In this document: one piece after another, positions 1 through 64,000 of the stretch | Layout of the letters: every line of letters begins with the position of its first letter | Position numbering within the stretch: the stretch's first letter is position 1 | DNA from: Patescibacteria group bacterium | GTDB lineage: Bacteria > Patescibacteriota > Minisyncoccia > UBA6257 > GWB1-50-10 | Assembly: GCA_024239035.1 (NCBI GenBank) | Contig: JANBVK010000001.1 | Coordinates: forward strand, 235,010 to 299,009 | DNA: 64,000 nucleotides | Reading direction: 5' to 3' | Position numbers and translations under genes: made by a program | The notes under the pieces: model-generated | Databases searched by the model: none | What the model was told of the DNA's origin: nothing | What the model saw: only the letters and a program-made list of their open reading frames with translations

Positions 1-605
1 AAGTGAATATCTGATGCCCGTGAAGAAAAGGCATAAGATAGTAAATTATCAACAATGGCAACAACGGGCAGGTCGGCTGCAGCTTCTTCAAGATCACCTT
101 TACTAGCTTTTATCTTTAAAGATTCTTTAATACTCCCCTCTATGATTTCCTTAAAATCTTGAGTAAGTTTCTGCTCGTAAAGAGAAAAGCCTCTATTAAG
201 GTCTTCGTCGGTAGCTAAGAATGGTTTTATAGGGCCTCCCAATCTCAGTTTCAAAAAATCAATCGTTTCAAGATTAGTTGGATCTTCCATAGCCACATCA
301 AACTTCCCATCGGGCTCGCGGCCGAAAACAATAACTTTCCTGTGCCTCGCCGCATCCTCGGTCAAAAGGTGTAGAACTTTCTCGTCAATCTTAACCGTCC
401 CTAAATTCACCCGTTCAACGCCCAAAGACTTAGCAATGAGGATGTATAGGTAATCCTTATTAATAAGTCCTTGAGAAACTAACACGTCAGCTAAATTCTG
501 ACGTTTCCGTTTGGCCTCTGTAAAGAGCTTATCAAACGTATCCGAATCAATAATACCTTGCTTAATTAAAATTTCCTTAAGTTTTTGCGGGGGGAGAGAA
601 ATCAT
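1..605 (-). CDS. pilB: Type IV pilus / type II secretion ATPase PilB/GspE, N-terminal portion; the gene runs off the window start
   Basis: My own minus-strand translation from the ATG at 605 gives MISLPPQKLKEILIKQGIIDSDTFDKLF...PVVAIVDNLLSYAFSSRASDIH, the GspE N-terminal domain and the conserved ASDIH(IEP) stretch. It is absent from the ORF track because there is no stop inside the window. Confidence 0.8.
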   Translation of the reverse strand, partial: MISLPPQKLKEILIKQGIIDSDTFDKLFTEAKRKRQNLADVLVSQGLINKDYLYILIAKSLGVERVNLGTVKIDEKVLHLLTEDAARHRKVIVFGREPDGKFDVAMEDPTNLETIDFLKLRLGGPIKPFLATDEDLNRGFSLYEQKLTQDFKEIIEGSIKESLKIKASKGDLEEAAADLPVVAIVDNLLSYAFSSRASDIH

Positions 606-1225
606 GCCATTTTTGTAATTATAACCAATATCGCGACCGGCAGCCACAGCCAGTATAATGAGAACCTGCGGTTTTCTTTGGTAATCAGTAACTGGTAACT
701 GGTAACTAGAGAGGCCATTAAAAGAAGGGTAATAATGTAATATATCCAAACATAACCCCACGCAGGATTTCCTAAAATAAAAACAGCAAGAGCGCCCAAG
801 TATGGCTCCTCGTCTTCAAAAAATCTTCTTTTAAATTTTATATTAAGGCGGCTAGCTAATACTAATAACAGAAGTGCTACCGCAAGAGATACAAGATAAT
901 AAAGCCCAAAACGGGTGAAATGATAACCAAACACATAGGCGATACTTTGATGAGGAGGCACTAAGAGTTGAGTGAAAGAGCCACCGTCCCGCCAGGCAAT
1001 ATACTGGGCATAAACGAGGTAAAAATAATAAGTGAATATGAACGCAACGGAAATCCAGAAAAGATATTTAAAAATCCTATACGCCTTACTTGTCCTGCCT
1101 GCCCCGAGTTTCGTTGAGGGGAGCTGCGTCGAAGGACCTGCTCCGAACCGCCTCAAAAATAACTGCACAACAAATCCCCCGCCCAAAACCGCAAAAGAGA
1201 ATATCTCAATAAGCATCCACTTCAT
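602..1225 (-). CDS. Polytopic membrane protein (about 6 TM), possibly an A24 prepilin-peptidase-like protein lacking the N-terminal domain
   Basis: 207-aa ORF rich in hydrophobic helices. Its stop overlaps the pilB start by 4 nt (ATGA). FEDEEPYLGALAVFILG weakly recalls the GDxKLLAALGAW motif of PilD. Confidence 0.5.
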   Translation of the reverse strand: MKWMLIEIFSFAVLGGGFVVQLFLRRFGAGPSTQLPSTKLGAGRTSKAYRIFKYLFWISVAFIFTYYFYLVYAQYIAWRDGGSFTQLLVPPHQSIAYVFGYHFTRFGLYYLVSLAVALLLLVLASRLNIKFKRRFFEDEEPYLGALAVFILGNPAWGYVWIYYIITLLLMASLVTSYQLLITKENRRFSLYWLWLPVAILVIITKMA

Positions 1226-1237
1226 TATATATCAAAA

Positions 1238-1262
1238 AGCGCCGGACTCCCGGCGCTTTTTA
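1238..1262 (-). terminator. Rho-independent terminator downstream of the pilin gene (hairpin is palindromic, so it could act on either strand)
   Basis: GCGCCGGactcCCGGCGC hairpin flanked by an A-run and a T-run, sitting between genes. Confidence 0.6.
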
Positions 1263-1284
1263 GTTTAAAAATTAAGACAAAAAT

Positions 1285-1860
1285 CTATATATTAAGGTCA
1301 CTCCCCACTTCATAGATGTTAGGATCGCTTCCACCATCCGTACCCTCCACATCAGAACCTCCGCCCGCAAACTTCGTGCTCTCCATCGTAGCACCTAACT
1401 CGTAGTTAGTGCCATTACAGGCAAAAGAGTAAAAACACCTCTCATCGGTAGCCCCACAATTAGTGGATCCTTGAGTGGCAATGGGATCAACTGGAAGCCG
1501 GGATAGCGGTGAACCGCTCGAGATGTCAAGGAAATCAACCCCAACCCAGCCGACACCATCAACGGTCGTCGAAGCATTAGTGGTGCAGGTTGCCTCAGCT
1601 CTTCCTGCTGTCCCAAAAGTGCAGCGCTCGGTAGCCGAAGAACAGGCCTGACCATCCGCCCCATCAAGTCCGGGGGTTGCTACATCAGCAAGGTAAAGCG
1701 AGACTGCACTGTTTAACGCCGCCATGTCAGAAATCCTTGTTGAATCCCGCGCCTGCTTAATAAGTTCGGCGGGGTTAATAACTAAAATCACCGCCGTAGC
1801 CAAGACAGCAACAATCGCAATAACAACTAAAAGCTCAATAAGAGTAAATCCTTTCTTCAT
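1285..1860 (-). CDS. Type IV pilin / pseudopilin with class III signal peptide
   Basis: N-terminus MKKGFTLIELLVVIAIVAVLA is the canonical prepilin cleavage and methylation motif (G|FTLIELLVV). The C-terminal half is Cys-containing and Gly/Thr-rich. Confidence 0.85.
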   Translation of the reverse strand: MKKGFTLIELLVVIAIVAVLATAVILVINPAELIKQARDSTRISDMAALNSAVSLYLADVATPGLDGADGQACSSATERCTFGTAGRAEATCTTNASTTVDGVGWVGVDFLDISSGSPLSRLPVDPIATQGSTNCGATDERCFYSFACNGTNYELGATMESTKFAGGGSDVEGTDGGSDPNIYEVGSDLNI

Positions 1861-1931
1861 TGCTATTTTATTTATTGTATCATAATCAGCATCTCCAATG
1901 CCAAGAAGTTATCCACAAGAACCGGCAGACA

Positions 1932-2309
1932 TCAAACAGCAAGAAAACCTTTCACTTTCTTCACCAAATCTTCAATTGACATTTTGGCCTTAACAAAATA
2001 ACCGATTGCTCCCAACACCTGACCTTTCTCAACGTCACTCTCCTGACCTAAGTTGGAGATAATAACTATCGGCGCCTGATTATAGGAAGGATCATCTTTC
2101 AGGATTTCCATCAACTCAAACCCCGATACCTTCGGCAAGATAATATCCAAAAGGACCAAGTCGGGCTTGATACTTTTTAAAACTTTTAATGCCTCCTCGC
2201 CATCTCTGGCTAAGTTAACAATAAACTTCTCCTTTTCCAGCCGTTGCTTAAGGAGATTACCTAAAAGCGGTTCATCTTCAACTAAAAGGATGGTTTTTTG
2301 ATCTGGCAT
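1932..2309 (-). CDS. Single-domain response regulator (CheY-like receiver)
   Basis: LLVEDEP...DLVLLDIILP...K motifs with phospho-acceptor Asp context; 125 aa. Confidence 0.8.
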   Translation of the reverse strand: MPDQKTILLVEDEPLLGNLLKQRLEKEKFIVNLARDGEEALKVLKSIKPDLVLLDIILPKVSGFELMEILKDDPSYNQAPIVIISNLGQESDVEKGQVLGAIGYFVKAKMSIEDLVKKVKGFLAV

Positions 2310-2574
2310 TGACCTGATTATAACATTTACCCCGTTAGAAATCCCCCTATCTATAGCAATAGTAGGGGGGGCAGCCTCGACATAATATCGGGGCTTGTTT
2401 CTGATTGGGGTAAGTTGAAAACTTTTTTAGTTGTCCCATACCCGCCATAGCTTTAGAGCGACGGCGGGGGCCACCTACTTAAAGGCTGAGTGGCCAACAC
2501 CTTCCGCCTTATCAGCGGAATCGACTCAAACTAACAAGAGGTTTTATAACGGCTGTTATAAACTTTATTAGTTT

Positions 2575-4100
<1,526 letters not shown>

Positions 4101-4461
4101 AAAAAATTGGGACAACTAAAAAAGTTTTCAATTCTGGTTCTCCGATTTCACAATATCGGAGGTATATTCATATTTTCAAGTAACATTCGGCTCAATCATA
4201 GTCAAAATAATACACCCACCTCACTCGACATGATCGACGTCTCAAGTGGGGTGGATGTACTAAACTCCAAAGTTCTCTCCAAATTTTACTATCTATGTAC
4301 TATCCATTGTTAGTTTCAGTATAGTGAGTCACCCGTGCTTGTCAATCCCCCACATAAGTACTTATTTTGTGGGGGGTCAACTCCCTAAAACCAAGGGTTT
4401 AGTTGAAAAATTCAGTCTCAGGTGCTAATATTCTTGCAATCTAAACTATGAAACCTAAACC

Positions 4462-4737
4462 ATGAAAAGTGATATTCACCCACAATATTACCCGAAGGCT
4501 AAAGTAAGCTGCGCCTGCGGAAACAAATTTACGGTTGGAGCCACCAAGTCGGAGATCAAAGTTGAGATCTGCAGCAAGTGCCACCCTTTCTATACCGGCT
4601 CACAAAAGCTTATTGACACTACTGGAAGAGTAGAACGGTTTAAAGCAAGGAAGGCGAAGGCTGCCACCAAGAACGAAAAGGCGCGAAAGAAGAGTACGCA
4701 AAAAAGTGCTAAAAAAAATCCGCGTAAATCCGCGTAG
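4462..4737 (+). CDS. rpmE: Ribosomal protein L31 with Lys-rich C-terminal extension
   Basis: [10 protein letters not shown]...CACGN...[10 protein letters not shown] matches the L31 zinc-ribbon signature (CxxC...CxxCHPF). Confidence 0.9.
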
Positions 4738-4767
4738 CTATCCGCGTTTATCCGCTTCTATAAATTT

Positions 4768-5448
4768 ATGGAACTTAAAGTTAAAAACCGCATAATTCTT
4801 GGCAAAAAAGTAAAACACCTTCGCGACAAAGGTTTAATCCCTGCTGAACTCTTTGGTCACGGCGTAACGAACAAACACCTGGAGATTCCGGAGAAAGATC
4901 TTATAGATATTTATAAAAAAGCTGGCAGTCACACCATTATCCAGGTGATAACAGAGGAAGGAGAAAAAATACCAGCCCTGATTTCAGAGGTGCAACACCA
5001 TCCCTTATCAAGAAAGCCTCTTAATGTTGATCTCCACCAGATACGAATGGATGAAATTATTGAAACCGGAGTTCCAATTAAATTTAAAGGTGAAGCCCCT
5101 GTCGAGAAAAGTGGATTTTTTGTGATGAGGGTCTTAGATGAAATTGAAATTAAGGCACTGCCGGACAAGATTCCTCACTCTTTTGAAGTAGATCTGTCTA
5201 CTCTTAAAGAAGTTGGCCAGAGCATTAACGTAAACGACATTACTGTTCCTAAAGAAGTTAAAATATTAACTCCTGGAGAAACAGTTATCGCAACCGTAAC
5301 CGAACGCGAAAAAGAAGAAGAGGAAACTTCTTCCCCGGCCGCCGAGGCTACCGAGGTTACTGCTAAGACTACGCCCGAAACCACTGAAACGCCAAGTAAG
5401 CCTACTGAAGCGGAAAAGAAAAAAGAACCGGAGAAATCTAAAAAATAG
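4768..5448 (+). CDS. rplY: Ribosomal protein L25 / general stress protein Ctc, with acidic and Thr/Lys-rich C-terminal tail
   Basis: N-terminal region (LIPAELFGHG...HLEIPEKDL...) and central beta-barrel region are L25/Ctc-like; 226 aa. Confidence 0.75.
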   Translation: MELKVKNRIILGKKVKHLRDKGLIPAELFGHGVTNKHLEIPEKDLIDIYKKAGSHTIIQVITEEGEKIPALISEVQHHPLSRKPLNVDLHQIRMDEIIETGVPIKFKGEAPVEKSGFFVMRVLDEIEIKALPDKIPHSFEVDLSTLKEVGQSINVNDITVPKEVKILTPGETVIATVTEREKEEEETSSPAAEATEVTAKTTPETTETPSKPTEAEKKKEPEKSKK

Positions 5449-5490
5449 TTATTTCTGAAACGTTATCCGCCCCTGTGCTATTATATAAAT

Positions 5491-6948
5491 ATGAGAAGGA
5501 TGTTCGATATAGTTCCCAAACGCCCTAACCGCTTAAACTTCTCTTACTCCAAGCGGTTCTTTTTCCCCTTAAACGCTTTTATGAAAATCACGGTAGCCGT
5601 GCTGGTTCTTCTGCTTTTTACGGGTTCTGTGCAGGCACCGCAAGTAGCCTATTACACCCGCGCGGCCGAAAACGAGGATGGAGAAAACAATAAAACTACC
5701 CAAGAAGAACGGCTGGAACTGGAAAACAAACTCACTGAATTAGAACAGCAAATTGTTGAACACCAAAACACTATTGATGAATATAAGAGACAGGGTAAAA
5801 CTCTAAATAATGAAATCTACGCCCTGAATGCACAAATCGGTCAAATTAATCTCAAGATTAAAGCTATTGGCCTGAATCTTGAGAAACTTAACGTTGATAT
5901 AACCGACACGCAGGCGCAAATCAACCGAAGCGAAAACAAAATTGACAGCCACAAAGTCGCTCTTGGAAAAGGTGTCCGGGATCTCTACGAAGCTGACAAC
6001 GTTGGCCTCATTGAAATTCTCCTGGCTAACAACAGGCTCTCCGATTTCTTCGGCAACATCAATGATATTGCTCTCGTCCAAAATAACCTGCGAATAGACC
6101 TAACAGACATCATAAAACTTCGCCAGGAACTTCTCGAACAAAAACAAGAACTTGCGCTCGAAAAAGAAGATGTCGAAAATCTCAGGACTTACCGAGAATC
6201 CCAAAAACAGACAGTAGCTGTAACAAAGGGAAAGAAAGCAAATCTCCTGGACATAACAAAAGGTAAGGAATCCGAATATCAAAAACTACTCATAGAAACA
6301 AAGAAAACAGCAACTGAGATACGGGGCAGAATTTTTAAATTTCTCGGCGGCGGCGAGCTTACCTTTGAAGAAGCGTATGACTACGCACGCCTCGCAGAAG
6401 GCGCTACCGGCGTACGCGCGGCCTTAGTCCTTGCAATTCTTGACCGCGAATCACTCCTCGGCAAAAATGTAGGCCGCTGCGGTTATAAAACCGCCATGCA
6501 CCCAACGCGCGATATCCCCTATTTCCTCGATATGCTACGACGCTTGAATATTGACCCAGATTCAACCCTGGCAAAGGTATCCTGTCCCAATGCTCACGGT
6601 TCCTATGGTGGTGCTATGGGACCGGCACAATTCATCCCATCAACATGGGAGCTCTATGAAGATAGAGTCGCTAAAGTCACAGGAAACAACCCCGCAAACC
6701 CTTGGAATAATTCAGATGCGTTTGTCGCGACCGCGATCTACATTGAGGATCTTATCGGCTCATCAGGCTGCCAAAGTTACGGAGAAAAAAACAAACACAT
6801 CGTTCCGAAACAAACTCTTATTGAACGGTGCGCTGCTGCTAAGTACTATTCCGGGAAACGGTGGTATACCTACCGTTTCTGGTACGGCGAACCGGTGGTT
6901 ACAAAGGCAAACGAGTTTGAGGAAGATATTAAAATCTTAACTAGCTAG
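5491..6948 (+). CDS. Secreted coiled-coil protein with C-terminal MltB-like lytic transglycosylase domain; probable true start at 5581 (MKITVAVLVLLLF signal peptide)
   Basis: Signal peptide, then a long heptad-rich region (PcsB/EnvC-like coiled coil), then ...GSYGGAMGPAQFIPSTW..., which resembles the AGAMGPMQFMPATW motif of the MltB / Slt35 family. Confidence 0.65.
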   Translation: MRRMFDIVPKRPNRLNFSYSKRFFFPLNAFMKITVAVLVLLLFTGSVQAPQVAYYTRAAENEDGENNKTTQEERLELENKLTELEQQIVEHQNTIDEYKRQGKTLNNEIYALNAQIGQINLKIKAIGLNLEKLNVDITDTQAQINRSENKIDSHKVALGKGVRDLYEADNVGLIEILLANNRLSDFFGNINDIALVQNNLRIDLTDIIKLRQELLEQKQELALEKEDVENLRTYRESQKQTVAVTKGKKANLLDITKGKESEYQKLLIETKKTATEIRGRIFKFLGGGELTFEEAYDYARLAEGATGVRAALVLAILDRESLLGKNVGRCGYKTAMHPTRDIPYFLDMLRRLNIDPDSTLAKVSCPNAHGSYGGAMGPAQFIPSTWELYEDRVAKVTGNNPANPWNNSDAFVATAIYIEDLIGSSGCQSYGEKNKHIVPKQTLIERCAAAKYYSGKRWYTYRFWYGEPVVTKANEFEEDIKILTS

Positions 6949-6951
6949 CAG

Positions 6952-7707
6952 CTACCCGCCGCTTTTCCGAAACGCTTTCACAATCGGCTCCAAGTTACCT
7001 TCCAAAATTTTCTCAATATTTCCCCATTTCTTCTTGATTCGGTGATCGGTGATCCGGTCTTGGGGAAAGTTATAAGTGCGGATCTTTTCCGCTCGTTCCG
7101 CAGAGCCAATCTGTTCTCTTCGAAGTGAACTTATCTCTTCCACTCCCGCAGACTGCTGAGCTTCATAAAGCTTCGCGCGCAAAATATTCATTGCTTGTTC
7201 CCGGTTTGCGCTCTGTGAACGCCCGGCTTGAGAAGAAACAGTTACACCTGTCGGAATGTGGCGAATTCGCACTGCGGTCTCAACTTTGTTTACGTTCTGT
7301 CCGCCCGGACCGGAAGACCGAAAAAAAGAAACTTCCAACTCATCCGGCTTAACTTGCACTTCCTTTGGTTCAACTACGGGTAGTACGGCAACAGAGGCGG
7401 TTGAAGTATGAATCCGTCCCGACTTTTCGGTTTCGGGGATGCGTTGCACCCGATGAACTCCAGATTCATTTTTCAAAATCTCGTAGAGATTTTGTCCTGA
7501 GCCTGTCGAAGGATTACTTATCTCCGCAACAAACGTTTTATATCCCCTGACCGAACTGGCGCTAGAATCCAAAACGGTAAAGCGCCACTCGCGCTTCGCG
7601 GCGTACTTCTGATACATACGCGCCAAATCCCCGGCAAAAAGCGACGCCTCTTCACCTCCGGTTCCGGCACGGATTTCTAGGATTATTCTGTTTATATTCT
7701 GTTCCAT
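6952..7707 (-). CDS. prfA: Class I peptide chain release factor, RF1-like, lacking the N-terminal domain 1
   Basis: GGQ motif (SSGPGGQNVNK), a PxT-type codon-recognition tripeptide in context (RVQRIPETEKSGRIHTS) and a C-terminal RTYNFPQDRITDHR. It aligns to E. coli RF1 from about residue 110 onward. Only 251 aa. Confidence 0.85.
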   Translation of the reverse strand: MEQNINRIILEIRAGTGGEEASLFAGDLARMYQKYAAKREWRFTVLDSSASSVRGYKTFVAEISNPSTGSGQNLYEILKNESGVHRVQRIPETEKSGRIHTSTASVAVLPVVEPKEVQVKPDELEVSFFRSSGPGGQNVNKVETAVRIRHIPTGVTVSSQAGRSQSANREQAMNILRAKLYEAQQSAGVEEISSLRREQIGSAERAEKIRTYNFPQDRITDHRIKKKWGNIEKILEGNLEPIVKAFRKSGG

Positions 7708-7743
7708 AAAAGCAGTTTAAACATAAAGAAATTCTCAATTTAA

Positions 7744-7781
7744 GTTAACGGCTCAACGACACTCATCGTTGAGCCGTTAAC
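7744..7781 (-). terminator. Strong hairpin (15-bp perfect stem) downstream of fba; terminator-like
   Basis: GTTAACGGCTCAACG-acactcat-CGTTGAGCCGTTAAC, followed on the minus strand by an AU-rich stretch. Confidence 0.5.
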
Positions 7782-7795
7782 AAAGATCACGCTCA

Positions 7796-8677
7796 CTAAA
7801 GCTTATTAAACAACCTTAATCTGTTCTCTATCACTTTCTCCATCTTCTCAATAACTTCCGGCGTAAGTTTATAAGACGCTATTTCTTCTGGATTATTCTT
7901 GAGCGCTTCCTCAAAGCTTTTGCGCCAGGCGACACGCAATTCCGTAGAAATATGAATAATAGAAATTCCAGCATTAATTGCCGCGACAAAATCCTCATCA
8001 CTGACCCCCGATCCCCCATGCAAGACAAGCGGCACTTTCGCAGCGTCTTTAATCTCTCTAATGCGTTCTATCTGCAAGTTTGGGTTAGATGCGCCAGAGA
8101 GCATCCCATGAACGTTTCCCACCGCAGGCGCAAGCATGTCCACGCCGGTTTCCCTGACAAACTGCTCGGCCTGCTCGGGTGTAGGAAGATCTTCTAAACG
8201 AATCGCTGCGCCTTCTGGTAATTCTTTTAGGACTTTAGACGACTGACCGATATATCCCAATTCTCCCTCCACAACAATTTCGGGGTTGATTTTTTTCGCA
8301 ATCTGAACCGCCTTTTTCGTCTGTTGAACATTCTCCTCAAACGGTAATTTTCCTCCGTCAAATATAATTGAGTCATATCCAACCTCTGCTGCATCTTTAA
8401 CTTTATCTAATGAGTATGTATGATCTGCATTTAAAAAGAGCGTATACCCACTACCCTTAGCATGCTCTTTGTTATAGCTCGCAATCAAATCAACGCTGTG
8501 ATGAATGCCAAGAAATCCGCGTTCTCCTTCCGAGGTACCGATGATAACTGGTAACTGCAATCTCTCCGCCACGTGAGAGACAGCTTTCAACATCTCAAGA
8601 TTAGCAACATTAAAATGACCAACCGCTACTCTTTTCTTTTCCGCTTCTTTTATTATTTGGATTAAACTTTTTGTCAT
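7796..8677 (-). CDS. fba: Class II fructose/tagatose-bisphosphate aldolase
   Basis: VAVGHFNVANLE...HGGSG...family pattern of class II aldolases; 293 aa. Confidence 0.85.
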   Translation of the reverse strand: MTKSLIQIIKEAEKKRVAVGHFNVANLEMLKAVSHVAERLQLPVIIGTSEGERGFLGIHHSVDLIASYNKEHAKGSGYTLFLNADHTYSLDKVKDAAEVGYDSIIFDGGKLPFEENVQQTKKAVQIAKKINPEIVVEGELGYIGQSSKVLKELPEGAAIRLEDLPTPEQAEQFVRETGVDMLAPAVGNVHGMLSGASNPNLQIERIREIKDAAKVPLVLHGGSGVSDEDFVAAINAGISIIHISTELRVAWRKSFEEALKNNPEEIASYKLTPEVIEKMEKVIENRLRLFNKL

Positions 8678-9913
8678 TTAAAATTTGATAATGCCTTTAT
8701 CAAAATTACACAAAAGAAGTTCTTCTGTTTTATCTTCGCCGCCCACGTAATCCTCAAAAATTCTCGTCCACATTGCTTCTCTTTGATGATAGGTGAAAAA
8801 TTTTTCCTTACCTTCCATAAAAGATACTAGCGACATTGCATTGTCTTCCAAATCAAAACTTACCAATTCTTCCCTCCCTCCGTCATCGAAGAGTCCTCCT
8901 ACCCAATCAAGGTCGTGCCATAACTCCAAATCAAGGTCATTCCGATCAAGGGCGAATTTGGCCAAATCCCGCTCGCCTCTTAACCAGTGCATGGACTCGG
9001 GGTTGACTCTCGGGAGAAACAAACGGGGGTCGGCAGGATTCTCCTTTGCTAAATATCGTTGAACAATGAGCCATTCGCCGACTCCTACTTTATTAGTTTC
9101 CAAAACGTCGCCTCGGAGAAGTTTTTTAAAACGCTCGGCGAAATTTTTTTCTTTGCTGTATCTCCTGAAAAGTTTGGAATAAAAGTCAATTTCATGGAAA
9201 TAATGCAAAAGCAGGGCAAAGTCCCGCAAAAACTTTCCGGGGACATCCTCTTTGATTGGATTTAAAAATATAACTCCAAACTCTTTTAAGTGACTGACGT
9301 TATGATGTTTTTTAGCGACGAATTTCTTACTCACGTCAAGCCATTTCGCTCCCAACATCTTAAGTTCAATTGGCCGTTCTTCGAAGTCGGATGCCTTAAA
9401 ACCGCTGTAAGCCTTTTCAAAAGTTTCGTGCATCCAATCGTTTGACTCAATGAATCTAAGAGCGCTGAATACCTCCAGAACATCCTCGTTCTTTATAAGC
9501 TCGTCAATCCCCTTGTAGCCGAGATAATCCAAAAGTTTTTGGGAAGGTCTCTCTTTCAAAATTTCCTTCAAGTAATCTTTCTTTAAAAAAAATCCGTCTG
9601 TAGCTGTTGATATTTTTTTAGCCAAACTCACGGATTTCTCAAATTCATTTGCGCCTGGAACGCCCGCTAAAAAACCAAAAAACTGCTTCTCGTGATTGAA
9701 AATTGTTTTCCGCAAAGCGCCGCGGACATGATTTGCTTCCATAATCTTTGAATTTATCTTATCGAGTGTTGAAGCAATGGTCCGCTCATTTAAATCGCAA
9801 AGTTTTTCCATAACACCCGAACGACCCGTTTTCTCGGACATCTTTCCGTCAAGTTCTTTTAACATTTGAGGATTGACCTCTAAAACTTTCGCGATTTTCT
9901 CTGCTGCAAACAT
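8678..9913 (-). CDS. Hypothetical protein (411 aa) embedded in the sugar-phosphate metabolism cluster
   Basis: Long ORF immediately adjacent to fba and pfkB, with no intergenic gap. I recognise no motif; no Cys; charged and helical-looking. Confidence 0.6.
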   Translation of the reverse strand: MFAAEKIAKVLEVNPQMLKELDGKMSEKTGRSGVMEKLCDLNERTIASTLDKINSKIMEANHVRGALRKTIFNHEKQFFGFLAGVPGANEFEKSVSLAKKISTATDGFFLKKDYLKEILKERPSQKLLDYLGYKGIDELIKNEDVLEVFSALRFIESNDWMHETFEKAYSGFKASDFEERPIELKMLGAKWLDVSKKFVAKKHHNVSHLKEFGVIFLNPIKEDVPGKFLRDFALLLHYFHEIDFYSKLFRRYSKEKNFAERFKKLLRGDVLETNKVGVGEWLIVQRYLAKENPADPRLFLPRVNPESMHWLRGERDLAKFALDRNDLDLELWHDLDWVGGLFDDGGREELVSFDLEDNAMSLVSFMEGKEKFFTYHQREAMWTRIFEDYVGGEDKTEELLLCNFDKGIIKF

Positions 9914-9915
9914 GT

Positions 9916-10920
9916 TTATACTGGATCAACGTCTAGGTCTAAATACTGCCAACGTTTCTTCTTAAAATCGCTCTTTCGTAAAATGCCCTCCTGCGCCCCA
10001 ATATGCTCAATAACCGAGGTGGCGTTTGCGCTTGCAAGTCGCAGAGCCCAACAAATATCTTTCTTTTGGATTAAACCAGCGACAAATGCTGAACCAAAGG
10101 CATCACCAGCTCCTGTCCGGTCAATAAGTTTTTTCTCTTTGAAAGTGCCGGCACGATAAAAATATTCTCCATCTGAGACAAATGATCCTCTGGCACCGTC
10201 GGTCATAATGGCTGTGCCGCCAACCATATCTTTAAATTTTTTGAAAATTTTCTTATCCCGCTTATAATCCAAACCTGTTAAATAAGATGCTTCCTCCCGG
10301 TTAATAACCACCACATCAAGACTTTTTAAGAGGGGTTTTAATTTTTGAGCACCCATTTTTAAATAATGTTTAGATGGGTTCATTGCAACCATTGTTCCCT
10401 TCTTCTTTAAATGGGAAATAATCGACTGAATTACGGTAATGGCAATGGTACCCGGTGAAATGTAAGCCCAGCGCGCTTTTAAACTTCTAATCGGTACTTC
10501 TTTTTTTTGAAAATCTCCTGAAGCTCCCCGGTAAACCAAAACGGTCCGCTCGCCTCCTGGTGTCAGAAGAATAGTTGAATAAGCCGTACCGGTTTTCTTG
10601 TCTTTCACGGCTATCGGCGTAACTTTTTCGTTTTTTAGTTCCTTAATTATTGTTTCACCAAACTCGTCACTACCCACTCTCACTAAGGCTGCTGTCCTGA
10701 AACCTTGCCGGCTAAAGGTGATAGAGGTATTAGCCGCCCCGCCGCCGAGGGCAAGGACGGGTTCGTCAATGTTAAGCTTCGTGCCCAACGCGAAACATTC
10801 TGCCTCACCGGTTTTAAAACCAATCTTTTTAAGATGTATTGGATCTCGTAAAACCTTAAAGAACGAGCTTTTCAAAAACACGTCTCGCGTCGCTGTACCT
10901 ATGGTTATTATGTCAAACAT
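9916..10920 (-). CDS. PfkB-family carbohydrate kinase (ribokinase / phosphofructokinase-B-like)
   Basis: C-terminal TGAGDAF anion-hole motif, N-terminal GG dipeptide region, 334 aa. Confidence 0.8.
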   Translation of the reverse strand: MFDIITIGTATRDVFLKSSFFKVLRDPIHLKKIGFKTGEAECFALGTKLNIDEPVLALGGGAANTSITFSRQGFRTAALVRVGSDEFGETIIKELKNEKVTPIAVKDKKTGTAYSTILLTPGGERTVLVYRGASGDFQKKEVPIRSLKARWAYISPGTIAITVIQSIISHLKKKGTMVAMNPSKHYLKMGAQKLKPLLKSLDVVVINREEASYLTGLDYKRDKKIFKKFKDMVGGTAIMTDGARGSFVSDGEYFYRAGTFKEKKLIDRTGAGDAFGSAFVAGLIQKKDICWALRLASANATSVIEHIGAQEGILRKSDFKKKRWQYLDLDVDPV

Positions 10921-10930
10921 AATTTATGAT

Positions 10931-20601: not shown

Positions 20602-20653
20602 CTCCCCCTACAGAACGCATTCAGAACTCTGGATTGGGTTGGTATTAGGAAAG
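20602..20653 (+). repeat. Dispersed repeat family R1 (CTCCCCCTACAGAACGCATTCAGAACTCTGGATTGGGTTGGTATTAGGAAAG), copy 1
   Basis: Four copies of a near-identical sequence in this window, all in the same orientation and all intergenic. Confidence 0.85.
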
Positions 20654-20742
20654 GGCTGGGCGCTGTTAGAACTTGTTTAAGGTAAGGAAAAACTCCGAAG
20701 GGCTAAGCGGAGGGTTTGCCGACAATTACTATAAAAGACTGA

Positions 20743-21195
20743 TTAGAAAAACTTTGTTGCTTCCTTGAGAGATTTTACTGTTACCGTAGGATAACCTGTG
20801 GTTTCGTTTGGTAGTTCATTCGCAAATTTACCTCTCTGAATCCAAATAGTTTTGCAACCTTCCGCTATCGGAAATTGGAGCCTTCTCATTATGTCATCTA
20901 TAACTAAAATTTCTTCTGGCTTAAATTTAAAATTGCCGAATGCATTACGGAAAAGAGAATCTTTATCAGAGATATGAAAAAGCGCGAATCGAAAATATTT
21001 CCTAATGTCGTATTCGTCCATCTTCTCAAACCGTCCCTCAATGTCGTCATCAATTGCAAGAGATACTACTGCAAGGGGGTGTTTCTTGGAAGCGTATTCT
21101 AAAACCTCTTTAGTTTCGGGGAAAAGCCTCTCGTTTTCTTTGTCATAAATAGTACGCCCCCAATCGAAAATAATAGCTCTTATATTCTCTATCAT
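20743..21195 (-). CDS. HAD-superfamily-like hydrolase (divergent)
   Basis: N-terminal AIIFDWGRT resembles HAD motif I (hhhhDxDGT) with the second Asp replaced; 150 aa. Confidence 0.4.
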   Translation of the reverse strand: MIENIRAIIFDWGRTIYDKENERLFPETKEVLEYASKKHPLAVVSLAIDDDIEGRFEKMDEYDIRKYFRFALFHISDKDSLFRNAFGNFKFKPEEILVIDDIMRRLQFPIAEGCKTIWIQRGKFANELPNETTGYPTVTVKSLKEATKFF

Positions 21196-21266
21196 TTTAA
21201 ATATACTAGCATTGCCTTCTGTAGAAAGAAAATGTTTTACCTACTCGTCTTAATCTCTTGTGCTAG

Positions 21267-21323
21267 CTCCCCCTACAGAACGCATTCAGCCTGCCCGACC
21301 AGGGAACCTTGGATTAGAATAAG
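21267..21323 (+). repeat. Repeat family R1, copy 2 (with 17-nt internal insertion), 55 nt upstream of the ABC transporter gene
   Basis: CTCCCCCTACAGAACGCATTCAG[cctgcccgaccagggaa]CCTTGGATTAGAATAAG. Confidence 0.8.
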
Positions 21324-21378
21324 ATCAGGGAAGAAATAGCAAGTCTTAGAGTATCATTTAAAGTTACTCTTAGTTATA

Positions 21379-23169
21379 GTGAGGTTTGCAACTATGGTAA
21401 AAAATATTAAACAACTTAGCGGGTGGAGGATTATCTTTAAATATCTCCTCGAATACAAGCGAGAAATTGTTGCTCTCTCGGCTCTCGGGGTTATTTCTGC
21501 TCTTGCAAATGGCACTGTTCCATACATCGTGGGTAGTTTTTTTGATGCAATTCTTGATATGTCGAGCGTGTCATTTAGTACATCAATAATATTACCTTTA
21601 TGGGCAGTATTTTTAATACTCTGGAGTATCGCTCAGGCAGTAGCGAACGTGGTTGATTGGATTATCGGTAAGCAGAGTAGCAAGATAGGTACATTGCTCC
21701 ACGCCACATACCAGTCGAGAGCATTTAGTTACTTGCTCAAATTACCGCTCACCTTCCACGTTCACCATAAGTCGGGTGTGGTTTGGGATAAAATTTCACG
21801 GGCAAGCAATGCACTTTGGGGTATTGTCGAGAGAGTAATTATCACCATTGCACCACAACTTTTGAGCGTTATTGTAGGATTTACCATTGCCTTCTTTATA
21901 CATTCTGTGCTCGCTGTTATTTTGATAATAGGACTCTTACTTTATATCGGGACGTTGTTCAAAATCGTTCCCCCGCTTGTAAAACTCCAAAAAAAGGGAC
22001 ATAAAGCATGGAGTGAGGCATACGGGGATGCACACGATGCTCTTACAAATGTGCAGGCAGTCAAACAATCCACTGCTGAACTCTATGAAAACAAAAAAAT
22101 TAACCGTCGGTTTGTCAGTCAAGCCGCTCGCCTATGGTATAAGATAGAGCAAATCTGGGCTGGAATTAACTTCTACCAGCGAGTTGTAGTTGCGCTTACA
22201 CAACTTACTATATTTGTTCTCGCAGTTCACTTCATACAGGCCGGTGAGCTTACTATTGGGGGTCTCATTGCCCTAAACGGCTACGCAGCGATGATTTTGG
22301 GACCATTCGTGAGACTCGGTTATAACTGGCAGACAATACAAAACGGTGTTGTAGCAATTGAGCGAGCTGAGGAGTTACTCAAAACGCCTACAGAAAATTA
22401 CACGCCCAAGAACTTAATAAAACTTCAAGAATTACGTGGCGATGTAGAGTTCAAAAACGTTTCATTTACTTACAAGAATAACGAACCGGACGTGCTTAAT
22501 AATGTAAGTCTTAAAATTACACAAGGAAAAGTCATCGCTCTTGTGGGAGAGTCAGGTGTTGGTAAAAGCACGGTCGTAGATTTGATATCGGGGTATTATT
22601 TTCCAGACAAGGGCAAGGTGTTGGTTGATGGACACGACATTAAGAAGCTGGATTTAGAGTTTTTAAGAAAAAATATCGCTGTTGTTCCTCAGGAAATTGT
22701 GCTCTTTAACGATACTATCAAAACCAACATCAAGTATGGTAATTTTGGGGCAACCGATGAAGAAGTAGAAAAAGCGGCAAAGGCAGCACACGCAGATATT
22801 TTTATTGAAAAGTTCCCCAAAAAGTACAATCAGGTTGTAGGAGAACGAGGTATCAAGCTCTCAGTAGGACAAAAACAGCGTGTGGCAATTGCACGAGCGA
22901 TACTCAGAAACCCTAGAATCCTCATTCTTGATGAACCCACAAGCGCACTTGATGTAAAAACAGAACAGTTTATTGCAGAATCTCTTAAAACTCTTATGGA
23001 GGGAAAAACAACGTTTATCATCGCTCATCGTTTAAGCACGGTGAGGAATGCTGATAAAATAATTGTTTTTGATAAAGGGAAGGTAGTTGAGAAAGGTAGG
23101 CACGAAGAATTGATACAGAAGGATGGTGTATACCAACGTCTCTACAAACTCCATGTTGGGTTACGGTAA
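21379..23169 (+). CDS. ABC transporter, fused permease/ATPase (type I exporter, MsbA/ABCB-like)
   Basis: Six-TM N-terminal domain, then Walker A GESGVGKST, signature LSVGQKQR and Walker B ILILDEPTSALD. Confidence 0.9.
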   Translation: MRFATMVKNIKQLSGWRIIFKYLLEYKREIVALSALGVISALANGTVPYIVGSFFDAILDMSSVSFSTSIILPLWAVFLILWSIAQAVANVVDWIIGKQSSKIGTLLHATYQSRAFSYLLKLPLTFHVHHKSGVVWDKISRASNALWGIVERVIITIAPQLLSVIVGFTIAFFIHSVLAVILIIGLLLYIGTLFKIVPPLVKLQKKGHKAWSEAYGDAHDALTNVQAVKQSTAELYENKKINRRFVSQAARLWYKIEQIWAGINFYQRVVVALTQLTIFVLAVHFIQAGELTIGGLIALNGYAAMILGPFVRLGYNWQTIQNGVVAIERAEELLKTPTENYTPKNLIKLQELRGDVEFKNVSFTYKNNEPDVLNNVSLKITQGKVIALVGESGVGKSTVVDLISGYYFPDKGKVLVDGHDIKKLDLEFLRKNIAVVPQEIVLFNDTIKTNIKYGNFGATDEEVEKAAKAAHADIFIEKFPKKYNQVVGERGIKLSVGQKQRVAIARAILRNPRILILDEPTSALDVKTEQFIAESLKTLMEGKTTFIIAHRLSTVRNADKIIVFDKGKVVEKGRHEELIQKDGVYQRLYKLHVGLR

Positions 23170-23186
23170 ACTTTTATATCCTCGGT

Positions 23187-23305
23187 CAGGACTCAAACCG
23201 ATCGGCTCGAAACCTGCTTAAACGAATCAATTATCCATTGTCCTCACTTTGTCCACATATGTGGACAAAGTGAGGACACAGCAGATCTGCTTGAAAATCA
23301 AATCA
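23187..23305. repeat. Composite repeat family R2/R3, copy A: a roughly 50-nt block (CAGGACTCAAACCGATCGGCTCGAAACCTGCTTAAACGAATCAAT), a 38-bp perfect palindrome GTCCTCACTTTGTCCACATATGTGGACAAAGTGAGGAC (23240-23277), and a conserved tail ACAGCAGATCTGCTTGAAAA
   Basis: Seen directly. The palindrome core TTGTCCACA / TGTGGACAA is a 1-mismatch DnaA-box-like 9-mer in inverted orientation. Confidence 0.85.
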
Positions 23306-23341
23306 AGTTAAGAAAAGACGCACAAGAAGAGTTAAATCTAT

Positions 23342-24073
23342 TTAGTTTCTAAAAAGAAGGGTAGCGCCAATGGCTGCACCGTTTTCTTGAAGGGCAGATT
23401 TTTTTGTTTTACATTTTACCCCTCGTTTTATTAGTTCGGTTTTTAATTTAACAAAGAGGTTTTTCTTCCCCTTTTTGATAACTCCACCGCCGAATATAAT
23501 GGTATCCGGTTTGTAATATTTTATAATCGGCAGTAAGTGTTGAGCGATAAAAATTGTAAGCCTTATCTTTTTTCCGCTTCTTATTTTTTGGTATTGTTTT
23601 TCCCACTTTTCAGGATATTCAAATCTTTTTATCTTTTTCACCCTCCCATTTTTTACGAAAGCTCTTCCAATGCCTGTGCCTAACGTAATTACTAAAAGAT
23701 TTTTTGATTTTTTTCCAGCGCCCAATAAATATTCTCCTTTAGCAAAAGCCCTGGCGTCGTTATCCACTTTTAGTTTTAAGGATCGCGGAAAAATGCCCGC
23801 GAGATCCATTTTTTTAAGATAGGGAATATTAGGACTAAAAACTATAGTGTTTTTATTAATTACTCCGGCAGAGCCCACGCCTATTTTTGATACTCGATGA
23901 CCTTTCTGTAAAAATTTATTGGTAATTTCGTGAAGGATTTTTATAAACTCGCTTTTGTTTAGCGGGGTTTTCTTCTCATAAGAGGCCTTAATCCTTTTGC
24001 CATCCCATAAGATAGCTCTTATTTTTGAGCCGCCAATATCAATACCTATAATATCGCTTTTATGCGTCCTCAT
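23342..24073 (-). CDS. ROK-family sugar kinase / transcriptional-regulator-like ATPase; start probably at 24073 (MRTHKSDIIGIDIGGSKI)
   Basis: IGIDIGGSKIR is an actin-like ATPase phosphate-1 motif typical of ROK/glucokinase. The ORF track extends to 24136, but the M at 24073 gives a sensible 62-nt divergent intergenic gap. Confidence 0.7.
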   Translation of the reverse strand: MRTHKSDIIGIDIGGSKIRAILWDGKRIKASYEKKTPLNKSEFIKILHEITNKFLQKGHRVSKIGVGSAGVINKNTIVFSPNIPYLKKMDLAGIFPRSLKLKVDNDARAFAKGEYLLGAGKKSKNLLVITLGTGIGRAFVKNGRVKKIKRFEYPEKWEKQYQKIRSGKKIRLTIFIAQHLLPIIKYYKPDTIIFGGGVIKKGKKNLFVKLKTELIKRGVKCKTKKSALQENGAAIGATLLFRN

Positions 24074-24135
24074 CTTTTCTATTGTAACAAACGCAATAAT
24101 AGTATTTATCTCTATTTGCCACTGGGCGTGATACA

Positions 24136-25365
24136 ATGGAACATGTTAATATTCATGAAACTGTGAAAAAGCTCCTGGACGATAACATAAAAGACGCTGT
24201 TTTGAAACTCATGCTTAAAAATAGACGGCAGGCCGGGGAATATCAGTACACGCTCCCATCCACCGAGACGTACCCCTATCAGTGGCTATGGGATTCCTGT
24301 TTTCATGCCATTATTTTAAACCATTTCAGCGCGGACGATGCTCAAAAAGAGATTTTGTCATTTCTTTCTAAACAATTCGACAACGGCCTTATTCCTCATA
24401 TGATCTATTGGGAAAAAGCGGATGTTTTTAATATTAATTGGGGCACTGAAGGGACCAGCAGCATCACCCAGCCTCCGATGGTTGCCTATGCGGTGTGGCG
24501 AATCTTTCAAAAAAATGGAGATGAAAAGTTCCTAAGGAAGGTGTATCCGAATCTTTTTCATTTTTACAAATATTTAATCAATGAAAGAGATCCACATGAA
24601 CAAAATCTCGTTGGCATCATAACTCCAGACGAATCTGGTGAAGATAATTCACCTCGCTTTGACGAACCCCTTGGTCTTCCCCCCATCCATTCCAGAAAAA
24701 CGAACTTCAAAAGAAGGCTCAAATTAATCGATGAAAATAGGAAATGCAATTTTGATGCACCGTTCTGTATGAAAAACTTCTTCTGGGTAAAGGACGTTCC
24801 CTTTAATGCGATTATGGTGGAAAACTTAAAATGCCTCGCTCACATTGCTGAGCGACTCGGTCATGACTATGATGCCGAATACTTTGGCAAACAGCGGCAA
24901 GAAATCATTGACGCGATGCGTGAACTTATGTTCGAAGATGGCATATTCTGGACAACCTATGGCGAAGATTACAAAAAAATTAAAGTAAAAACATGGGCGC
25001 TCTTTGCGCCACTCTTTGCAAAAATCCCCACACAAGAAGAGGCTGAACTACTGGTGAATACGTATCTTCTCAATAAGGAAGAATTTTGGACAGAGTATCC
25101 CCTCCCCACTGTTTCTCTCGGAGAACCGTCATTTAATGCTGAAGGATATTGGCGTGGTCCCACATGGTTTGCTCCAAATTGGTTCATCTATAAGGGGCTT
25201 ATCCAGTATGGCTTCATGGATATAGCTTCCAAACTTAAAAATAGTTCTCTCAAACTTCTTAAGAAATCAGGTTTCCGTGAACAATTCAATCCCCAAACAG
25301 GAAAAGGTCTTGGGGCAAAAGAATTCACCTGGGGCGGACTGATCATTGATATGAATGACACATAA
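24136..25365 (+). CDS. Six-hairpin glycoside hydrolase (GH63 / GH37 trehalase-like)
   Basis: YPYQWLWDSCFH resembles trehalase signature 1 (Y-x-W-D-x-Y). YWRGPTWFAPNW resembles signature 2 (Q-W-D-x-P-x-G-W-A-P). Confidence 0.55.
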   Translation: MEHVNIHETVKKLLDDNIKDAVLKLMLKNRRQAGEYQYTLPSTETYPYQWLWDSCFHAIILNHFSADDAQKEILSFLSKQFDNGLIPHMIYWEKADVFNINWGTEGTSSITQPPMVAYAVWRIFQKNGDEKFLRKVYPNLFHFYKYLINERDPHEQNLVGIITPDESGEDNSPRFDEPLGLPPIHSRKTNFKRRLKLIDENRKCNFDAPFCMKNFFWVKDVPFNAIMVENLKCLAHIAERLGHDYDAEYFGKQRQEIIDAMRELMFEDGIFWTTYGEDYKKIKVKTWALFAPLFAKIPTQEEAELLVNTYLLNKEEFWTEYPLPTVSLGEPSFNAEGYWRGPTWFAPNWFIYKGLIQYGFMDIASKLKNSSLKLLKKSGFREQFNPQTGKGLGAKEFTWGGLIIDMNDT

Positions 25366-25426
25366 TCTTTCGATGAATTGAAAAAAATGAAAGCCCGTGC
25401 CCACACCAGACCTTGGCTCCCCCTAC

Positions 25427-25468
25427 AGAACGCGTTCAGAACTCTGGATTGGGCTGTTATTAGGAAAG
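25427..25468 (+). repeat. Repeat family R1, copy 3
   Basis: CTCCCCCTACAGAACGCGTTCAGAACTCTGGATTGGGCTGTTATTAGGAAAG. Confidence 0.85.
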
Positions 25469-25564
25469 AATTGGCAGCGTCGCCTGCTTTTGTATAGAAA
25501 AAGACCGCCCGAAGGAGGTCTTCCTTTGAGCGGTTTGTTGTTTTCATGGGATAGAGCGTAGACG

Positions 25565-26122
25565 TCAATTTGCCTTTAGCGATTTCCCATACGCTGCGAT
25601 TACGATGATGAAACTGAAGGCTTGTTGGAGTGCCAGAAGTGGATATTCCTGCATCCACATCAGAGTTCCTGCAGACCCGTTCATTAGTAGATACCAAGGC
25701 CACCCCGTTGGATTCTTTCTAGCAAGAAGATATGTCCCGACGAGAAATCCAATCGCAACACCAAGCTCCAACGCCTGAGTGAGCGTCACAAGTCCACCAA
25801 AGACGTACAAGCTAACACCAATTCCAACGAACGTCATTACTATTGCGAAAGTATTGAGCCACTCTGGTTCCTTACCACTACCACGAAGGGCAATAATTAG
25901 CCCGAGAACCATTGATGGCGCACCTCCGCCCTCGACAAAGATGAGAATCAAATCACTTTCAATGAAAAAGATTACCATCCACATTGGAAGACCGATAAGA
26001 TATGCTATCCATCCAGAGATTCTCCAGCGACGCCCACAAACTGACTCATCTCCCTCTGCAATGAGGAGGAAGACTTTTTGCAGAAGATAGCCGAGACCAG
26101 CAAATGCTTCGACGACTCCCAT
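25565..26122 (-). CDS. Small polytopic membrane protein, possibly a PnuC-like transporter
   Basis: 185 aa, Trp-rich TM helices (NPTGWPWYLLMNGSAGTLMWMQ) reminiscent of the PnuC family; weak. Confidence 0.35.
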   Translation of the reverse strand: MGVVEAFAGLGYLLQKVFLLIAEGDESVCGRRWRISGWIAYLIGLPMWMVIFFIESDLILIFVEGGGAPSMVLGLIIALRGSGKEPEWLNTFAIVMTFVGIGVSLYVFGGLVTLTQALELGVAIGFLVGTYLLARKNPTGWPWYLLMNGSAGTLMWMQEYPLLALQQAFSFIIVIAAYGKSLKAN

Positions 26123-26199
26123 TGCAACCTCCTCTCAAGTGTTCTGTTAAAATATCTAGTAGAGATTATATCAGATATTTAGAATACGTCAAGTAATAG

Positions 26200-26250
26200 C
26201 TCCCCCTACAGGACGCGTTCAGAACTCTTGATTGGATTGGGATTAGGAGA
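26200..26250 (+). repeat. Repeat family R1, copy 4
   Basis: CTCCCCCTACAGGACGCGTTCAGAACTCTTGATTGGATTGGGATTAGGAGAG. Confidence 0.85.
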
Positions 26251-26335
26251 GATTTAGAAACTATAGTTGGTTTTATAAAAATGGAAAAGGCGGGTGCAGT
26301 TTGTCACTGACCCGCCCTCTCTGCTGTATTCGCTA

Positions 26336-26815
26336 TTAGAAAATGAACCTAATAGACCGTTCCTCAATGATGCGTATCTGGATGGTCTCTATGGGCTCAT
26401 TAAGCCGAAGCGCTTTACCTACGACGGCTCGCATGAAACAGTGGCCCTCCGAGCTTCCGGTGATCTCCATAGTAGATTCGAGCCACCCGTCGAGTCCTTC
26501 ACGTTCGCCCCTGCGAAGTAGCGGTCGTAATGTCTGCAGCAGCTCCCCACCAGTTTCCTCGCGCCTCTTTGATTCCTCATTGATACACAGAAGGCACGCG
26601 GACAAGCCATCTTCGAAGCCGATGTGAGGCCTCTGGTGTTTCTCGCAGTAGAGACCTGACTTGATCGCACAAGGGACACAGCTAGTGAGCTTATCGTTCC
26701 CGCGTGCTTTAGGGAGAAGCACGATTACTTCAGGATCTTTACCGCAGATCTCGCATCCCGCTAGTGTCTCAGACATATAGGTTAATCCTTTTCCGATAGT
26801 TGGTAAAATATTCAA
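26336..26815 (-). CDS. Cys-rich hypothetical protein (zinc-ribbon-like CxxC pairs)
   Basis: CEICGK...CVPCAI...CEKH...CLLC spacing suggests two zinc knuckles; 159 aa. Confidence 0.45.
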   Translation of the reverse strand: MNILPTIGKGLTYMSETLAGCEICGKDPEVIVLLPKARGNDKLTSCVPCAIKSGLYCEKHQRPHIGFEDGLSACLLCINEESKRREETGGELLQTLRPLLRRGEREGLDGWLESTMEITGSSEGHCFMRAVVGKALRLNEPIETIQIRIIEERSIRFIF

Positions 26816-26872
26816 AGAGCAAAAACAAGATACTACACTACATGGTAGTCCGTCAATACCTAGCTCCGCGAG

Positions 26873-27320
26873 CAGGACTCAAACCGATCGGCCTGAAACC
26901 TACTTAAACAAATCAATCACTGCTGATTCTAACTGTCCTCACTTTGTCCACATACGTGGATAAAGTGAGGACACGGTAGATCTGCCTGAAAACCGAAAAA
27001 TTAATTTAAAACTGTAACCGGGTGGCCGGTAAAGAGCGGAGTATTTACGACGTCGCCCAAATTGCACGGCTCGCCCACGTAGAGAGCAAATTCCACTTCC
27101 CTGCCCAATAAATCACTAGACACTGCAGTGCCGCTCAAAGAAGAAAAGTGCGTTTCGTACTGCCAGCTGCTTATTTTTTCTTAGCGAGGAACAAGCTTAG
27201 AAAAACAAGTATCCCGAGCGAGTCTCAAACGAATGTGAGAGACGACGAGGGACTACCAAATATTGATTCGGAAAGAAACTAACGAAAAATGAGCCAGTCG
27301 ATTGGCTTATTTTTCGGATT
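26873..27320. repeat. Composite repeat family R2/R3, copy B: the 50-nt block, a palindrome at 26935-26972 (GTCCTCACTTTGTCCACATACGTGGATAAAGTGAGGAC), a CCGGTAAAGAGCGGAGTATTTAC block, a roughly 225-nt insert, and a terminator-like block AACGAAAAATGAGCCAGTCGATTGGCTTATTTTTCGGATT (27279-27320)
   Basis: Shares the 50-nt block and tail with copy A, and shares the CCGGTAAA.AGCGGAG block and the terminator block with copy C. Confidence 0.85.
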
Positions 27321-27598
27321 AAATAATACACAACAATTTCGAATCCCAGCCCGGCAGCCAGTTAGTGGGAGGTTCAAGTGACCTGATTGGTTCACAAATC
27401 TCACTAATTTCTATTATTCATAAATTTGTTAAAATAAGACTACGAATACAGTTGAGAAAAAAGTATGGTCAGAATATTTTCAACAAATTCTTGATGTTAA
27501 AAGGACTTTTGAACTTAGACTGAACAATTTTGAAATTAATGAAGGCGGTAAAGCCGCAACGTGTTAAAGAGGTGGAAGATGACTCAACCTAATTCGTT

Positions 27599-29320
27599 AT
27601 GCCTAATGATAAACAAGAAACAACTAGCGAAATTAAACTAATCGGCACGATGCCGACTTATAGGGACTTATTTCCTGAACAAGGAGCTGTTGGAGAAAAA
27701 TTTGTAATAAGGATTTTACAAAACCTCTATCAGAGAGATTGTTTATTGATTTTGTATCAACTTTCTAAACATTATTACAAATATTGCCAGAAAGGTTGCG
27801 GAGGGAAAAATAGTCTAGATATTTACAAACAGAGATGTTTTGAACTGGTAAGTTCAGAAATACAGGAAAAAATAAAAAAGAAAAACCCAATGCCACCTAG
27901 GGACTATATGATCATTTTTCCTGAGCCATCAATAGTCCATTTAGTTAAGCTTTGTTTGCGATATTGCGACAACGCAGACTACACAAAAAATGGCGTAGAG
28001 TTCTCACAAGAAACTCTACACAATATCGGCAAGAGTTTACTTGTAGTTAATTCTATCTTCGCAGATTGGCAGTTAAAAAATACCAGCGAAAAAACTCGAA
28101 TGACCCTTGATTTATTGGCTAATCTTACAAAACAGCAAATTGTAGATAAAAACTTTGAGATGTCTCAGAAGATGTATCAGAACTACTTTATCTTTAAAAA
28201 ACTATTAAATAACTACAATGCCAAGTTTGATCTTCAAAGTCTTTTTCAGGAAAAGTTTGGTGTCGAGGTGCAGGAGTATTTCGCTTTCCTAGCGGTGCTT
28301 CAGGGGCAATACGATATTAAAGATATACTAGATGAAGATTGGGCGTTGCCATTCTTAGACTTCGACATTGCGTTAAAGAATTTAAAATCAAAATATAAAC
28401 ATAAACTTTTAGATAGCCTCCTAATTAATAATATGAACTATAAAAATCTTAGCATGAGCTTTTTTGATGTGACCGATGTCATAAAAAGGCCACTTGTGAA
28501 GTTACCAGATAATAAAATAATACCCCTGAGTTTACGTCGACTTTTTAACCGGCTCTCAACCTCTGTTTATTTTGATTTACTAGACTCTCTAACCAATAAA
28601 AAAGAAAAAGATAAATTTTCTCAGTATTTTGGATATGCTGTGGAAGACTATTTTCGAGATTTAATTCGTTCTATAGATAGTAGCGTCTTGTTTCCGCGCT
28701 ACGGTAAAGCCGATGAACAAGAAGCAAATGATGCAGTTTTGGTTCAAAAGGATGCAGTTATATTTTTTGAATGCAAAAAACGCCCATTTCATAACCTCGA
28801 ATTTCTTCAAAAGGGCAACGGCGACTATTACCTGGATAGACTTAGAGAGTCTTACTTCAAACCACTAGATCAGATTTGTGAAAGAATTAAAGATTTTAGA
28901 GATGGTAAGTTCTCTGTCGAAGGTGTTGGGAACGATGCACTTGTATATCCGGTGGTTGTATCTCCTGCAACTCCACCACTTTTTTCTGGAGCTTGGGACA
29001 AGTTTAATTTGAATCAATATGTTTTGCCTAAATATTACAATGAGGATAAGAGCATAGCCCCACCAGAGTTTATTGATTTTTCAGAGTTAGAACATATAGA
29101 GGAAGTCCTTAAAAGACAGCAAGATATTGATATTGTCGACCTGATAAAAAGGAAACGGGCTGATACAACGTATCACAGCGCTAATTTTTTGGTGTTTCTC
29201 CATAAAAACCATATGGTCTTTCACAATAAGAGATTATTGGAAAAGTATTTGAGCGAAGTTAAAAGCTTCAAAGAACTTCTTTTTAAAGATAGTGAGAAAA
29301 GGTCGATAGGTGGAAAGTGA
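27599..29320 (+). CDS. Orphan hypothetical protein (573 aa), very AT-rich, bracketed by composite repeats; possible defence or abortive-infection-type protein
   Basis: Long ORF with Lys/Asn/Tyr-rich composition, clearly different from its neighbours. A candidate PD-(D/E)xK-like motif (VQKDAVIFFECKK) is a weak indication only. Confidence 0.6.
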   Translation: MPNDKQETTSEIKLIGTMPTYRDLFPEQGAVGEKFVIRILQNLYQRDCLLILYQLSKHYYKYCQKGCGGKNSLDIYKQRCFELVSSEIQEKIKKKNPMPPRDYMIIFPEPSIVHLVKLCLRYCDNADYTKNGVEFSQETLHNIGKSLLVVNSIFADWQLKNTSEKTRMTLDLLANLTKQQIVDKNFEMSQKMYQNYFIFKKLLNNYNAKFDLQSLFQEKFGVEVQEYFAFLAVLQGQYDIKDILDEDWALPFLDFDIALKNLKSKYKHKLLDSLLINNMNYKNLSMSFFDVTDVIKRPLVKLPDNKIIPLSLRRLFNRLSTSVYFDLLDSLTNKKEKDKFSQYFGYAVEDYFRDLIRSIDSSVLFPRYGKADEQEANDAVLVQKDAVIFFECKKRPFHNLEFLQKGNGDYYLDRLRESYFKPLDQICERIKDFRDGKFSVEGVGNDALVYPVVVSPATPPLFSGAWDKFNLNQYVLPKYYNEDKSIAPPEFIDFSELEHIEEVLKRQQDIDIVDLIKRKRADTTYHSANFLVFLHKNHMVFHNKRLLEKYLSEVKSFKELLFKDSEKRSIGGK

Positions 29321-29451
29321 TAAGGGGGTGTGTCTCATTTGTCTCATTTACCATATAACACCCCTGACCCGAGTGGGTTGATTCTCGTGCTATAATAGCT
29401 TCAAAGAACCCCCTAAACACCCCCATTAAAACAAATCACCTTTATTTTCAT

Positions 29452-29628
29452 GTCCTCAATATGTCCACGTATGTGGATAAATTGAGGACAAATGAAATCC
29501 GCTCTGATAATCAATGTCTCCTACTCAACAAATTATCAATTGGAAACGGTAACTGGGTAGCCGGTAAAAAGCGGAGAATTTACTGCAAACGAAAAATGAG
29601 CCAGTCAATTGGCTCATTTTTCGGATTG
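29452..29628. repeat. Composite repeat family R2/R3, copy C: palindrome GTCCTCAATATGTCCACGTATGTGGATAAATTGAGGAC (29452-29489), a CCGGTAAAAAGCGGAGAATTTAC block, and a terminator-like AACGAAAAATGAGCCAGTCAATTGGCTCATTTTTCGGATT (29586-29625)
   Basis: Direct comparison with copy B; the terminator hairpin TGAGCCagtcaattGGCTCA has an A-run and a T-run on either side, so it could terminate in both directions. Confidence 0.85.
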
Positions 29629-29964
29629 TGGTTTTATACGATAAACCACTCCTCTACCAATTTTGCCCACTTGTTCCACGCCACCTTCTTTTTCGAGCTC
29701 CTCCATATAGCGGGCAACAGACCTGCGAGAGATACCTAAAACCTCACGAATATCGGAATTGGTAAGTTCTGGCCGCTCTTTAAGGAGTTCAAGGATTCTC
29801 ACTTTGTTCTTATTCTTCCTAACAGTTCTGTCTAGTGCGATATTACAAATTCCCGCAAACTCTTTCGCGGTGGTTGTGTCATGCTTTTTTGCCTCACTAC
29901 AAGACAACCAGAACAGGATAAACAAAAGGGCAACAAAGAGAAAAAGAAAGATTAATAAATTCAT
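29614..29964 (-). CDS. Membrane-anchored winged-helix (HTH) transcriptional regulator
   Basis: N-terminal TM (LLIFLFLFVALLFILFWL), then a C-terminal HTH (LTNSDIREVLGISRRSVARYMEELEKEG). Confidence 0.6.
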   Translation of the reverse strand: MNLLIFLFLFVALLFILFWLSCSEAKKHDTTTAKEFAGICNIALDRTVRKNKNKVRILELLKERPELTNSDIREVLGISRRSVARYMEELEKEGGVEQVGKIGRGVVYRIKPQSEK

Positions 29965-30014
29965 GCTTTAAATTTATACCTGCTTTAGCTATCGTGTCAG
30001 ATCCTGCCGAGGTT

Positions 30015-30512
30015 TTAAATTTTCTTAAAAAGTTCGGTATCCATTATTCTCCACCACATCATTTCCTCGCTTACTTTGTATCTCTGAGCCAGTGATTTCA
30101 CATCTTTAATTCCTTCTGCAAAATCTCTTTTCAAAAAATCAATTGGCACTAAAAGCTCTGCCGCAAATTTGTTTACGGCTGTTTCTTCGGGATTCTTAGA
30201 ATTGAAATCATCACCATTATTTCGCAAATCGGCATGTCCCAATATCAGATGCCCTAATTCGTGTGCAATTGTAAATCGTTGACGATGTGGGTGATGATCT
30301 CGATTGTATGCAATTACATGTTTTTTGTTTTTGCTAATATGCGCGCCGGAAACCTTATTGATAAAAGAATGCGACACGAGTTCAATTATAATCTTTCGCT
30401 TCCTGCTAATATGTTGAATAACTTCTTTAATACCAATAGGAGGGTTATTTATTTGTAGTTCACTGATAATTCGACGCGCTAATTTTTGTGGGAATTGTAT
30501 TTTACTTTTCAT
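30015..30512 (-). CDS. ImmA/IrrE-family (COG2856, DUF955) zinc metallopeptidase
   Basis: HEXXH motif in context: FTIAHELGHLILGH. 165 aa; the start overlaps the methyltransferase stop by 4 nt. Confidence 0.75.
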   Translation of the reverse strand: MKSKIQFPQKLARRIISELQINNPPIGIKEVIQHISRKRKIIIELVSHSFINKVSGAHISKNKKHVIAYNRDHHPHRQRFTIAHELGHLILGHADLRNNGDDFNSKNPEETAVNKFAAELLVPIDFLKRDFAEGIKDVKSLAQRYKVSEEMMWWRIMDTELFKKI

Positions 30513-31864
30513 AATTTCTTTTTAAGTATATCGATTGAATATTGAAGTTTTCGCTCTTCTTCTACTGTCAACCCCTGTTCAGACCTAAAAGCGACCTTAA
30601 CTACTGGATCATTTCTTTTAACAACGGTTCCTCCGTAACTTAATGGGAACCTTCTATCTATCAATTTTGGCTCAATCGCTTGATTGAGCACTTGTTTTAT
30701 TTCAAAAACATTTGCACGAGAACTTTTCTTTGTCGAATCAATTATAATAACAAACTCCGTATTGTGTCCTCTATCCTCTACGTTGACCCCAGAATATCTT
30801 TGTGAACTTACTCTATATCGTTTATATTTCTTAAGCACTATGTCGAGGTATCCTTTATCAGCAAACATATCTAACAGCGTATTGAAATTTACCAAACCAT
30901 CCGTGGAGTAACTTATTAAAATAAATCTGGCTTTTAATTTACTGATTAATTCTCTAAATGCTTCTGTGGCCGTATCTCGATAGCAATAGAAGCTCTTTCT
31001 CTCGGTTCGCCAATCCAATCTGATAGCCGATTTGTTGACCGTTTTGCCATTGACCAAAATCTCTTTGTTAATTTTTGGTTTATCCCAGAGGTCAATAGTG
31101 CTCAAAAGATGGTAATTTGAACCATATTGATGTTGATTATATGGAGGGTCTATATAAGCAATATCGCACTTAATATTAGAAGCCAACTCATTTGCGTCCT
31201 CTTTATATACGTTATTTTCTTTACCGTTATTGTGAAAAAGTGGCGGCTCAATCGTTAATCGACTTCTGATTCTATAGAGAGCAGTGCTCGTTGATCCACC
31301 CCACCCCCGATGATAGGCCTTGAAAACACCTGAGGTATTACTGCAGTAAGCTCCTTGAAAAATTAGTGGCGCTAACAAAACTCGCATCTCACTTTCATTG
31401 ATAGTTCCATCCTCTCTCCACTCTCGTATCTTTTCTCTGATCGCATCAATTCGTCGACCGTTCTCTTGCGTATAGAACATACGTTCTTTATCAGGGTTAG
31501 GATTTTCATCATTTGCTGGGCAATAGTACGTAGCAATATAGCCTTTGATTGGTTTGAGATTATTCAAAATACCAAACGCCTTCTGCATTCCGCCTAATTT
31601 TCTAAATGTTGGCGGGCGGTTTCGTTTAATATAGGTATGGTTGATCGTATAAGAATACGGCTCCCAATCATTACTAATGACTTGGTAGCCAAAAACTTTG
31701 GCTAATCTTGATATCACACCGCTACCTGCGAATACATCAAAAAACACGCCGGAGTTCACGCCAGTTTTGCGAACCGCTTGTTCAATAAGAGGCACTAACC
31801 GCCTTTTGTTCCCTATATAGGGTATGAGCTGATTATATGTAAAACTATCTTGATTGCGCGGCAT
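30509..31864 (-). CDS. N6-adenine DNA methyltransferase (Dam-like D12 class) of a type II restriction-modification system
   Basis: IPYIGNKRRL (Dam KWAGGK-equivalent region), FAGSGVIS (FxGxG SAM-binding motif) and catalytic DPPY. Confidence 0.8.
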   Translation of the reverse strand: MPRNQDSFTYNQLIPYIGNKRRLVPLIEQAVRKTGVNSGVFFDVFAGSGVISRLAKVFGYQVISNDWEPYSYTINHTYIKRNRPPTFRKLGGMQKAFGILNNLKPIKGYIATYYCPANDENPNPDKERMFYTQENGRRIDAIREKIREWREDGTINESEMRVLLAPLIFQGAYCSNTSGVFKAYHRGWGGSTSTALYRIRSRLTIEPPLFHNNGKENNVYKEDANELASNIKCDIAYIDPPYNQHQYGSNYHLLSTIDLWDKPKINKEILVNGKTVNKSAIRLDWRTERKSFYCYRDTATEAFRELISKLKARFILISYSTDGLVNFNTLLDMFADKGYLDIVLKKYKRYRVSSQRYSGVNVEDRGHNTEFVIIIDSTKKSSRANVFEIKQVLNQAIEPKLIDRRFPLSYGGTVVKRNDPVVKVAFRSEQGLTVEEERKLQYSIDILKKKL

Positions 31865-31865
31865 A

Positions 31866-33383
31866 TTATCTTTGAGTTTGGGTATCCCTTATGAGGTTAT
31901 GCCAAAGTTTCTCTACATTAATGATCGGAATTTTGATCTTTTTCTTAGTAGTATAGATGTCATTCGGATAATTGCTGATCCATGCAGCTACAAATCTTGA
32001 TCGGGTAATATCGTCTTTCGGAGACTCGTGCGCACTAAACTCGAATGCATCATATTCTGCCTCAATTTCAAATAGTCGACCTTTATAACTATCAACATTT
32101 TGAATGATATCATGACGGATCGAAAATAAGTCCATTAAATCCAAAGATTTAAGTGATTTATTAAACCTTTCAGCAGGAACGAGGTCATCTAAATAAATAC
32201 AAAGGAGATCTGGATAGGCCGTATCCACCCGCACCACGAGAATTATCTTTTCTTCTTTGTCTTGTTTAACCTTAAGAGCTTTAGCTAAGCTTAGATTTTC
32301 TATATAGGAAATAACATTTACTTCTTGGTTTGCCTCTTTATACTTTTTAATAAGTTTAATTTTGTCCTCGAACGTACTTGTAATTTGGGCATGTAGCTGT
32401 TCTCTATATTTTTTGAGACGAGCGTTTTGAAATGGCGCGGTGTATGGAGCTTTACTAATGTCCTCAATTTTATTTAACTTGTGATATTCCGCGAGCGGGA
32501 GTATTGGTTGGCCTGTTTTGAAATATAACCATTCCTCACCGTTTTTAGGCTTAATAAAAAAGTAAAAGATATTAGCGGCGTCAGGTTCTAATTTTTTAAA
32601 CACTAAATTATCGAGGACTCGAAACGGGATAGTGTAAAAATCTTTATATTCCAAATCATCTGTTAATATTTTGAAAACAAAATTCGGGCAGTTTTGATGG
32701 TAGATAAAACTTTTTGGTATCGAGTAATAAATCCTCGGATGAGATTTAAGTATCTCCTCATAAGGTATCGTCGGATACGGAATATAAATATGTTCGCGCT
32801 TGTTGGTTTCAAAACAAGCCTTCCGTTGCTCAAAAAAATATTGAGACACTTTCCTGCCGCTGTTTGATATCTCTTGGATCACTGCACGCTTCGGCCACTT
32901 TTTATCATAATCTCGCAATTTAAATTCTTGAGTTTTGCGATCCAAGAAAACCTGTAACGCTTTCTCTACTTCTTGTTTGAATGCTTCAAACTTTTTATTG
33001 CTGACTTTCGTGATGTTTGTAAATTGAGGTTCAACATCACCGTCCGATCGAACCCTAAAAAGCAGGATACCATCTTTTATTGGTCTAAATAAAATCTCAG
33101 GTAACCTGTAGTAGTAATCATCAGAACCTCTAACAAGACCTATCGCATTGAGAACCATTGAAATGTTGCCGGGGAGCCCCCGTAAAAATGAGCGAATCTT
33201 TTTTTCTGGTACTGACCTACCAATACCCATCATCATTCCGATATAAGCAGGGTTGTCGCGAAAAAACTTTAGAATGTCATTAGTTGAAAATCGATTTGCT
33301 TTCAGCTTGCCATGTTGGACAAAAATGAGAAACTTTAATGGGACGCGGTCTTTTTTAATAACCATGGTTTGGGGATTATCCAC
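31866..33383 (-). CDS. Putative cognate restriction endonuclease (505 aa hypothetical), 1 nt upstream of the methyltransferase gene
   Basis: Position and tight coupling to the methyltransferase; no conserved motif expected or seen. Confidence 0.45.
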   Translation of the reverse strand: MDNPQTMVIKKDRVPLKFLIFVQHGKLKANRFSTNDILKFFRDNPAYIGMMMGIGRSVPEKKIRSFLRGLPGNISMVLNAIGLVRGSDDYYYRLPEILFRPIKDGILLFRVRSDGDVEPQFTNITKVSNKKFEAFKQEVEKALQVFLDRKTQEFKLRDYDKKWPKRAVIQEISNSGRKVSQYFFEQRKACFETNKREHIYIPYPTIPYEEILKSHPRIYYSIPKSFIYHQNCPNFVFKILTDDLEYKDFYTIPFRVLDNLVFKKLEPDAANIFYFFIKPKNGEEWLYFKTGQPILPLAEYHKLNKIEDISKAPYTAPFQNARLKKYREQLHAQITSTFEDKIKLIKKYKEANQEVNVISYIENLSLAKALKVKQDKEEKIILVVRVDTAYPDLLCIYLDDLVPAERFNKSLKSLDLMDLFSIRHDIIQNVDSYKGRLFEIEAEYDAFEFSAHESPKDDITRSRFVAAWISNYPNDIYTTKKKIKIPIINVEKLWHNLIRDTQTQR

Positions 33384-33444
33384 GCTTTATTCCATTATAT
33401 ACTATCGTTCTGATTTTAAGTAGTTAATAGTATATAAATCAAAA

Positions 33445-33708
33445 TCAGAGATCTGGCCTATCCTGCCAATCGTCATAAAGCGGCACAGCAACATAAATCG
33501 CAATTAAAAAAATAAACGCCAAAAAGGCGATGAAGACAACCCAAAACCATCTCTTTTCTCCCGGAGAGACTTTTTTTTCCGAGTTTTTAGAATTAAAAAA
33601 ATTAGGGCCGGAGGTCCCACGTTGCTCATCCATAGCCGAGTTTTTTGACCCGAATCGGAGGTATTCTTTCTTTAATTTAAGTCTTATAAAGCTTCTACTT
33701 ACTGTCAA
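33445..33708 (-). CDS. Small protein with C-terminal TM anchor
   Basis: 87 aa; C-terminal WFWVVFIAFLAFIFLIAIYVAV helix. Confidence 0.4.
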   Translation of the reverse strand: MTVSRSFIRLKLKKEYLRFGSKNSAMDEQRGTSGPNFFNSKNSEKKVSPGEKRWFWVVFIAFLAFIFLIAIYVAVPLYDDWQDRPDL

Positions 33709-33797
33709 CCCCGTACAATTACACCGCTCGCGCTATCCGAGCGCAAAAGACACGAAGTGGCGGTGTAATTATACGGGATCAAGACAAATCTTCCATC

Positions 33798-33892
33798 GTC
33801 TTCACTTTGTCCACATATGTGGATAAACTGAAGACATGTTCCGTAAATTGAGTTGTCCTCACTTTATCCACATATGTGGGGCTTTTGAAGAC
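33798..33892. repeat. Two tandem palindromes of family R3 (33798-33835 GTCTTCACTTTGTCCACATATGTGGATAAACTGAAGAC; 33855-33892 GTCCTCACTTTATCCACATATGTGGGGCTTTTGAAGAC) in the divergent promoter region of the PaaX-like regulator gene
   Basis: Each contains perfect TTATCCACA / TGTGGATAA DnaA-box 9-mers. Confidence 0.85.
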
Positions 33893-33924
33893 AGATAATA
33901 TTGTTATAATTCGGTAACACAAAA

Positions 33925-34440
33925 ATGGCTAAAACTTCTCGCGACACGTGGAAACATATAAGGGAGTGGAGCGGCTTCTTCAAAGACGAAAAAGCCGTTA
34001 CCGAAGCATCGGTGGACAAATTCCTGACGCATCACAAAAAAAGAAAACACTTGAAACAAAGTTTGGACCGCCTTATCAAACGCGGATTTATAAAAGAGCG
34101 AGGCGGCAAACTCACTCCAACAGATAACGGCATCCGCTTTTTCCGAAAGCATACCGGCGCGCGGCAAAACCCAAAGCGGTGGGACGGCAAATGGCGCTTA
34201 ATATCTTTTGACGTGCCGGGTGGCTACAGCATAAAACGCGACCAGCTGCGAGCGCTCCTTAAAGAGTTTAATTTCTATCCCCTGCAGAAAAGTGTGTGGG
34301 TGTGCCCAAGTTATGTCGCAGATGAGTTTTGGAAACTGGTGACCGGATATGATCTCGATAAATATTGCAAAGTAATGCTCGTAGATATTGTAGAAGGAGA
34401 CAAAGAATTAAAAAATCATTTCAGGCGATTTATTAGTTAA
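33925..34440 (+). CDS. PaaX-family-like transcriptional regulator (winged-helix plus PaaX C-terminal-like domain)
   Basis: WDGKWRLISFDVPGGYSIKRDQLRALLKEFNFYPLQKSVWVCP matches the PaaX_C pattern (W.G.W.L..FD.P......R..LR..L...GF..LQ.SVW). Confidence 0.6.
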   Translation: MAKTSRDTWKHIREWSGFFKDEKAVTEASVDKFLTHHKKRKHLKQSLDRLIKRGFIKERGGKLTPTDNGIRFFRKHTGARQNPKRWDGKWRLISFDVPGGYSIKRDQLRALLKEFNFYPLQKSVWVCPSYVADEFWKLVTGYDLDKYCKVMLVDIVEGDKELKNHFRRFIS

Positions 34441-35693
34441 CGTTTCTTTCTCTTTCTTAAAAACGCCGGGATGTCCCACTCTGATTTATGAGAGTCTTTT
34501 TTCTTTGCGCTTTTCTTACCTCTCGTATCCTCCTCTCTTTCTTCCGCCTCCTTCACACTTCCTTCGTCTTTTATCTCCGTCACGCCTTCTTCCTTTAGTT
34601 CATCTTTTAGGAAAAGAGACGGCATACCCAAACGATTGCTGCTCATCAAGCCGTTGAACCCGGTGGCAACCACCGTTACTTTAATGCTCTTGTCTTTGAG
34701 ACTGCGGTCATAGTAAGCGCCGAAAATTACCTTAGCATTGGCGTCCAGGTTGGCTGAGATGGTTTTAGCTACCTCGTTTATTTCCGCCATTTTCAAGTCT
34801 CTCCCGCCGGCGACGCTAAAGAGTACCCGTTTTGCACCATCAGTGGAAATCTCAAGAAGAGGGGAATTAATTGCGGCTTTCGTCGCCTTCAGGCTCCGGT
34901 CGGCGCCCGAGGCAATACCGATGCCAATCAGCGTCGGTCCAGAATCTTTGATAATTGCCTTAATATCAGAAAAATCAACGTTTATAATGCCTGGTGCGTT
35001 TATAAGGTCAGCAACAGCACTAACCGCCTGCTGGAGAACCTCATCAACAAAACTGAAGGCGCGGGCGACAGAAGTGTCTTTGCTAATCAAACCAAAAATC
35101 CGGTCATTGGGAATTACAACCAGGGCATCAACTTTATCCTTCAAATTACTAAGTCCTTCTTGGGCAATCCTCGATCGATCCATTCCTTCGAATGAAAACG
35201 GCTTGGTAACGATGGCAACTGTCAAAATATTTTTTTCTTTTGCCGTCTCGGCAATAACAGGGAGAGCTCCAGTGCCGGTGCCGCCGCCAAAACCAGCGGT
35301 GAGAAAAACAATATCCGTCCCTTCCAACGCTTCTATAATTTCCGAACGGTTTTCTTCAGCCGCTTGCTTGCCGACATCCGGATTCATGCCGGCACCAAGT
35401 CCACGAGTAAGAGCTTTACCAATGTAAATTTTACGGTGAGCCAGCGTATGATTTAGGTCCTGAGTGTCTGTGTTTATAGCAAGGAATTGAACGCCTCGCA
35501 TCCGGTTCCCTTCCATCATTCTGGTTACGGCATTGCCGCCGCCGCCGCCAACTCCGACAACCTTAATAGACGTAACACCCGATTTTGCTTTACTCGGAGA
35601 TCTCAACTTTAATACCCTCCTTGCCTTTCTTGCTGGCCTTGATCTGGGTCTGGATCTTTTTAGTTTGGGTCTTCTTCTTATTCTTCTTGCCAT
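34437..35693 (-). CDS. ftsZ: Cell division GTPase FtsZ, with Arg-rich N-terminal extension if the ATG at 35693 is used
   Basis: IKVVGVGGGGGNAV tubulin signature, GTP-binding NTDAQ-equivalent, C-terminal conserved peptide DIPAFLRKRKK. Confidence 0.9.
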   Translation of the reverse strand: MARRIRRRPKLKRSRPRSRPARKARRVLKLRSPSKAKSGVTSIKVVGVGGGGGNAVTRMMEGNRMRGVQFLAINTDTQDLNHTLAHRKIYIGKALTRGLGAGMNPDVGKQAAEENRSEIIEALEGTDIVFLTAGFGGGTGTGALPVIAETAKEKNILTVAIVTKPFSFEGMDRSRIAQEGLSNLKDKVDALVVIPNDRIFGLISKDTSVARAFSFVDEVLQQAVSAVADLINAPGIINVDFSDIKAIIKDSGPTLIGIGIASGADRSLKATKAAINSPLLEISTDGAKRVLFSVAGGRDLKMAEINEVAKTISANLDANAKVIFGAYYDRSLKDKSIKVTVVATGFNGLMSSNRLGMPSLFLKDELKEEGVTEIKDEGSVKEAEEREEDTRGKKSAKKKDSHKSEWDIPAFLRKRKKR

Positions 35694-35704
35694 AATTATT
35701 GTTC

Positions 35705-36922
35705 CTACGGCACGAGGTTCCTAAAAAACTTTCTAACCCCGCCGATACTGCCTCCCGATTTTCTATTCTCTGAGTCTGCCCATAAAACCAATCCCACCGC
35801 CGTAGAAAATTCAGGATCATCCAGAAGTTCTTTGTGGGCGGAATTCAAAATCTCAAAACTACCAAGCTCCGGATAACCAACGTGGGCCGGCAACCGCAAC
35901 TCCCGCCTCACTAATTCAACCATACCGGCCAGCTTAACTCCTCCCCCAGTTACAACAACACCGGCTGGAAGCTGGGTGCTTCGCCCCAAGGCTTTCAGCT
36001 CATTATTAACAAGATCCAATATTTCCGCAACTCTGATTTCAATAATTTCAGCAAGGAAGCGCCTTGAAATGTCACCTTTGGCGGTGGGGTCAAAATCAAC
36101 AAGTTCAATTGTTTCTCTCCTTGAAATTTCCCTGGCAAGGGCGAATCCGTGGGTTAGCTTCAGTTTTTCGGCAGCATCAATTGAAGTTTTAAAACCAACG
36201 GCAATGTCATTGGTGATATACCCCACGCCAACCGGCAAACTCTTTACGTGCGTAACTTTATTTTCTTCAAAAATGGCCATCGAAGTGGCTCCAAAACCGA
36301 AGTCAATCATTAAAACCCCCAAATCTTTCTGCTTTTTCGTCAGTGTCGCCCGGGCGGCGGCAAGCGGGCTAAAAATTAAACCACCAACCCGGATCCCCAC
36401 CCGTTCCAAACTTTTTACAAGAAGATTAACTTGGGGTGAAAAAGCTTCAACAATAAGAGTAGATACTTCCAGTCGATTACCGGTCATCCCTAAGGGGTCG
36501 TGGATATCGCCCACGTCGTCAATAAAATACTCACGTGCGATGTTATGAAGAATCAAATGATTCGGCGAAAGCTTAACTGCCCGCGACCCTTGAATAACTT
36601 TTTCAATGTCGTCTTGCTGGATTTCTTGGTCAGGCCGGGAGACCACGACCACCCCTCTGGAATTACGAGGTTTAATATTCTCGCCGTTTACATTTACAAA
36701 AACGTTATGAACAGTCTTTTTAGAAATTTTCTGGAGATCAACAACTAAATCTCTCAAAATCCTAGTTGCGTCCTCCACGTCCACTAAAAGCCCTTTACGC
36801 AGGCCCGATGAGGGGTATTTAAGAGCAGCGACAACCGAGAGCTTGCCTTTTTTCTTCTCTTCGGCCACGACGCACTTTATCTGAGACGAGCCGATATCTA
36901 AACCAGTGATTATATTAGCCAT
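35705..36922 (-). CDS. ftsA: Cell division protein FtsA (actin-like ATPase)
   Basis: N-terminal GLDIGSSQIKCVVAE, phosphate-2 and adenosine motifs; 405 aa; directly upstream of ftsZ. Confidence 0.9.
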   Translation of the reverse strand: MANIITGLDIGSSQIKCVVAEEKKKGKLSVVAALKYPSSGLRKGLLVDVEDATRILRDLVVDLQKISKKTVHNVFVNVNGENIKPRNSRGVVVVSRPDQEIQQDDIEKVIQGSRAVKLSPNHLILHNIAREYFIDDVGDIHDPLGMTGNRLEVSTLIVEAFSPQVNLLVKSLERVGIRVGGLIFSPLAAARATLTKKQKDLGVLMIDFGFGATSMAIFEENKVTHVKSLPVGVGYITNDIAVGFKTSIDAAEKLKLTHGFALAREISRRETIELVDFDPTAKGDISRRFLAEIIEIRVAEILDLVNNELKALGRSTQLPAGVVVTGGGVKLAGMVELVRRELRLPAHVGYPELGSFEILNSAHKELLDDPEFSTAVGLVLWADSENRKSGGSIGGVRKFFRNLVP

Positions 36923-37328
36923 ATGAGAGTATTTTCTCTTCTAATCGTTCCATCTCTATCCTATCACTCTTTTTCGTGTGTGTGTATCCCAAGAGGTGGA
37001 GCAAGCCATGAATCGTGAGACGGCCTAAATTTTCTCCTCGACGGTGAATATGGCCCGGTGCCAGGTAAATCTCACCAAGGTAAGAAAGACGGCTCTCCGG
37101 ATGCGGCCATTTTTCTGATCGTTCTTTAAAACTCAAAACGTCAGTAATTTTATCCCTTTTGCGAAACTCTTTATTCAACAACTGCATCCTCTGGTCGCTA
37201 ATAAGGTATATTTCCAGTTGAACACCACCTTTCTTAAGGTAAGTTAGAGCAAGCTTAGCTGCTTCTTTAGCCTCTTTCTCCAACCCTCTAAATTTCTTAC
37301 TCAAACTAAAAACGGATACTCTGTTCAT
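36915..37328 (-). CDS. ybeY: rRNA maturation endoribonuclease YbeY
   Basis: HGLLHLLGYTH (H-x-x-x-H-x-x-x-x-x-H zinc motif), 137 aa. Confidence 0.85.
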   Translation of the reverse strand: MNRVSVFSLSKKFRGLEKEAKEAAKLALTYLKKGGVQLEIYLISDQRMQLLNKEFRKRDKITDVLSFKERSEKWPHPESRLSYLGEIYLAPGHIHRRGENLGRLTIHGLLHLLGYTHTKKSDRIEMERLEEKILSYG

Positions 37329-37347
37329 GCTGAACCGATTTGTTCTA

Positions 37348-37824
37348 CTACTCGTGAACTCCCTCTAATTTCTTTTTTATTAATCCGGCAACCATTTGTG
37401 CGTCGGCCTTGCCTTTAAGCTGTTTCATTGCATCCCCCATCACTTTACCAAAATCAGCCGGACCTCCCGGTTTCACTCGCACCATTGTCTCGTCAAGAAT
37501 TTTTACTATCTCCTCCTCATTCATCTGGGAAGGCAGATACTCCTCAATAATGTTAAGTTCTTTCTCCTCCTTCTCGGCTAATTCGCCTCTCTTTCCTTTC
37601 TTATACATTTCAATCGCCTCTTTCCTCTTTTTCGCTTCTTTTCTTAAAACCTCTAAAACCTCATCATCTCCCAGGACAACTTCTTTCCCTTCACTCTTTC
37701 CTTTCTTCTCAATTTCTAAGTTATGAGTTGCCGAGAGGACCAAGCGTAGAGTTCCGCTTCGCAACCCATCCTTTTCCTTCAATGCTTGAACTAAGTCACT
37801 CTTTATTTTCTCCTCCAATGTCAT
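37348..37824 (-). CDS. GatB/YqeY-domain protein
   Basis: Helical 158-aa protein with the YqeY-like pattern (LKEKD...RLVLSA...). Confidence 0.6.
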   Translation of the reverse strand: MTLEEKIKSDLVQALKEKDGLRSGTLRLVLSATHNLEIEKKGKSEGKEVVLGDDEVLEVLRKEAKKRKEAIEMYKKGKRGELAEKEEKELNIIEEYLPSQMNEEEIVKILDETMVRVKPGGPADFGKVMGDAMKQLKGKADAQMVAGLIKKKLEGVHE

Positions 37825-38036
37825 GAATGGCCGTATTTTCTCTGCCGAGCAACTTGTTTCTTTTTTTGGATGCGATAAAGAGCAGAAGCGCGCCGTTTGT
37901 TGCGATTCACATTTCTGGAATGAAAACGCCTTTTCTTTGCTTCTTTAAGAATTCCGCTTTGCCTAATCCTCTTATTAAAGCGGTATAGAAACGAGCCTAG
38001 ACTTTCTCCTTCCTTTTTTTTTATTTCGATGGGCAT
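37821..38036 (-). CDS. rpsU: Ribosomal protein S21
   Basis: MPIEIKKKEGESLGSFLYRFNKRIRQSGILKEAKKRRFH fits the S21 family pattern. Confidence 0.85.
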   Translation of the reverse strand: MPIEIKKKEGESLGSFLYRFNKRIRQSGILKEAKKRRFHSRNVNRNKRRASALYRIQKKKQVARQRKYGHS

Positions 38037-38048
38037 ATACGTTAAAAA

Positions 38049-38459
38049 TTAGCTCGCTTTCAAAATTTTTTCTTTTATCACCTGTAATGACTCCTTCGGC
38101 GGGTTGTTGACCACTCCGTGAATGGAGGTACCGCCGTCGCTATTATAACGAGGAATAACAAGAACATGCAAGTGGTCGATCGCCTGACCAACTTTATGGT
38201 TAATGCCTATCGTAAAGCCGTCTGGTTTAATCGTTTTATCCAAAAGGTCGGTAACTTTCTTCACTGCTCGGAATAAAAGATTAACCTCATCATCCGAAAG
38301 TTCAAGAATGTTCTCGGCATGAGTTCTTGGTATAACTACTGTTTGACCCGGCGCGAGCGGATTCACATCTAATAAACCAAGTGCCGACTCATCTTCATAA
38401 ATAATGTTATCGGCAGGAACTTCCTTATTAGCTATCTTACAAAATAGACAATCACTCAT
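38049..38459 (-). CDS. HIT-family (histidine triad) nucleotide hydrolase
   Basis: CLFCKI N-terminus and histidine triad HLHVLVIP. Confidence 0.85.
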   Translation of the reverse strand: MSDCLFCKIANKEVPADNIIYEDESALGLLDVNPLAPGQTVVIPRTHAENILELSDDEVNLLFRAVKKVTDLLDKTIKPDGFTIGINHKVGQAIDHLHVLVIPRYNSDGGTSIHGVVNNPPKESLQVIKEKILKAS

Positions 38460-39790
38460 TTAAGTCTCTTCTTCGTCTCTTCAACCAGCTTTTCAAGAAT
38501 AATATTTTCCTGCACCCCTGATTTCATATCCCTAACAATAGCCGAACCTTCAAAAACCTCTCGCTGACCCACAATAATAGCGAGCCGCGCCTTAAACTTA
38601 TCCGCCATCTTAAGCTGATTTCCTAAAGATTTCTTGCCGAGTGATTCGAGGGTTTGAATTCCATTTGAACGCAGCTCGTTAATAAACTTCAAGCTTGCCT
38701 TCTTAGCTTCATCTCCTATAGCGATAAAAAACACTTTAGGTTTCGACTTCAGAGGAGGAGTTAAATCTTCGGCCTGCATAGCCTCAATAATCCTCTCAAG
38801 TCCCGACGAGCTGCCCACCGCCGGCATGGGTCTTCCTCCTAGAAGTTCCGAGAGATAATCATAGCGGCCGCCGCCTGCAAGTGCTGCCTCGGGTAGAGAA
38901 GAAGAAAAAACTTCAAACACCGTCTTATTATAGTAATCTAAGCCGCGGACTAAATACGGGTCGGGAACATAGGCAATATTATTATCCTCCACTAATTCCA
39001 AAACTGATCTGAAGTGATTATTGCAGCTACTACAAAGATAATCAAGGATAATCGGCGCATTTTCTCTTAACTTCTGACATTCCGGCTGCTTGCAGTCCAG
39101 AAGCCGGAGAATGTTCTGGTCATATCGCCGCACGCAGTCGCGGCAAAGCTTGGCTTTCCTGTAACGGTAATACTCCTTGAGTTTATCCCGATAGGTTGGA
39201 CGGCAAATCCGACAACCGATAGTATTAATTTTTAAAGTTGGTTCTTTAAACTTCAACGCTTTCAAAAAACTAAGAACCACTAAGATAATCTGAACATCGT
39301 AGACAGCGTCACTGTCTCCTATAATCTCAAATCCCCACTGGTGATGCTCACGATAGCGAGATTTCTGAGGTCTCTCGTATCTAAACATCGGACCGTAATA
39401 AAACACCTTTAGGGGTGATGCAAAATAACCCAGGTGGTGCTCAAGATAACTCCTCATAACGGGTGCTGTTCCTTCGGGGCGGAGGGCTACTTTCTCACCG
39501 CCTTTAGTTTTAAAAACGTACATTTCTTTCTCTACGATATCCGTTGCCGCCCCGACGCCCGCTTCAAAAAGACCAGCCTGTTCCACAATCGGCGTCTCAA
39601 TAAAACGGAAATCGTGAAGCTCACTAACCGTCCAACCGACATCAAAAATCGCCTTCCACCAACTCTGGTTTTTCGGCAAGATATCTGCCATCCCCCTGAC
39701 CGACTGAAATAAGTGATTTTTTTTTCTTTTCTTTACAGTCTTCTTACTCTCCTGTTTGACTGTTTTTGATTTAGGTATATTCATCCGCAT
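38456..39790 (-). CDS. hisS: Histidyl-tRNA synthetase, with Lys-rich N-terminal leader if the first ATG is used
   Basis: Class II aaRS motifs: RGMADILP, FRYERPQKSRYREHHQWGFEIIG, GGGRYD; C-terminal anticodon-binding domain. Confidence 0.9.
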   Translation of the reverse strand: MRMNIPKSKTVKQESKKTVKKRKKNHLFQSVRGMADILPKNQSWWKAIFDVGWTVSELHDFRFIETPIVEQAGLFEAGVGAATDIVEKEMYVFKTKGGEKVALRPEGTAPVMRSYLEHHLGYFASPLKVFYYGPMFRYERPQKSRYREHHQWGFEIIGDSDAVYDVQIILVVLSFLKALKFKEPTLKINTIGCRICRPTYRDKLKEYYRYRKAKLCRDCVRRYDQNILRLLDCKQPECQKLRENAPIILDYLCSSCNNHFRSVLELVEDNNIAYVPDPYLVRGLDYYNKTVFEVFSSSLPEAALAGGGRYDYLSELLGGRPMPAVGSSSGLERIIEAMQAEDLTPPLKSKPKVFFIAIGDEAKKASLKFINELRSNGIQTLESLGKKSLGNQLKMADKFKARLAIIVGQREVFEGSAIVRDMKSGVQENIILEKLVEETKKRLK

Positions 39791-39796
39791 TATAAG

Positions 39797-40336
39797 CTAG
39801 TAACTTGGCGCACTAAACGCCATCACTTCATTAATCGGCCACAGACGGAAACGAGCAAAACCGACAATGTCGTCCTCTTCTAGTGGCCCCCAGCTCCTTG
39901 AATCAAAACTAAAATTACGGTTGTCCCCCATTACAAAGTACTCTGTAGAACTAAGCGTTTCATCAAAACTACCTCGCGTTCCTGTCCCCCAAAGATATGA
40001 CTCGGAAAGAATTTTTTCTTCCCCGTCTTCGTAAACCAGAACCTCACCATCTTTCACTACCACCCGCTCACCCGGTAGACCAATTATCCTTTTAATATAA
40101 AAAGCTCTCTTATCAGCCGGATATCTGAAAACAATCACCTCGCCGCGCTTTGGCTCACGGAAACGATACGTAAGTTCATCAACTAGTAAGTAATTATTAT
40201 CATAAAAATTAGGCTCCATACTGGAACCACTCACTAGAAAAGGTTGGGCTATAAAACTCCTAACCAAAAAAACTATCACTACCGCGATAACAAGGGTTTC
40301 AACTATTTCGAAGAAAGACCAAAGAAGTTTACGCAT
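39797..40336 (-). CDS. lepB: Signal peptidase I
   Basis: GSSMEPNF (box B Ser), catalytic-Lys box YIKRIIGLPGE, and GDNRNFSFDSRSWG box E. Confidence 0.85.
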   Translation of the reverse strand: MRKLLWSFFEIVETLVIAVVIVFLVRSFIAQPFLVSGSSMEPNFYDNNYLLVDELTYRFREPKRGEVIVFRYPADKRAFYIKRIIGLPGERVVVKDGEVLVYEDGEEKILSESYLWGTGTRGSFDETLSSTEYFVMGDNRNFSFDSRSWGPLEEDDIVGFARFRLWPINEVMAFSAPSY

Positions 40337-40381
40337 ATAATATGGCAGACAATAAAAAACTATGCGATAATTCTACAAAAT

Positions 40382-40930
40382 ATGCAACAAAAATTCAACC
40401 TTAAGCAGATTAAATTAGTTATCGGTCTCGGTAACCCCGGCAAAAAATATGAGGGCACGTACCATAACATCGGCTTTTTGTTCGTAGATTATCTAACAAA
40501 TCCGCCGGCTGGCGGACCAATTTCTAAGCCGCTCAAATCGAGCGTACACATGAACGAGTCAGGAAAATTTGTGCGAGCATCGATGAAAAAACGTGGGGTA
40601 AAACCCAAGGAATTGCTGATTGTCCACGACGATTCCGATATAATACTTGGGTCTTACAGATTCTCCTATCGTCGCGGTTCAGCGGGACACAAAGGGGTGG
40701 AATCAATTGTCCGGGTTCTCAAAACGAAAAATTTTTCCCGTCTCCGCATCGGCATCCGACCCAAAAAAGCGGGTCTGCCCGCCGGCTTGCCCGCCAAAGC
40801 TTTAGCATCGGCAGGAGCCCGGAGGGCGAAGGCGGGAGAGTTGGTGTTAAAAAAAATAACCCCAAGCCATAGAAAAACATTAGAAGAGGTATTTAAGAAA
40901 ATAGAGAAAGACTGCTTCTCCTTTACCTAA
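40382..40930 (+). CDS. pth: Peptidyl-tRNA hydrolase (start at internal ATG 40382; the ORF track starts at 40244, inside lepB)
   Basis: KLVIGLGNPGKKYEGTYHNIGF N-terminal signature; HDDSDI; RIGI. Confidence 0.8.
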   Translation: MQQKFNLKQIKLVIGLGNPGKKYEGTYHNIGFLFVDYLTNPPAGGPISKPLKSSVHMNESGKFVRASMKKRGVKPKELLIVHDDSDIILGSYRFSYRRGSAGHKGVESIVRVLKTKNFSRLRIGIRPKKAGLPAGLPAKALASAGARRAKAGELVLKKITPSHRKTLEEVFKKIEKDCFSFT

Positions 40931-42416
40931 TCCGAAAACTTACATTAAAACCTACAGAACCGTCTTTCGAAACTGTAATCCCTGCAAGGGGTAAATCAAC
41001 GTTGAAAAAATCGGATTCATCTACTAATACATTTTTAAACTTTATCACCTGGGAATTACTGGGTGCGCGGCCAACAAGGCTCACAGGTTCGGTGCTGGCC
41101 CCAACGCTAAGCCTACCCAAAGTAATATTATTCCCGTCCGCCAACTGCTTGATCCGGCTAAAAATCTGATGCCAAGGTCGGGATTCACGTCTTGCTTTTT
41201 CCACCGCCCCAACTAAGTTATTAAACTCGTCTACTTTTTGCCCAAGTTGAACTAACTCAGTTTGAGAAATCTGGGCTTTAAAAACATTTAACCTATCAGT
41301 TAAAATATTTGACTGCTTTACTAAAAATACGGCTGACATCCCGAAAGCCCCCAAAAAAACCAACATCGCCCCAATAACAACACCTCTCCACATCCTTATA
41401 AAATTTAGAGCACGTTCCTGATAGAACGTCTCGACTAAGCTCTCGCCGCTTAAATTAACCTGAGTGTCTCGACCACCATGCAATTTTCCCCTCATTGCTG
41501 ATCCTAAAACTGCGTACCAGCCGGGTGCAAGCGGATAAGATTTAACAGAAAGCATTGTTGCTTTTAATTTGAAATGGTTTTGAAGTAATTGCCCAATATC
41601 TCCTTCAAAACCAGGTGCAATGATAAGTACTTGGCTTACATTTTCTTTAAACCGCTTAAGAGAAAAATCAATAACTCTTCTTACCTCTTGGATTACTACT
41701 TCCTCGAAAGCCGCCTTGGAAATCTCATGACTTTCTCCTTGAACCGACTGCCAAGAACGGAAATATTGAAAATAGAGCGATCCTTTTTTTAGAATAGAAA
41801 GGTCTAGGCCATCACTTGAAATTTGGAGAACAATCACCGGTTCCAGAGATAAATTAACAGAACTGCTTATCACCCTCGCCAAGGCTAGGGCCGGAAACTC
41901 AAAAATTAGACCATCAAAGTTAGCCGCTGCCAATAAACTTTTTAGTTTATCTACAACATCCTTGGATACAAAAGCACCTAACAGGTCATACCGGTCCTCC
42001 GTATCACCGATTACCTGCCAACTCATATGAGCATCTCCAACGTCAATCGGAGATATTATTTGAAGGTTAAGTTGAGCGGACTCTTCAAGTTTTTCTTGGT
42101 CAATTTTGGGGACATTAAAACTTTGAGTGTAAATAACGGCGGGTGGAAGAGAAACAATAACCTGCAATTTACGATTATCATCATTGGAAGAAATCATTTT
42201 GTGAAGCTGGCGCAGAAGACTCAAAAGCTGATCGGGAGCTTCAATTTTTCCTCCCTTAACTACTCCCGGCGGCAAACGCAGAGAAAAAGAGACAGGTTTT
42301 CCTTTCTCCAAAAGAACGTACTGGATAACTGAGTCACTAATCTGAAGCCCTCCTGTTTTTGGCTTTGAGCCTAACTTATCAAAAAAGTAAGCAAGACTTT
42401 CAAATATTCTTCTCAT
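40923..42416 (-). CDS. Type IV pilus assembly PilM-PilN fusion protein (actin-like cytoplasmic domain, a TM helix, then a periplasmic domain)
   Basis: 497 aa; N-terminal 340 aa is PilM/FtsA-like; central TM (VVIGAMLVFLGAFGMSAVFLV); C-terminal about 130 aa is PilN-like. Confidence 0.6.
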   Translation of the reverse strand: MRRIFESLAYFFDKLGSKPKTGGLQISDSVIQYVLLEKGKPVSFSLRLPPGVVKGGKIEAPDQLLSLLRQLHKMISSNDDNRKLQVIVSLPPAVIYTQSFNVPKIDQEKLEESAQLNLQIISPIDVGDAHMSWQVIGDTEDRYDLLGAFVSKDVVDKLKSLLAAANFDGLIFEFPALALARVISSSVNLSLEPVIVLQISSDGLDLSILKKGSLYFQYFRSWQSVQGESHEISKAAFEEVVIQEVRRVIDFSLKRFKENVSQVLIIAPGFEGDIGQLLQNHFKLKATMLSVKSYPLAPGWYAVLGSAMRGKLHGGRDTQVNLSGESLVETFYQERALNFIRMWRGVVIGAMLVFLGAFGMSAVFLVKQSNILTDRLNVFKAQISQTELVQLGQKVDEFNNLVGAVEKARRESRPWHQIFSRIKQLADGNNITLGRLSVGASTEPVSLVGRAPSNSQVIKFKNVLVDESDFFNVDLPLAGITVSKDGSVGFNVSFRIR

Positions 42417-42426
42417 AGTTTACAAA

Positions 42427-42897
42427 TTAAGTTACCGGTTCCTCACTAAGCGACTGAAGTTGGACATAACCCGTGGTCTGGTTAACCACCAAGATTGCAA
42501 CTAGTTTCCTCTGCCTACTGCCGGCTGTTGCTGTGGAACTTATTGTATAAATATAGATATTTAAAGCGTTATCAACGGTCCTCATTGCGGAAACCGAGGT
42601 ATTATCATCACCTACAGTTAGATTATAGTTTTGAGGAGTAGAGCCGAATTCTTTGTCCCTTGTAATTTTAATCATTGCATCGCGAATGCCTGAATGGGCT
42701 GCCGCCGAGGCTCTCAAAGACAATCGCTCTCCTAAACCGGCTGTGCCCAAAAAATAAGTTACGAAAGAACCGGCAATGGTAATCTCAATGATAATGCCGC
42801 TTATAAGAAGAATAAACGGAAGAGCAATCTGCCCTCGCGCGGAGTTATATCCCATGTCACTATAATACCAAAATGTACATCCTTGTGTCATGCACAC
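42427..42897 (-). CDS. Membrane-anchored protein in the pilus operon (PilO-like or non-canonical minor pilin)
   Basis: N-terminal TM (IALPFILLISGIIIEITIAGSF) with Glu in the helix; directly downstream of pilMN. Confidence 0.4.
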   Translation of the reverse strand: MCMTQGCTFWYYSDMGYNSARGQIALPFILLISGIIIEITIAGSFVTYFLGTAGLGERLSLRASAAAHSGIRDAMIKITRDKEFGSTPQNYNLTVGDDNTSVSAMRTVDNALNIYIYTISSTATAGSRQRKLVAILVVNQTTGYVQLQSLSEEPVT

Positions 42898-42972
42898 TTA
42901 ACCAAACTAAAAACTCCCCATATATGGGGAGTTTTTAGTTGTTGGAAAACTGTTTGTGGCTCATTCAGATTA

Positions 42973-43422
42973 CTATTGTCCTTCTGGTACTTCCTGTGGC
43001 GCAGCGGGTGCGGCGGGGGCAGGAGCTGACGGCGGACCAACTGCTCCTCCTTGAGCTTGAGGCAAAAGATCCGGATTTGCTCTAATCACTTGGGCCAGCT
43101 GTCCTTGGGGATTAAGTTTAGTAATCCAAATAACCTCTTCACGATTAAGTTTTATCCGGTCCTCCGGCCCCCAAAAAATATTCGTAAACTTCTGAATGCT
43201 AACAGGGTTCTGTTGGTTTTGTGGATTAACTTGCAGGAGATATACGTTCTTCAAACCGAGGGATGGAAAACGAGTAAGCTGTCCGAAATAAAGGTCGCCG
43301 GTCCGCAAAAGAACCGCGTAGTAAGGCTGGCTTCCTAAAACCGTTTTCCAAACAACTACTCCAACCAGAACTATTAACAGCAACACGACCAGCACCAAAA
43401 GAATTTTATTTGTCCTGCTCAC
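42973..43422 (-). CDS. Membrane-anchored hypothetical protein with Pro/Ala-rich C-terminus
   Basis: N-terminal TM, 149 aa, C-terminal PSAPAPAAPAAPQ low-complexity tail. Confidence 0.45.
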   Translation of the reverse strand: MSRTNKILLVLVVLLLIVLVGVVVWKTVLGSQPYYAVLLRTGDLYFGQLTRFPSLGLKNVYLLQVNPQNQQNPVSIQKFTNIFWGPEDRIKLNREEVIWITKLNPQGQLAQVIRANPDLLPQAQGGAVGPPSAPAPAAPAAPQEVPEGQ

Positions 43423-43524
43423 AATATGTAATAATATAACATACTCTGCCTTTTTTGAAATTCCTGCCTGTGGATAACAAGAGGGCCCCGACGTCTATAC
43501 GAACGTCGAGGCCCTTACTACAGG

Positions 43525-44706
43525 TTACCTCTTATTGTGGAACCGTTTTGTGACAGGATCAATGTACCCTATCAAACTGCCGTCAACCTTGACGGCTACC
43601 TGACCGTTTACGATGAAACCTCCACTTGCGCCGGCGGGTGCCGTAACGACAAACCTTCGCGCATCCTCTGCTACCCCCTCGCCGACAGCCAAGGTGGAGA
43701 CAAGCCAGTTACCAACACTGCCAAATTCAGCCTCGAGCTCGAAGTCAATTCTCTCGCCAGCAGCGTAAGCCCTACCGAGGTAATCGTCAACGACGAAGGC
43801 GATTGAGACGCAGGGATTTTGTCCCTCTACACATTCCGGCCACGCCGCTGTGAAAATAGCATATCGCAGAGCGTTGTCGGCGTCACCCCAGAACGAAGCT
43901 TTAAAGGTGTGGGTACCGTCAACGGTGCTACTTTGGACTTCCGCCCCGGATCCATCGGTAATGCTAAGCTCCGTATGGACAAGATTATCGGCTGACGGGC
44001 TGGCAGTCACGAACATCCAAACAGGACCTTCCGTCTCACCAGCATCGTTTACGGCCGTCACCTGCCAGTAATGGGGGGTCGAGAAAGCGAGTCCCACCAC
44101 ACTCAGGGTTGTATCCTGAGTAGTGCCACACACGCTCAAGTTGTCTTCCGCAGTACCTCGGCAGACTCGGTAGAGCTCTGCTCCATTAGTCGTGAACCAC
44201 TTAAAAGTGGTGTTTGTTAACACGACTGTGCCTGCTGTCGGCGAGACATAAACCGGTGCCGCAGGCGGCATAAGAGCGGGCACGGTTGTAAATGACCACA
44301 TATCTCCCCAAACGGTAGTATCGGGTGCAACAGCTCCCACCTGCCACGGGATGGTGGTGCCATGAGGAAGATCAAGGAGCGCAAGACTGGTTTCCCGGGT
44401 CTCTACGCTATCCATTTGGTCTGGACGAGAACCCACTAGAACGATGTACCAATCAGCTCCTTTAGCCTCAGACCACTCGAGTTCAATATTCACCGGAACA
44501 TCATCTGCACCGTTTAACGGAGACAGATATTGAGGTTTTTCAGGTACTACAGTTCCCGGTCCAGTCCCGTCGCTGCAGGAGAGGGCAGCGAAAACTGCGA
44601 CCGCAAGCGAGATGCGCATATAGATTTTCACAACTCCCTCCGTACGCTTAGGGTTAATAAATAAACGATCTATAGTCCTTATACTATAAAAGACATCCTT
44701 TGTCAA
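43525..44706 (-). CDS. GC-rich secreted lipoprotein with Ig/FN3-like beta-sandwich repeats; probable start at MRISLAVAVFAALSC (lipobox)
   Basis: Lipobox ALSC, repeated ...W.V.AVN..GET..P.W.F...-type segments; GC well above the window average. Confidence 0.5.
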   Translation of the reverse strand: MTKDVFYSIRTIDRLFINPKRTEGVVKIYMRISLAVAVFAALSCSDGTGPGTVVPEKPQYLSPLNGADDVPVNIELEWSEAKGADWYIVLVGSRPDQMDSVETRETSLALLDLPHGTTIPWQVGAVAPDTTVWGDMWSFTTVPALMPPAAPVYVSPTAGTVVLTNTTFKWFTTNGAELYRVCRGTAEDNLSVCGTTQDTTLSVVGLAFSTPHYWQVTAVNDAGETEGPVWMFVTASPSADNLVHTELSITDGSGAEVQSSTVDGTHTFKASFWGDADNALRYAIFTAAWPECVEGQNPCVSIAFVVDDYLGRAYAAGERIDFELEAEFGSVGNWLVSTLAVGEGVAEDARRFVVTAPAGASGGFIVNGQVAVKVDGSLIGYIDPVTKRFHNKR

Positions 44707-44766
44707 TAAAATGAAAAGGCGCCCACTGCTGCGAGCGCCTTTACTAACTTGAATCCCCCATCGGAA

Positions 44767-45957
44767 TCACTGCGACTCAAGGGTATTCGTAAAGCTTGCG
44801 AAATCGTAACTTACGAACCCCAAGTGCCACGTTCCGTCGCCGGCCAGAGTTGAGAACCAGACTCTCAAGACACCACCGTTCCCGTACACAAAAGATGCCC
44901 TGTAGAGCGACCGCGATGCCCAATCGGCGAAACCCTTCTCTAGAAAAGGTGTCGCGTACGTCTCCCAGACAACGCCGTCAGCACTCCTCGCGAAAAACAA
45001 GTCATTGTCTCCGCAACCAGACCCCGACGGATAGGCAGCATAGATTGCCCAGTACTCCCTTGAAGAGGGAATATAGACAACGTCAATGTGCCATATAACG
45101 TAGCCGGGTTGGTCAAACGCCGTAACCACCGGCTCCGACCAATTAGCTCCCGAGAGTCCCGAACCAAGACCACCCAAGCCGCTCGCCGACCTCATCTTGA
45201 CTTCCGTAGAGGTAGCTCGGCATCCCGACGACCCCGAGTCAACGTACCAAATCTTAGGATAGAGTCCGTCAACAAGAACTAAAGACCTGCTCGCTGCTTG
45301 AGAAACGGCGCTGTGATTCGGTTCCTGAAACGCGATCTGTTCCGAATGCCAATCAATCCCGTCCTCCGAAACCCGCGTTTTGATAACGTTGTTTCCGTCT
45401 CTCACCTCTCGCCAGGTAAGAACGAGACGATCCCTAAAAGAATCGTAGAGTAAGTCCGGGTCGGAGTTGTGAAGAGCGCCCGGCTCGAGAGGAGCAACAG
45501 GGTTCGTTATCCCTTCGGGCTCAAGCCACGTCATCCCATCCTGACTCACTACAATCGAGGGATTTTCAAGTCTGGCGTTCCCATTCGGGTAGGGTGTAAT
45601 CGCCATCCAGTAGTTCCATCCATTCCACCCTAGAGAAAAATGCAGAATGTCGGGATGAACGGTTTGACCCGACCCATCGTACGTCGGTACACTGAGCTCC
45701 GTCGGTTCACCAAGAACCGAAACGGTGAGTTCCATCGGTCCCGTAAGCGGCCCAGGCAGCTCCACCGTGGATGGAGCATGACTGTCCGTGCAGCCGAGAA
45801 GCACACCAACAAGCAACACTATCGATCTATTCATGGTTACATCTCCATGCGCTGAAGTGAATTTGCTAAAGCCAATATAACAGAATCGCGAGTATTTGTC
45901 AAAAGAGCTCAAGAGAGCCGGAGTGAGATTACCACGTCTCTGCCGATTCAACGACAC
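44767..45957 (-). CDS. GC-rich predicted lipoprotein (396 aa), possibly a glycoside-hydrolase-like beta-propeller
   Basis: LLGC lipobox; Trp- and Asp-rich repeats; no confident family. Confidence 0.45.
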   Translation of the reverse strand: MSLNRQRRGNLTPALLSSFDKYSRFCYIGFSKFTSAHGDVTMNRSIVLLVGVLLGCTDSHAPSTVELPGPLTGPMELTVSVLGEPTELSVPTYDGSGQTVHPDILHFSLGWNGWNYWMAITPYPNGNARLENPSIVVSQDGMTWLEPEGITNPVAPLEPGALHNSDPDLLYDSFRDRLVLTWREVRDGNNVIKTRVSEDGIDWHSEQIAFQEPNHSAVSQAASRSLVLVDGLYPKIWYVDSGSSGCRATSTEVKMRSASGLGGLGSGLSGANWSEPVVTAFDQPGYVIWHIDVVYIPSSREYWAIYAAYPSGSGCGDNDLFFARSADGVVWETYATPFLEKGFADWASRSLYRASFVYGNGGVLRVWFSTLAGDGTWHLGFVSYDFASFTNTLESQ

Positions 45958-47165
45958 TGCTGGGTCCTTGTTACCCAGTTACAACCGTAAGCCTGCCAAG
46001 GACAGCCATCAATCATACAATCGCCGGGGTTTGTGTAATAGGTAGCTGATGACCCACACCCAGGAGCTGATCCGCTCCAACCCGTACCGCCTACTCCAAG
46101 CGGAAAACATTCCCCGTTCCCGTTCGGAAAATGTTGGAAAGCTAAAGCGTCTTCTATAAGAGTTGCGAAGAACTTACTATCCTCCTTCCGTGCTTCCGAT
46201 GAGCAATTCTCACACCTTCCACCGGTCTGGGTGTACCTTTTCGTCTGAGAACCGTCGCAATTATAATCAAACGAACCGTCGCCCCGGTGGGTTGTGAAAT
46301 AAGACGACTGCCCCGGTTTTGCATTTGAATTGCTGTCATAGCAATCCGTAGTGTAAGAAGTTAAGACACTTCGACGGCGGCGACCACTTGCTGAACCCGT
46401 ATATTGGGTGGAATTTGCCGGATAGCCGTCACTATCAGAATCAGCCATATAAAGATACGCTTCTCTAAGCTGGCCACTACTTCCAATAACAATTGACCCG
46501 CTGTTAATGGAGACTGAACGCCCCGGGTTCCGTGCGAAAGCAGCATTTAACGTAAGAGTATACGTTTGTATAGTCACGTTTCCATTATCAACTCCGTCTG
46601 TTGAGGAAATAGTGCAATTGGCCGTCGTGGTCCAATTTCCGGAAATAGGAATTCCACATGCGTCCGACCACGCAATGGTTATTGAGTTTTCTCTGTCGGC
46701 TGCGTCTCTCGCAACAAATATGGTGTGGTAAAACGTGTCGTGGGTATCTTTGACCTGCCATTCTCCTTCCCAAGTTTCTTCTCCTGTCATCTCAAGCGGG
46801 ACCGTTGTTGTTCCGTTGTCGGTTTCAATGTTGGCAATAACCGAGTTTATCCCTGCCGGTGATTGAACTACAATTCTGAACTTCTGGATATCACCGACAT
46901 GCACGTCAGGCGGGTCAACGACTCCTTCAAGGAACTTTGGCTGCGCATTTTCGGCGGAGATCACCTGGAATACATACTCTCCTTCAGGTAACGGTCCCCA
47001 TTTTTCTCCTTTCTCATTCACGAATTTCCTATCACTTTGCAAGGCCTGCTCATCAGAGCTGGCTTGTTCCTTATTCCTCTGCGGTTCGTAAAATTGAACA
47101 AGCACACCAATACCTACCACAATCAAAACTGCAAGAATAATTAAAATATTTTTCCTCGTAATCAA
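45948..47165 (-). CDS. GC-rich secreted, Cys-rich protein (405 aa)
   Basis: N-terminal TM/signal, many Cys pairs in the C-terminal third (CENCSS...CDGS...CGSS...CMIDGC). Confidence 0.45.
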   Translation of the reverse strand: MITRKNILIILAVLIVVGIGVLVQFYEPQRNKEQASSDEQALQSDRKFVNEKGEKWGPLPEGEYVFQVISAENAQPKFLEGVVDPPDVHVGDIQKFRIVVQSPAGINSVIANIETDNGTTTVPLEMTGEETWEGEWQVKDTHDTFYHTIFVARDAADRENSITIAWSDACGIPISGNWTTTANCTISSTDGVDNGNVTIQTYTLTLNAAFARNPGRSVSINSGSIVIGSSGQLREAYLYMADSDSDGYPANSTQYTGSASGRRRRSVLTSYTTDCYDSNSNAKPGQSSYFTTHRGDGSFDYNCDGSQTKRYTQTGGRCENCSSEARKEDSKFFATLIEDALAFQHFPNGNGECFPLGVGGTGWSGSAPGCGSSATYYTNPGDCMIDGCPWQAYGCNWVTRTQQCR

Positions 47166-47184
47166 GCCTTTGTCCTTATTAATA

Positions 47185-47565
47185 TTACTGGTATAAATCG
47201 TGAAGAATGCGGCAGGGTTCCACGATACGCGGGTTTGTAATTTTATAGTAGACGTTTAGTCCTTCACGTCGCGTCTTAACGAGTTTATTGTGACGAAGTA
47301 CTGCAAGGTGCTGAGAAACATTTGCCTTTTTAAGCTTGAGTATCCCGACAAGTTTTTCAACAGGGAGTTCACGCTTACTCAAAATATTCAAAATCTCAAG
47401 GCGCTTTGAATTTGCCATAATCTTATAGATCTCGGCGTTACGGAGGTAGGTTGCTTTTGGAAATGGCGATTTCATAGTTTCGAAACTATGCAATAAGTAT
47501 ATAATAATACGGGCATCCTTCAAGGGGGAGTTATCCACGTCCAACTCGGTGGGAATTATAGACAC
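47185..47565 (-). CDS. ArsR/SmtB-family HTH transcriptional regulator
   Basis: LEILNILSK...EKLVGILKLKKANVSQHLAVLRHNKLV is the ArsR winged-helix signature. Confidence 0.75.
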   Translation of the reverse strand: MSIIPTELDVDNSPLKDARIIIYLLHSFETMKSPFPKATYLRNAEIYKIMANSKRLEILNILSKRELPVEKLVGILKLKKANVSQHLAVLRHNKLVKTRREGLNVYYKITNPRIVEPCRILHDLYQ

Positions 47566-47585
47566 ACCAGGTTCATAATTGACAG

Positions 47586-48098
47586 GTGGGAGGAAGCGGT
47601 TACCATAAAGTTATGCAACTTAAAACAAAATACCTGAACGGTTTACTTATTTTTCTTATAGTTGTGGCAGTTGTTCTGGGGTACGCTATTTACAGCCAGT
47701 CGCCCGAAAAACCCGAGCTTAAAGCAGAAATATCGTCCTTGACCCCGACCCCCGACGAGTCCGAAGTTTTAAACGTTCCCGACCTTAATGCGTCCACTGA
47801 AGAAAAACAACGTCACTTTGAGCTTGTAGTGCAGGTTGCTAAAACCGCTGAATTCTTGGATATAAGCGATTGCAATCCATCACCGGTAGTAATGAAAATA
47901 AAAAAAGGAGAAACGATAGCTGTCAGAAACAATGACTCAGCCGATCACTCAATTGTGTTTAATTTAGAGAGCATACACCCCATCCCCGCAGGGAGCACAA
48001 AAAATATTACCAACGTCTTTGATAAGGGTCCGGGAGTTTACGGTTATGGGTGCGACGCATCAACCGGTGCTGTCGGTATGTTCTTAGTGACCGAATAG
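47586..48098 (+). CDS. Membrane-anchored plastocyanin-like cupredoxin-domain protein (family X, member 1)
   Basis: TM anchor, then VRNNDSADHSIVFNLESIHPIPAG ... GPGVYGYGCDASTGAVGMFLV, which aligns with plastocyanin [21 protein letters not shown] ... YSFYCSPHQGAGMVGKVTV. His, Cys and Met ligand positions are present; the second His is absent. Confidence 0.6.
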   Translation: MGGSGYHKVMQLKTKYLNGLLIFLIVVAVVLGYAIYSQSPEKPELKAEISSLTPTPDESEVLNVPDLNASTEEKQRHFELVVQVAKTAEFLDISDCNPSPVVMKIKKGETIAVRNNDSADHSIVFNLESIHPIPAGSTKNITNVFDKGPGVYGYGCDASTGAVGMFLVTE

Positions 48099-48117
48099 CT
48101 GATTTCTTTCTTGGTCT

Positions 48118-49371
48118 ATGAAATTTATTATCCCCAAAAAACCTCTTCTTTTGGTGCTCCTTGCCTTTCTTATTCTAGATGGCCTACTCTTGGTCTTCTT
48201 ACTTCAAGGAAAAGCGGAAATTCAAATCCCTAAAAACTTATCAGCAGCACTCACAAATTCCTACCCAGAAATAGCCGATCTCAAAGACAAACAACTGTCA
48301 TTTAAAGACCTATCCAACTATTTTAGCGATCTTGCCGAAGAAAAAGATGCAGTGTATGCCTACGAAGTGCTCAAGGTTGCACCAATCCCTCCCGGAATAG
48401 ATATGCATTTAATGGGGCATGTCGTTGGCGACATTCTTTACCGACAACAGGGTGTTCGGGGCATAGGTGTCTGTACCCACGATTTCCGGAACGCCTGTTC
48501 TCACAGCATCGTGGTGGGTCTGCTCCTTGAAGGTGGTGAGGGAGCCATACCCGAAATCACTGAAGCGTGCGGCGAAGCGCCTGGGGGAACCGGCGCCTAC
48601 TCAATGTGCTTTCACGGGCTTGGGCACGGAGTTTTAGCTTACGCCGATTATGATTTAGAAAAAGCCATTGAGCTTTGTAAAAAAACCGGCAGCGCAGAAT
48701 CCCCTCGCAGAGAACAAGTGGAATGCGTTGGTGGCACAATCATGGAGATAATTGGTGGTGGCTTCCACAACCCGAAACTATGGGCCGAGCAATCCAAAAA
48801 ATATCTTAGCGCTGATGATCCTCTCCACCCGTGCAGTAGCGACTTCATACCTGATATCGCCCGCCCTCAATGTTACATCTATCTTACTCCTCATCTCTTT
48901 AAAGTGGTTGGTGGAAGTCTTGGTAGTCCTACCCCGGAAGACTTTGAAAAAGCATTCCTTCTTTGTGAAAAAATTCCCGCCTCTGACACCGCTAGCCGCC
49001 ACACGTGCTACGGCGGTTTTGGAAAAGAATTTATAGTGCTCGCAAAAAACCGCGACATACGAAACATTGATAAGATGACAGACGAGGAGCTCGCAAAGGT
49101 GTATGAGTGGTGTCTTCTAGCGAAAAACCAGAACGGAATATTAGCGTGCGTCAACAGCGCCGCGGCCTCACTGTATTGGGGTGGTGAAAACGATCGCGGA
49201 ATTGTCATTAAATTCTGCGGATCATTGACAGAACCGAATATCCAAGCCTCCTGCTTTGCAAACATTATTGGAGGAGTTTCTTACTACATCAACGATCCTA
49301 CCTACAGACGCGGATTTTGTGAGGAGTTACCACCTACCTACCATGAAGACTGCCTTACCAGATTACTATAG
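48118..49371 (+). CDS. Secreted Cys/His-rich repeat protein, paralog B1 (417 aa)
   Basis: Signal/TM; repeated C-x-H-G-[LIV]-G-H-G and C-x-x-G-G motifs (MCFHGLGHGV; ECVGGTIMEI; TCYGGFGKEF); about 14 conserved Cys. Confidence 0.7.
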   Translation: MKFIIPKKPLLLVLLAFLILDGLLLVFLLQGKAEIQIPKNLSAALTNSYPEIADLKDKQLSFKDLSNYFSDLAEEKDAVYAYEVLKVAPIPPGIDMHLMGHVVGDILYRQQGVRGIGVCTHDFRNACSHSIVVGLLLEGGEGAIPEITEACGEAPGGTGAYSMCFHGLGHGVLAYADYDLEKAIELCKKTGSAESPRREQVECVGGTIMEIIGGGFHNPKLWAEQSKKYLSADDPLHPCSSDFIPDIARPQCYIYLTPHLFKVVGGSLGSPTPEDFEKAFLLCEKIPASDTASRHTCYGGFGKEFIVLAKNRDIRNIDKMTDEELAKVYEWCLLAKNQNGILACVNSAAASLYWGGENDRGIVIKFCGSLTEPNIQASCFANIIGGVSYYINDPTYRRGFCEELPPTYHEDCLTRLL

Positions 49372-49380
49372 CGAGATGTT

Positions 49381-50469
49381 ATGGACGTTATATTAAAAAA
49401 AATTAAAACAGCGCCAAAAGCTCCGTTTTTCCTCGGGGTTCTGGTCCTCGTCGCACTTATTGGGGGTGGCGGAACGTTCCTAAAAAATAAAAGTGGCAAC
49501 ACACCAGACCCGAATCTAACAAGCGCGATAAGCTCCGGTTTACGCACCACCGATCCAATAAAAGCTCGCAACTATTGGGCAGAACGCATTGATGCCGTAG
49601 GCGCTAAGCGTGCGTATGAAGAATTTAAAGAGACTTACTACAAGGAACACTTCGGTATCCAACATACTCTCGCCCACGTTATGGGGGAGCTGCTCTACGA
49701 AAAAGAAAGTGTTCAAGGGCTTACGGTATGCGACGCCACTTTCGCCTTTGGTTGCTATCACAGTTTCTTCGGGAGAGTATTGAGCGAACACGGAATCGCA
49801 ATCATACCCGAACTCGATAAGGCATGTGTCGAAAAGTTTGGACCCCTAGGAACAGGCTGCCAGCACGGTATCGGCCATGGATTAAGAGAATTTATGGGTA
49901 GTGAGAAACTAGTGGACGCTCTTGAGGCGTGCATCTTGACCACCCAACTAAAAGATTTGTTTGGTTGCACATCAGGCATCTTTATGGAAAACAACGTTCC
50001 TATAGTCATTAGCGCAGACAAACCGGCGTATACTGAACCACGAACCCTGAATCCAAATAATCCTTACGAACCGTGCAACACAATAGTACCGGAACAGTTC
50101 AGAAATTCGTGCTACTACGAAATGGCACAGTGGTGGAATCAGGTATTTAATCGCAACTGGGAAAAAATGGGGAGATTGTGCGAGGAGGTCGGCAACGAAG
50201 AATACACAAAGTCATGCTATTTTGGTATCGGCAATATTACCGCTCCCTCAAGCCAGTATGAAGTTGAGGCGACGATCAATAAGTGCAAACAAATGCCCTC
50301 CCGAGAAGCGGAGGTAACCTGCAGATCAGGAGCGTCGTGGAGTTTCTTTGCCGAACCGATTGCAAGAGACAAATCACCGGAGATATGTAAAGGGCTTGGA
50401 GCTGAAATAGAACAGAAGTGCGCGAAGGAATCCGACCTAATCGGCAACGGTGAAAAATTTATTCAATAA
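49381..50469 (+). CDS. Secreted Cys/His-rich repeat protein, paralog B2 (362 aa)
   Basis: Collinear with B1 (HTLAHVMGELLY; GCQHGIGHGL; NPYEPCNTIVPEQFRNSCYYE). Confidence 0.7.
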   Translation: MDVILKKIKTAPKAPFFLGVLVLVALIGGGGTFLKNKSGNTPDPNLTSAISSGLRTTDPIKARNYWAERIDAVGAKRAYEEFKETYYKEHFGIQHTLAHVMGELLYEKESVQGLTVCDATFAFGCYHSFFGRVLSEHGIAIIPELDKACVEKFGPLGTGCQHGIGHGLREFMGSEKLVDALEACILTTQLKDLFGCTSGIFMENNVPIVISADKPAYTEPRTLNPNNPYEPCNTIVPEQFRNSCYYEMAQWWNQVFNRNWEKMGRLCEEVGNEEYTKSCYFGIGNITAPSSQYEVEATINKCKQMPSREAEVTCRSGASWSFFAEPIARDKSPEICKGLGAEIEQKCAKESDLIGNGEKFIQ

Positions 50470-50478
50470 GTTTCTATT

Positions 50479-51690
50479 ATGGTGAAAAAAATTTTTATCG
50501 CGGCTCTGTTTGTAATAGTTCTTGCAGAAACTGCCGTACTCATAAAAGATAAACTACCACGCCTTACCGCGTCGCTCTTTCAATCCAGACAAGTTTCCTT
50601 TGAAGAGTATGCCGATCGCGTGGTTGAAAAATGTAAAGACGCGGGATATCGCCCGAGCTGCTACGATAAGGAGATTCCAGAACTTATGGATGCAATCTCA
50701 ATGGAGGATGCCTTTGAGGTTACAAGAATTGTCCAAGATCAAGATAGATCATACTACTATTGTCACGTACTCGGGCATGAATTAAGTGCTCGAGAGGTGC
50801 GCAAAGACCCGAGCAGTTGGAAGGATGTTGTTACACAATGCCCAAGCGGTATGTGCTCAAACGGCTGCCTCCACGGCGGGTTCCAAGAACGCTTCCGAGA
50901 AGGAGCCTTTACTGAAACCGAAGTGCGAGAGATCACCAAAGAACTCACCAACCTTTGTGAAGAAAAGCCTGCGTGGCGCCCCACCGGCCTTGAACAAGCT
51001 TCCTGCTACCATGCACTGGGACATCTCACGATGTATATCACGAGCGCCGAACTAAACAAATCATCAGAAATTTGCGAAGAGATTGCAGTAAAGCCGGATG
51101 GTAGAAATTACTCGCAACTTTGCTTTGACGGAGTATTTATGCAAATCTTCCAACCGCTCGAACCCGAGGACTTTGCGCTCGTTGAAGGAAAACAACCCAC
51201 AAAAGAGGAGGTACCTCTATTTTGCGGAAACTTCACAGGCAAAAAGAGAGCATCGTGTCTCAGCGAAAGTTGGCCGCTATTTTTTAAGGAGCTCAAAAAT
51301 CCCGAAAACTTAGTACGGTTTTGCTCAATGACCGAGGAGAGCGAACGGACAAGGTGTTATAACGTTATCTTCTATGTAATGACCGCCCAACTTGGCTTCA
51401 ATGTAGAGACACTACAAAATTATTGCGCGGGCTTGCCCAAGGAACGGCAGGGGTTGTGTTTCGCAAACGCTGCCTCTCGCATGATTGAAACTGACTACAG
51501 AAACATTGATAAGTCGGTACGCTTGTGCACCACCGCAGAAGATTACGATGCAGACGAAGAGTGTTTTGCAGAACTCTTACAGTATTCGACTTACAATTTC
51601 CATGCCGGATCAGAAGCGTTTTTCCGTCTCTGTAACAGTTTACCAGAGCCATGGAGCGAGAAATGCCTAAGTAAAAACACGGCCTCTTGA
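50479..51690 (+). CDS. Secreted Cys/His-rich repeat protein, paralog C1 (403 aa), with HExxH-like CHVLGHELS and CYHALGHL motifs
   Basis: Close paralog of 59901-61196 (for example FEEYADRVVEKCKDAGYRPSCYDKEIPELMD matches LEEHADRMIEKCKKAGSNQRCYDEEIPHLMD). Confidence 0.7.
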   Translation: MVKKIFIAALFVIVLAETAVLIKDKLPRLTASLFQSRQVSFEEYADRVVEKCKDAGYRPSCYDKEIPELMDAISMEDAFEVTRIVQDQDRSYYYCHVLGHELSAREVRKDPSSWKDVVTQCPSGMCSNGCLHGGFQERFREGAFTETEVREITKELTNLCEEKPAWRPTGLEQASCYHALGHLTMYITSAELNKSSEICEEIAVKPDGRNYSQLCFDGVFMQIFQPLEPEDFALVEGKQPTKEEVPLFCGNFTGKKRASCLSESWPLFFKELKNPENLVRFCSMTEESERTRCYNVIFYVMTAQLGFNVETLQNYCAGLPKERQGLCFANAASRMIETDYRNIDKSVRLCTTAEDYDADEECFAELLQYSTYNFHAGSEAFFRLCNSLPEPWSEKCLSKNTAS

Positions 51691-52169
51691 TAACGGTGTC
51701 GCATAACGTCTTCAAAATATTCCTCGTTGCTCTCTTCCTCCTCTATTTTTTAGGGAGTTTCTACACCTCCGGTACTCTTGAGGGAGAAGCGTATCCGTTC
51801 TTTTCCTGGTTTGTATTCACAAAAGTACCACCTAAATTTCAAGAAGGATACACAATAAGAATTCTCAAGTACGGAGACAAGCAATTACATTCGCCTGTCT
51901 CTTTTGAAGACGCCTACGATGTGTACATGAACAGAGGTATAGCCTCACCCCAATACAACTACATGATCAGGGCTTTGGGAACAAGCGTTGAAAATAAAGA
52001 CTTGAGAGAAATAAAACGACACCGCCACACACTAGAAGCAACCTTCCTGTCCCAGCCAGTTGTGTACGAGGTAGTAAAAATTAAATTTAGCACGCTTGAG
52101 CGCTGGAGAACAGGACAAGTACTCGAATCAAAAAGTATCGCCGTCTTCAATGTTCCAAAAGAACTATGA
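51687..52169 (+). CDS. Membrane-anchored hypothetical protein (160 aa), translationally coupled to the following membrane protein
   Basis: ATGA overlaps at both ends (51687/51690 and 52166/52169); N-terminal TM. Confidence 0.5.
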   Translation: MITVSHNVFKIFLVALFLLYFLGSFYTSGTLEGEAYPFFSWFVFTKVPPKFQEGYTIRILKYGDKQLHSPVSFEDAYDVYMNRGIASPQYNYMIRALGTSVENKDLREIKRHRHTLEATFLSQPVVYEVVKIKFSTLERWRTGQVLESKSIAVFNVPKEL

Positions 52170-53122
52170 AGTTGAACCAATCAATCAAAAATTTACGCGC
52201 GCTCGTCTCCTCTTTCCCGATGATTACATCTTTTGCCACAGGAAAACGGTCGCTCGAGAAAGCAAAAACCATTACCCGCTTTCTCTACTATTTCTTGGCG
52301 TTCCGATCTTTGTCCATACTGTTCGGTCGCGGGCAGTATGCTTCACAGGAAGGAAACTTCTCACCCATCTGGTCAATTAAATGGGCAGAGCTTCTAAATT
52401 TCCCTGACGTAATCAATATCATTGTTTTTTTCTTCCTCATCAGCGCGTTTGTGGGAGCACTTTTTAATCAGCTCCGCGTAGGTCGCGTTATAGCTTTCTT
52501 GGGAGTATTCCAACTGCATGCGTTCTTGAGTTCATTCATACAGGTTGACCATCAGTGGTACCCGTGGCTCTACGTCACGTTTTTGTTAATTTTTCTACCA
52601 GATGCTCCTGCACAAGAATACTCCTTTGAAAAACGCAAGAAGTTTTTATTAGTTTTTTTTGGTGCCCAAGCTGCTATATTCACGATCTATTCAATGGCAG
52701 GTTTTGGCAAGACGTACGGTGCAATCGAGCAGTTTCTGCAAGGAGGGGTCCACGCATTCGCACCCGAGGCTCTCGCGCTTCATATCGCACATTGGCTAGT
52801 GGCAAATAATTCAACAAGTCTGGTAGGATCTTTTATAATTGCGCACCCCTTAGTGGGATGGCCCTTTTTTGTCGGCAGTATTTACCTACTACTCTTCTCG
52901 TTGTGGGCTGTTTTCAAACCGTCTCTCCATAGATTGTGGGCATTTGGATTACTGCTCTACCATATAGGAGTGTATGCGGCCATGAACATAAGTTTCTTGG
53001 GATCCCCGCTGCTTTTACTGCTTTTGTTCTTCGACTCGCCATTTAAAAAACGGGGCGTAAAGTGGAAAGAAATAATTCTAGATTTACCACTCTTCGGGTG
53101 GCTATTGCGCCGCCTTAATTGA
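52166..53122 (+). CDS. Polytopic membrane protein (318 aa), HTTM-like
   Basis: 8-9 predicted TM helices, Trp/His-rich loops; embedded in the Cys-rich paralog locus. Confidence 0.4.
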   Translation: MKLNQSIKNLRALVSSFPMITSFATGKRSLEKAKTITRFLYYFLAFRSLSILFGRGQYASQEGNFSPIWSIKWAELLNFPDVINIIVFFFLISAFVGALFNQLRVGRVIAFLGVFQLHAFLSSFIQVDHQWYPWLYVTFLLIFLPDAPAQEYSFEKRKKFLLVFFGAQAAIFTIYSMAGFGKTYGAIEQFLQGGVHAFAPEALALHIAHWLVANNSTSLVGSFIIAHPLVGWPFFVGSIYLLLFSLWAVFKPSLHRLWAFGLLLYHIGVYAAMNISFLGSPLLLLLLFFDSPFKKRGVKWKEIILDLPLFGWLLRRLN

Positions 53123-53139
53123 TTCGAAAGAAAAACGTG

Positions 53140-53264
53140 CTAAAATCAATACGCAGCATTTTATGACCAAGCGTTCTAACGTCGTTCTTACAGCACTCAC
53201 TACGTCAATCTTCCTGGGAGCACTATTCTCTCCCACAACACCCACGCACGCACATGGAGTCTGA
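53140..53264 (+). pseudogene. Duplicated 5' fragment (promoter-proximal 25 nt plus first 33 codons) of gene 56388-56930
   Basis: AATACGCAGCATTTTATGACCAAGCGTTCTAACGTCGTTCTTACAGCACTCACTACGTCAATCTTCCTGGGAGCACTATTCTCTCCCACAAC... is near-identical to 56360-56470. It encodes MTKRSNVVLTALTTSIFLGALFSPTTPTHAHGV and then a stop. Confidence 0.7.
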
Positions 53265-53268
53265 CACA

Positions 53269-53421
53269 ATGTTTGAAACAATAAAGCAAATCCTTACTTT
53301 AACTTTAAAATCAAGGAAGATCTGGTTAATTCCTCTCCTTCTTTTACTAGTCATTATCGCCCTACTTGTTATCGGCGCATATGTCTCCCCTGTTCCTATA
53401 TTTATCTACCCAATAATATGA
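53269..53421 (+). CDS. Micro membrane protein (50 aa), coupled (ATGA) to the next small ORF
   Basis: My own reading: MFETIKQILTLTLKSRKIWLIPLLLLLVIIALLVIGAYVSPVPIFIYPII; below the ORF-track size cutoff. Confidence 0.4.
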   Translation: MFETIKQILTLTLKSRKIWLIPLLLLLVIIALLVIGAYVSPVPIFIYPII

Positions 53422-53615
53422 AGAGAATTGTCCGTGTAATGAACAATTTCTTCATTTCCGTTGTACTCACAATTTTCTATTTCACCGCAGTGGGGTTGTC
53501 ATTTATTATCTTACGATTGTTCACAAAGTCCAAACCGGAAAAACATAAAAATTCTTATTGGCAAAGTATAAACAAAGAAAACCCAAATAGAAACTATTTT
53601 GAATCAGCTTACTGA
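53418..53615 (+). CDS. Small membrane protein (65 aa) immediately upstream of the carbamoyltransferase
   Basis: Single TM (FFISVVLTIFYFTAVGLSFIILRLF); 2-nt spacing to the next gene. Confidence 0.4.
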   Translation: MKRIVRVMNNFFISVVLTIFYFTAVGLSFIILRLFTKSKPEKHKNSYWQSINKENPNRNYFESAY

Positions 53616-53617
53616 AA

Positions 53618-55330
53618 ATGTATATTCTGGGAATCTCCGCATTCTATCATGACAGCGCCGCAGTACTTATCGAAGACGGACATATACGTTCCGCTGCTGA
53701 AGAAGAACGCTTCACTCGCGTGAAACATGATAACAGTTTTCCCTTTAATGCGATCGAGTCCTGCCTGGATAACGCAGACATCTCCATTAATGAAGTGGAC
53801 TACACTGCTTACTACGAAAAGCCACTCCTTAAGTTCGAAAGGATTCTCGACACATTTGTCCGCACGTACCCTCTTTCTCTGAAGCCGTTCTTGAGAGGAG
53901 TCCCTGAGTGGCTCACCTCGAAAATAAAGGTAGAGGGGATTATTCGAAAAAAGCTGGGATACAAGGGAAAAACCTTTTTTATCCCTCACCATCTCTCTCA
54001 CGCCGCCGCAACGTTTTACCCCTCCCTTTTTAAAGAATCAGCAATCCTCACTGTGGACGGGATAGGAGAATACCAAACAACAGGTTTGTGGACAGGTGAA
54101 GGTGTTACCATCACTCCGCTCAAGGCAATTAATTTCCCGCACTCTCTGGGGCTCCTCTACTCTACTCTTACCTCATTTCTGGGATTTAGAGTCAACGAAG
54201 ACGAATATAAAGTTATGGGGCTCGCGGCTTATGGAAAACCTAGTTATGCAGATCAAGTCTATAAGACAGTAAACGTAAAAAACAACGGAAGTTTCAACCT
54301 AAACATGAAATTCTTCTCCTTTAGAGAACGATTTCAAATGTGGACTAAAGAATTCGAGAAACTGTTCGGAAAACCGCGATTACCCGATGAACCGATCACC
54401 GAACGGGAAAAGGATATAGCAGCAAGCATCCAGAAGGTGACCGAGGATATTTACCTTGGTATGCTCAACCACCTCTATAAACTTACAAAGTGTCCAAATT
54501 TATGCATAAGCGGCGGCGTCGCGTTAAACGCCCTCGCAAACGGAAAAATATACGAAATAACTCCCTTTAAGAGGGTATATATCTTGGGTGCCGCCGGCGA
54601 CAGCGGTGCTACACTGGGGGCAGCGCTTTTTACACATCACGGTATTCTCAACTTCAAACAACGATGTTCAATAAATAATTTATGTCTCGGTTCCTCCTAC
54701 GATAATGAGGATGTAGAACAGATACTCAAAAAATATAACGTATACTATAGAAAATTCGGCAACGAAACCAACCTCGTTAAACATACCGCCTCACTCCTCG
54801 CCGACCACAACGTAATCGGTTGGTTCCAAGGGAGAATGGAATTCGGCCCCCGGGCACTCGGATCACGATCCATCCTTGCTTATCCCAGCCCCGCCTCTAT
54901 GAAAGAAAAAGTTAATACAATAAAAGTGCGGGAGCAATTCAGGCCTTTCGCATGCTCAATTCTGGAAGAAAAAATTCATGAATACTTCAACGTTCCAGGA
55001 CCCCGCCACGCCTCACCTTTTATGAACTTTTGTTTCCGGATAAAGAGAGTAAAAACGGCAGAGTTAGCTGCCGTAGTTCACAAAGATGGAACCTGCAGAA
55101 TTCAGACAGTAACTAAAGAAAACGGACGGTACTATAAGCTAATTAGAAAATTCTACGAGTTGACCGGCACTCCCTGCATCTTAAATACGAGTTTTAACAC
55201 AAAAGGAGAACCCATTGTAGAGAGTCCCGAAGACGCTATTAAAGACTTCTTAAAAACTGAACTCGATTACTTGGTTATCAACAACTTTATCGTTTCAAAA
55301 CCCGGGTCACACGGCATAAGATTCTTCTGA
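53618..55330 (+). CDS. Carbamoyltransferase (NodU/CmcH family)
   Basis: N-terminus MYILGISAFYHDSAAVLIEDGHI... and the HxxH/Kae1-like fold pattern, C-terminal YrdC-like region; 570 aa. Confidence 0.8.
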   Translation: MYILGISAFYHDSAAVLIEDGHIRSAAEEERFTRVKHDNSFPFNAIESCLDNADISINEVDYTAYYEKPLLKFERILDTFVRTYPLSLKPFLRGVPEWLTSKIKVEGIIRKKLGYKGKTFFIPHHLSHAAATFYPSLFKESAILTVDGIGEYQTTGLWTGEGVTITPLKAINFPHSLGLLYSTLTSFLGFRVNEDEYKVMGLAAYGKPSYADQVYKTVNVKNNGSFNLNMKFFSFRERFQMWTKEFEKLFGKPRLPDEPITEREKDIAASIQKVTEDIYLGMLNHLYKLTKCPNLCISGGVALNALANGKIYEITPFKRVYILGAAGDSGATLGAALFTHHGILNFKQRCSINNLCLGSSYDNEDVEQILKKYNVYYRKFGNETNLVKHTASLLADHNVIGWFQGRMEFGPRALGSRSILAYPSPASMKEKVNTIKVREQFRPFACSILEEKIHEYFNVPGPRHASPFMNFCFRIKRVKTAELAAVVHKDGTCRIQTVTKENGRYYKLIRKFYELTGTPCILNTSFNTKGEPIVESPEDAIKDFLKTELDYLVINNFIVSKPGSHGIRFF

Positions 55331-56337
55331 GTAACGTAGCGTAAAAGCTCGTACGCAATCATCTTATGTCCCTTGGTATTGGGATGCCAGTCGGGCAATA
55401 CTCCGTCGGGCCTGAGACGCAACTCGCTTTCATAGAAATATGTGTTGGCACGAGAGGCAACGAAACGTCCTATAATAGGTCTGTACTTATCTTCAATCTT
55501 GCTCTCATGAATCAAGCTAAATACAACAAGCGGGCCTTGATAGTACTCATTAATCAAACTTAGTGCTTCCTCCTGATATTGGGCAACTCCCTCTTCTCCG
55601 TACTCCTTAAATTGATCTCTAACTGCCCTCTGCCATATTCCAAACTCAAGTTCATCGGGCGGTTTGGTAAATTCTCTCCATGAACCCCGACGGCCATCAC
55701 TGTCTCCTCCCTCTGCACTCGCCTGTTCTGCAAGCCGCTTTGTTCTCGGTTTAAGAAATTCATTGATTTCTTGAAAATCGTTTTCAATCAAGTGCCACAG
55801 CACAAGGTCGGGGCTGTACTTCATTCCACGCATCCTAAACCGCTCCACGGCGTATCGAATGTCATAGCTCGGCACACCTAAATTTACCACTTCAAACTTC
55901 ATAATAGTGTCGCAGTCAAGCTCATTGTTTAGTAAATCTTCCAGAACCTCTGAGTAATTATTCTCTGTGTTCATAAACATGCCGTATGTCCAAGAATCAC
56001 CTAAAGCAATAACCCTAAACGTACCCTCGGGTTTTTCAGTAGTATAATTGAAACGCTCGTTTAAAGTATCAGCGTTAATGGTTATCTCGGGAGTATACGA
56101 GAGCCAAGTAGGAATAAACACTTGTCCCTGGTAGTCGGGGTTTAGCTCGTAAAAATGTTGAAGATCTGAGTCCTCTGGAAAACTGAGACTTTCTCTCGGA
56201 ATGAGTGCAATACTTGCCGTGTATCGGTTTTCATACACATTGATACCGATAAGCACAATAACGATAAGTTGGACAACCACTAAACCTATAACCAATGAAT
56301 TTTTTTTTCTAGTCTTTATCATAAAGTTGATTCGCAA
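55267..56337 (-). CDS. SGNH/GDSL-family hydrolase, membrane-anchored
   Basis: N-terminal TM; block I VIALGDSWTYG (GDS), block V DWHPN-like (D-x-x-H); 356 aa. Confidence 0.7.
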   Translation of the reverse strand: MRINFMIKTRKKNSLVIGLVVVQLIVIVLIGINVYENRYTASIALIPRESLSFPEDSDLQHFYELNPDYQGQVFIPTWLSYTPEITINADTLNERFNYTTEKPEGTFRVIALGDSWTYGMFMNTENNYSEVLEDLLNNELDCDTIMKFEVVNLGVPSYDIRYAVERFRMRGMKYSPDLVLWHLIENDFQEINEFLKPRTKRLAEQASAEGGDSDGRRGSWREFTKPPDELEFGIWQRAVRDQFKEYGEEGVAQYQEEALSLINEYYQGPLVVFSLIHESKIEDKYRPIIGRFVASRANTYFYESELRLRPDGVLPDWHPNTKGHKMIAYELLRYVTQKNLMPCDPGFETIKLLITK

Positions 56338-56387
56338 AATCGGTGTGTTAAAATCAGTATACGCAGCATTTAATCCTCTTTCAATTT

Positions 56388-56930
56388 ATGATCAGGCGCT
56401 CCAATGTCATTTTAACGGTACTAATTATATCGCTCTTCCTGGGAGCACTATTCTCTCCCACAATTCCTGTCCGCGCCCACGGAGTAGGAGAATCATTAGA
56501 AAAAGTTGTAGGAGAATATCTCGTCGACATCGGCTATGACGCTTTCGAACTCCGCGCTAAAGAATCAGTTCGCTTCGACTTTTCCTTATGGACAAGTGAC
56601 CAAAGCGAAGAAATACCCTTTACTGATATCTGGTTGAGAATTAGTCAAAACAACAAAGCTGTTCTTGCTGGAGGAATTCAAAACCCCCGTTTTGGCAAAG
56701 CGGGAGTCACCTATGCATTCCCCGAAAAAGGCGAGTACACACTCTTTGTACGATTCCAGAATGGAGATGAGTCACTTGTTGAAACATCATTTCCGCTTGC
56801 AGTTGAAGAGGGCAACGAAAGCGCGAGCAACACCTCTCCGGTTTCAAAAGAGCTGCTCATCGGCGTAGGTGTAGGGCTTGTTATCGGTTCACTAATCACT
56901 TTTCTCCTGCGACGCGTACGCCATGGGTAA
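56388..56930 (+). CDS. Secreted protein with C-terminal TM anchor; mature N-terminus predicted to begin with His (VRA|HGVGES)
   Basis: Signal peptide, beta-rich middle, C-terminal LIGVGVGLVIGSLITFLL anchor; 180 aa. Confidence 0.55.
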   Translation: MIRRSNVILTVLIISLFLGALFSPTIPVRAHGVGESLEKVVGEYLVDIGYDAFELRAKESVRFDFSLWTSDQSEEIPFTDIWLRISQNNKAVLAGGIQNPRFGKAGVTYAFPEKGEYTLFVRFQNGDESLVETSFPLAVEEGNESASNTSPVSKELLIGVGVGLVIGSLITFLLRRVRHG

Positions 56931-58425
56931 AAAAGCGCTAATCTTCTTACCACTCCTCGTTCTTACTATTGGCGGTTCCATTACTTACCGTGAGCTCCGA
57001 GTATCGGACACAGAGCCCGCACGGATGGCGAGCGAATACGTCGTAGAACTTCACGAAGACGGTTTCCACCCAGAGAAAATTACCATCCAGAAAGGTGCGG
57101 TGGTGACTTTCATAACCACAAGAAACAAAGATTTCTGGCCAGCATCAAACCTCCATCCCACCCACATTATCTACAGAGAGTTCGATCCCAAAAAAGCAAT
57201 CGCGCCTGACAATTCCTGGAACTTCACGTTTAATAAAACCGGTGAGTGGAGATATCACGACCACACTGCCCCCTATTTTACAGGAACAATAATTGTCGAA
57301 GAGCACGACCACGACAAAACCCACGTTCATCATCTCGACACCGCAGAAAACATTGATTGCAGTAAATTGGATGCTCTCAACGACTACGAGAAAGAAAAAT
57401 GCTGGGATAAAGTCCTGGGCGAGGCGCTCAGGGAAAAAGGGGTAGAAGGATCTCTCGAGGCGTTTAGACAACTCTACACCACCCAACCTAATTTTGCCCA
57501 AAGTGGATGTCACTGGTATGCGCACCGTATCGGTGAAGAAGCCTACGGATACTATAGAGGCGGCGAAGATCTCGATCTTCCGCAAGAAGTGAGCTACTGC
57601 GGCTATGGTTTTGTACACGGTTTCTTAGAGCACGGTTTCAGGGAAGAAAGAAATCCAACCGAGGCAAAGAGGCTGTGCAACTACCTCGACACCCAACTAT
57701 CAGATATCCTCCCAAGAATTCGATTAAATTGTTTCCACGCAATAGGTCACGGGTTCATAGATGATCCACCAAATCCAAGAATATGGGGAAATTCTCAAGC
57801 TATAATAGGGCCGGCGCTAAAAATCTGTGAAAGCGTTTCCGACGTACCAATCGAAGTCAAAGAATGTTTTGATGGGGCATACAACACTCTAGTAATCTTT
57901 ATGCAAACGAACCAGTATGGGTTGTCATTCGATAAAAAAGATCCACTCGGTTTCTGTCATAATGAACCTGACCGTTACCAACTCTCATGTTATTATGAGT
58001 TTGCCCAAGTGCTCGACTCCGCAGGTGACCGGGATCTCGCGACAATTGCAAAATTCGTTGAAGGCATTCCCGAAGATACGCTTGCAGGTATGATTATCAA
58101 CACCGCAGCTGCAGGTGTGGTGCAGGGAGATATCACAAACGATGACTTCACAAACTATATCCTTGAGTGCCGAAAAACAGGAGAACGCCTGCGCCTGCAG
58201 TGCATACGAGGCGTAGTAGGGGGACTTCTCGCCCACGGTGAACCGGGAAAAGAGTACATCAAAGCTCTGAAGTTATGTGATGCCGGTCTACTCCTTGAAG
58301 ACGAGCACAAAGCGTGCTTCCATAACACTCTAAATGGAATCAAGACTATCTATCCCCGCGAGAAAGTAGAACAAATTTGCAAAACAATTGATGAGAAATA
58401 CCAAAGCTACTGCACCTATCAATAA
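56923..58425 (+). CDS. Secreted cupredoxin-like domain plus Cys/His-rich repeat protein, paralog A1 (500 aa)
   Basis: N-terminal domain VVELHEDGFHPEKITIQKGAVVTFITTRNKDFWPASNLHPTH...GEWRYHDHTAPYFTGTIIV, then the shared Cys/His repeat region (NCFHAIGHGF). Confidence 0.7.
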   Translation: MGKKALIFLPLLVLTIGGSITYRELRVSDTEPARMASEYVVELHEDGFHPEKITIQKGAVVTFITTRNKDFWPASNLHPTHIIYREFDPKKAIAPDNSWNFTFNKTGEWRYHDHTAPYFTGTIIVEEHDHDKTHVHHLDTAENIDCSKLDALNDYEKEKCWDKVLGEALREKGVEGSLEAFRQLYTTQPNFAQSGCHWYAHRIGEEAYGYYRGGEDLDLPQEVSYCGYGFVHGFLEHGFREERNPTEAKRLCNYLDTQLSDILPRIRLNCFHAIGHGFIDDPPNPRIWGNSQAIIGPALKICESVSDVPIEVKECFDGAYNTLVIFMQTNQYGLSFDKKDPLGFCHNEPDRYQLSCYYEFAQVLDSAGDRDLATIAKFVEGIPEDTLAGMIINTAAAGVVQGDITNDDFTNYILECRKTGERLRLQCIRGVVGGLLAHGEPGKEYIKALKLCDAGLLLEDEHKACFHNTLNGIKTIYPREKVEQICKTIDEKYQSYCTYQ

Positions 58426-58428
58426 AAA

Positions 58429-59904
58429 ATGAGCAACCAGACAAAAAGGCTATCCCTATTTATTTTGATCGTACTCGTTGCAAGCGCTGTTGGTTTCCTG
58501 CTCTATAAAAGAGCACAACTCGGTGCAAGTCTCCTTCCTGCCGCAGGATCAGAACACGTCGTCGAGCTTCGAGAAGACGGATTTCATCCCGAAGAACTTA
58601 CCATACATAAAGGGGATACCGTCACCTTCGTTACCAAAAACAGTAATTATTTCTGGCCTGCCTCCAATCTCCACCCCACCCACACTATTTACCCCGAATT
58701 CGATCCGGAGGAACCAATTGCGCCCGACGAACGCTGGGGTTTTCGTTTTAAAAAACCGGGAGAATGGAAATATCACGACCATCTCGCTCCCTACTTCACG
58801 GGAAAAATAACGGTTATAGATGGCTCTCAAGCGCGTGCCGCCCAAAGTAAATGCAAAGACGACAAAAACTCGTTCGAGTGCTGGCAAGAAATTCTCCTCA
58901 CCACGCTCGATAAAAAGGGGGTTGAGGCAACCTTCGACCGCTTGGCCGAACTCTATGTAAGTGAATCTTATTTTCCACTAGCCTGCCACTATCTTACTCA
59001 TAATATCGGTATTGCTGCTTATAAACACTACCTCAAAGACAAAGATTCGGTCTTAACCCCAAAGGCTGCGTACTGCGCAAACGGTTTCTACCACGGATTT
59101 ATGGAAGCGTTCCTTACCGTAACGAAAGATCCCGAAAAAGCAAAAGCATTTTGCATATACGTGGATAGTAAGCTTACCAAAGACGCACCGGATGCGGCGC
59201 TTCAGTGCTATCACGGGGTCGGCCACGGCGCAATTGAAACGACGCTTGCGAGGTGGACAAGACCCGACGGGGGGGAAGATGAGATGGTGAAACCCGCGCT
59301 CGAGATATGCGAGGCTATCTCTGATGCACCGGAAGAACTCTACCGCTGCACTTCAGGCGTGTTCAACACCATTGCAAATTTCTACACCAGCGGTGGGTTT
59401 GGACTCACCGCGAATATGGAAAATCCTCTTTGGCTCTGCGATAAACAACCCGACGAGTACAAACTAAGCTGCTATGGCAACATGAACACAGTACTTCGAT
59501 GGATCGCCGGAGAGGATTTTCAAAAAGCTGCCCGGTTTATCGAGCAAATCCCCGACAGAGCATATACTGCCCCTGCCCTACGCTACCTTGCAAACATGTA
59601 CACACTGTTTCTTGCTCGAGGTAACTACACGGGGGCGGTAGAGAACTGCCGCGCGCTTGATAAGTCGTTGCATGTCTCTTGTATTGAGGGATTCGCGCAC
59701 GGATTCCTTGAGCAGGGAGTGCCGGGAGAAGAGTACATCGAAGCATTCGCGTTCTGTAGAGCAGATGCGCTCTCTGAAGAAGAGCGTGAGATATGCTTCA
59801 AGTATGCATTAAATCTTGATGGTTGGTATGATAAAGAGAAAGTAAAAGAAATTTGCAAAACAGTGGAGGAGGACTACAGACAATATTGCATCATTAAAAA
59901 GTGA
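58429..59904 (+). CDS. Secreted cupredoxin-like domain plus Cys/His-rich repeat protein, paralog A2 (491 aa)
   Basis: VVELREDGFHPEELTIHKGDTVTFVTKNSNYFWPASNLHPTH...GEWKYHDHLAPYFTGKITV; QCYHGVGHGA. Confidence 0.7.
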   Translation: MSNQTKRLSLFILIVLVASAVGFLLYKRAQLGASLLPAAGSEHVVELREDGFHPEELTIHKGDTVTFVTKNSNYFWPASNLHPTHTIYPEFDPEEPIAPDERWGFRFKKPGEWKYHDHLAPYFTGKITVIDGSQARAAQSKCKDDKNSFECWQEILLTTLDKKGVEATFDRLAELYVSESYFPLACHYLTHNIGIAAYKHYLKDKDSVLTPKAAYCANGFYHGFMEAFLTVTKDPEKAKAFCIYVDSKLTKDAPDAALQCYHGVGHGAIETTLARWTRPDGGEDEMVKPALEICEAISDAPEELYRCTSGVFNTIANFYTSGGFGLTANMENPLWLCDKQPDEYKLSCYGNMNTVLRWIAGEDFQKAARFIEQIPDRAYTAPALRYLANMYTLFLARGNYTGAVENCRALDKSLHVSCIEGFAHGFLEQGVPGEEYIEAFAFCRADALSEEEREICFKYALNLDGWYDKEKVKEICKTVEEDYRQYCIIKK

Positions 59905-61196
59905 TTAAATTCCATAAACATTTTCGTTTCTTCCTCGCCGTTACCCTTATTTTAGGTGCGGGAATGCTATTTCTTGCCTTTTTTAATCAACACCCCAAGG
60001 AAATATTAGCGTCTCTTTTCACAAGTAACAAAACCGTATCGCTTGAAGAACATGCCGACCGAATGATAGAAAAATGTAAAAAGGCTGGTTCAAACCAGCG
60101 GTGCTACGACGAGGAAATCCCCCACCTAATGGATTTCATCTCGATGAAGGAAGCATTCGAAGTAACAAAAATTATCCAAGAAAAAGATCCTACGTATTGG
60201 TTCTGCCATGAGCTCGGGCACAACTTGAGTGAAAAAGAGTATGCGAAAGATCCGGCAAAGTGGAAAGATGTGGTAACAAGCTGCCCGGTGGGGATGTGCT
60301 CAAACGGATGTGTCCACGGCGCAATCCAAAGGCATTTCATTGCAGCATCACTCGACAACACCCAGCTACAAGAATTACTGCCTGTCGTAGAGAGCTTGTG
60401 CGAGAGACGAACGAATTGGAACCCAACTCCGCTCGAGCAGGCAAGTTGCTACCACGAACTCGGCCACCTCTCGCACTACCTCACCGATACCAACATTCCC
60501 AAATCGAAGGAGCTGTGCGACACGATCGCATTAAAAGAAGACGGGAGAAATTACCTGCAAACATGCTACGAAGGGATGTTTATGCAGTTATTTGAACCTC
60601 GTGAGCCAGAGGACTTCGCCCTGATTTATAATATTGTCCCCTATAAGGAAAAATTGGGTGTGTGCGAACAGTACACAAGCGGGGTAGAAAAAGGAGCGTG
60701 CTGGAAGATAGGGTGGTTAGGAAAAGAAAAAGAGTTTTGCAACCAATTTACTGGAGAAATTCGCGGCGCATGCTTCCGTGAGGCATGGGTAATACAGGAC
60801 GAGAAGATAGAAACTCCCGAAGGGATCGTAGAGTATTGTAACTACTCCGATGATCCAACAGAGAAAAGAAAATGCTACAACAAGCTCTACTATTCCCTAA
60901 TGGCGAAGTTCGAATTTGATGAGGAACGGATGAAACCAATATGCATGGGGTTACCTCGTGCGCTGCAGGGTCAGTGCTTTGCAAACACGGCCTCCCGAAT
61001 GATCGAAACTGATAAACGCTTGGTTGAGAAAGCGCTTTCTATGTGCGCGTTTGCCGCAACACTCGGTGTAGAGCGCGAATGCTACGGAGAACTCGCTCAT
61101 TACGCTACATTTGCCCTCCATGCTCAATCGGACGAATCCCTCAGTTTGTGCAACAGTCTCCCCGAACCATGGAGCACAAGTTGTTTATCTCGTTAG
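59901..61196 (+). CDS. Secreted Cys/His-rich repeat protein, paralog C2 (431 aa), HExxH-like CHELGHNLS
   Basis: Close paralog of 50479-51690; ATGA overlap with the upstream gene. Confidence 0.7.
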   Translation: MIKFHKHFRFFLAVTLILGAGMLFLAFFNQHPKEILASLFTSNKTVSLEEHADRMIEKCKKAGSNQRCYDEEIPHLMDFISMKEAFEVTKIIQEKDPTYWFCHELGHNLSEKEYAKDPAKWKDVVTSCPVGMCSNGCVHGAIQRHFIAASLDNTQLQELLPVVESLCERRTNWNPTPLEQASCYHELGHLSHYLTDTNIPKSKELCDTIALKEDGRNYLQTCYEGMFMQLFEPREPEDFALIYNIVPYKEKLGVCEQYTSGVEKGACWKIGWLGKEKEFCNQFTGEIRGACFREAWVIQDEKIETPEGIVEYCNYSDDPTEKRKCYNKLYYSLMAKFEFDEERMKPICMGLPRALQGQCFANTASRMIETDKRLVEKALSMCAFAATLGVERECYGELAHYATFALHAQSDESLSLCNSLPEPWSTSCLSR

Positions 61197-61233
61197 AAAT
61201 TAAGCAGTTCGTCAAAGTATAATAATCACAACA

Positions 61234-62724
61234 ATGAGAAAAAAAGCAATTACTCTTCTGGTTACGTTCGTGCTCCTCATCACTGGTACACTCATCTATC
61301 GAACTAATCAACTACCAGCTCAGCTTGTCAGGGATGGGGGAAACACCCCACAGACAATATCCGGAAAAGAACACATAATTGAGCTTCGTGAGGGGGGCCT
61401 GTCCCCAGAAGAGATTACCGTACAGAAAGGCGACACAATAATCTTTGCAAACGCTAGCGACGAGCCGTTCTGGCCCGCGAGTGACCCACATCCTACACAT
61501 CAATTCCTATCCGGGTTTGACCAAGGACATGCGATAGACAGCGGCTCCAGTTGGAATTACACATTTTATGAACCAGGAATATGGTACTACCATGACCACC
61601 TCAACTTAACTCTGAAGGGCAAAATAACAGTTGTAGACAGTAGCAACTTAGAAAAACCCACTGGCGAACTCGACTGCGAGTACGGCAGCGAAAACGAAAA
61701 AGCACGGTGTTTTGACGAACGGATAAAAACCGCAGTAAAGGTTGAGGGGGTTGGTGCTGCATTTAAGCTCTTCGCCAAACTTTACGAGAGCGGGTCAGCT
61801 CCCGAGAGCTGCCACTGGACCGGACACCTGATCGGAGAAGAAGCTTACCACGAATATAAGCAAGGAAAAGACGTGCCCGTAACTTCTGAGGCTAACTATT
61901 GCGGCTATGCATTCTACCATGGTTTCTTGGAAACCCTCTTGAGAGACAATCCGGACATCGAATGGGCTCGTTCATTCTGTAAGTATGTGCTCGAAAAAGT
62001 CGGGCCCGATGCACAAGATAACTGTTTCCATGGGATTGGACACGGATTCACTGAAGACCCACCCGACCCTCGCCTTCATGGAAATGCCAGAGGCTATCTC
62101 AAGCCTGGGTTAGAGGTCTGTGAATATCTCTACGGGGATACAGAAAATAAGTGGGAGATATGCGCAACGGGTGTCTACACTGTCCTTGCTGGGTTTATGT
62201 GGGATGGAAAGTATGAGTTCTCGCTTGATCCTAAAGATCCTTTCGCGTTCTGCCGCGCGCAACCGGAACGCTACCACATCGCGTGCTACGGGGAGTTTGC
62301 GCCGCGGCTTGACAGTGCAACCAACTGGGACGTATCCAAGCTCCCACAGCACATTAAGAACATTGACAACCCGGATCTAAGAAAATTTGTCGTCAGGGTC
62401 GCAGCAGGAGTGATGATGCAACGAGACATTGCAAAATATGACCTCACAAACTACATCCAAGGTTGTCGGACGTTAAAAGGGAATCTCCCACTCGCATGTC
62501 TCGGAGGCGTTTCGTGGGGATTGGTAATGAGCAGCGAACCAGGGAGAGAACATGTGTATGCGTTGAGGTTCTGCGGGTCAGGGACACTCAATGAAGAGGA
62601 ACGCGGGACATGTTACAGAGAAGCGCTCCTACAACTCAAACGCTCCCTCACACCCGAGAAACTAAAGCCCGTCTGTGAGAGCGTCGATGAAAAGTACAGA
62701 ACGTACTGCATTAAGAATCCATAG
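61234..62724 (+). CDS. Secreted cupredoxin-like domain plus Cys/His-rich repeat protein, paralog A3 (496 aa)
   Basis: IIELREGGLSPEEITVQKGDTIIFANASDEPFWPASDPHPTH...GIWYYHDHLNLTLKGKITV; NCFHGIGHGF. Confidence 0.7.
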   Translation: MRKKAITLLVTFVLLITGTLIYRTNQLPAQLVRDGGNTPQTISGKEHIIELREGGLSPEEITVQKGDTIIFANASDEPFWPASDPHPTHQFLSGFDQGHAIDSGSSWNYTFYEPGIWYYHDHLNLTLKGKITVVDSSNLEKPTGELDCEYGSENEKARCFDERIKTAVKVEGVGAAFKLFAKLYESGSAPESCHWTGHLIGEEAYHEYKQGKDVPVTSEANYCGYAFYHGFLETLLRDNPDIEWARSFCKYVLEKVGPDAQDNCFHGIGHGFTEDPPDPRLHGNARGYLKPGLEVCEYLYGDTENKWEICATGVYTVLAGFMWDGKYEFSLDPKDPFAFCRAQPERYHIACYGEFAPRLDSATNWDVSKLPQHIKNIDNPDLRKFVVRVAAGVMMQRDIAKYDLTNYIQGCRTLKGNLPLACLGGVSWGLVMSSEPGREHVYALRFCGSGTLNEEERGTCYREALLQLKRSLTPEKLKPVCESVDEKYRTYCIKNP

Positions 62725-62749
62725 AATAAAGATATGATATAATTATGCT

Positions 62750-63214
62750 ATGCAGGGTAAGGTTGTGATTACTATTTTCGTGCTATTAGCTGTTGGGGTA
62801 GGATATACCCTCTGGAGAAACGGAACCCCTTCATGGCTCTCCTTTAGTACCTTAAGTGATAAAGAGGCATTATTTATCAGCCTCCCTACAAGCACCTCAA
62901 CACAGGAAGAGGTAAGACGCCACCGTGAACTCGCGGGAAAACTTGCCGAAGACGGCAACGAAATAAATATCGCCGGATGTATACCCGACCCACCCGTGCT
63001 CAGAGTAAAAAGAGGTGATAATATAACTTTTATAAACAACTCTCAGGAAGAAGTTCGCTTGCAAATCGGTAACGTTGGCATCTTTAGTGTTCAACTGGAA
63101 GATACGCTTGTTGAGAGGGCAGAATTCGGTACAACAGGCGAAGCCCTAGTCGCTTATCTGTGCCACAGCGGTGATTCATCAGAGAGAGATTTTGGATTTA
63201 TTTTAATACAATAA
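62750..63214 (+). CDS. Membrane-anchored cupredoxin-like protein (family X, member 2)
   Basis: TM, then IPDPPVLRVKRGDNITFINNSQ...ALVAYLCHSGDSS...FGFILI, a cupredoxin-like beta pattern with Cys-His. Confidence 0.5.
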   Translation: MQGKVVITIFVLLAVGVGYTLWRNGTPSWLSFSTLSDKEALFISLPTSTSTQEEVRRHRELAGKLAEDGNEINIAGCIPDPPVLRVKRGDNITFINNSQEEVRLQIGNVGIFSVQLEDTLVERAEFGTTGEALVAYLCHSGDSSERDFGFILIQ

Positions 63215-63244
63215 AAGAAAGGTCGTTGTGCTATAATAAGACAT

Positions 63245-63739
63245 ATGAAAAACAAACTTACCCTTATTGTTATTCTCTTAATAGTAGCCGTCGTCATAAG
63301 CTATCTCGTTTACAGCTCGGGTGCACCGCAACCAGCAGAACAAGAATCACCCATACAACAGTTAACATTAACAACAGAAGAGAAGAAAGCAATTTTAAAC
63401 TTTCCTGCGGCTGATGCATCGGAAGGAGAACAACAAAGGTACTTTGAACTTGCAGAGAGGCTTGCGCAACAATCCGGGGTCTTGGACGTCACAAACTGCA
63501 ACCTACAGCCATTGGTACTAAACGCAGATTTGAAAAGTGACATAATACTAAAAAACACAAGCGACTACGATATCACGCTAGATATTGAAAACGAAAGCAA
63601 CACCGTCCCCGCAAATCAAGAGGTGGTTATAAAAGTTGACTTCGGCAAGGGAGGAGGACTCTACGGCTACGGATGCAACTCCGCTAATCCAGATGGGAGC
63701 AGCTCTGGTTCCGGGCTTATCCTCGTAGGAGCCGAATAA
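63245..63739 (+). CDS. Membrane-anchored plastocyanin-like protein (family X, member 3), paralog of 47586-48098
   Basis: RYFELAERLAQQSGVLDVTNCNLQPLVL...GLYGYGCNSAN..GSGLILV aligns with RHFELVVQVAKTAEFLDISDCNPSPVVM...GVYGYGCDAS..GMFLV. Confidence 0.6.
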   Translation: MKNKLTLIVILLIVAVVISYLVYSSGAPQPAEQESPIQQLTLTTEEKKAILNFPAADASEGEQQRYFELAERLAQQSGVLDVTNCNLQPLVLNADLKSDIILKNTSDYDITLDIENESNTVPANQEVVIKVDFGKGGGLYGYGCNSANPDGSSSGSGLILVGAE

Positions 63740-63752
63740 GAAAATTGCTCGA

Positions 63753-63792
63753 TATAAAAACCACCCCGACATCACGTCGAGGTGGTTTTTTA
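63753..63792 (+). terminator. Rho-independent terminator ending the plus-strand locus
   Basis: CCACCCCGACatcacGTCGAGGTGG followed by TTTTTT. Confidence 0.7.
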
Positions 63793-63865
63793 TAGGTACA
63801 ATTAAGTTTTACCTGCACTGTTTCGCAGGCGGAGCGAGTCGGATCTATAATAAGACTAAACCTAA

Positions 63866-64000
63866 ATGCATAATCTTTTTCCCACGCTAAAACAAAAACT
63901 CTCTCCGCTCTTTCAAAAAATAAAAGAGTACTATAGCATAGACACGCGGGCACTGGCCGTTTTTCGTATTGGAATTGCCTTAATGATACTTGCTGATCTC
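63866..64000 (+). CDS. N-terminal start of an HTTM-domain-like membrane protein (continues beyond the window)
   Basis: My own reading: MHNLFPTLKQKLSPLFQKIKEYYSIDTRALAVFRIGIALMILADL. The ...DxRxLAxFRIxxGLxxLxD segment is characteristic of the HTTM N-terminus. Confidence 0.4.
   Translation, partial: MHNLFPTLKQKLSPLFQKIKEYYSIDTRALAVFRIGIALMILADL

What the first reader, a model, noticed from the sequence alone, without database searches (positions are those of the whole stretch)
2520..2600. 16S rRNA 3' tail lacks a canonical CCUCC anti-Shine-Dalgarno directly after helix 45, and genes in the window lack SD motifs
The 16S gene ends ...GUCGUAACAAGGCACCGGUAGCGGAAGCUGUCGGUGG. Instead of AUCACCUCCUUA, it is followed by AUUAAUUAAUUUAAAACUAAUAAA, then a perfect 9-bp hairpin (GUUUAUAAC-AGCC-GUUAUAAAC), and only then a degenerate CCUCUU. 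In keeping with this, the 20 nt upstream of most start codons show no GGAGG-like element. Examples are rpmE at 4462, rplY at 4768, the ABC gene only weakly, gap at 16703, pyrG at 14485, rpsU at 38036, and the paralogs at 48118 and 49381. This points to SD-independent initiation with a remodelled 16S 3' end.
Basis: seen in the sequence. Interest (0 to 1): 0.7.

Follow-up and report, generated by a model that had tools for sequence, protein, structure and literature searches.

The report
Parcubacterial 16S rRNA lacking the anti-Shine-Dalgarno
This candidate-phyla-radiation bacterium has a 16S rRNA whose 3' tail has lost the sequence that normally pairs with mRNA ribosome-binding sites, and its genes lack those sites. 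This is real, but it has already been reported for a subgroup of Parcubacteria.

Summary
The 16S rRNA gene lies on the minus strand at 4103..2576. Its helix 45 is intact, and it ends GAUUAAUUAAUUU where the bacterial consensus has GAUCACCUCCUUU. There is no CCUCC anywhere in the 3' trailer.

SD 4-mers are at chance level upstream of 62 ORF-defined genes. The same crude method finds clear SD enrichment in Saccharibacteria-like control loci.

The "hairpin then CCUCUU" is not a displaced anti-SD. It is a trailer stem-loop inside a perfect 23-bp leader/trailer processing stem. CCUCUU is base-paired within it, and the hairpin is absent from the relatives sampled.

Among loci with the identical helix 45, the anti-SD-less tails fall in one clade of an NJ tree. 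Their genes show no SD enrichment, whereas canonical-tail relatives show weak enrichment.

What is enriched upstream of starts is an extended -10 promoter box (TGnTATAAT) ending 7-9 nt before the start codon. This implies leaderless mRNAs. A further 19 genes are tightly coupled to the gene upstream, and start regions are unstructured.

The organism is a Parcubacteria/Paceibacteria member. Tsurumaki et al. 2022 already reported anti-SD loss in a Parcubacteria subgroup, and Amin et al. 2018 showed that anti-SD-less taxa also lack SD. This is therefore a new member of a known kind. Modest new points are the leaderless promoter geometry and a conserved AAUUAAUUU replacement tail.

The parts
2576..4103 (-). 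16S rRNA gene, full length
   Evidence: Rfam RF00177, 1425 bits, model positions 1-1533.
2589..2612 (-). Helix 45 (CACCGGUAGC GGAA GCUGUCGGUG), intact with its GGAA loop
   Evidence: cmscan structure line. The identical sequence occurs in at least 120 metagenome contigs.
2576..2588 (-). 13-nt 3' tail GAUUAAUUAAUUU in place of GAUCACCUCCUUU. The anti-SD core is absent.
   Evidence: The nonamer AAUUAAUUU is identical in L166, L122, L160, L139, L146 and L192. For the pairs compared (window, L166, L122, L160, L146), the adjacent 16S bodies are 57-86% identical between lineages and the trailers are unalignable.
2524..2579 (-). 3'-trailer stem-loop 1.
   Evidence: MFE and centroid fold. It is absent in L160, L122, L139, L166 and L172, where the tail runs on to (G)GUCGA or to the processing stem.
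2441..2520 (-). Three further trailer hairpins, after the conserved GUCGA
   Evidence: fold of 2310..2620 has z = -5.6 against shuffles. Relatives share the architecture GUCGA-hairpin-AAGGU(A/G)UUG-hairpin.
2415..2437 (-). 3' strand of the pre-16S processing stem (GGGACAACUAAAAAAGUUUUCAA)
   Evidence: Perfect 23-nt complement of the leader strand at 4109..4131. The GGGACAACUAAAAAG motif is conserved in L222, L142 and L166.
4109..4131 (-). 5' strand of the pre-16S processing stem (UUGAAAACUUUUUUAGUUGUCCC)
4318..4345 (-). Likely 16S promoter, TTGACA-16-TATACT
   Evidence: (11 of 12 matches).
2317..2322 (-). Extended -10 box (TGT-TATAAT) 7 nt upstream of the ATG (2309) of the response-regulator gene 1932..2309. 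Leaderless candidate.
   Evidence: Pfam Response_reg starts at residue 7, which fixes the start codon.
14493..14498 (-). Extended -10 box (TGA-TATAGT) 7 nt upstream of the pyrG ATG (14485). Leaderless candidate.
   Evidence: The N-terminus MKKRKRRVRKPSKYIFVVGG is conserved in homologues, so the start lies at 14485 or 7 codons downstream.
5479..5484 (+). Extended -10 box (TGC-TATTAT) 6 nt upstream of the ATG at 5491 (SLT-domain protein)
12798..12803 (-). -10 box TATAAT 6 nt upstream of the ATG at 12791 (transketolase N-terminal subunit)
18240..18245 (-). -10 box TAGAAT (with TTGGAA-17) 8 nt upstream of the ATG at 18231 (SpoU methylase)
   Evidence: The Pfam domain starts at residue 4.
62738..62743 (+). 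Extended -10 box (TGA-TATAAT) 6 nt upstream of the ATG at 62750
63232..63237 (+). Extended -10 box (TGC-TATAAT) 7 nt upstream of the ATG at 63245
36915..37328 (-). ybeY (the endoribonuclease that matures the 16S 3' end in model bacteria), in the cluster rpsU-yqeY-ybeY-ftsA-ftsZ
   Evidence: Pfam PF02130, 1.6e-24.
37821..38036 (-). rpsU (bS21, a platform protein next to the 16S 3' tail)
   Evidence: Pfam PF01165.

Best explanation
The window comes from a Parcubacteria (Paceibacteria-type, candidate phyla radiation) genome. Its 16S rRNA belongs to a clade in which the anti-Shine-Dalgarno sequence has been lost. The mature 3' tail, homologous position for position to GAUCACCUCCUUU, now reads GAUUAAUUAAUUU and cannot pair with GGAGG-type sites. 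The genes accordingly carry no such sites.

Initiation is SD-independent and, by inference, uses three routes:
1. Leaderless mRNAs for promoter-proximal genes. An extended -10 promoter box sits 7 +/- 1 nt upstream of the start codon, so transcription starts on or next to the AUG.
2. Termination-reinitiation, or coupling, for the many genes that overlap or abut the gene upstream.
3. Start-codon selection in A/U-rich, unstructured leaders for leadered genes such as rpmE and gap.

The hairpin and the CCUCUU downstream of the tail belong to the 3' trailer of the pre-16S transcript. They lie inside a 23-bp leader/trailer processing stem and are presumably removed during maturation.

Shown by sequence analysis: absence of the anti-SD, absence of SD enrichment, the promoter-box geometry, gene coupling, and the clade-wide pattern. 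Inferred: the mature 3' end, the actual transcription start sites, and the initiation mechanisms.
For: - Tail: cmscan aligns GAUUAAUUAAUUU to GAUcACCUCCUUu after an intact helix 45.
- No SD: 15 SD 4-mers at -20..-1 against 15.6 expected. Duplex energy to the canonical tail equals the Markov simulations, -3.32 against -3.32 kcal/mol. The positive control gives 32 against 7.6.
- Clade pattern: 120 metagenome loci share the identical helix 45. In an NJ tree the anti-SD-less tails cluster together, sister to canonical L121/L164. Decayed-tail loci have 8 SD 4-mers ending at -10..-6 against 8.8 expected, and canonical-tail loci have 29 against 10.4.
- Leaderless geometry: TATAAT is the only enriched upstream 6-mer (7 against 1.45 expected, z = 3.7). 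-10-like hexamers ending at -15..-6 number 19 against 2.8 expected. Sixteen of 62 genes have a box ending at -13..-5, against 4 of 62 in a control window (Fisher p = 0.006). TGn-extended boxes end at -9..-7 in 5 of 8 cases in the window and 11 of 18 in decayed-tail loci. Start codons are fixed by domain or N-terminal conservation for the response regulator, pyrG and SpoU.
- Coupling: 19 of 62 genes start within 12 nt of, or overlap, the same-strand gene upstream.
- Unstructured starts: mean 40-nt MFE is -2.6 to -2.9 kcal/mol at the start, against -5 to -6 inside genes.
- Trailer: a perfect 23-bp leader/trailer stem, with CCUCUU paired in trailer stem-loop 1.
- Taxonomy: the best named pyrG hits are Patescibacteria, Paceibacterota, Brennerbacteria, Wolfebacteria and Parcubacteria.
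- Literature: anti-SD loss in a Parcubacteria subgroup (PMC9297842). Anti-SD-less taxa also lack SD (PMC6107228).
Against: - Only 64 kb of a 729-kb scaffold could be examined, so a second 16S copy with a canonical tail elsewhere is not excluded.
- Genes were called by a crude longest-ORF rule. Some starts and a few ORFs are wrong. For example, 40244..40930(+) displaced the real signal peptidase gene at 39797..40336(-).
- Only about a quarter of the genes show the leaderless geometry, and 29 fall in an 'other' class.
- The two-hexamer sigma-70 scan is not significantly enriched overall (36 against 28 +/- 5.5).
- No transcript ends were mapped.
- The exact conservation of AAUUAAUUU in divergent lineages is not explained by simple loss of function.
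Confidence: 0.8

Rival explanations
1. The anti-SD is displaced rather than lost. A roughly 40-nt insertion (the hairpin) separates helix 45 from a degenerate anti-SD, ACCUCUU, which would still pair with AAGAGG-type sites.
For: ACCUCUU lies 46 nt after GGAU. An archaeal example of an insertion followed by CACCUCC exists (L073). A few genes have AGAGG- or GAGG-like strings at SD spacing, for example 16751..17167 and 25565..26122.
Against: The 13 nt directly after helix 45 align without gaps to the consensus tail. CCUCUU is base-paired in a stem of about 20 bp. The hairpin, and with it CCUCUU, is absent from relatives that share the AAUUAAUUU tail. Purine-rich SD 4-mers are not enriched upstream of starts.
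Confidence: 0.03
2. Specificity has switched. The conserved A/U tail (AAUUAAUUU) is a new anti-RBS that pairs with complementary A/U motifs in mRNA leaders.
For: The nonamer is identical in at least four lineages. For the pairs compared, their neighbouring 16S sequence is 57-86% identical and their trailers are unalignable. This argues for purifying selection on the tail. Tail-complementary 5-mers show a bump at -5..-1 (28 against about 15 per bin).
Against: Duplex energy of the upstream regions to the real tail is no better than in simulations (-1.44 against -1.65 kcal/mol). Tail-complement 5-mers are flat from -55 to -6. The bump at -5..-1 is too close to the start for SD-like geometry and coincides with upstream stop codons and A/U preference. 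Amin et al. found no matching variant SD/anti-SD pair in 128 anti-SD-less taxa.
Confidence: 0.06
3. The tail is an artefact. It could be an assembly or chimera error at the 16S 3' end, a pseudogene, or one of two heterogeneous 16S copies with the functional copy keeping CCUCC.
For: The contig is metagenome-assembled, and only 9% of the scaffold was seen. Alteromonas carries two 16S classes.
Against: The gene is full length and high scoring. It has its own promoter and a perfect 23-bp leader/trailer stem spanning the tail. The same tail occurs in independent metagenomes. The genes of this genome lack SD, as expected if the tail is real. To my knowledge CPR genomes usually have a single rRNA copy.
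Confidence: 0.04

Closest known systems
Anti-SD-less 16S rRNAs of a Parcubacteria subgroup (Tsurumaki et al. 2022, RNA 28:1041; PMC9297842)
   Same: A CPR/Parcubacteria organism whose 16S 3' end lacks CCUCCU. That paper detected the motif in only 48% of Parcubacteria and inferred that no SD helix forms.
   Different: The paper reports absence of the motif only. It describes neither what replaces it (here a same-length A/U tail, AAUUAAUUU, conserved in several lineages) nor SD usage or leaderless promoter geometry. Its reported overlap with uL1-lacking lineages could not be checked in this window.
The 128 prokaryotic taxa without a CCUCCU anti-SD (Amin et al. 2018, PMC6107228; Lim et al. 2012)
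   Same: Loss or strong divergence of the 13-nt tail goes together with absence of an enriched SD motif, and no compensating new SD/anti-SD pair is found.
   Different: Those taxa are mainly Flavobacteriia (Chryseobacterium, Elizabethkingia, Blattabacterium), Mycoplasma and Carsonella. CPR bacteria were not mentioned in the passages searched.
Bacteroidetes-type SD-independent initiation
   Same: Little or no SD usage, and start selection in A-rich, unstructured leaders.
   Different: To my knowledge of the Bacteroidetes ribosome literature, Bacteroidetes keep the anti-SD sequence, which is sequestered by ribosomal proteins. Here the sequence itself is gone.
Leaderless-mRNA initiation in Actinobacteria, Deinococcus and archaea, and in mammalian mitochondria
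   Same: A promoter -10 element at a fixed short distance from the start codon, so that the mRNA begins at the AUG. Mammalian mitochondrial SSU rRNA also lacks an anti-SD (PMC10582724).
   Different: To my knowledge, Actinobacteria and Deinococcus retain a canonical anti-SD and use SD on leadered genes. No TSS data exist for this organism.

Membership tests
Anti-SD-less Parcubacteria 16S lineage (Tsurumaki et al. 2022) | The 16S rRNA lacks CCUCCU in the tail after helix 45 | tested here: met
   The covariance-model alignment shows GAUUAAUUAAUUU against GAUcACCUCCUUu. There is no CCUCC in the trailer.
Anti-SD-less Parcubacteria 16S lineage (Tsurumaki et al. 2022) | The organism belongs to Parcubacteria (CPR) | tested here: met
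   The best named pyrG homologues (72-75% identity) are Patescibacteria, Paceibacterota, Brennerbacteria, Wolfebacteria and Parcubacteria. The 16S clusters with other anti-SD-less loci that share helix 45. No formal phylogenomic placement was done.
Anti-SD-less Parcubacteria 16S lineage (Tsurumaki et al. 2022) | Overlap with the uL1-lacking group (rplA absent) | not testable with these tools
   No rplK/rplA region is present in the 64-kb window (Pfam scans). The rest of the 729-kb scaffold could not be fetched.
Anti-SD-less prokaryotes in general (Amin et al. 2018) | No enriched SD motif upstream of ORFs, and no new motif complementary to the variant tail | tested here: met
Bacterial leaderless-transcript organisms | A -10 promoter motif at a fixed distance of about 6-9 nt upstream of start codons in a sizeable fraction of genes | tested here: met
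   There are 19 against 2.8 expected -10-like boxes ending at -15..-6. Sixteen of 62 genes have a box against 4 of 62 in the control window. TGn-extended boxes peak sharply at -9..-7.
Bacterial leaderless-transcript organisms | Mapped transcription start sites coincide with start codons | not testable with these tools
   No transcriptome data are available.
Bacteroidetes-type initiation with a sequestered anti-SD | The anti-SD sequence is retained in 16S rRNA | tested here: not met
Displaced anti-SD after a 3' insertion (as in L073) | A canonical CACCUCC downstream of an insertion, conserved among relatives | tested here: not met
   Only ACCUCUU is present. It is paired in a trailer stem and absent from relatives.

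The most novel reading that the evidence does not exclude
The anti-SD was replaced rather than merely lost. The same-length A/U tail AAUUAAUUU contains the palindrome AAUUAAUU. It has stayed identical in several Parcubacteria lineages whose compared 16S bodies are 57-86% identical and whose trailers have randomised. It may therefore be a functional element of a ribosome specialised for leaderless and reinitiating mRNAs. Possible roles are as a docking site for a platform protein, in 3'-end maturation by YbeY in a lineage where Era is mostly absent, or in 30S-30S pairing. Leaderless initiation would then be the principal entry route in this clade.
Probability: 0.2. Interest if true: 0.6.

Novelty: new member of a known kind. 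Interest (0 to 1): 0.35.

Why it matters
Loss of the anti-SD is rare in bacteria, and it marks lineages that must start translation in other ways. This genome is a clean example from the candidate phyla radiation: a 729-kb scaffold with one intact 16S operon that has a defined promoter and processing stem.

Three of its features make hypotheses directly testable by TSS mapping, 16S 3'-end mapping and ribosome profiling or structures:
- the geometry TGnTATAAT, then about 7 nt, then AUG;
- frequent gene coupling;
- a conserved A/U replacement tail.

There is also a practical consequence. Gene callers that rely on ribosome-binding sites mis-place starts in such genomes. The public call of pyrG here is 21 residues too short.

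Tried and rejected
1. The genome-contig scan used a helix-45 pattern ending GGATD. The pattern was too permissive. Nearly all 120 hits were GGATTACCTCC (SAR11, Saccharibacteria), which keeps the anti-SD.
2. A look-up of the full-length window pyrG in the contig index found nothing, because the public gene call is truncated. The truncated form, P0001, did identify the source scaffold.
3. I tested for a new SD complementary to the actual tail, using duplex energies and positional 5-mer counts. There was no signal at SD-like spacing.
4. I tested for a displaced anti-SD at CCUCUU. This was rejected on structure and on absence from relatives.
5. The two-hexamer sigma-70 scan was not enriched overall. 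Promoters here seem to be of the extended -10 type without a good -35, so the single-box positional analysis was used instead.
6. Literature searches for leaderless initiation in Parcubacteria, Patescibacteria or CPR found nothing relevant.
7. The uL1 link could not be tested, because the window has no rplKA region.

Full report
WHAT IS THERE

The Rfam bacterial SSU model matches the minus strand of the window from 4103 to 2576, full length, at 1425 bits. No other Rfam family reaches its gathering score in the 64 kb, and ARAGORN finds no tRNA.

I re-ran the covariance model on 2300..2800 to see the 3' end. Helix 45 is intact: CACCGGUAGC-GGAA-GCUGUCGGUG, window 2612..2589. The 13 unpaired tail positions read GAUUAAUUAAUUU (2588..2576) where the consensus is GAUcACCUCCUUu, aligned without gaps at top posterior probability. 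All four cytosines of CCUCC are replaced, and the C of GAUCA is also a U.

THE FLANKS

Upstream of the 16S 5' end, the leader contains UUGAAAACUUUUUUAGUUGUCCC (4131..4109). The 3' trailer contains its perfect 23-nt complement, GGGACAACUAAAAAAGUUUUCAA (2437..2415). This is the classical leader/trailer processing stem of a pre-16S transcript. A TTGACA-16-TATACT promoter lies at 4345..4318.

The roughly 140 nt between the tail and this stem fold into four hairpins (z = -5.6 against shuffles). Its 3' arm is GUUAUAAAAC, not GUUAUAAAC, so the tip is 8 bp followed by a bulge. The "degenerate CCUCUU" (2541..2536) is base-paired in the lower part of the same stem.

No CCUCC occurs anywhere in the trailer. 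Relatives with the same tail go straight from ...AAUUAAUUUAAAA to GUUUGUCGAC, as in L160, L122 and L139, or on to GGUCGA, as in L166. The hairpin with its CCUCUU is therefore a lineage-specific trailer insertion, not a displaced anti-SD.

RELATIVES

My first collection scan was badly designed. It returned mostly GGAUUACCUCC tails, which keep the anti-SD.

The metagenome scan used the exact helix-45 sequence and left the tail free. With an identical helix 45, the tails form a series:
- the canonical form CACCUCCUUUCUAGGGAG, in about half of the loci;
- CACCUCUUUUAGAGG;
- CAUCUCCUUUCUAGGGAG;
- CAUCUUUAAAGGAU;
- CAUUCUAAAAGGAAU;
- CAUUUUUAAAGGAU;
- CAUUUCUAUUAC;
- CACUUAAUUU;
- CAAUUAAUUU;
- CAAUUAAACU;
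- UAUAUAAUUU;
- AAAUUAACUA.

The window's 16S is only 81-82% identical to the nearest of these loci, L166 and L172. In an NJ tree of the 3' 1000 nt, the anti-SD-less tails cluster in one clade that is sister to canonical L121/L164. Some loci with insertions are misplaced in that tree.

The nonamer AAUUAAUUU is identical in the window, L166, L122/L160/L139 and L146/L192. Among the pairs compared (window, L166, L122, L160, L146), the 460 nt preceding helix 45 are 57-86% identical between these lineages, and the 40 nt after the tail are at noise level. This argues that the tail is part of the mature rRNA and is still under constraint. I have no explanation for this.

SD USAGE

I called 62 genes with a greedy longest-ORF rule.
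- SD 4-mers (GGAG/GAGG/AGGA) ending at -20..-1 number 15, against 15.6 expected from the window-wide rate.
- Ten of 62 genes have one at -20..-4.
- Mean duplex energy of -22..-1 against the canonical tail is -3.32 kcal/mol, identical to first-order Markov simulations (-3.32 +/- 0.29). The -75..-50 control regions give -4.38 kcal/mol, which is more stable than the start-proximal regions.
- As a positive control, the same pipeline on Saccharibacteria-like loci (CPR, tail GGAUUACCUCC) gives 32 against 7.6 expected at -20..-1.
- Among the helix-45-identical loci, canonical-tail loci show a weak SD peak (29 against 10.4 at -10..-6; 199 genes). Decayed-tail loci show none (8 against 8.8; 203 genes).

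The loss of SD therefore goes with the loss of the anti-SD, in a group that already used SD only weakly.

A few window genes do carry SD-like strings. The clearest is 25565..26122(-), with GAGAGGAGG-5 nt-ATG.

WHAT REPLACES SD

An unbiased k-mer test finds TATAAT as the only clearly enriched upstream 6-mer: 7 genes against 1.45 expected, z = 3.7.
- -10-like hexamers pile up with their last base at -15..-6 (19 against 2.8 expected), peaking at -7/-8.
- Sixteen of 62 genes have such a box ending at -13..-5, against 4 of 62 in a control window at -43..-35 (Fisher p = 0.006).
- TGn-extended boxes end at -9..-7 in 5 of 8 window cases and 11 of 18 cases in decayed-tail loci, with almost none elsewhere.
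- Because transcription normally starts about 7 nt after the -10 hexamer, these mRNAs should begin at or next to the start codon, which makes them leaderless.
- Independent evidence fixes the start codon for three of these genes. The response regulator has its Pfam domain from residue 7. In pyrG, the conserved KYIFVVGG begins at residue 13. SpoU has its domain from residue 4.
- A further 19 genes start within 12 nt of, or overlap, the same-strand gene upstream, which is consistent with coupling or reinitiation.
- Leadered genes with well-defined starts, such as rpmE, gap and rplY, have no SD.
- Start regions are A/U-rich and weakly structured. Mean 40-nt MFE is -2.6 to -2.9 kcal/mol at the start, against -5 to -6 inside genes.
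- A test for a new SD complementary to the real tail was negative.

IDENTITY AND PRIOR KNOWLEDGE

The window is part of ENA ERZ23499938 scaffold_1, 729,382 bp. The best named pyrG homologues are from Patescibacteria, Paceibacterota, Brennerbacteria, Wolfebacteria and Parcubacteria.

Tsurumaki et al. 2022 (PMC9297842) already reported that the anti-SD motif is detected in only 48% of Parcubacteria. They also reported that the lineages lacking it overlap the uL1-lacking group. Amin et al. 2018 (PMC6107228) showed that 128 taxa lack CCUCCU and that these also lack SD motifs, with no compensating variant pair. Era, which reads GAUCACCUCC (PMC10582724), is mostly absent from Paceibacteria (PMC12641178). 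This may have removed a second constraint on the tail, although that is my inference. YbeY is retained, at window 36915..37328. I found no paper on leaderless initiation in these lineages.

VERDICT

The phenomenon is already described at the lineage level, so this is a new member of a known kind. The modest additions are the evidence for leaderless-type promoter geometry, the link between tail decay and SD loss among helix-45-identical relatives, and the conserved AAUUAAUUU replacement tail.

Limits:
- only 9% of the scaffold was examined;
- gene calls were crude;
- no transcript ends were mapped;
- the uL1 link is untested.

Noticed in passing
window 2576-2585; loci L166, L122, L160, L139, L146, L192: The replacement tail AAUUAAUUU, which contains the palindrome AAUUAAUU, is identical in several lineages. 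For the pairs compared (window, L166, L122, L160, L146), the adjacent 16S sequence is only 57-86% identical between lineages and the trailers are unalignable. The tail therefore looks selected rather than merely decayed. Its function is unknown.
   Followed up: partly
loci L121-L240 (tails listed): In relatives, the first trailer nucleotides stay complementary to the (former) anti-SD as it changes: CCUCC...GGGAG, CCUCU-UUU-AGAGG, UUCU-AAA-AGGAA, AUCU-UUAA-AGGAU. A small tail/trailer hairpin of the pre-rRNA thus appears to be kept even where the anti-SD has decayed. I did not count this formally.
   Followed up: partly
window 12827-14485 (-): The public gene call for pyrG on this scaffold (P0001, 531 aa) starts at MSGVGKG. 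This cuts off the conserved KYIFVVGGV N-terminus, and the real ORF is 552 aa. It is an example of start mis-calling in a genome without ribosome-binding sites. P0003 and P0030 show the same truncation.
   Followed up: yes
window 6952-7707 (-): The class-I release factor gene encodes only 251 aa. The PCRF match starts at profile position 99 and the protein begins at ...IRAGTGGEEA, so the N-terminal domain 1 is missing. There are only 88 nt to the gene upstream. It has the PET (RF1-type) and GGQ motifs.
   Followed up: partly
window 25565-26122 (-) and 20240-20491 (-): Two genes carry strong canonical SD strings (GAGAGGAGG-5 nt-ATG and AGGAGA-8 nt-ATG) in a genome without an anti-SD. Both lie in the 18-27.6 kb stretch, which has large intergenic gaps and several ORFs without Pfam matches. 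They could be recent acquisitions or chance matches.
   Followed up: no
window 1-64000: The 16S gene stands alone. There is no 23S, 5S or tRNA gene anywhere in the 64 kb. A response-regulator gene follows the 16S trailer directly.
   Followed up: no
window 47565-47586: An ArsR-type regulator gene (47185-47565, -) and a divergent gene (47586-48098, +) are separated by only 20 bp. Each has a -10-like box (CAATTAT / CATAAT) a few nt before its GTG. Their promoters must therefore overlap each other's first codons.
   Followed up: no
loci L025, L031, L081, L052, L063, L056, L120, L073: Other genomes in the mis-aimed scan also lack CCUCC after GGAU. They include Rickettsiales- and alphaproteobacterial-type MAGs (GGAUUAUAAC, GGAUUACAUAA, GGAUUACAUUUU) and a Peribacteria MAG (GGAUUAUCGCC). 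A Heimdallarchaeota MAG has about 30 nt inserted between GGAU and CACCUCC.
   Followed up: no
window 29614-31864 (-): There is a cluster of a winged-helix regulator, an M78/IrrE-type peptidase and a D12-class N6-adenine DNA methyltransferase, followed by a 505-aa protein with no Pfam match (31866-33383). It may be a defence or mobile module.
   Followed up: no
window -1 position of start codons; loci L121-L240: Position -1 before ATG is strongly biased to T, or to pyrimidine generally. T is 41% in the window with 0% G, 55% in decayed-tail loci and 68% in canonical-tail loci. This fits the pyrimidine(-1)/purine(+1) rule for transcription start sites if many mRNAs start at the A of ATG, but it could have other causes.
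   Followed up: no

Follow-up and report, generated by a model that had tools for sequence, protein, structure and literature searches.

The window analysed here, a stretch of DNA of 64 kb in total, has a gene content typical of CPR bacteria, with genes for type IV pili, numerous genes that lack a Pfam family and a lone 16S rRNA gene. The gene under study, prfA (Table 1), runs on the minus strand from an ATG start codon at 7705-7707 to a TAG stop codon at 6952-6954, and its translation contains RIPETEKSGRIHTS. Its product carries the NCBI name 'MAG: PCRF domain-containing protein [Patescibacteria group bacterium]', and an identical protein is encoded on the ENA scaffold ZHAO22-1_SAMN11268109_METAG-scaffold_1 (729,382 bp), where the window lies at about 254.7-318.7 kb and accounts for 9% of the scaffold. 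The stop codons of prfA and of the convergent SLT_2 gene are only 3 nt apart, and on the other side the fbaA gene occupies the space that any N-terminal release factor (RF) exon would need. The GTGGEE helix tip near the start of the protein is presumably the reader of stop-codon U1, as in published RF1-ribosome structures.

Table 1. Features of the prfA locus and positions of the palindrome sites in the window.
Feature	Position	Strand	Evidence or remark
rplY (bL25/TL5), conserved prfA neighbourhood	4768..5448	+	Pfam; bL31 next in relatives
SLT_2 lytic transglycosylase, 485 aa, convergent, downstream of prfA	5491..6948	+	ORF, Pfam
prfA without domain 1, 251-aa RF1 with domains 2, 3 and 4 only	6952..7707	-	ORF, Pfam, NCBIfam, PDB, AlphaFold model
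GGQ peptidyl-tRNA hydrolysis motif, residues 135-137, context GPGGQNVNK	7297..7305	-	Translation; invariant
PET, the PxT 'tripeptide anticodon' of RF1, residues 91-93	7429..7437	-	Translation; P91 and T93 invariant, x variable
GTGGEE helix tip, residues 15-20	7648..7665	-	Translation; G15, G17, G18 and E20 invariant in 123 members
fbaA-prfA intergenic region, 88 nt	7708..7795	-	In-frame TAA 3 codons before ATG closes the frame
Hairpin between fbaA stop and prfA start, perfect 17-bp stem, 4-nt loop	7744..7781	-	Inverted repeat I8
fbaA, class II fructose-bisphosphate aldolase, complete, 293 aa, upstream, same strand	7796..8677	-	PF01116
Palindrome sites	23239-23278, 26934-26973, 29451-29490, 33797-33836, 33854-33892

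The 93-nt stretch that holds the hairpin upstream of prfA folds at -32.8 kcal/mol (z = -5.9 versus shuffles). An initial annotation of this DNA had described an 88-nt intergenic region with a strong terminator hairpin; the hairpin was borne out, and the word 'terminator' is interpretation only, with no U-tract directly after the stem and no call by the terminator scan at this place. The hairpin may be a terminator or an RNA-stability element. Just past it, a 10-codon upstream ORF (7708-7737, minus strand; ATG TTT AAA CTG CTT TTA TGG AAC AGA ATA TAA) overlaps the prfA start codon in another frame and may well be due to chance.

Several further features of the window were recorded. A 40-bp palindrome, composed of TGTCCTCACTTTGTCCACAT joined to its own reverse complement, occurs at five intergenic sites within 11 kb, with nine matches to the half-site at no more than 3 mismatches versus none expected; it flanks ROK/glycosidase genes, a gene for a 573-aa unknown protein and the HTH/M78/methyltransferase genes, and it looks like an operator or a REP-like element. 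The latter genes stand in a row at 29614-33383 on the minus strand (HTH regulator, M78 peptidase, D12-class N6-adenine methyltransferase and a 505-aa unknown protein), which, flanked as they are by the palindrome, may form a mobile or defence island. The complete 16S rRNA gene (2576-4103, minus strand; Rfam 1425 bits) stands alone, with no 23S rRNA, 5S rRNA or tRNA gene in the 64-kb window, so the rRNA genes are unlinked. Long gene runs without a Pfam family or with weak Cupredoxin_1 matches, including several proteins of 400-500 aa, extend over 40923-53122 and from 56388 to 64000 (continuing to position 20495 of the adjoining sequence L377), and a protein of 1805 aa is encoded just beyond the window.

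The prfA product begins at the boundary between domains 1 and 2 of RF1. Pfam PCRF (PF03462, 2.7e-40) was matched only over its C-terminal half (profile positions 99-194 of 194), after which comes a complete RF-1 domain (PF00472, 6.9e-39), and the NCBIfam RF1 models were aligned from profile position 104 or 110 onwards (104-339 and 110-347). In sequence alignments with PDB entries, residues 8-244 corresponded approximately to residues 111-342 of E. coli RF1 and to chain residues 86-318 of T. maritima RF1 (residue 8 being equivalent to about 86-88). By these PDB and NCBIfam alignments the 251-aa ORF starts at about residue 104 of E. coli RF1, some 7 residues ahead of the first strand of domain 2 and close to the position of about 110 given in the initial annotation. 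The N-terminal helical domain 1 of RF1, of about 100 aa, is missing.

Domain 1 was then sought elsewhere with HMMs built from 72 RF1 and 95 RF2 N-termini. Neither the RF1 nor the RF2 domain-1 HMM gave a match (E > 1) when run on the six-frame ORFs of the window, its flanks (about 3 kb on the left, 10 kb on the right) and six loci of the truncated clade, so the separate domain-1 ORF considered in the initial annotation was found in none of these regions. As positive controls, full or partial domain 1 was detected in other CPR RF1s by the RF1 HMM at 1e-32 to 4e-4. A hidden N-terminal exon or a frameshift is impossible, as had been stated before, because fbaA ends 88 nt upstream and an in-frame stop codon (TAA) lies three codons upstream of the start. 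Pfam, NCBIfam and the domain-1 HMMs agree with the first description of a class I RF in which the GGQ and codon-recognition domains are intact and domain 1 is absent.

The comparison with the RF1, RF2, PrfH and ArfB families identified the protein as RF1-type by both NCBIfam and PDB scores, and here the first reading held only in part. The two NCBIfam RF1 models (TIGR00019 and NF001859) scored 351 and 340 bits and missed their equivalog cutoffs of 400 and 423, because the alignment starts at profile position 104 or 110 and the N-terminus is missing. The PDB ranking was RF1 > mtRF1a > RF2, the best matches being RF1 of T. maritima (3e-75), S. mutans, T. thermophilus and E. coli. RF2 scored 229 bits (cutoff 370), and the protein has PET and GTGGEEASLF, not SPF or GGTE.QDW. 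PrfH scored 79 bits (cutoff 166.65), and the neighbours of the gene are fbaA, SLT_2 and bL25, with no RtcB. For ArfB/ICT1, the score was 53 bits (cutoff 100), the match was restricted to residues 115-149, and the PCRF half is present. The earlier statement that the protein resembles truncated RF homologs is therefore not upheld, as 351 bits for RF1 versus 79 for PrfH and 53 for ArfB point to an RF1 orthologue and not to those paralogues.

Apart from domain 1 and, as its consequence, the curated score cutoff, the RF1 characters examined were all found, namely the PCRF and RF-1 domains, PxT, the GxxE tip, the Q/HTST pocket, GGQ and the fold of domains 2-4. An alignment of 123 members contained 56 invariant columns, among them every known stop-codon-reading residue and GGQ (G15, G17, G18, E20, G83, H85, R86, Q88, R89, P91, T93, H100-T103 and G135-Q137), and the GPGGQNVN context was present in 119 of the 120 nearest homologues. 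The AlphaFold model, made with the family alignment, had a mean pLDDT of 81. The top Foldseek match was T. thermophilus RF1 on the 70S ribosome (TM 0.90, rmsd 1.8 A over 248 columns), and superposition of the model on ribosome-bound RF1 of T. thermophilus and E. coli gave TM 0.90 and rmsd 1.8-1.9 A over about 248 columns, whereas free, closed crystal forms of RF1 fitted poorly (TM of about 0.57-0.60). The protein is thus predicted to fold like ribosome-bound RF1.

The initial annotation had also regarded PET as a deviation from the usual P(A/V)T. The middle residue proved variable in the clade, with PKT the commonest form among the 120 nearest homologues (56), ahead of PET (28), PDT (8) and PAT (8), then N, T, Q, I, V or S in the middle. 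Both PET and GPGGQNVN were considered as marks of altered specificity or chemistry and rejected, since x is variable and a P before GGQ is common in ordinary RF1s. PET as such carries no message.

The truncation is lineage-wide and not specific to the genome of the window, a point overlooked in the initial annotation. The best 120 homologues were all of 238-275 aa (median 245) with 68-89% identity, and those with names included Jorgensenbacteria, Wolfebacteria, Paceibacterota and Minisyncoccia. In a library clustered at 50% identity, the truncated family was represented by three or four sequences of 232-269 aa and by a form of 332 aa whose domain 2 contains an insertion; the matches ranking below these were full-length RF1s with at most 58% identity. 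Some other sequences were examined as permuted or fused RF1 and discarded: P0146, P0150, P0155, P0160, P0161, P0206 and P0216, in which an N-terminal RF1 core precedes a long C-terminal tail, are fragments with low-complexity read-through tails, and P0121 and P0122 are assembly duplications. In all four genomes compared (the window and loci L378-L380), prfA starts at the domain boundary, while the gene upstream varies: fbaA in the window, rpmE abutting the start in L378 and divergent genes in L379 and L380. Such a constant start behind a variable upstream gene speaks against a gene split that has been conserved. Downstream, SLT_2/bL25(/bL31) are kept beside the truncated prfA in three of the four.

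Outside CPR, all 69 RF1s among the matches listed from species-representative genomes were full length, their domain 2 being preceded by about 97-115 aa (or by as many as about 150 aa with a few of the called starts); the RF1 of a record labelled Rickettsia typhi was likewise full length, with domain 1 present. The RF1-family search of the same genomes yielded at least 11 CPR loci, in which the length before domain 2 ranged from 0 aa (L005, Patescibacteria, protein of 241 aa), about 5 aa (L006, labelled Saccharibacteria) and 6 aa (L008, Patescibacteria, 246 aa) through 46 aa (L049, labelled Nomurabacteria), 57 aa (L010, Microgenomates), about 77 aa (L047, labelled Saccharibacteria) and about 75-91 aa (L017, uncultured bacterium) to 108 aa in both Moranbacteria (L009) and another Patescibacteria locus (L015). 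In a rough NJ tree without support values, the main truncated clade was sister to CPR RF1s in which domain 1 is short or full, a further two, smaller groups of truncated RF1s branched apart, and all of them nested among full-length RF1s. The separate branching of these groups in the rough tree makes more than one loss possible. Judged from these sequences, the loss of domain 1 appears to be a derived state that is graded across CPR. A natural domain-1-less RF1 in CPR was not found in the literature on release factors and CPR that we covered, which is incomplete, and curators may know of it; none is described in a paper on CPR ribosomes (PMC9297842).

UGA is a working stop codon in this genome, as the initial annotation had supposed. 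The 61 long ORFs of the window end with TAA (27), TAG (17) or TGA (17), and in five places TGA overlaps the start codon of another gene on the same strand (ATGA/GTGA). The genome must therefore have an RF2 activity, and an RF2 is to be expected elsewhere in it. A tblastn search with the RF1 family found no second RF-like locus in the 64-kb window, and the 10 kb to its right contained no RF. No RF2 was seen in the window with its flanks (about 3 kb on the left, 10 kb on the right), nor in the surroundings of prfA (up to 10 kb away) in three relatives. The statement that only this RF is present thus holds within the window and does not extend to the genome, since the window is 9% of the scaffold and the use of UGA argues for RF2. 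RF2 was also searched for with the DNA pattern for V-R-x-S-P-F-D-x4-R-H-T-S-F, which gave 25 viral and 120 metagenome loci. None of these could be assigned to CPR by neighbour genes or by GGQ context, and in every complete RF2 ORF among them the frame stays open for 102 codons or more ahead of domain 2.

According to the annotation table in the supplement of PMC10936435, the Paceibacteria MAG PMX_810_sub has an expressed prfB of 969 nt (322 aa) with PCRF and RF-1 domains (K02836), whose best match is a Nealsonbacteria RF2. RF2 thus exists in the class and, at least there, is not cut to domains 2-4. The same supplement lists PMX_810_sub_00862, a gene of 333 nt annotated as 'peptide chain release factor 1' with the RF-1 (GGQ) domain only, which is more suggestive of an ArfB-type factor or of a fragment. 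Annotation of release factors in CPR is unreliable in both directions.

Considering the above results, it is likely that the protein is the housekeeping RF1, i.e. the prfA orthologue, of a Paceibacteria/Parcubacteria-type CPR bacterium, from which the N-terminal domain 1 has been deleted in the lineage. An artefact, whether through a wrongly called start, a truncation during assembly or decay to a pseudogene, has next to no probability as the origin of the short gene, even though metagenome assemblies do yield truncated or duplicated RF ORFs, such as P0121 and P0122 with their internal duplications and several fragment representatives. The identical protein is present on an independent Logan assembly from the same sample, hundreds of independent contigs (NCBI, JGI, ENA and Logan) share the architecture and the start position, and the ORF is intact with invariant catalytic and decoding residues, by which this explanation is effectively refuted already. 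Alternatively, domain 1 might be supplied in trans, either by a stand-alone helical protein from a split gene or by an unrelated protein that makes the L11-stalk contact. Many genes of the window have no Pfam match, and since no RF domain is less conserved than domain 1, a separate copy could have diverged too far to be detected. We nevertheless consider such a partner very unlikely, as the RF1 and RF2 domain-1 HMMs stayed at E > 1 in the window, its flanks and the six loci of the truncated clade, the upstream neighbour of prfA differs among genomes, and the intermediate CPR forms keep stumps of 46-77 aa attached, a pattern that fits stepwise erosion and not gene fission.

The score below the RF1 equivalog cutoffs, the unseen 91% of the scaffold and the accessory nature of the other natural domain-1-less RF homologues (PrfH and ArfB) would also suit an accessory paralogue, that is, a rescue or specialised RF beside a full-length RF1 encoded elsewhere in the genome. 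Against this stand an RF1 score far above that for PrfH or ArfB, the invariance of all RF1 stop-codon determinants, a neighbourhood that is ribosomal (bL25 and bL31, with rpmE abutting prfA in one relative) and contains no adjoining RtcB, and the truncated form of the whole clade at 68-89% identity; besides, two RF1 genes would hardly be kept in a genome of 0.73 Mb. A paralogue is accordingly a very unlikely explanation. It is highly improbable that the truncated RF1 is the sole class I RF and reads UGA besides UAA and UAG. The use of TGA as a stop and the lack of an RF2 in the window, in its flanks of about 3 kb and 10 kb and within 10 kb of prfA in three relatives agree with this idea, but the decoding pocket is that of canonical RF1 (P-x-T-E, Q88 and H100-T103 invariant) with no known omnipotence-type change apparent, a Paceibacteria MAG has the expressed 969-nt prfB, and a missing RF2 in 13% of one genome is uninformative. 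If true, it would represent a minimal, omnipotent bacterial termination system, working on a CPR ribosome that has given up the domain 1/L11-stalk/RF3 route.

For the housekeeping RF1 without domain 1, ordinary UAA/UAG-dependent peptide release is the most likely function, because the decoding and catalytic residues are intact. The truncated RF1 would enter the ribosomal A site at UAA and UAG, where its GxxE helix tip, PxT loop and Q/T pocket would read these codons, and GGQ would then be placed in the peptidyl-transferase centre, with hydrolysis of the peptidyl-tRNA. It would make no contact with the L11 stalk and would leave the ribosome spontaneously, without recycling by RF3, while UGA, a gene end here, would be read by an RF2 encoded outside the window. 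Domain 1 has been described as a GTPase-interacting domain (Burroughs and Aravind). According to the summary of Mora et al. (2003) in PMC1586002, RFs deprived of domain 1 still release peptides in vitro with their codon specificity unchanged, and the truncated RF1 works in vivo, with only RF3 stimulation lost. RF3 is absent in 72 of 191 genomes, including Bacillus, Mycobacterium, Mycoplasma, Chlamydia and Rickettsia (Margus et al., 2007; PMC1780047). Loss of RF3 alone cannot be the cause of domain-1 loss, because RF3 is absent from so many genomes and the RF3-less Rickettsia sampled here keeps a full-length RF1. No RF2, RF3 or PrmC was found within 10 kb of RF1 at any of the at least 11 CPR loci.

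Domain 1 of RF1 and RF2 is regarded as non-essential and yet is almost universally kept, and here a large natural lineage has deleted it completely. An essential translation factor has cleanly lost a near-universal domain by natural deletion in a major bacterial radiation, and intermediates are present. This loss offers a natural experiment on the roles of domain 1 beyond RF3 recycling, for example in initial docking to the L11 stalk or in the control of dissociation, and on the differences in CPR ribosomes or growth regimes that permit its loss. Since curated RF1 models under-call truncated RF1s, which at NCBI go under the name 'PCRF domain-containing protein', statements on CPR completeness and on a 'missing prfA' can be wrong. 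For in vitro studies, the truncated protein also provides an RF1 that is compact and has been optimised by nature.

Among known factors, PrfH/RFH resembles the protein in being without domain 1 and in keeping a codon-recognition-like domain and GGQ, but its decoding loop is altered and it serves as an accessory factor whose gene shares an operon with RtcB, whereas the present protein has RF1-type decoding residues and no RtcB nearby. ArfB (YaeJ)/ICT1 has the GGQ domain in common with it, and the context SGPGGQNVNKV is typical of ArfB/ICT1; ArfB has no codon-recognition domain and a C-terminal basic tail, whereas domains 2 and 4 are complete here and the tail is absent. A start at domain 2 and a PxT motif are likewise found in RF1-like proteins of IMG/VR, which recall the phage RF1 of TGA-recoded phages (Borges et al., bioRxiv 10.1101/2021.08.26.457843); these are of a different clade, with 33-42% identity to the present protein. 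Dozens of the 80 loci kept from 241 relatives (L302-L376, e.g. L309:3983-4654 and L335:10001-10663) encode such a domain-1-less protein of about 225-235 aa, with a PPT motif in both of those translated. In most of the viral ORFs the frame is interrupted by a stop codon after about 40 codons. In the two translated, this stop occupies the codon position of the family's invariant Trp41, and in one it was read as TGA; this suggests phages reading TGA as Trp, or UGA-dependent gene control. Three further IMG/VR loci (L085, L098 and L108) carry an RF2-like ORF of about 197 aa with SPF and domains 2 and 4, from which the GGQ domain 3 is excised (...PDIDDCCDIPHVPKSNPPIRSYVLHPY...), and which would be a codon-reading, non-hydrolysing RF2 derivative.

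Canonical RF1 (T. maritima 1RQ0/2FVO, T. thermophilus 4V63 and E. coli) shares with the protein domains 2-4, the PxT loop, the GxxE tip, GGQ and the switch-loop region, with 43-48% identity in structural alignments, and differs by its first 85-110 residues, i.e. domain 1 with its L11-stalk/RF3 interaction, which are absent here. The engineered N-truncated RF1 and RF2 of E. coli (Mora et al., 2003, as summarised in PMC1586002) consist, like the protein of the window, of domains 2-4 only. Those are laboratory deletions that were studied in an RF3-containing host and gave slow growth, whereas the form described here occurs naturally and is fixed in a large lineage. The closest functional analogue of this RF1 is the laboratory N-terminal deletion of E. 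coli RF1.

Follow-up and report, generated by a model that had tools for sequence, protein, structure and literature searches.

Co-oriented repeats between gene cassettes of a Patescibacteria genome: probable attachment half-sites of a large serine recombinase family

Characterised large serine recombinases (LSRs) need two specific half-sites, and the att sites of phage serine integrases are known from positions next to the integrase gene and not from within it. The known system closest to the locus described here is that of the tandem SCC/Ccr cassettes. In SCC and SCCmec, as is generally known, the LSRs CcrAB and CcrC integrate at the 3′ end of rlmH (orfX), a conserved housekeeping gene that stays functional, and tandem cassettes, some of them recombinase-less and moved in trans, are divided by co-oriented att repeats; our locus would share these traits, and the likeness extends to a cargo rich in defence genes (PMC11470126). 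An att site inside the recombinase's own gene and a tRNA gene as target likewise distinguish the SSV1-type ("suicidal") integrases of archaea, in which integration therefore splits the integrase gene into parts that flank the insert, chromosomal remnants being referred to as "gene capture"; a 2021 review described such self-disrupting recombinases as exclusive to archaea (PMC8371274). Repeated insertion at one tRNA gene is also the principle of additive tRNA islands (Islander-type tandem islands and Prochlorococcus tycheposons), where newcomers displace older elements outward and decayed elements and att remnants pile up (10.1101/2020.12.28.424599; PMC4383910). The 2014 Islander paper stated that no targeting of tRNA genes by integrases of the serine family was known (PMC4383910). 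Integron arrays (IntI, attI, attC) resemble our locus in their ordered small, mostly single-gene cassettes with one recombination site per cassette at a fixed end and in strict common orientation. Finally, the att sites of phage serine integrases (A118/LI, Bxb1, phiC31) have half-sites of a similar length of about 25 bp, with an inner block common to attP and attB halves and a distal block that lies about 5 bp further out in attP (PMC3783163).

The window, i.e., the whole 64-kb stretch of DNA that was analyzed, contains four copies of CTCCCCCTACAGAACGC with at most 3 mismatches, at positions 20602, 21267, 25417, and 26200, all on the plus strand; the chance expectation at this threshold is 0.11, and four matches were reached in 0 of 100 shuffles. 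A profile built from 122 related copies (among the matches listed) returned the same four sites (20602–20666, 21266–21347, 25416–25477, and 26199–26265), and neither search found a further copy within the window. Mismatch search, profile search, and ORF map thereby bear out an earlier sequence-only reading of this DNA, which had claimed four intergenic plus-strand copies; its starting positions hold for three of them, whereas the third copy begins at 25417 and not at 25427. All copies are confined to one 5.6-kb stretch. Conservation sets in one base earlier than had been assumed, at (G)CTC, and extends over about 65 nt, fading 3′-ward. The insertion in copy 2 that had been taken for a 17-nt hairpin comprises 15 nt (GCCTGCCCGACCAGG, 21289–21303) and is in frame, and the term hairpin is ill-suited because only a stem of 3–4 bp can form; in the same copy, a conserved TGG has become TAG (21315–21317). 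We consider it probable that these repeats are the P′ halves of the attP site of a Patescibacteria LSR family and mark scars of serial insertion at tRNA-Asn (Table 1).

Table 1. Repeat copies, cassettes, and associated signals in the window. Assignments to att half-sites, promoters, and tRNA remnants are putative.
Feature	Position	Strand	Remarks
Repeat copy 1 (putative P′ half-site, attP-type)	20601..20685	+	Profile 54 bits; core CCTC replaces GCTC; frame LPLQNAFRTLDWVGIRKGLGAVRTCLR, then TAA
Cassette A, extent	20601–21265		
Cassette A, cargo: 150-aa HAD-like protein	20743..21195	-	Antisense to motif; HAD_2 E = 1e-3, under Pfam cut-off
Repeat copy 2, decayed (putative P′ half-site)	21266..21347	+	Profile 44 bits
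Unit B, extent	21266–~23174		
Unit B, cargo: ABC exporter	21379..23169	+	ABC_membrane + ABC_tran
Second, more decayed tRNA-like copy	23175..23231	+	87% to 26865–26917; core TATCC for GCTCC
Repeat copy 3 (putative P′ half-site)	25416..25497	+	Profile 58 bits; frame LPLQNAFRTLDWAVIRKELAASPAFV, then TAG
Cassette C, extent	25416–26198		
Cassette C, cargo: 185-aa PnuC-like membrane protein	25565..26122	-	NMN_transporter E = 5e-4, sub-threshold
Promoter-like TTGACG-16-TATAAT (11/12) for PnuC-like gene	26165..26192	-	7 nt from copy 4 core
Repeat copy 4 (putative P′ half-site)	26199..26310	+	Profile 64 bits; frame LPLQDAFRTLDWIGIRRDLETIVGFIKMEKAGAVCH, then TGA
Cassette D, extent	26199–26862		
Cassette D, cargo: Cys-rich protein	26336..26815	-	No Pfam match
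Promoter-like TTGACG-18-TATCTT for Cys-rich gene	26827..26856	-	Adjoins tRNA-like remnant
Decayed tRNA-Asn 3′-end-like sequence GCTCCGCGAGCAGGACTCAAACC...	26863..26917	+	Antisense; 19/23 to tRNA-Asn antisense consensus

The repeat is non-palindromic, with no inverted repeat inside the unit and no terminal inverted repeats. No Rfam match appears even at E ≤ 1, and folding of the four copies, a check that the sequence-only reading had proposed, gave z-scores of -0.54 to +1.40 over both strands, neither of which beats shuffles. A structured non-coding RNA, one of the options that had been raised, was consequently rejected for want of a known-family match and of a conserved secondary structure, the variation between copies being codon-like instead. 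An integron attC was discarded on the same z-scores, on the missing inverted repeat, and on the annotation of the window's island, among the genes of which no Phage_integrase or other tyrosine recombinase is listed.

On the plus strand, the repeat translates as a 5′-truncated open frame, LPLQ[DN]AFRT[IL]DW..I[KR]..L. Looked for in relatives, as had been suggested, the same unit occurs in more than 120 metagenome contigs and in 3 Patescibacteria MAGs, a biased sample given that a hit in the metagenomes had to carry the amino-acid pattern over its first 11 codons. Past the searched pattern, 119 of 120 non-redundant copies run on without a stop in this frame over 12 or more codons, and the two other frames do so in only 13 and 19 of the 120 (both among the matches listed); a T at the second codon position is kept at i, i+4, and i+7, and third positions vary. 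At L060/L067, L006, and L123 and in the NCBI protein P0003, the motif stands in frame behind ..EKRQLLNFLLQNC.L.GK.L.FELKTPFDTVL.ANKCSNML. A profile of this preceding LSR region matches 3140 proteins; its full-length matches (492–509 aa), which contain Resolvase, Recombinase, and Zn_ribbon_recom domains, are aligned at the very end of the C-terminus. The repeat is homologous to the 3′ ends of LSR genes and apparently is the extreme 3′ end of such genes of about 500 aa. The tails of the full-length matches read ..DSN[LPQ].., which is the antisense of the tRNA T-arm, and no full-length protein among the best 150 of the 3140 matches has the native, motif-type tail. The ORF is unbroken across the core in L006, L060/L067, L123, P0003, and L122 and is split at the core, with the frame preserved, in L008 and L043. 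In these related loci, the putative att site hence lies inside the recombinase's own coding sequence. That each copy might rather be a free-standing small gene for a peptide of 25–40 aa would agree with the frame being open almost throughout, but neither a start codon nor a ribosome-binding site is conserved, most copies have a stop 0–10 codons upstream, and the upstream sequence is unconserved, which makes this exceedingly improbable. The sequence-only reading had missed that the repeat is coding sequence.

The left edge of the unit is abrupt: Among the matches listed, the information in 155 unique left flanks does not exceed 0.21 bit per position as far as the G of GCTC and then amounts to 1.4–2.5 bits. 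The recombination junction is sharp and falls at a short core common to the unit and its chromosomal target, GCTCC being present in the motif and in all 11 distinct tRNA-Asn 3′ ends. The motif consensus (GCTCCCCCTACAGGACGCGTTCAGAACC) and the tRNA-Asn antisense consensus (GCTCCGCGGGTAGGATTCGAACC) also have AGGA in common, whereas the distance from the core to the TTC and GAAC blocks is greater in the motif than in the tRNA-Asn end, by 4 and 5 nt, respectively. Between attP and attB half-sites of LSRs, the ZD motif is shifted by 5 bp and is nearer the center in attB (PMC3783163), a rule that the motif and the tRNA-Asn end would fit as attP-type and attB-type halves, judged from short blocks without a formal significance test. 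The left arm of the unit is unconserved, as is expected for attL, but it also varies between cassettes, and in view of the two specific half-sites that characterised LSRs need, this speaks against the P′ reading. When the LSR-coded P arms of L006, L060, and L008 were compared by eye with P′, only the GAAC block was mirrored, in 2 of 3, and dyad symmetry was weak. A different origin from the same target would be that of classical genomic-island att repeats, i.e., tRNA 3′ ends displaced by tyrosine-integrase elements. Islands stacked in tandem at a tRNA gene are a familiar finding (PMC4383910), related arrays adjoin tRNA-Asn, and an 8-nt core, GCTCCCCC, plus the AGGA block recur both in the unit and in some tRNA-Asn 3′ ends; past the core, however, only 14 of 28 ungapped positions match the tRNA, the unit continues as LSR coding sequence, Phage_integrase is listed for no gene of the window's island, and the sole recombinase of the element at L008 is an LSR. 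We therefore rejected this very unlikely candidate, given that the match to the tRNA is limited to the core and short blocks and that the recombinase is an LSR.

The arrangement of the copies in related loci follows a strict geometry. All copies lie on one strand in 42 of 42 multi-copy loci among the matches listed, with a spacing of 318–4150 nt (median 1030 nt). In the same set, tRNA-Asn is found antisense, 350–2550 nt past the last copy, in 12 loci; of the 31 loci in which 3 kb or more of sequence follow the last copy, only 4 have tRNA-Asn there. The same flank types adjoin both the motif and the tRNA end. A selfish repeat of the REP or MITE kind, spread by transposition or replication slippage and not defining cassettes, would likewise be short, intergenic, multi-copy, and widespread in metagenomes. 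This origin, also among the earlier suggestions, is highly improbable in view of the strict co-orientation, the absence of terminal inverted repeats and of a palindrome, the clustering of the window copies, the single sharp edge, and the fixed polarity of the cargo and relative to the tRNA gene; a unit that is neither palindromic nor dispersed in both orientations does not belong to this class. As to content, the contigs L054 and L112 share 99.7% identity along 3877 nt that reach into the motif and are unrelated past it, an indirect indication, through a synteny break at the motif, of the predicted LSR recombination at this site. This comparison of cassette content between strains, which the sequence-only reading had called for, yields one independent case. 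Together with the sharp junction, the co-orientation of the arrays, and the linkage of LSR and tRNA-Asn in related loci, it upholds the proposal of att-like cassette boundaries and supports a more specific version, in which the enzyme would be an LSR, the site an attP-type half-site, and the target tRNA-Asn.

In the window, the partition into gene units stands as it had been described, although the labels HAD-like and PnuC-like reach only sub-threshold scores and the Cys-rich protein lacks a Pfam match. A 48%-identical homologue of the PnuC-like protein is encoded in a motif-bounded cassette of similar size at L014. The ABC exporter of unit B is co-directional with the motif and in this belongs to a minority: In 51 of 53 cassettes among the matches listed, the main ORF runs antisense to the motif. 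The promoter-like site of the PnuC-like gene forms the right end of cassette C. Strong promoter-like sites are found 7 nt from copy 4 and 40 nt from copy 1, and a -35-like GTCAA occurs 10–12 nt from the junction in 26 of 148 flanks (among the matches listed). The argument that the repeat is not a promoter accordingly holds for the repeat itself, but promoters of minus-strand cassette genes often adjoin its left edge. These signals, the antisense cargo, and the fact that 3 of the 4 window copies follow one minus-strand gene and precede the next would also suit an element that serves the cassette genes from the minus strand, as a regulatory sequence or as RNA. It would be located either ahead of the promoter of the following gene or, as a 3′ element, behind the terminator of the preceding one, and its likeness to a recombinase would be incidental. 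We regard such an element as very unlikely: The Rfam and folding results are negative, the codon-like variation is on the plus strand, the same promoter modules adjoin the tRNA end without the motif, several loci have the unit joined in frame to an LSR gene, and in copies 3 and 4 a terminator-like hairpin separates the upstream gene from the unit.

The interpretation as P′ half-sites draws on elements in which the recombinase gene is retained. At L008, the one fully intact integrated element seen, the LSR gene (56–1573, minus strand) reads antisense into tRNA-Asn (23–95, plus strand), and the motif lies 10.2 kb from this end in the same orientation, where it borders a type III restriction-modification/DUF3800 island against host two-component-system genes. 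LSR and motif have the CTC codon in one and the same frame. With the unit at one island end and the LSR running into tRNA-Asn at the other, the attachment site would be located inside the recombinase gene. L043 has the order motif, PnuC-like gene, second motif, LSR C-terminal fragment, and tRNA-Asn; both loci show a split-gene configuration. L122 contains a complete 557-aa LSR, the tail of which (LLRAWNKVRTWYF) is intact and of the native type, and another LSR follows downstream, an arrangement that we take to be the predicted tandem state. A cognate LSR gene is therefore found within the element bounded by the site at L008 and L122 and as a fragment at L043. The 64-kb window contains no LSR gene detectable by tblastn and no tRNA gene, so that the mechanism at this locus is read across from its relatives. 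It does contain the tRNA-like sequence at 26863, its only tRNA-Asn-end-like site at 19/23 (equaled in 0 of 30 shuffles), which is oriented as predicted and begins 600 nt to the right of copy 4, in the position that the attB-type B′ arm (tRNA) occupies in related arrays; the second copy at 23175 sits at the right end of unit B.

From these configurations, the following mechanism may be proposed. The attP site would lie inside the 3′ end of the recombinase gene, and P′ would therefore also encode the last 25–40 residues of the enzyme, a tail composed of LPLQDAFRTxDW and a subsequent amphipathic helix. The 3′ end of tRNA-Asn would serve as attB, its acceptor and T-arm forming the B′ half, with GCTCC as common core and the crossover within GCTC, about at the discriminator base. 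After integration, the LSR body would read antisense into the tRNA, thereby gaining a tRNA-encoded tail (..RGxDSNL..), and P′ would come to lie at the far end of the insert against the sequence formerly downstream of the tRNA. Since integration would restore the tRNA half together with the core, and since the left arm would not be read, this tRNA end could be used again, so that each new insert would displace older ones outward and build up a co-oriented array of units, each consisting of promoter, gene, terminator, and P′. We infer that the array of the window originated by such serial integration and that the LSR uses only one specific half-site. The four window copies would then be junction scars around four units, the recombinase having been lost and the tRNA end persisting only as the decayed remnant at 26863 and, more weakly, at 23175. 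Cassettes without a recombinase may have been mobilized in trans or left behind when a separate unit of P′ and LSR excised. It is further possible, if doubtful when all parts are taken jointly, that this constitutes an integron-like, LSR-run gene-capture platform at the tRNA-Asn of Patescibacteria: The C-terminal coding segment of the LSR would double as a cassette-borne recombination half-site, through which alone self-promoted, recombinase-less single-gene cassettes would be captured, stacked, and exchanged, and each integration or excision would replace the native helix at the LSR tail by a tRNA-encoded peptide, or the reverse, as a built-in switch of activity or direction.

Compared with the described systems, the locus would stand apart in several respects. 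Its predicted target is a tRNA gene and not a protein gene as in SCC, the repeated putative att segment encodes the recombinase tail instead of the target-gene end, most cassettes comprise one gene and about 1 kb as opposed to 20–70 kb, and the host belongs to the Patescibacteria, from which the system is known by its sequence alone. SSV1-type integrases are tyrosine recombinases that leave two large inactive parts, whereas a bacterial serine recombinase would here lose only its last 25–40 codons and gain a tRNA-encoded tail. Assignment to an SSV-type system was rejected by enzyme class, the domains being those of serine recombinases and the hosts Patescibacteria MAGs. Additive tRNA islands depend on tyrosine recombinases, and the repeats found in them are genuine tRNA parts. 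Unlike integrons, the array has no IntI, attI, or Pc promoter, its recombinase is of the serine type, its site is not an attC-type single-strand hairpin, and its cassettes carry their own promoter-like and terminator-like signals. Phage serine-integrase sites have two recognizable half-sites, where only one conserved half is present here.

If the proposed mechanism is correct, serine integrases would be shown to target a tRNA gene, which was stated to be unknown in 2014 (PMC4383910), and a bacterial recombinase would carry its attachment site in its own gene, a trait called archaea-exclusive in 2021 (PMC8371274). The system would be compact, consisting of a site of about 65 nt and one enzyme, and its apparent need for only one specific half-site would be of interest to serine-integrase engineers; tail-swapping as a directionality switch is a directly testable idea. 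For the organisms themselves, a concrete mechanism of accessory-gene turnover in tiny, reduced genomes would emerge, in which small cassettes with their own promoters are stacked beside tRNA-Asn, single genes having probably been inserted there one after another in many related ultra-small Patescibacteria.

A search of the window with CTCCCCCTACAGAACGC at up to three mismatches returned four matches in 64 kb, all of them on the plus strand (20602, 21267, 25417, and 26200), against 0.11 expected by chance, and no shuffle reached four. The unit's second half recurs in the window too, and a profile made from 122 related copies and then run on the window recovered the same four sites and nothing further. 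All four copies are intergenic. Both searches confirm the four same-orientation intergenic copies described in the sequence-only reading; the positions assigned to three of them also stand, while the third copy starts at 25417 rather than at 25427. The insertion in copy 2, previously taken for a 17-nt hairpin, comprises 15 nt (21289–21303), is in frame, and forms a stem of 3–4 bp at most; this copy additionally carries a TGG>TAG change. Three identities had been suggested for the repeat: an att-like site, a structured RNA, or a REP-type element. Rfam yielded no match at the motif sites of the window at gathering scores and none at E ≤ 1, and the four copies, folded for shared structure, performed no better than shuffles on both strands (z −0.54 to +1.40), for which reason we rejected the structured RNA. 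The REP-type element was dismissed as well, and the att-like site gains both support and specificity from what follows. A tRNA fragment was also considered as the origin of the motif and discarded: The ARAGORN tRNA count in the window is 0, and the unit is devoid of a T-arm fold.

Translated on the plus strand, the motif reads LPLQ[DN]AFRT[IL]DW, then xx[IV][KR]x[ED]L, with a stop 24–41 codons further on; seven short motif peptides gave nothing usable in Pfam and PHROGs. A scan of genomes, one per species, located the motif in three MAGs, of which one bears the label Patescibacteria and the others just ‘bacterium’; two of the three contain a second, diverged copy ∼1.4 kb off on the same strand. 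A metagenome scan with a back-translated motif pattern returned at least 120 contigs; the same pattern had 0 matches in the scanned viral contigs. As the pattern fixes the first 11 codons, the coding test was confined to the unconstrained downstream part: Among the matches listed, 119 of 120 non-redundant copies have 12 or more open codons past the pattern in frame 0, against 13 in frame 1 and 19 in frame 2. In the same listed matches, codons i, i+4, and i+7 almost always have T as their second base while third positions vary, a codon pattern that marks a translated amphipathic helix. A start codon is absent from the listed copies, most of which have a stop a few codons upstream. Copies that are not accompanied by a recombinase also keep the frame open.

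The motif is homologous to the 3′ ends of large serine recombinase (LSR) genes. In the metagenome loci L060/L067, L006, and L123 as well as in the NCBI protein P0003, it follows in frame behind ..EKRQLLNFLLQNC.L.GK.L.FELKTPFDTVL.ANKCSNML, and a profile of the region preceding the motif matched 3140 proteins. Full-length matches comprise 492–509 aa, are matched at their extreme C-terminus, and carry the domains Resolvase, Recombinase, and Zn_ribbon_recom, which identifies them as LSRs. Their C-terminal end is not the motif but ..L[PR]GxDSN[LPQ].., the antisense translation of a tRNA T-arm; many shorter C-terminal fragments finish with the motif or its variants L[PR]xx[DN]x[FVI]RTxxW. An intact motif-type tail, LLRAWNKVRTWYF, is found in a more distant full-length LSR of 557 aa (contig L122, 5220–6893).

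The related contig L008 displays the corresponding split gene: The LSR reads into a tRNA-Asn, and the motif lies in LSR orientation 10.2 kb away. A DNA methylase, a Res-type endonuclease, a DUF3800 protein, and unknown genes are located between the two, and past the motif follow two-component-system genes of the host. The CTC of the core serves as a codon in both the LSR frame and the motif frame, so that the two, joined at the core, rebuild ..NCSTLL-PLQNAFRTLDWKEIKQDLELF.., and by this rebuilt reading frame the LSR gene has attP within its 3′ end. On integration, its last 25–40 codons, which form the attP half-site arm P′, would come to lie at the opposite end of the insert. Compared with solved structures, only the catalytic domain of the reconstructed L008 LSR matches, to TP901-1 integrase, and the tail is not informed by this comparison. 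Locus L043, with the order motif, PnuC-like gene, second motif, 97-codon LSR remnant, and tRNA-Asn, is a miniature version of the integrated state of L008.

The boundary of the motif is sharp: At 155 unique junctions among the matches listed, no position of the left flank exceeds 0.21 bit, and 1.4–2.5 bits follow from GCTCCCCC onward. Going by this profile, the abrupt jump in conservation is a recombination junction and not a deletion edge. The motif consensus GCTCCCCCTACAGGACGCGTTCAGAACC and the antisense consensus of the tRNA-Asn 3′ end GCTCCGCGGGTAGGATTCGAACC have GCTCC and AGGA in common; the TTC/GAAC block is situated 4–5 nt farther from the core in the motif than in the tRNA-Asn end. In serine integrases, the distal motif (zinc-ribbon domain) is 5 bp nearer the centre in attB than in attP (PMC3783163). 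By this rule, the motif, with its shifted block, corresponds to an attP-type half-site and the tRNA end to one of attB type, an assignment that is suggestive given the shortness of the blocks. A hidden P arm in the left flanks was considered and rejected, as a GTCAA(T) block occurs in just 26 of 148 flanks among the matches listed and behaves as the −35 box of the neighbouring gene. Dyad symmetry between LSR-coded P arms and P′ is weak in the few sequences compared.

The array statistics cover 124 sources, namely 123 loci and the window; the counts that follow refer to the matches listed. At least two motif copies are present in 42 of the 124 sources, and all copies share a single strand in 42 of these 42. 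Copies are spaced 318–4150 nt apart (median ∼1030), the densest array holding five within 2.4 kb (L092). The tRNA-Asn lies antisense 350–2550 nt past the last copy in 12 loci and 10.2 kb past it in L008; tRNA-Gln and tRNA-His are found there in a few loci. Of 53 cassettes, 51 have their longest ORF antisense to the motif and hence co-directional with the tRNA, which gives the cassette order promoter, gene, terminator, P′ in the tRNA direction; a −35/−10 pair begins 10–12 nt from the core at 26 of 148 junctions. The kinds of sequence adjoining the tRNA end are those adjoining motifs, and in L098 one flank type occurs at three motifs and again at the tRNA. One pair of near-identical contigs differs in content at a motif: L054 and L112 are 99.7% identical over 3877 nt to and into the motif and unrelated past it, the sole independent content difference at a motif among the loci compared.

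Two further elements were observed at these loci. In one lineage, the left flanks of L015, L019, L038, L055, L094, and L105 share a conserved ∼65-nt module at cassette right ends, with the palindrome ATATCCTATATTAGGATAT next to a −35/−10 pair; its appearance is that of a promoter-operator used in common, in which case different cassette genes would be under one regulator. In many loci (e.g., L001 4480–4510, L113, L120, L031), the hairpin AAAAAACCGCCTTCTTGGCGATTTT immediately precedes an extended −10 (other strand: TGGTAGAAT); it is found upstream of many genes on different Patescibacteria contigs and is terminator-like, in the usual place of the −35 box.

Features of the window and of the integrated element in contig L008
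Sequence	Feature	Position	Strand	Content
Window	GC-rich region	18380–18650		no convincing ORF, no Rfam match; 18616–18641 resembles 5′ edge of 16S rRNA gene at 4081–4106 (repeat D14)
Window	small ORFs	19964–20206, 20240–20491	−	adjacent paralogs, 80 and 83 aa
Window	unit A	20601–21265		P′, then HAD-like gene (−)
Window	unit B	21266–∼23174		decayed P′, then ABC exporter (+)
Window	tRNA-like remnant	23175		then 40-nt palindrome
Window	no unit	23342–25365		ROK and glycosidase genes
Window	unit C	25416–26198		P′, terminator-like hairpin, PnuC-like gene (−), TTGACG-16-TATAAT promoter 7 nt from next core
Window	unit D	26199–26862		P′, hairpin, Cys-rich gene (−), promoter-like site
Window	tRNA-like remnant	26863		GCTCCGCGAGCAGGACTCAAACC
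Window	palindrome, five copies	23239–23278, 26934–26973, 29451–29490, 33797–33836, 33854–33893		TGTCCTCACTTTGTCCACATATGTGGACAAAGTGAGGACA, 40 nt, perfect
Window	direct repeat	27281–27320, 29588–29627		40 nt, hairpin-forming, 95% identical
Window	tRNA 3′ fragment	27339–27365	+	isolated, with CCA, TTCGAATCCCAGCCCGGCAGCCA
Window	low-GC block (0.37)	29614–33383		HTH protein, Peptidase_M78 (ImmA/IrrE-like), D12-class DNA methyltransferase, 505-aa ORF
Window	repeat families D1, D3, D6	53157–62710		several copies, 60–76% identity
L008	tRNA-Asn(GTT)	23–95	+	
L008	LSR	56–1573	−	505 aa
L008	motif	10243–10275	−	

In the window, the remnant at 26863 agrees with the antisense tRNA-Asn consensus at 19 of 23 positions, is the sole such site (0 of 30 shuffles), and occupies the place of the tRNA in related arrays; the remnant at 23175 is 87% identical to it and has lost the core. 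Locus L014 has a PnuC-like gene 48% identical to that of the window, in a motif-bounded cassette of 815 nt versus 783 nt. A tblastn search of the window with six full-length LSRs gave chance matches only, ARAGORN detected no intact tRNA in the whole window, and the dnaG-rpoD-tRNA-Asn synteny of L098 is absent from it. Since the window is thus without an LSR and an intact tRNA, its mechanism is read across from relatives. For strain comparison, exact-protein look-ups had no match for the flanking genes SpoU and FtsZ; the look-up with the PnuC-like protein retrieved the window's own genome only (ENA ERZ23499938 scaffold_1, 729 kb) and a Logan contig. The latter, L125, stems from an independent assembly of this genome and ends at window ∼25488 and ∼33827, i.e., ∼10 nt from motif copy 3 and within the palindrome pair at 33.8 kb; break points of this kind would be expected from repeats that cause branches in the assembly graph or that vary within the population.

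Several features near the array were noted in their own right. The five palindromes are all intergenic and divide the 23–34 kb island into gene blocks, two of them immediately after tRNA-like remnants; Rfam gave chance miRNA matches only, and none occurs in 123 related loci. The 40-nt direct repeat flanks a 2.3-kb block with a 573-aa ORF without Pfam match, which may be another insertion. The tRNA 3′ fragment was reached via a 9-aa LSR tblastn match, proved unrelated, and looks like a displaced end from a classical tRNA-targeting island. The low-GC block, which separates the cassette array from ftsZ/ftsA, probably represents a module for restriction-modification or defence. The two small ORFs just left of copy 1 (repeat D8, 72% DNA identity) have no Pfam match, and families D1, D3, and D6 suggest a tandem family of paralogous genes.

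The closest known system in working is SCC/SCCmec, in which large serine recombinases of the Ccr type place cassettes at the rlmH 3′ end and likewise move tandem SCC-like cassettes that lack a recombinase and have additional att sites at their flanks (PMC11470126). Here, in contrast, the target is a tRNA, cassettes are of ∼1 kb, and the repeat encodes the recombinase's own tail. An att site within the recombinase gene is shared with SSV-type integrases, an arrangement that a review describes as exclusive to archaea (PMC8371274); these, however, are tyrosine recombinases. Additive islands at tRNA genes are known with tyrosine integrases (PMC4383910; 10.1101/2020.12.28.424599), and the Islander paper states that targeting of tRNA genes by integrases of the serine family was not known (PMC4383910). 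Within the incompletely covered literature on Patescibacteria/CPR serine recombinases and on LSRs with tRNA genes, we found no description of this system, which we provisionally regard as undescribed.

In the mechanism we propose, the LSR would recombine attP (P, core, P′) with the tRNA-Asn 3′ end, and integration would restore the tRNA half and the core. The downstream arm is seemingly not read by the LSR, and specificity would reside in a single half-site. Recombinase-less cassettes may have been moved in trans, or may have been left when a separate [P′+LSR] unit, as in L043, excised. By analogy with the relatives, the four units of the window would have arisen by LSR integration at tRNA-Asn. 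With the tRNA half and core regenerated and the downstream arm unread, the site would be reusable, and new inserts would stack beside the tRNA.

Follow-up and report, generated by a model that had tools for sequence, protein, structure and literature searches.

A winged-helix and Cas2-like protein gene of Patescibacteria and its recurrent, putatively cognate palindromes

The pairing of a gene for a winged-helix (wHTH) plus Cas2-like protein with palindromes recurs across the ultra-small Patescibacteria (CPR), which have tiny genomes and for which we know of almost no characterised regulation. The window analysed here, a stretch of 64,000 nucleotides from a CPR genome, contains one such gene and five copies of a 38-bp palindrome, all of the copies inside 10.6 kb. 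The gene is linked to the palindromes, their sequences co-vary with that of the protein, and a copy stands beside the predicted promoter of the gene. Judging from sequence features, the palindromes are probably cognate double-stranded DNA sites of the encoded 171-aa protein, a short CPR-specific relative of PaaX. No description of a CPR-wide gene-plus-palindrome pairing was found in the literature searched.

The five palindromes listed by the initial annotation are all present at the positions given in Table 1, as seen by pattern search, outer-heptamer search and repeat finder. The pattern search, with at most 3 mismatches, finds copies 1, 2 and 4 in the window against a chance expectation of 0 (none of 100 shuffled sequences contained any match); copies 3 and 5 were added by a repeat finder and direct reading. 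A search of the 64 kb for the outer heptamers (GTCCTCA, 22-26 nt, TGAGGAC, at most 1 mismatch in each) returns exactly the five copies, versus a shuffle mean of 0.5. Copy 1 is indeed the perfect palindrome that it had been called, and folds as single-stranded DNA with -20.6 kcal/mol (z -8.4), while copies 2-4 have 2-3 mismatches each. The description fits two members in part: copy 3 is present but is imperfect in its arms, and copy 5 keeps the left arm, the centre and an outer TGAAGAC, but with GGGGCTTT as its inner right arm it is a palindrome by half only.

Table 1. Positions in the window of the palindromes, the repeats around them and the associated gene features
Feature	Position	Strand	Description
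Composite repeat around copy 1	23179-23311		79% identity over 145 nt to 26865-27009 around copy 2
Palindrome copy 1	23240-23277		Perfect 38-bp palindrome, 0 mismatches, extendable to 40 bp (23239-23278); between convergent ABC-transporter (+) and ROK-kinase (-) genes
Composite repeat around copy 2	26865-27048		Left part matches the copy 1 unit
Palindrome copy 2	26935-26972		2 mismatches, one in the centre and one G.T
Palindrome copy 3	29452-29489		3 arm mismatches; between convergent 573-aa gene (+) and wHTH/IrrE/MTase operon (-)
ORF-X	33445-33633	-	Small ORF for a 62-aa N-terminally anchored membrane protein, ~160 nt from copy 4, which lies upstream
Palindrome copy 4	33798-33835		Distal site of the tandem pair with copy 5
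Copy 5	33855-33892		Promoter-proximal, half-degenerate
Predicted extended -10 element, TGTTATAAT	33902-33910	+	From sequence inspection; putative transcription start
171-aa winged-helix + Cas2-like (Pfam PaaX_M) protein gene	33925-34440	+	Proposed palindrome binder

Copies 1-3 are embedded in larger composite repeats, as had been noted. Shared flanks of 133-145 bp join copy 1 to copy 2 and copy 2 to copy 3, the right part of the copy 2 repeat (26934-27048) being 70% identical to the sequence adjoining copy 3 (29451-29583). These common flanks point to a locally duplicated unit that extended beyond the palindrome itself; thus, copies 1-3 evidently spread by segmental duplication and not as 38-bp units.

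The 171-aa protein matches Pfam PF20803 (PaaX_M, E 1.6e-18, 67 bits versus a cutoff of 24), and its AF2 model (pLDDT 84) has helices at residues 27-35 and 40-52 followed by a wing at residues 56-65. The top Foldseek hits of this model are PaaX (8a39) and Rv0674 (3kfw), then Cas2 proteins, with MarR-type wHTH proteins also aligned; by sequence, the protein is similar to 8a39 (E 1.2e-3) and to Pfam Cas2 (E 1.3e-3). The alignment stops at about residue 133 of 3kfw (247 aa) and about residue 162 of 8a39 (316 aa), the chain ends at residue 171, and Pfam finds no PaaX_C effector domain in the protein. It scores 25 bits as an NCBIfam PaaX equivalog (TIGR02277), far under the cutoff of 264.55, and the neighbours of its gene (ftsZ, a defence operon and sugar genes) include no paa catabolic genes. 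The label "PaaX regulon" is to be used with caution: the protein lacks the C-terminal effector domain of PaaX and has no paa genes nearby. When the Cas2 catalytic motifs are aligned by reading, the protein retains the QxSVW motif as well as an invariant beta1 Asp (D96) and an invariant S123, features that true PaaX proteins lack. This retention of the Asp and QxSVW motifs counts against the operator reading, being a hint of activity beyond binding.

The gene ends in a stop codon that overlaps the stop codon of convergent ftsZ (34437-35693, minus strand). At its other end, copies 4 and 5 stand in tandem upstream, in agreement with the initial annotation, and end short of the predicted extended -10 element, which starts 10 nt past copy 5 and finishes 14 nt before the ATG; the design GTCCTCA-N24-TGAGGAC is thereby placed directly upstream of the -10. 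No Shine-Dalgarno sequence is seen, so the leader is apparently very short or absent. TGnTATAAT-like elements occupy the equivalent place in several relatives (loci L099, L016, L096, L006, L015 and L014), and across the close subfamily 4-9 nt separate the end of the upstream site from TGnTATAAT, itself 6-14 nt from the ATG.

The palindrome is not peculiar to the window. An unbiased genome scan with it returned only Saccharibacteria/Patescibacteria MAGs; the four MAGs matched have 1-7 strict copies each, and in three of them a pair of copies flanks a homologue of the 171-aa gene. A protein-first search found palindromes of the same design both upstream and downstream in L013, L014, L015, L016-18 and L096-101. 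Long zero-loop palindromes are concentrated around the gene at 83 homologue loci collected independently of the palindrome: their density is 2.45/kb up to 150 bp from a gene end but 0.057/kb in the remaining sequence (65 near gene ends against 1.5 expected, P about 1e-80), and 18 of 80 loci have an identical palindrome on both sides of the gene. The second site follows just after the gene in relatives, often abutting the promoter of the next gene. Among 139 homologues of the protein, those that have a source name are all from CPR; the family comprises over 4000 clusters at 50% identity, and two homologues are seen within single loci. Palindrome families track protein subfamilies defined by the recognition-helix region (KYLKQSLxRL with CCTCA..., HSKEQIRNSINHL with TGATAAATTCTGCAT, and KDQRNFNRSVRRLS with ATCATAATTCCACGG). 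At finer scale, copy 3 is the window copy nearest to the site downstream of the gene in the close relative L099 (91% over 55 nt, flanks included), and the degenerate design of copy 5 recurs at the equivalent position in L099 and L013. The flanking pattern, the co-variation and the promoter-proximal site abutting the extended -10 support the suggestion of the initial annotation that the palindromes are operator sites of a local PaaX-like regulator.

As such a regulator, the 171-aa protein may bind as a two-fold symmetric dimer. Its Cas2-like domain would form the dimer and be placed over the dyad (the centre is CATATG here and C-N4-G family-wide), and the two winged helices would contact the outer heptamers GTCCTCA/TGAGGAC, about 31 bp apart. 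The tandem copies 4 and 5 would cover the -35 region, just upstream of the extended -10 of a nearly leaderless mRNA, so that their occupancy would repress transcription; the arrangement of upstream site and extended -10 is consistent with negative autoregulation. Copies 1-3 might extend control by this protein to a small number of further intergenic regions, as operators or as transcription roadblocks. A candidate regulated target is ORF-X, whose place beside the downstream palindrome is conserved in L099, again in the order site then ORF-X; similarity to ORF-X in L009 and L006 is weak.

The initial annotation was correct that the cores match the bacterial DnaA box, TTATCCACA, with 0-1 mismatch in every copy. 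If the sites (TTGTCCACA/TTATCCACA cores) were bound by DnaA, as regulated promoters or a titrating cluster and possibly in competition with the PaaX-like protein, they would couple replication status to a regulator that adjoins ftsA-ftsZ in several lineages, though only in some; the DnaA-like core is the commonest core of the close subfamily, with perfect TTATCCACA pairs in L003 and L007/L013. Such a role is highly improbable. The core is the variable part, equivalent sites carrying TTAACCACG, AAATCACAT, CGATGCAT, TTATCCCAT and CTACGCAT, the conserved outer heptamers belong to no DnaA box, and the box preference of the host organisms may differ from the TTATCCACA matched here. Relatives keep the outer GTCCTCA/TGAGGAC and the centre but have another sequence in place of the DnaA-box-like core (L014, L015, L016, L017, L018, L096a and L096c); with the core exchanged in this way, DnaA titration or regulation is not supported as a conserved function. 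What looks like a DnaA box belongs to the variable inner core of a single sub-lineage and is not the conserved feature. An origin of replication had been considered unlikely in the absence of dnaA nearby, and this view stands: tblastn of the window with an approximate B. subtilis DnaA query gave no match under E 0.86, and the window has no clear GC-skew switch, its cumulative skew falling almost continuously.

Arm-to-arm symmetry persists at positions that vary between sites, even around one gene: the three flanking sites of L096 have the cores CAATGCAT, ACCCACAT and CTACGCAT, with a DnaA-like core in one only. Double changes are found in 13 of 17 pairs and pairing reaches 96.9%, the stem base being conserved and the mid-stem variable, and the three spacer positions that the genome scan did not constrain are symmetric in 14 of 14 matches. 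This symmetry at variable positions, which a simple operator model does not require, counts against the operator reading. The spacing of the outer CTCA-TGAG tetramers ranges from 22 to 26 bp between sites (24 to 26 bp in the single genome L011). Window copies 1 and 3 and the solo copies of L004 and L007 stand in gaps between convergent genes, a setting in which a promoter would not be anticipated; the neighbours of solo copies share no common function (the housekeeping genes thyA, atpB, yebC, malic enzyme and comEC), and solo copies are distributed like random intergenic sites, convergent gaps included. Their position at 3' ends, the lack of a functional theme and the variable tetramer spacing also count against the operator reading.

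The strong covariation of the arms would be expected of a structured-DNA element, REP/RAYT-like or attC-like, in which the wHTH tethers an active Cas2-like nuclease that cuts or nicks extruded hairpins or cruciforms, with the invariant D96 and S123, lost in PaaX, as possible catalytic residues. A gene inside its own palindromes with extragenic solo copies, placed like random intergenic sites, resembles the design of REP/RAYT. Dispersing elements, or hot-spots of recombination or insertion, would also explain the palindrome-punctuated variable 15-kb region before the conserved SpoU-DUF192-GAPDH block: the distance from the gene to SpoU is about 15.6 kb in the window and about 1.3 kb in L096/L098, copies 1-4 divide up the additional DNA, which includes the low-GC defence operon, and the gene with its proximal site is inverted relative to ftsZ by comparison with L099/L100. 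Nevertheless, an element of this kind is unlikely. The centre, where a loop would be, proves symmetric in its own right in 40 of 54 cases if the central 4-6 nt are left out of arm detection (chance 1/16 to 1/64), which argues against a hairpin, whose loop would carry no such constraint. Promoter-proximal sites are conserved despite loss of pairing, keeping the outer heptamer and the centre (window copy 5, L099, L013 and L026), and the strains L096, L097 and L098 are collinear across the sites. The segmental duplication of copies 1-3, the low copy number in the matched MAGs, the lack of target-site duplications and the lack of a recombinase or transposase fold are further points against it, and we know of no case in which Cas2 alone integrates DNA.

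The more specific proposition that the gene and its flanking perfect palindromes are an undescribed, CPR-wide, self-contained module, with the Cas2-like domain acting enzymatically on extruded palindromes, is quite doubtful. If true, it would make the palindromes recombination or insertion hot-spots, accounting for the homogenisation of the two arms as well as for the variable island at 23-34 kb, and the system would be a functional counterpart of REP/RAYT or attC/IntI based on an unrelated protein. The symmetry at variable positions and the kept Cas2 motifs are compatible with an enzymatic or recombination role, which would amount to a new kind of palindrome-protein system. The suggestion that the palindromes are termini of a small mobile element is not supported, given the few target-site duplications, the low copy number in the matched MAGs and the finding of a homologue in a single one of 2.9 million viral contigs. 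Direct repeats of 3 nt or more abut only 2 of 47 copies, which speaks against a MITE or other non-autonomous transposon. Where a REP-type dispersed repeat would have tens to hundreds of copies per genome, the counts are five copies in the 64-kb window and 1-7 strict copies in each of the four MAGs matched.

Sites are commonly located 19-50 nt past a stop codon as well as between convergent genes, and the hairpins would be stable (z -8 to -9). They might act once transcribed, as hairpins that stabilise the transcript or terminate it (bidirectionally), or as substrates for a Cas2/GhoS-like endoribonuclease activity of the protein in post-transcriptional autoregulation; function in both transcripts would need perfect Watson-Crick symmetry, and the Cas2-like domain weakly resembles the GhoS/YjdK RNase (E 0.27, not significant). 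This is very unlikely, however, because the stems are without a following U-tract, several having T-tracts 5' and A-tracts 3' in the reversed order, because G.T and A.C mismatches have no strand bias (24 versus 16, P 0.27), and because a hairpin leaves the symmetric centre unexplained and the upstream site precedes the predicted promoter. An intrinsic terminator scan called none of the five copies (their centres are symmetric and they have no 3' T-runs), and no Rfam family matches the palindromes, which gave only sub-threshold hairpin-like matches.

There is scarcely any likelihood that these are parS-, NBS- or SBS-like sites for chromosome organisation or cell division, bound by a protein encoded beside ftsZ. 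Few copies per genome, their clustering near the binder's gene, positions independent of promoters and the conserved ftsA-ftsZ linkage would suit such sites, but that linkage is confined to some lineages, the protein has no similarity to the ParB, Noc, SlmA or MatP folds, and more than 4000 clusters at 50% identity, at times with two homologues per locus, are like a transcription-factor family.

With the palindromes read as operators, each family member comes with a predicted, easily synthesised cognate site of 30-50 bp, and the subfamily of the window is repeatedly linked to ftsA-ftsZ. Inverted "DnaA boxes" in CPR genomes can mislead predictions of oriC or of DnaA regulons.

Compared with known systems, the DnaA-box clusters of oriC, datA and B. 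subtilis likewise have several 9-mers with 0-1 mismatch to TTATCCACA within about 10 kb, but the boxes of the window are always contained within a larger conserved palindrome, are not kept at equivalent sites in relatives, and are accompanied by no dnaA, AT-rich unwinding element or skew switch within the window. Like REP/RAYT (TnpA_REP), the CPR system has a single-copy gene flanked by its own palindromic elements, extra copies in extragenic spaces that include convergent gaps, and lineage-specific palindrome families that co-vary with the protein and between their arms. Unlike REP/RAYT, the flanked gene in the window encodes a wHTH and Cas2-like protein instead of an HUH/Y1 transposase, the copies per genome are few in the four MAGs matched versus tens to hundreds for REP, the palindromes are perfect, zero-loop and symmetric in the centre with no conserved GTAG-type 5' tetranucleotide, and the upstream site has a clear promoter relationship. 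Symmetric sites with conserved outer motifs and variable inner sequence, lying between gene blocks by the gene of the candidate binder with two sites beside that gene, recall integron attC/IntI; however, there is no tyrosine recombinase (no integrase is found among the ORFs from 21 to 37 kb), the perfect palindromes have none of the extrahelical bases by which the attC strand is chosen, and the "cassettes" of the window hold several genes in mixed orientation that have promoters of their own, with no strain-level cassette polymorphism seen. CRISPR-associated Cas2, several structures of which are among the Foldseek hits, has in common with the protein the ferredoxin-like fold, the Asp at the end of beta1 and the SV[WF] motif, but here the domain is fused to a winged helix and the repeats are dispersed over kilobases; the window has no CRISPR array or tandem repeats, and no cas1 or other cas genes turned up among the nearby ORFs scanned with PADLOC, Pfam and NCBIfam.

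E. coli PaaX recognises the operator TGATTC-N27-GAATCA and represses its own promoter by steric hindrance (PMC9493321). Relative to this protein of about 305-316 aa, the 171-aa window protein lacks the phenylacetyl-CoA effector domain, has no paa genes beside it, scores far under the PaaX cutoff of NCBIfam and keeps the Cas2 Asp/Ser motifs; its site is palindromic over the whole 38 bp, not in two short half-sites, and a second identical site follows the CPR gene. The two proteins are alike in the N-terminal winged helix and Cas2-like middle domain (8a39 being the top Foldseek hit), in inverted half-sites about 2.5 helical turns apart within a total site of 38-39 bp, and in a site over their own promoter, which suggests steric autorepression. 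The wide spacing of half-sites in PaaX operators appears to go back to the wHTH plus Cas2-like scaffold itself, as an old trait with no tie to aromatic catabolism.

All five 38-bp palindromes listed in the initial annotation were recovered at the positions it gave, and the feature is real. Its consensus, at up to 3 mismatches, matches the window at 23240, 26935 and 33798 and has no match in 100 shuffles; the copies at 29452 and 33855 were added by a repeat finder and direct reading, and the outer heptamers alone (GTCCTCA and TGAGGAC, at 22-26 bp spacing) identify exactly these five palindromes in 64 kb. Copy 1 is a perfect palindrome, copies 2-4 contain 2-3 mismatches each, and copy 5 retains only the left arm, the centre and an outer TGAAGAC. 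Flanking sequence of 133-145 bp is common to copies 1 and 2 and to copies 2 and 3; therefore, within the window the palindrome has multiplied as part of a longer, locally duplicated unit.

Features of the palindrome-bearing region (window coordinates)
Feature	Position	Strand	Remarks
Palindrome copy 1	23240-23277
Palindrome copy 2	26935-26972
Palindrome copy 3	29452-29489
Palindrome copy 4	33798-33835
Palindrome copy 5	33855-33892
PaaX-like gene	33925-34440	+	171 aa
TGnTATAAT-like element	33902-33910		predicted
ORF-X	33445-33633	-	small membrane protein, 62 aa
Inverted repeat	33711-33729 / 33761-33779		CCGTACAATTACACCGC...GCGGTGTAATTATACGG
Defence-like operon	29614-33383	-	low GC (0.37)
wHTH protein	in operon	-	Csa3/CapH-like
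M78/IrrE peptidase	in operon	-	IrrE/CapP-like; PADLOC capP, 1.5e-27
D12 N6-adenine methyltransferase	in operon	-	Type II MTase, 1.5e-103
505-aa protein	in operon	-	no assigned function
573-aa ORF	27599-29320	+	between copies 2 and 3
Second repeat family	20599-20653, 21264-21330, 25414-25468, 26197-26251
40-nt hairpin repeat	27281-27320, 29588-29627

A scan of 185,579 species genomes for the core pattern, with any base allowed at three spacer positions per arm, found 14 sites in only four MAGs, all Saccharibacteria/Patescibacteria, and in three of the four MAGs two sites flank a homologue of the PaaX-like gene. A protein-first search identified homologues in Jorgensenbacteria and other CPR lineages that are flanked likewise by palindromes of different sequence (such as GCCTCAATTTTAACCACGTGGTTAAAATTGAGGC, three copies at locus L014, and TCCTCAAAAAATCACATATGTGATTTTTTGAGGA, two copies at L015), and a metagenome scan with the family alignment added 80 further homologue loci. 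In a set of 83 homologue loci collected without reference to the palindrome, the density of strong zero-loop palindromes is approximately 43 times higher in the 150 bp next to either gene end than elsewhere (65 sites against 1.5 expected), although the comparison region is mostly coding and the true intergenic enrichment is therefore smaller, if still large. The same palindrome is present on both sides of the gene at 18 of 80 loci. Co-variation of palindrome and gene among relatives, which the initial annotation had proposed to check, is evident: each protein subfamily, as delimited by the recognition-helix region, has its own palindrome family. The protein family comprises 4173 clusters at 50% identity (E <=1e-10) and is essentially absent from the viral contig collection (one homologue only), on which ground a phage origin was rejected. 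Some CPR contigs (L096, L043, L050) encode two PaaX_M-type genes within a few kb, and cross-regulation between them is possible; the surroundings of the second L096 gene (6063-6662, - strand) showed no palindrome with arms of 13 nt or longer.

Sites of the close subfamily have three constant parts, namely the outer heptamer (G/T)(T/C)CCTCA, a spacer rich in A/T and a CATATG centre, with 5-6 variable inner nucleotides; across the wider family, most centres follow the pattern C-N4-G (CGATCG, CGGCCG, CATATG or CCATGG). The clearest example of a variable core is found in L096-98, where three sites around one gene have the cores CAATGCAT, ACCCACAT and CTACGCAT. The DnaA-box likeness is confined to this variable core, being common in a Saccharibacteria-like sub-lineage and replaced elsewhere. 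Thus, the suggested connection with DnaA is not supported, and an oriC or DnaA cluster was rejected: no dnaA-like ORF was found in the window, the skew does not switch there, and relatives do not conserve the core.

The arms of the palindrome are strikingly symmetric: all 14 sites from the genome scan are symmetric at the spacer positions left free, sites around one gene differ from each other by symmetric double changes, and a count over 27 distinct A3 sites, biased because these were collected by palindromy, gives 96.9% pairing with double changes in 13 of 17 pairs. The unbiased covariation evidence consists of the free N3 positions and a test of the centre. Such symmetry favours arm-arm pairing. 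Against a functional hairpin, it runs through the centre as well (symmetric in 40 of 54 cases in which arms were detected without the central 4-6 nt), and the promoter-proximal sites of the window, of its close relative L099 and of L013 have lost the inner pairing yet keep the outer heptamer and the centre at fixed spacing. The hairpin is further disfavoured by the lack of a U-tract and of a G.U bias. RNA-level candidates were also rejected: a sense-RNA structure, since G.T and A.C mismatches (24 versus 16) are not significantly asymmetric; intrinsic terminators, since U-tracts are absent and a terminator scan calls none of the palindromes; and known RNA families, for which Rfam gathering and E-value scans yield only sub-threshold hairpin look-alikes. 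These comparisons lead to the conclusion that the palindrome would be recognised in its double-stranded form by a protein with two-fold symmetry. Such recognition does not account for the symmetry at variable positions, for which template-switch correction of quasi-palindromes, occasional cruciform formation and an activity of the Cas2-like domain are candidate causes.

The product of the PaaX-like gene has a Pfam PaaX_M (Cas2-like) domain, and its AlphaFold model (mean pLDDT 84) consists of a winged helix and, after it, a ferredoxin-like domain, with E. coli PaaX, Rv0674 and a Jannaschia PaaX-like protein as top structural matches, followed by Cas2 proteins. It is without the PaaX C-terminal domain and scores far under the NCBIfam PaaX cutoff. 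The database entry identical to it comes from a Patescibacteria contig of 729 kb. The family keeps D96 and S123 without exception, whereas other residues take their place in true PaaX structures. Residues 92-102 (LISFDVPGGYS) resemble E. coli YjdK weakly and without significance (E 0.27); YjdK is the antitoxin GhoS, an endoribonuclease of Cas2 fold. Gene and ftsZ converge and their stop codons overlap, such that read-through would be antisense to ftsZ; ftsA lies beyond ftsZ. In L099 (82% nucleotide identity to the window over ftsA-ftsZ), L100 and L101, the order is ftsA-ftsZ-site-gene-site, all co-directional; relative to ftsZ, the gene and proximal site of the window (33852-34440) are inverted versus L099 (2211-2785), L100 and L101.

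Members of the close subfamily lack a Shine-Dalgarno sequence; between their upstream site and the ATG lies a TGnTATAAT-like element, 4-9 nt past the end of the site and 6-14 nt short of the ATG. From the position of this element in the window, the site would span roughly -20 to -57, across the -35 region. At L009 the downstream site abuts the TTGACA -35 of the next gene, and in the window and L099 a site precedes ORF-X. Between copy 4 and ORF-X the window has a separate inverted repeat, which the equivalent spacer of L099 lacks. Gene-palindrome linkage, subfamily co-variation and promoter adjacency all support the initial suggestion of operators for a local PaaX-like regulator; the palindromes are probably the cognate operators of a short regulator from the PaaX family, which would be a PaaX-type autorepressor with wide-spaced inverted half-sites.

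Copies 1 and 3 each lie between convergent genes, as do some solo sites (not beside the gene) of other MAGs. Neighbours of solo sites share no functional theme (unrelated housekeeping genes thyA, rsmI/comEC, atpB, yebC and malic enzyme), large proteins next to palindromes have no homology between loci, and no clear orthologous intergenic positions of solo copies were found across MAGs. Decayed gene copies beside the solo palindromes were ruled out by a six-frame HMM search of the window, which found one gene only. The alternative of a mobile element (MITE) was rejected, as there is no transposition signature in the form of target-site duplications. The backbone YqeY-YbeY-ftsA-ftsZ-gene ... SpoU-DUF192-GAPDH is conserved, with about 1.3 kb between the gene and SpoU in L096/98 versus about 15.6 kb in the window, where copies 1-4 and a second repeat family break up the additional sequence. 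The locus is compatible with being recombination-prone; no direct evidence of palindrome-mediated insertion was found, L096, L097 and L098 being collinear, and an apparent strain polymorphism at their palindromes is due to gene calling only. The operon that separates copies 3 and 4 was probably acquired recently as an island, because it was not seen beside ORF-X in L099.

The second repeat family (GCTCCCCCTACAGAACGCRTTCAGAACTCTGGATTGGNTTGNNATTAGGAAAG, about 55 nt, intergenic) has four copies, one with a 15-nt insert, and no Rfam match; directly next to the 26197 copy is a sigma-70-like promoter of the - strand that is close to consensus (TTGACG-16-TATAAT with TG). The 573-aa ORF has no Pfam, NCBIfam or PADLOC match. 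Two 40-nt hairpin repeats (95% identical, with about 95 nt of flank in common), resembling bidirectional terminators with a 5' A-tract and a 3' T-tract, are located 346 nt (copy 2) and 136 nt (copy 3) downstream of the palindromes. The arrangement could reflect a small transcription unit, or an sRNA, with its start at the palindrome.

The palindrome-gene-palindrome module, found across CPR, appears to be undescribed in the literature searched, in which no paper combines PaaX with Patescibacteria, Saccharibacteria, TM7, CPR or Cas2. An enzymatic or recombination role, which would be more novel than an operator, is improbable. Integrons and CRISPR modules were rejected as identities of the module. 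It resembles REP/RAYT systems in that the gene is flanked by its own palindromes, but does not share their protein or imperfect hairpins, and copy number is lower as far as the window (five copies) and the four MAGs of the genome scan (1-7 strict copies each) show. The operator bound by E. coli PaaX is TGATTC-N27-GAATCA, and steric hindrance is the means by which PaaX represses its own promoter (PMC9493321). The protein described here is not a PaaX orthologue, having no effector domain, no paa genes nearby and a score under the family cutoff, but the geometry of its putative site, GTCCTCA-N24-TGAGGAC, is the same as that of PaaX.

Follow-up and report, generated by a model that had tools for sequence, protein, structure and literature searches.

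The 64-kb window analysed here, a stretch of a Patescibacteria (CPR) genome, contains a gene for a 573-aa protein, for which a Patescibacteria entry with 100% identity has been deposited. Both the position of this gene and those of the repeat modules that the first-pass annotation had placed around it were confirmed. The GC content of the gene (0.347) is well below that of the window (0.441), as had been pointed out, but low GC is not special to this gene, since the ROK gene (0.352), the M78 peptidase gene (0.351) and the gene for a 505-aa protein (0.364) in its neighbourhood are similarly low. GC values of 0.33–0.43 over 20.5–34 kb, against about 0.45 outside, delimit a low-GC island of about 13 kb. 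The GC skew is close to zero within the island and negative elsewhere in the window, with no sign switch. The features of the locus are as follows.

23239–23278, no strand: leftmost palindrome, perfect over 40 nt, between the convergent ABC-transporter and ROK genes
26865–26917, no strand: left-flank module, with a single other copy (23179–23231, 87%) downstream of the ABC transporter gene
26934–26973, no strand: upstream 40-nt hairpin palindrome TGTCCTCACTTTGTCCACATACGTGGATAAAGTGAGGACA; RNA fold −31.2 kcal/mol, z −8.6
27008–27048, + strand: upstream block AAACTGTAACCGGGTGGCCGGTAAAGAGCGGAGTATTTAC, with two short potential hairpins
27049–27280, + strand: 232-nt segment, in the upstream copy only; no ORF longer than 45 aa
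27281–27320, no strand: upstream A-tract/hairpin/T-tract unit; fold −19.4 kcal/mol, z −6.75
27321–27598, + strand: unique and AT-rich, presumed to be the promoter region of the 573-aa gene
27599–29320, + strand: 573-aa gene (ORF call), encoding a helical N-terminal domain and a C-terminal NERD-like PD-(D/E)xK nuclease
29451–29490, no strand: downstream 40-nt palindrome; fold −25.4 kcal/mol, z −7.4
29544–29583, + strand: downstream block AAACGGTAACTGGGTAGCCGGTAAAAAGCGGAGAATTTAC
29588–29627, no strand: downstream putative bidirectional terminator hairpin; fold −27.1 (+) and −21.9 (−) kcal/mol
29614–33383, − strand: operon of the 505-aa protein, a Dam-type N6-adenine methyltransferase, an M78/ImmA-CapP-like peptidase and a membrane-anchored winged-helix (wHTH) protein
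33797–33893, no strand: palindrome pair (33797–33836 and 33854–33893), directly upstream of the PaaX-like gene
33925–34440, + strand: PaaX-like regulator with a wHTH and a Cas2-like PaaX_M domain (Pfam PF20803, E 1.6e-18)

All three modules, namely the palindrome, the block and the hairpin, occur on both sides of the 573-aa gene, and the flanking units are direct, not inverted, repeats. The segments 26899–27048 and 29422–29583 share 69% identity over 168 nt, the CCGGTAAA block being present within both 27008–27048 and 29544–29583, and the terminator hairpin, AACGAAAAATGAGCCAGTC(G/A)ATTGGCT(T/C)ATTTTTCGGATT, is 95% identical between its copies at 27281–27320 and 29588–29627. The spacing from block to hairpin is 232 nt in the upstream copy and 4 nt in the downstream copy, in agreement with the extra insert originally noticed upstream. 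This 232-nt segment might give a non-coding transcript or be what is left of a gene; folding of 27000–27325 gave z −3.4 for the + strand and z −0.95 for the − strand. Similarity also extends to the left part of the island, where 23179–23311 is 79% identical to 26865–27009 over 145 nt.

Folding of the repeat hairpins is much more stable than that of shuffled controls (z −6.2 to −9.3), with values of −19 to −27 kcal/mol and z about −6.5 for the terminator hairpins. A terminator scan returned 29590–29623 as the best terminator-like site (15 pairs) and found 27307–27292 to be terminator-like on the − strand. The downstream hairpin lies between the convergent 573-aa and wHTH genes and overlaps the wHTH stop codon. 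As judged from the sequence, both units have the shape of bidirectional intrinsic terminators, with a hairpin, a T-run and an opposite A-run, which is in line with the earlier proposal of built-in terminators. In the 5′ region of the 573-aa gene, TTGAGA-17-TATTTT at 27452–27480 is a candidate promoter by consensus match only, and this region does not resemble the sequences that precede homologues.

The composite repeat had been taken as the border of a cassette. Its modules do bracket the gene, but the palindrome is not private to it: copies start at 23239, 26934, 29451, 33797 and 33854 and at no other position in the 64 kb, and a relaxed scan for its symmetric 15-nt core, with 0.14 matches expected, found 10 when counted by strand, all of them at these five sites. 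The five copies punctuate 10.7 kb of the low-GC island, which adjoins the PaaX-like gene and consists of three segments separated by palindrome copies; each segment holds one to five genes, on both strands and in mixed orientation. The PaaX-like gene has roughly 140 orthologues, and in three other CPR species the orthologue is bordered by palindromes of this type, one or two of them on its upstream side and one on its downstream side. The upstream pair seen in the window recurs at loci L009/L044 and L046, while L010 has one upstream copy, so that the pair appears to be a conserved 'home' arrangement. Two of these genomes (L007 and L008) have one further palindrome copy each elsewhere; the two other species for which 20 kb around the PaaX-like gene was available have the flanking copies and no extras. 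The symmetry of the palindrome is kept by compensatory changes, and the outer arms of the 40-nt hairpin covary. The Jorgensenbacteria version reads TTAACCAC|GTGGTTAA and lacks the central ATAT, its half-site spacing differing by 4 nt. A palindrome scan of 185,579 species genomes returned four sites in two MAGs only; it missed the divergent Jorgensenbacteria version, which was found via the protein route instead. An exact look-up of the PaaX-like protein returned two sequences only, its source scaffold and a Logan contig whose end falls within the palindrome pair, and thereby gave no related genome without the cassette; the pairing of palindrome and PaaX-like gene would explain the assembly breaks at this locus. 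These sequence comparisons show that the palindrome and the PaaX-like gene are linked across several CPR lineages, and suggest that the PaaX-like protein is likely the cognate protein of the palindromes, which it would bind. A literature search on PaaX and Cas2-like proteins in Patescibacteria found nothing relevant.

Neither Pfam nor PADLOC revealed a recombinase, transposase or integrase domain among the ORFs scanned (20.7–34.4 kb). A composite transposon or IS-bounded element was rejected, as the island has no transposase and the flanking units are not inverted repeats. ARAGORN found no tRNA in the 64-kb window, and a tRNA-derived att site at the GGACTCAAACCGATCGG module, which has a faint T-arm likeness on the reverse strand, was likewise discarded. 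An Rfam E-value scan of 20–34.5 kb returned chance miRNA-like matches on the palindromes and nothing else.

The AF2 model of the 573-aa protein is confident (pLDDT 87.4, pTM 0.86). An all-helical N-terminal domain of about 335 aa (approximately residues 20–335) precedes a NERD-like PD-(D/E)xK core, in which the order of elements is helix 334–359, strands 379–383 and 386–392, helices 399–434 and strand 448–455. D378 opens strand 379–383, E391 lies within strand 386–392 and K393 follows directly. Together with K394, these residues are invariant in 22 of 22 aligned sequences, at identities down to 44%. The weak D...ExK motif remarked on at the outset is thus an invariant PD-(D/E)xK site on the expected strands. 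Structure prediction had been proposed as a check, and Foldseek searches with the model gave almost exclusively PD-(D/E)xK nucleases: Upx (E 1.1e-4), the R.BspD6I small subunit, Cdn1, Can2, EndoMS and SfsA, each match except that to Upx being weak. By the model, the protein combines both hallmarks of the superfamily, the bipartite motif, with an acidic residue on strand β2 and (D/E)xK on strand β3, and an αβββαβ core fold like that of solved members.

The protein had been described as an orphan without a recognisable family. Forty-eight close homologues in CPR bacteria (45–84% identity) and 939 distant relatives, counted as 50%-identity cluster representatives that match its profile, dispose of the former statement and define a so far unannotated family, widespread both within and outside the CPR bacteria. 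The latter holds for the window protein itself, which has no Pfam match at E ≤ 0.01 and so is not scored as a NERD member, but not for the family: in 6 of 22 relatives the catalytic region matches Pfam NERD (nuclease-related domain, PF08378) weakly, with a best E of 1.9e-5, and one relative has a precomputed hit. NERD and the family have the same D...ExK(K) motif, whereas the 335-aa helical domain is not part of NERD; the 573-aa protein is related to NERD at the superfamily level. A sequence-profile search of the PDB, 9wuf included, gave no match at E ≤ 10. The comparison with defence databases that had been suggested was negative, no PADLOC defence model matching the 573-aa protein or ten distant relatives. 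A viral origin of the gene was rejected, as IMG/VR viral contigs contained no relative of the protein and BFVD no structural match to the model at E ≤ 0.001. Nothing relevant was found in the literature on 'EMARD'.

Relatives of the 573-aa gene are spread over more than 15 different gene contexts, and DNA homology to nine homologue loci is confined to 27614–29297, ending at the ORF ends. In L001, perfect inverted repeats of 250 nt flank a block with the homologue, and in L002 this block is assembled in the opposite orientation. A large serine recombinase is encoded directly downstream of the homologue in three contexts, and IS3-family transposases lie near some homologues. These comparisons show the gene to be accessory and horizontally mobile, alone or in small blocks. 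The mobile cassette of the first-pass annotation therefore stands as regards the gene, and falls as regards the repeat as its private border.

The neighbours of homologues include HinfI, TaqI or MvaI/BcnI restriction enzymes with N6_N4 methyltransferases and LexA/S24 proteins, and also a KAP NTPase and DUF4238 and DUF4209 proteins; type I and type IIG R-M systems are found near more distant relatives. The close subclade is nearly always linked to an R-M module with a protease-coupled repressor: the homologue is divergent from a LexA_DNA_bind + Peptidase_S24 gene, across a short intergenic region, and this LexA-like protein is either free-standing or fused to a methyltransferase. The window has a repressor module of another type, ImmA/CapP-like M78 peptidase plus wHTH instead of LexA-like HTH plus S24, encoded at the 3′ end of the methyltransferase operon, with which the 573-aa gene is convergent, not divergent as in the relatives. 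Its promoter region and that of the R-M operon have no shared operator of at least 12 nt. An adjoining R-M system had been reported. Its methyltransferase was substantiated (PADLOC MTase_II, E 1.5e-103; precomputed Pfam MethyltransfD12) and the M78 peptidase matches PADLOC capP at E 1.5e-27, but the 505-aa 'restriction enzyme' was not confirmed: this protein has no Pfam or PADLOC match, and its model (pLDDT 79.8) gave weak Foldseek hints of PvuII, NhoI and DpnI at E ≥ 0.4. Guilt by association is soft evidence here, because R-M systems are common in CPR genomes.

Among solved structures, the best match for the whole model is Upx, an anti-phage protein that acts alone, has two PD-(D/E)xK nuclease sites and senses the large terminase of phages (PDB 9wuf; PMC13099982, PMC13601566). 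The match is weak: although the probability is 1.0 over 509 aligned columns, the geometry is poor, with a TM of 0.29 on the query and an rmsd of 11 Å. Upx comprises about 1,200–1,270 aa, arranged as NTD, MD and CTD, and has two nuclease sites, of which the second is atypical (PMC13099982). Both are single polypeptides in which a large region without catalytic function precedes the PD-(D/E)xK core at the C-terminus (catalytic residues D1161/E1176/K1178 in Upx and D378/E391/K393 in the 573-aa protein), and both Upx and the 573-aa family occur in defence-type gene neighbourhoods. Unlike Upx, the protein described here has only 573 aa, one recognisable catalytic site and no sequence similarity to Upx. 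Protease-repressor switches of the CapH/CapP, ImmR/ImmA and LexA types are attached to immune operons (10.1101/2022.04.27.489752; 10.64898/2026.05.16.725639). The window operon resembles CapH/CapP in pairing a capP-matching M78 peptidase with an adjacent HTH protein, and relatives of the 573-aa gene resemble LexA-type arrangements in lying beside LexA_DNA_bind + Peptidase_S24 genes; in contrast to the XRE-type CapH, the HTH partner in the window is a membrane-anchored winged helix.

We favour, with a probability of about 0.55, the interpretation that the 573-aa product is a horizontally acquired, single-protein, defence-type nuclease, and that a hairpin/terminator unit, duplicated when the gene inserted or later, insulates this gene. 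The protein would be a two-domain nuclease, in which the helical N-terminal domain, a presumed sensor or DNA-recognition module, recognises an invader cue and licenses DNA cleavage by the PD-(D/E)xK catalytic domain (D378, E391-x-K393), and it might act as a stand-alone or R-M-backed nuclease against mobile elements. The island, with the 573-aa gene as one of its three segments, would have been built next to the PaaX-like gene, the segments separated by the 40-nt palindrome of that regulator, and insertion may have occurred by recombination at the repeat. The unit of palindrome, block and bidirectional terminator duplicated on both sides of the gene would mainly serve to punctuate transcription where convergent or divergent units meet, and a protein probably binds it as well.

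The enzyme itself might have other roles. It could be a restriction endonuclease, whether a type IV enzyme that depends on modification or the cognate type II partner of the neighbouring methyltransferase, as its PD-(D/E)xK core accompanied by a large domain putatively for DNA recognition, the restriction and nicking enzymes among the Foldseek matches and the methyltransferases adjoining the gene in most contexts might suggest. However, the methyltransferases of relatives are already paired with HinfI, TaqI or MvaI/BcnI, and a methyltransferase that already has a recognisable partner argues that the 573-aa family is not the cognate type II enzyme; moreover, proteins of 73–84% identity adjoin methyltransferases of differing specificity. 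We therefore regard a restriction endonuclease as unlikely. A type IV role overlaps with the interpretation that we favour. It is rather improbable that the nuclease processes or repairs DNA after induction by damage, limits the harm done by self-restriction and is co-regulated with R-M through a LexA- or ImmA-like switch. The divergent LexA_DNA_bind + Peptidase_S24 gene of the close subclade and the occurrence of repair nucleases such as EndoMS among PD-(D/E)xK folds are in line with it, but distant members have no LexA-like neighbour and are found next to recombinases, type I/IIG R-M systems and KAP NTPases, and selfish or defence cargo accounts better for a gene with a patchy distribution, low GC and DNA homology limited to the ORF.

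As to the palindromes, they might be operators or roadblocks of the PaaX-like regulator and unrelated to mobility; the 573-aa gene would then belong, with its neighbours, to the local regulon of this protein, and the duplicated unit would be regulatory punctuation. The like palindromes at the orthologues in three other species, the further copies in the L007 and L008 genomes, the symmetry maintained through compensatory changes and an island without a recombinase all agree with this reading, which we consider possible but doubtful: of the five window copies, two are situated between convergent genes, away from promoters, the 4-nt spacing difference in Jorgensenbacteria suits a hairpin better than a fixed dimer footprint, and extra copies cluster in the low-GC island only, since the 20 kb available from each of the two other species contains flanking copies and no more. 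Hairpin-forming intergenic repeats linked to one protein gene are known from REP/RAYT systems and from integron attC sites. The present palindromes are similar to these in flanking one gene, here PaaX-like, in having further copies elsewhere and in their compensatory changes; the protein differs, being a PaaX-family wHTH plus Cas2-like regulator and not a Y1 transposase (RAYT) or a tyrosine integrase (IntI). By analogy, the hairpins and the PaaX-like gene might form a lineage-wide CPR system in which the hairpin is a protein-recognised site for capture or rearrangement of foreign DNA, and the island an array of captured cassettes with the nuclease gene as one of them; this is a long shot. An integron/attC array proper was rejected, since the scanned ORFs encode no integrase domain and the island segments hold one to five genes on both strands, unlike integron cassettes with their single gene and one orientation. 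The palindromes had also been called DnaA-box-like, and as box clusters they might have an origin or DnaA-titration role: TTATCCACA occurs five times in the window, against 0.45 expected, and three of the five lie inside palindromes. We consider this very improbable and discarded an oriC or DnaA-box array, because the skew has no sign switch across the window and all three perfect boxes lie within the longer hairpin, the conserved unit being the 40 nt with covarying outer arms and the 9-mer its inner part only; besides, the leftmost two palindromes have no perfect box, and the Jorgensenbacteria version given above reads differently.

CPR/Patescibacteria have tiny genomes with few recognised defence systems beyond R-M and, to our knowledge, almost no experimentally characterised accessory genes. 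The defence-type nuclease proposed here would, if confirmed, add a defence family that current defence finders miss. The LexA/S24–methyltransferase fusions and ImmA-like modules around the family suggest damage-sensitive control of restriction in CPR, and the palindrome and the PaaX-like gene offer a testable regulator/site pair conserved in several CPR lineages.

The 573-aa gene (27599–29320, +) had been described as an orphan in the first-pass annotation, a description contradicted by the 48 relatives and 939 cluster representatives recovered for its product. The 48 relatives, found by a word-indexed search, have 45–84% identity, are mostly unnamed and come from groundwater or sediment metagenomes, with Campbellbacteria among them. 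A full HMM scan yielded the 939, which represent 50%-identity clusters, at E ≤1e-3 (206 of them at E ≤1e-10); the majority have lengths of 550–620 aa. Ten distant members had neither a Pfam match nor an informative name, and PADLOC returned for them only two chance-level matches (E >0.002, unrelated models).

Aligning 22 members shows D378 and E391-C-K393-K394 to be invariant, along with several N-terminal residues that include D47, C48, E109, N151, N175, Q179, D183 and Q190. The AlphaFold2 model is confident (pLDDT 87.4, pTM 0.86), with an all-helical part (residues ~20–335) and an alpha/beta core (~335–500); D378 opens one strand, E391 lies within the next and K393 comes directly after. As modelled, this arrangement of D378, E391 and K393 is the canonical PD-(D/E)xK geometry, and the D...ExK motif that had been rated weak is a well-defined active site in both alignment and model. 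Pfam NERD gave weak matches for 6 of the 22 relatives and none for the window protein. These analyses show that the gene product is a PD-(D/E)xK enzyme that also has a conserved helical domain, and they place it in a NERD-like nuclease family that is widespread and unannotated.

A Foldseek search of the PDB placed the anti-phage protein Upx on top (9wuf; E 1.1e-4, probability 1.0, 509 columns), with the R.BspD6I small subunit, Cdn1, Can2, EndoMS and SfsA ranking next. Upx is a monomer of ~1,270 aa triggered by phage terminase; it has a C-terminal PD-(D/E)xK core (D1161/E1176/K1178) and a second, atypical nuclease site (PMC13099982, PMC13601566). Best match as it is, the superposition has a TM of 0.29, and no sequence-level link was found to Upx or any solved structure. 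As PADLOC also failed to match the window protein, we regard Upx as its nearest analogue, not its family.

The window derives from a 729,382-bp scaffold of the Patescibacteria (CPR) MAG ZHAO22-1_SAMN11268109, and the deposited protein KJI72_01360 is 100% identical to the 573-aa product. The ORF is real and its GC content is indeed low (0.347), an AT-richness equalled by the neighbouring genes. Between 20.5 and 34 kb, GC is 0.33–0.43 as against ~0.45 outside; the GC skew is ~0 there and clearly negative over most of the remaining window. This stretch carries genes for a HAD-like protein, an ABC transporter, a ROK kinase and an MGH1-like glycosidase, small unknown ORFs, the 573-aa gene, and an operon for a 505-aa unknown protein, a Dam-type methyltransferase, an M78 peptidase and a wHTH protein. 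It is bordered on the left by small unannotated ORFs and on the right by the PaaX-like gene (33925–34440, +), ftsZ and ftsA. The locus is an accessory island punctuated by palindromes, beside a PaaX-like regulator. At its left edge lie two adjacent paralogous ORFs (19964–20206 and 20240–20491, −; 80 and 83 aa, 65–72% DNA identity) with no Pfam match. Besides the palindrome, the left half of the island holds all four copies (20599–20653, 21264–21289, 25414–25468, 26197–26251) of a second family of intergenic repeats, CTCCCCCTACAGAACGC(A/G)TTCAGAACTCTGGATTGG, which has no Rfam match.

Elsewhere, the window contains a complete 16S rRNA gene (2576–4103, −), no 23S or 5S rRNA gene within its 64 kb and, according to ARAGORN, no tRNA gene over its whole length; linkage among the rRNA genes seems to be lacking. 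At 53157–62724, several paralogous ORFs of ~500 aa (56923–58425, 58429–59904 and 61234–62724) stand in tandem and have diverged internal repeats in common (families D1, D3, D6).

Three repeat modules had been proposed to lie on either side of the 573-aa gene, and we found all of them:

26934–26973: 40-nt palindrome, upstream
29451–29490: 40-nt palindrome, downstream
27008–27048: CCGGTAAA block, upstream
29544–29583: CCGGTAAA block, downstream
27281–27320: A-tract/hairpin/T-tract unit, upstream
29588–29627: A-tract/hairpin/T-tract unit, downstream (copies 95% identical)

The extra upstream insert is likewise present, block and hairpin being separated by 232 nt upstream versus 4 nt downstream. 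All hairpins fold far more stably than shuffled sequence (z −6.2 to −9.3), and no terminator-like site in the region ranks above the downstream hairpin, which is set between convergent genes. The gene is intact and has its own AT-rich upstream region; 3′ of it come the hairpin palindrome, the small two-hairpin block and then a bidirectional terminator common to the convergent operon. The upstream copy of the palindrome/block/terminator unit would shield the gene from transcription arriving from the left. The upstream block, 232-nt segment (no ORF >45 aa) and terminator (27008–27320, +) could form a ~310-nt non-coding transcript; this region folds with z −3.4 on the + strand and −0.95 on the − strand.

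Upstream of the gene, the intergenic region is hybrid: on the left, 26865–27009 resembles 23179–23311 downstream of the ABC transporter (79% over 145 nt), and the right part matches sequence 3′ of the 573-aa gene. This make-up fits recombination between palindrome-bearing regions, and the unit would have been duplicated at gene insertion, recombination at the palindrome being one possible route. We give this mechanism about one chance in three, since the island has no recombinase and no empty-site genome was found. The earlier picture of a mobile cassette between repeats stands for a mobile accessory gene but not for private borders, as the palindrome also occurs elsewhere in the island.

Palindromes start at 23239, 26934, 29451, 33797 and 33854, with no sixth copy in the rest of the 64 kb; a relaxed scan with the symmetric 15-nt core, counted strand by strand, matched 10 times at these 5 sites, versus 0.14 expected. 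The five copies split the island into three segments, the 573-aa gene lying in just one. The two rightmost copies are directly upstream of the PaaX-like gene, whose 171-aa product has a wHTH and a Cas2-like PaaX_M domain (E 1.6e-18). Scanning one genome per species for the pattern turned up the palindrome in just two further MAGs, in both of which copies adjoin the PaaX-like orthologue. Most of the loci (33797–34440 in the window, and those listed below) carry two palindromes upstream of the gene plus a third at its 3′ end. The fetched loci are arranged as follows:

L009, 431–1164: two copies upstream of the orthologue, one overlapping its 3′ end
L010, 5474–6085: one copy upstream, one downstream
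L044/45: the L009 arrangement repeated, sequence matching L009
L046/47, Jorgensenbacteria orthologue (51% identity; L046 9892–10591): two upstream copies, one downstream

The Jorgensenbacteria palindrome (GCCTCAATTTTAACCAC|GTGGTTAAAATTGAGGC) is related yet different, without the central ATAT, and was left out of the covariation set of 12 ATAT-type copies from three species. Pairing holds in 90% of cells of this set, and 6 of 18 pairs show two-sided changes (column 11/34, for instance, is A:U, C:G or G:C); the covariation score was matched by 0 of 500 shuffles, and slid controls had at most three such pairs. Covariation and adjacency together indicate that the supposed DnaA-box-like palindrome forms the interior of a symmetric, conserved hairpin element linked to the PaaX-like gene. 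An origin function at the palindromes is unlikely, because the GC skew keeps its sign.

What we least expected to come out of this analysis was the pairing of a PaaX-like gene, conserved in CPR lineages, with bracketing hairpin palindromes that co-vary with it. The PaaX-like protein would bind the palindromes, which might be purely regulatory rather than used in recombination. In the two other species with 20 kb retrieved around the gene, this sequence holds just the three flanking copies; the window is unusual in having three further ones along the adjoining low-GC island. Many orthologues lie on ~1-kb contigs and the Logan assembly of the same sample stops inside the palindrome pair, as fits an assembly-breaking repeat. 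The block from ftsZ/ftsA to pth and a 497-aa gene (window 34437–43000; L046 10625–19178) is inverted relative to the PaaX-like gene between the window and the Jorgensenbacteria genome.

Of the R-M system proposed next to the 573-aa gene, the methyltransferase is secure, and the 505-aa protein is at most a candidate restriction enzyme: its 17 relatives are all hypothetical, its model is moderately confident (pLDDT 79.8), and its fold matches (PvuII, NhoI, DpnI, winged-helix) are all weak hints. The N-terminal segment MNLLIFLFLFVALLFILFWL of the wHTH protein (29614–29964, −), encoded beside the M78 peptidase, is hydrophobic, and this protein may be a membrane-anchored DNA-binding protein, an anchor that would be unusual for ImmR/CapH-type partners.

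We looked at more than 15 non-redundant contexts of relatives. In the close subclade (at least 61% identity), the gene always adjoins an HTH-plus-protease regulator and a methyltransferase, and the restriction enzymes belong to different families:

L001–3: HinfI, N6_N4 methyltransferase, LexA/S24
L011–13 and L026: TaqI, LexA-S24-methyltransferase fusion
L014/15: MvaI/BcnI, LexA-S24-methyltransferase fusion
L016–18: HinfI set, DUF4209/EMARD_N protein
L006: ParB-methyltransferase, LexA-like protein, PDDEXK_1 protein

The window counterpart comprises the wHTH protein, M78 peptidase (PADLOC capP, E 1.5e-27), Dam-type methyltransferase and 505-aa protein, an operon to which the gene is convergent in the window and divergent in close relatives. 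Next to distant members we found a large serine recombinase, convergent with the gene and directly 3′ of it (L004, L020 and L036, of which L004 lies at the edge of a terminase-bearing prophage), type I (L020, L032) or type IIG (L004, L021) R-M, a KAP NTPase (L036), DUF4238 and DUF4209 proteins (L019, L021, L035) and IS3-family transposases (L016, L039); two members (L004, L037) lie just after dnaG-rpoD. In L001, 250-nt perfect inverted repeats (6696–6945, 12028–12277) enclose a 5-kb block with HinfI, methyltransferase, LexA-like gene and nuclease homologue; L002, another assembly from this groundwater site, has it in reverse orientation; the block either can invert or reflects ambiguity in assembly. 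Compared with nine homologue loci, the window shows DNA similarity only within 27614–29297, that is, the ORF. Contexts, inverted repeats and ORF-only similarity show that the gene is accessory, horizontally exchanged and resident in defence or mobile neighbourhoods. IMG/VR contained no relative of the protein, and a viral structure library no significant match to the model.

Two further features accompany the homologues. The sequence (A/T)AGTTATCCACAA(T/C)ATG, a DnaA-box-like 9-mer, directly precedes the start codon in three different contexts (L001 9988–10003, L026 7973–7988, L014 ~9680–9695) and is absent upstream of the window gene. In three independent contexts (L016 3323–5137, L021 5502–7331, L035 1527–2528) a same-strand DUF4209/EMARD_N gene lies upstream, directly adjacent in two and with one 169-aa ORF between in L021; DUF4238 is near in two, and the combination may represent the system in multi-gene form.

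The protein is excluded as a cognate type II restriction enzyme, as relatives already carry one. It might be a type IV restriction enzyme, or a damage-induced repair or processing enzyme coupled to R-M via a LexA-like switch. Single polypeptides combining LexA_DNA_bind, Peptidase_S24 and a DNA methyltransferase (L011 5156–6679, L014 7742–9607, L016 11408–12985; N6_N4, but C5 in L016) adjoin type II restriction enzymes in CPR contigs, and their domain make-up suggests self-cleaving, damage-sensitive control of R-M there. The defence role that had been thought plausible is the best-supported function, at a probability of roughly 55%, although mobile and defence contexts do not reveal function. 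The 573-aa protein would then be a defence-type nuclease in which the helical domain responds to a cue from an invader or to some feature of DNA, and would be of an already known kind, the single-protein sensor-nuclease candidates in defence islands.
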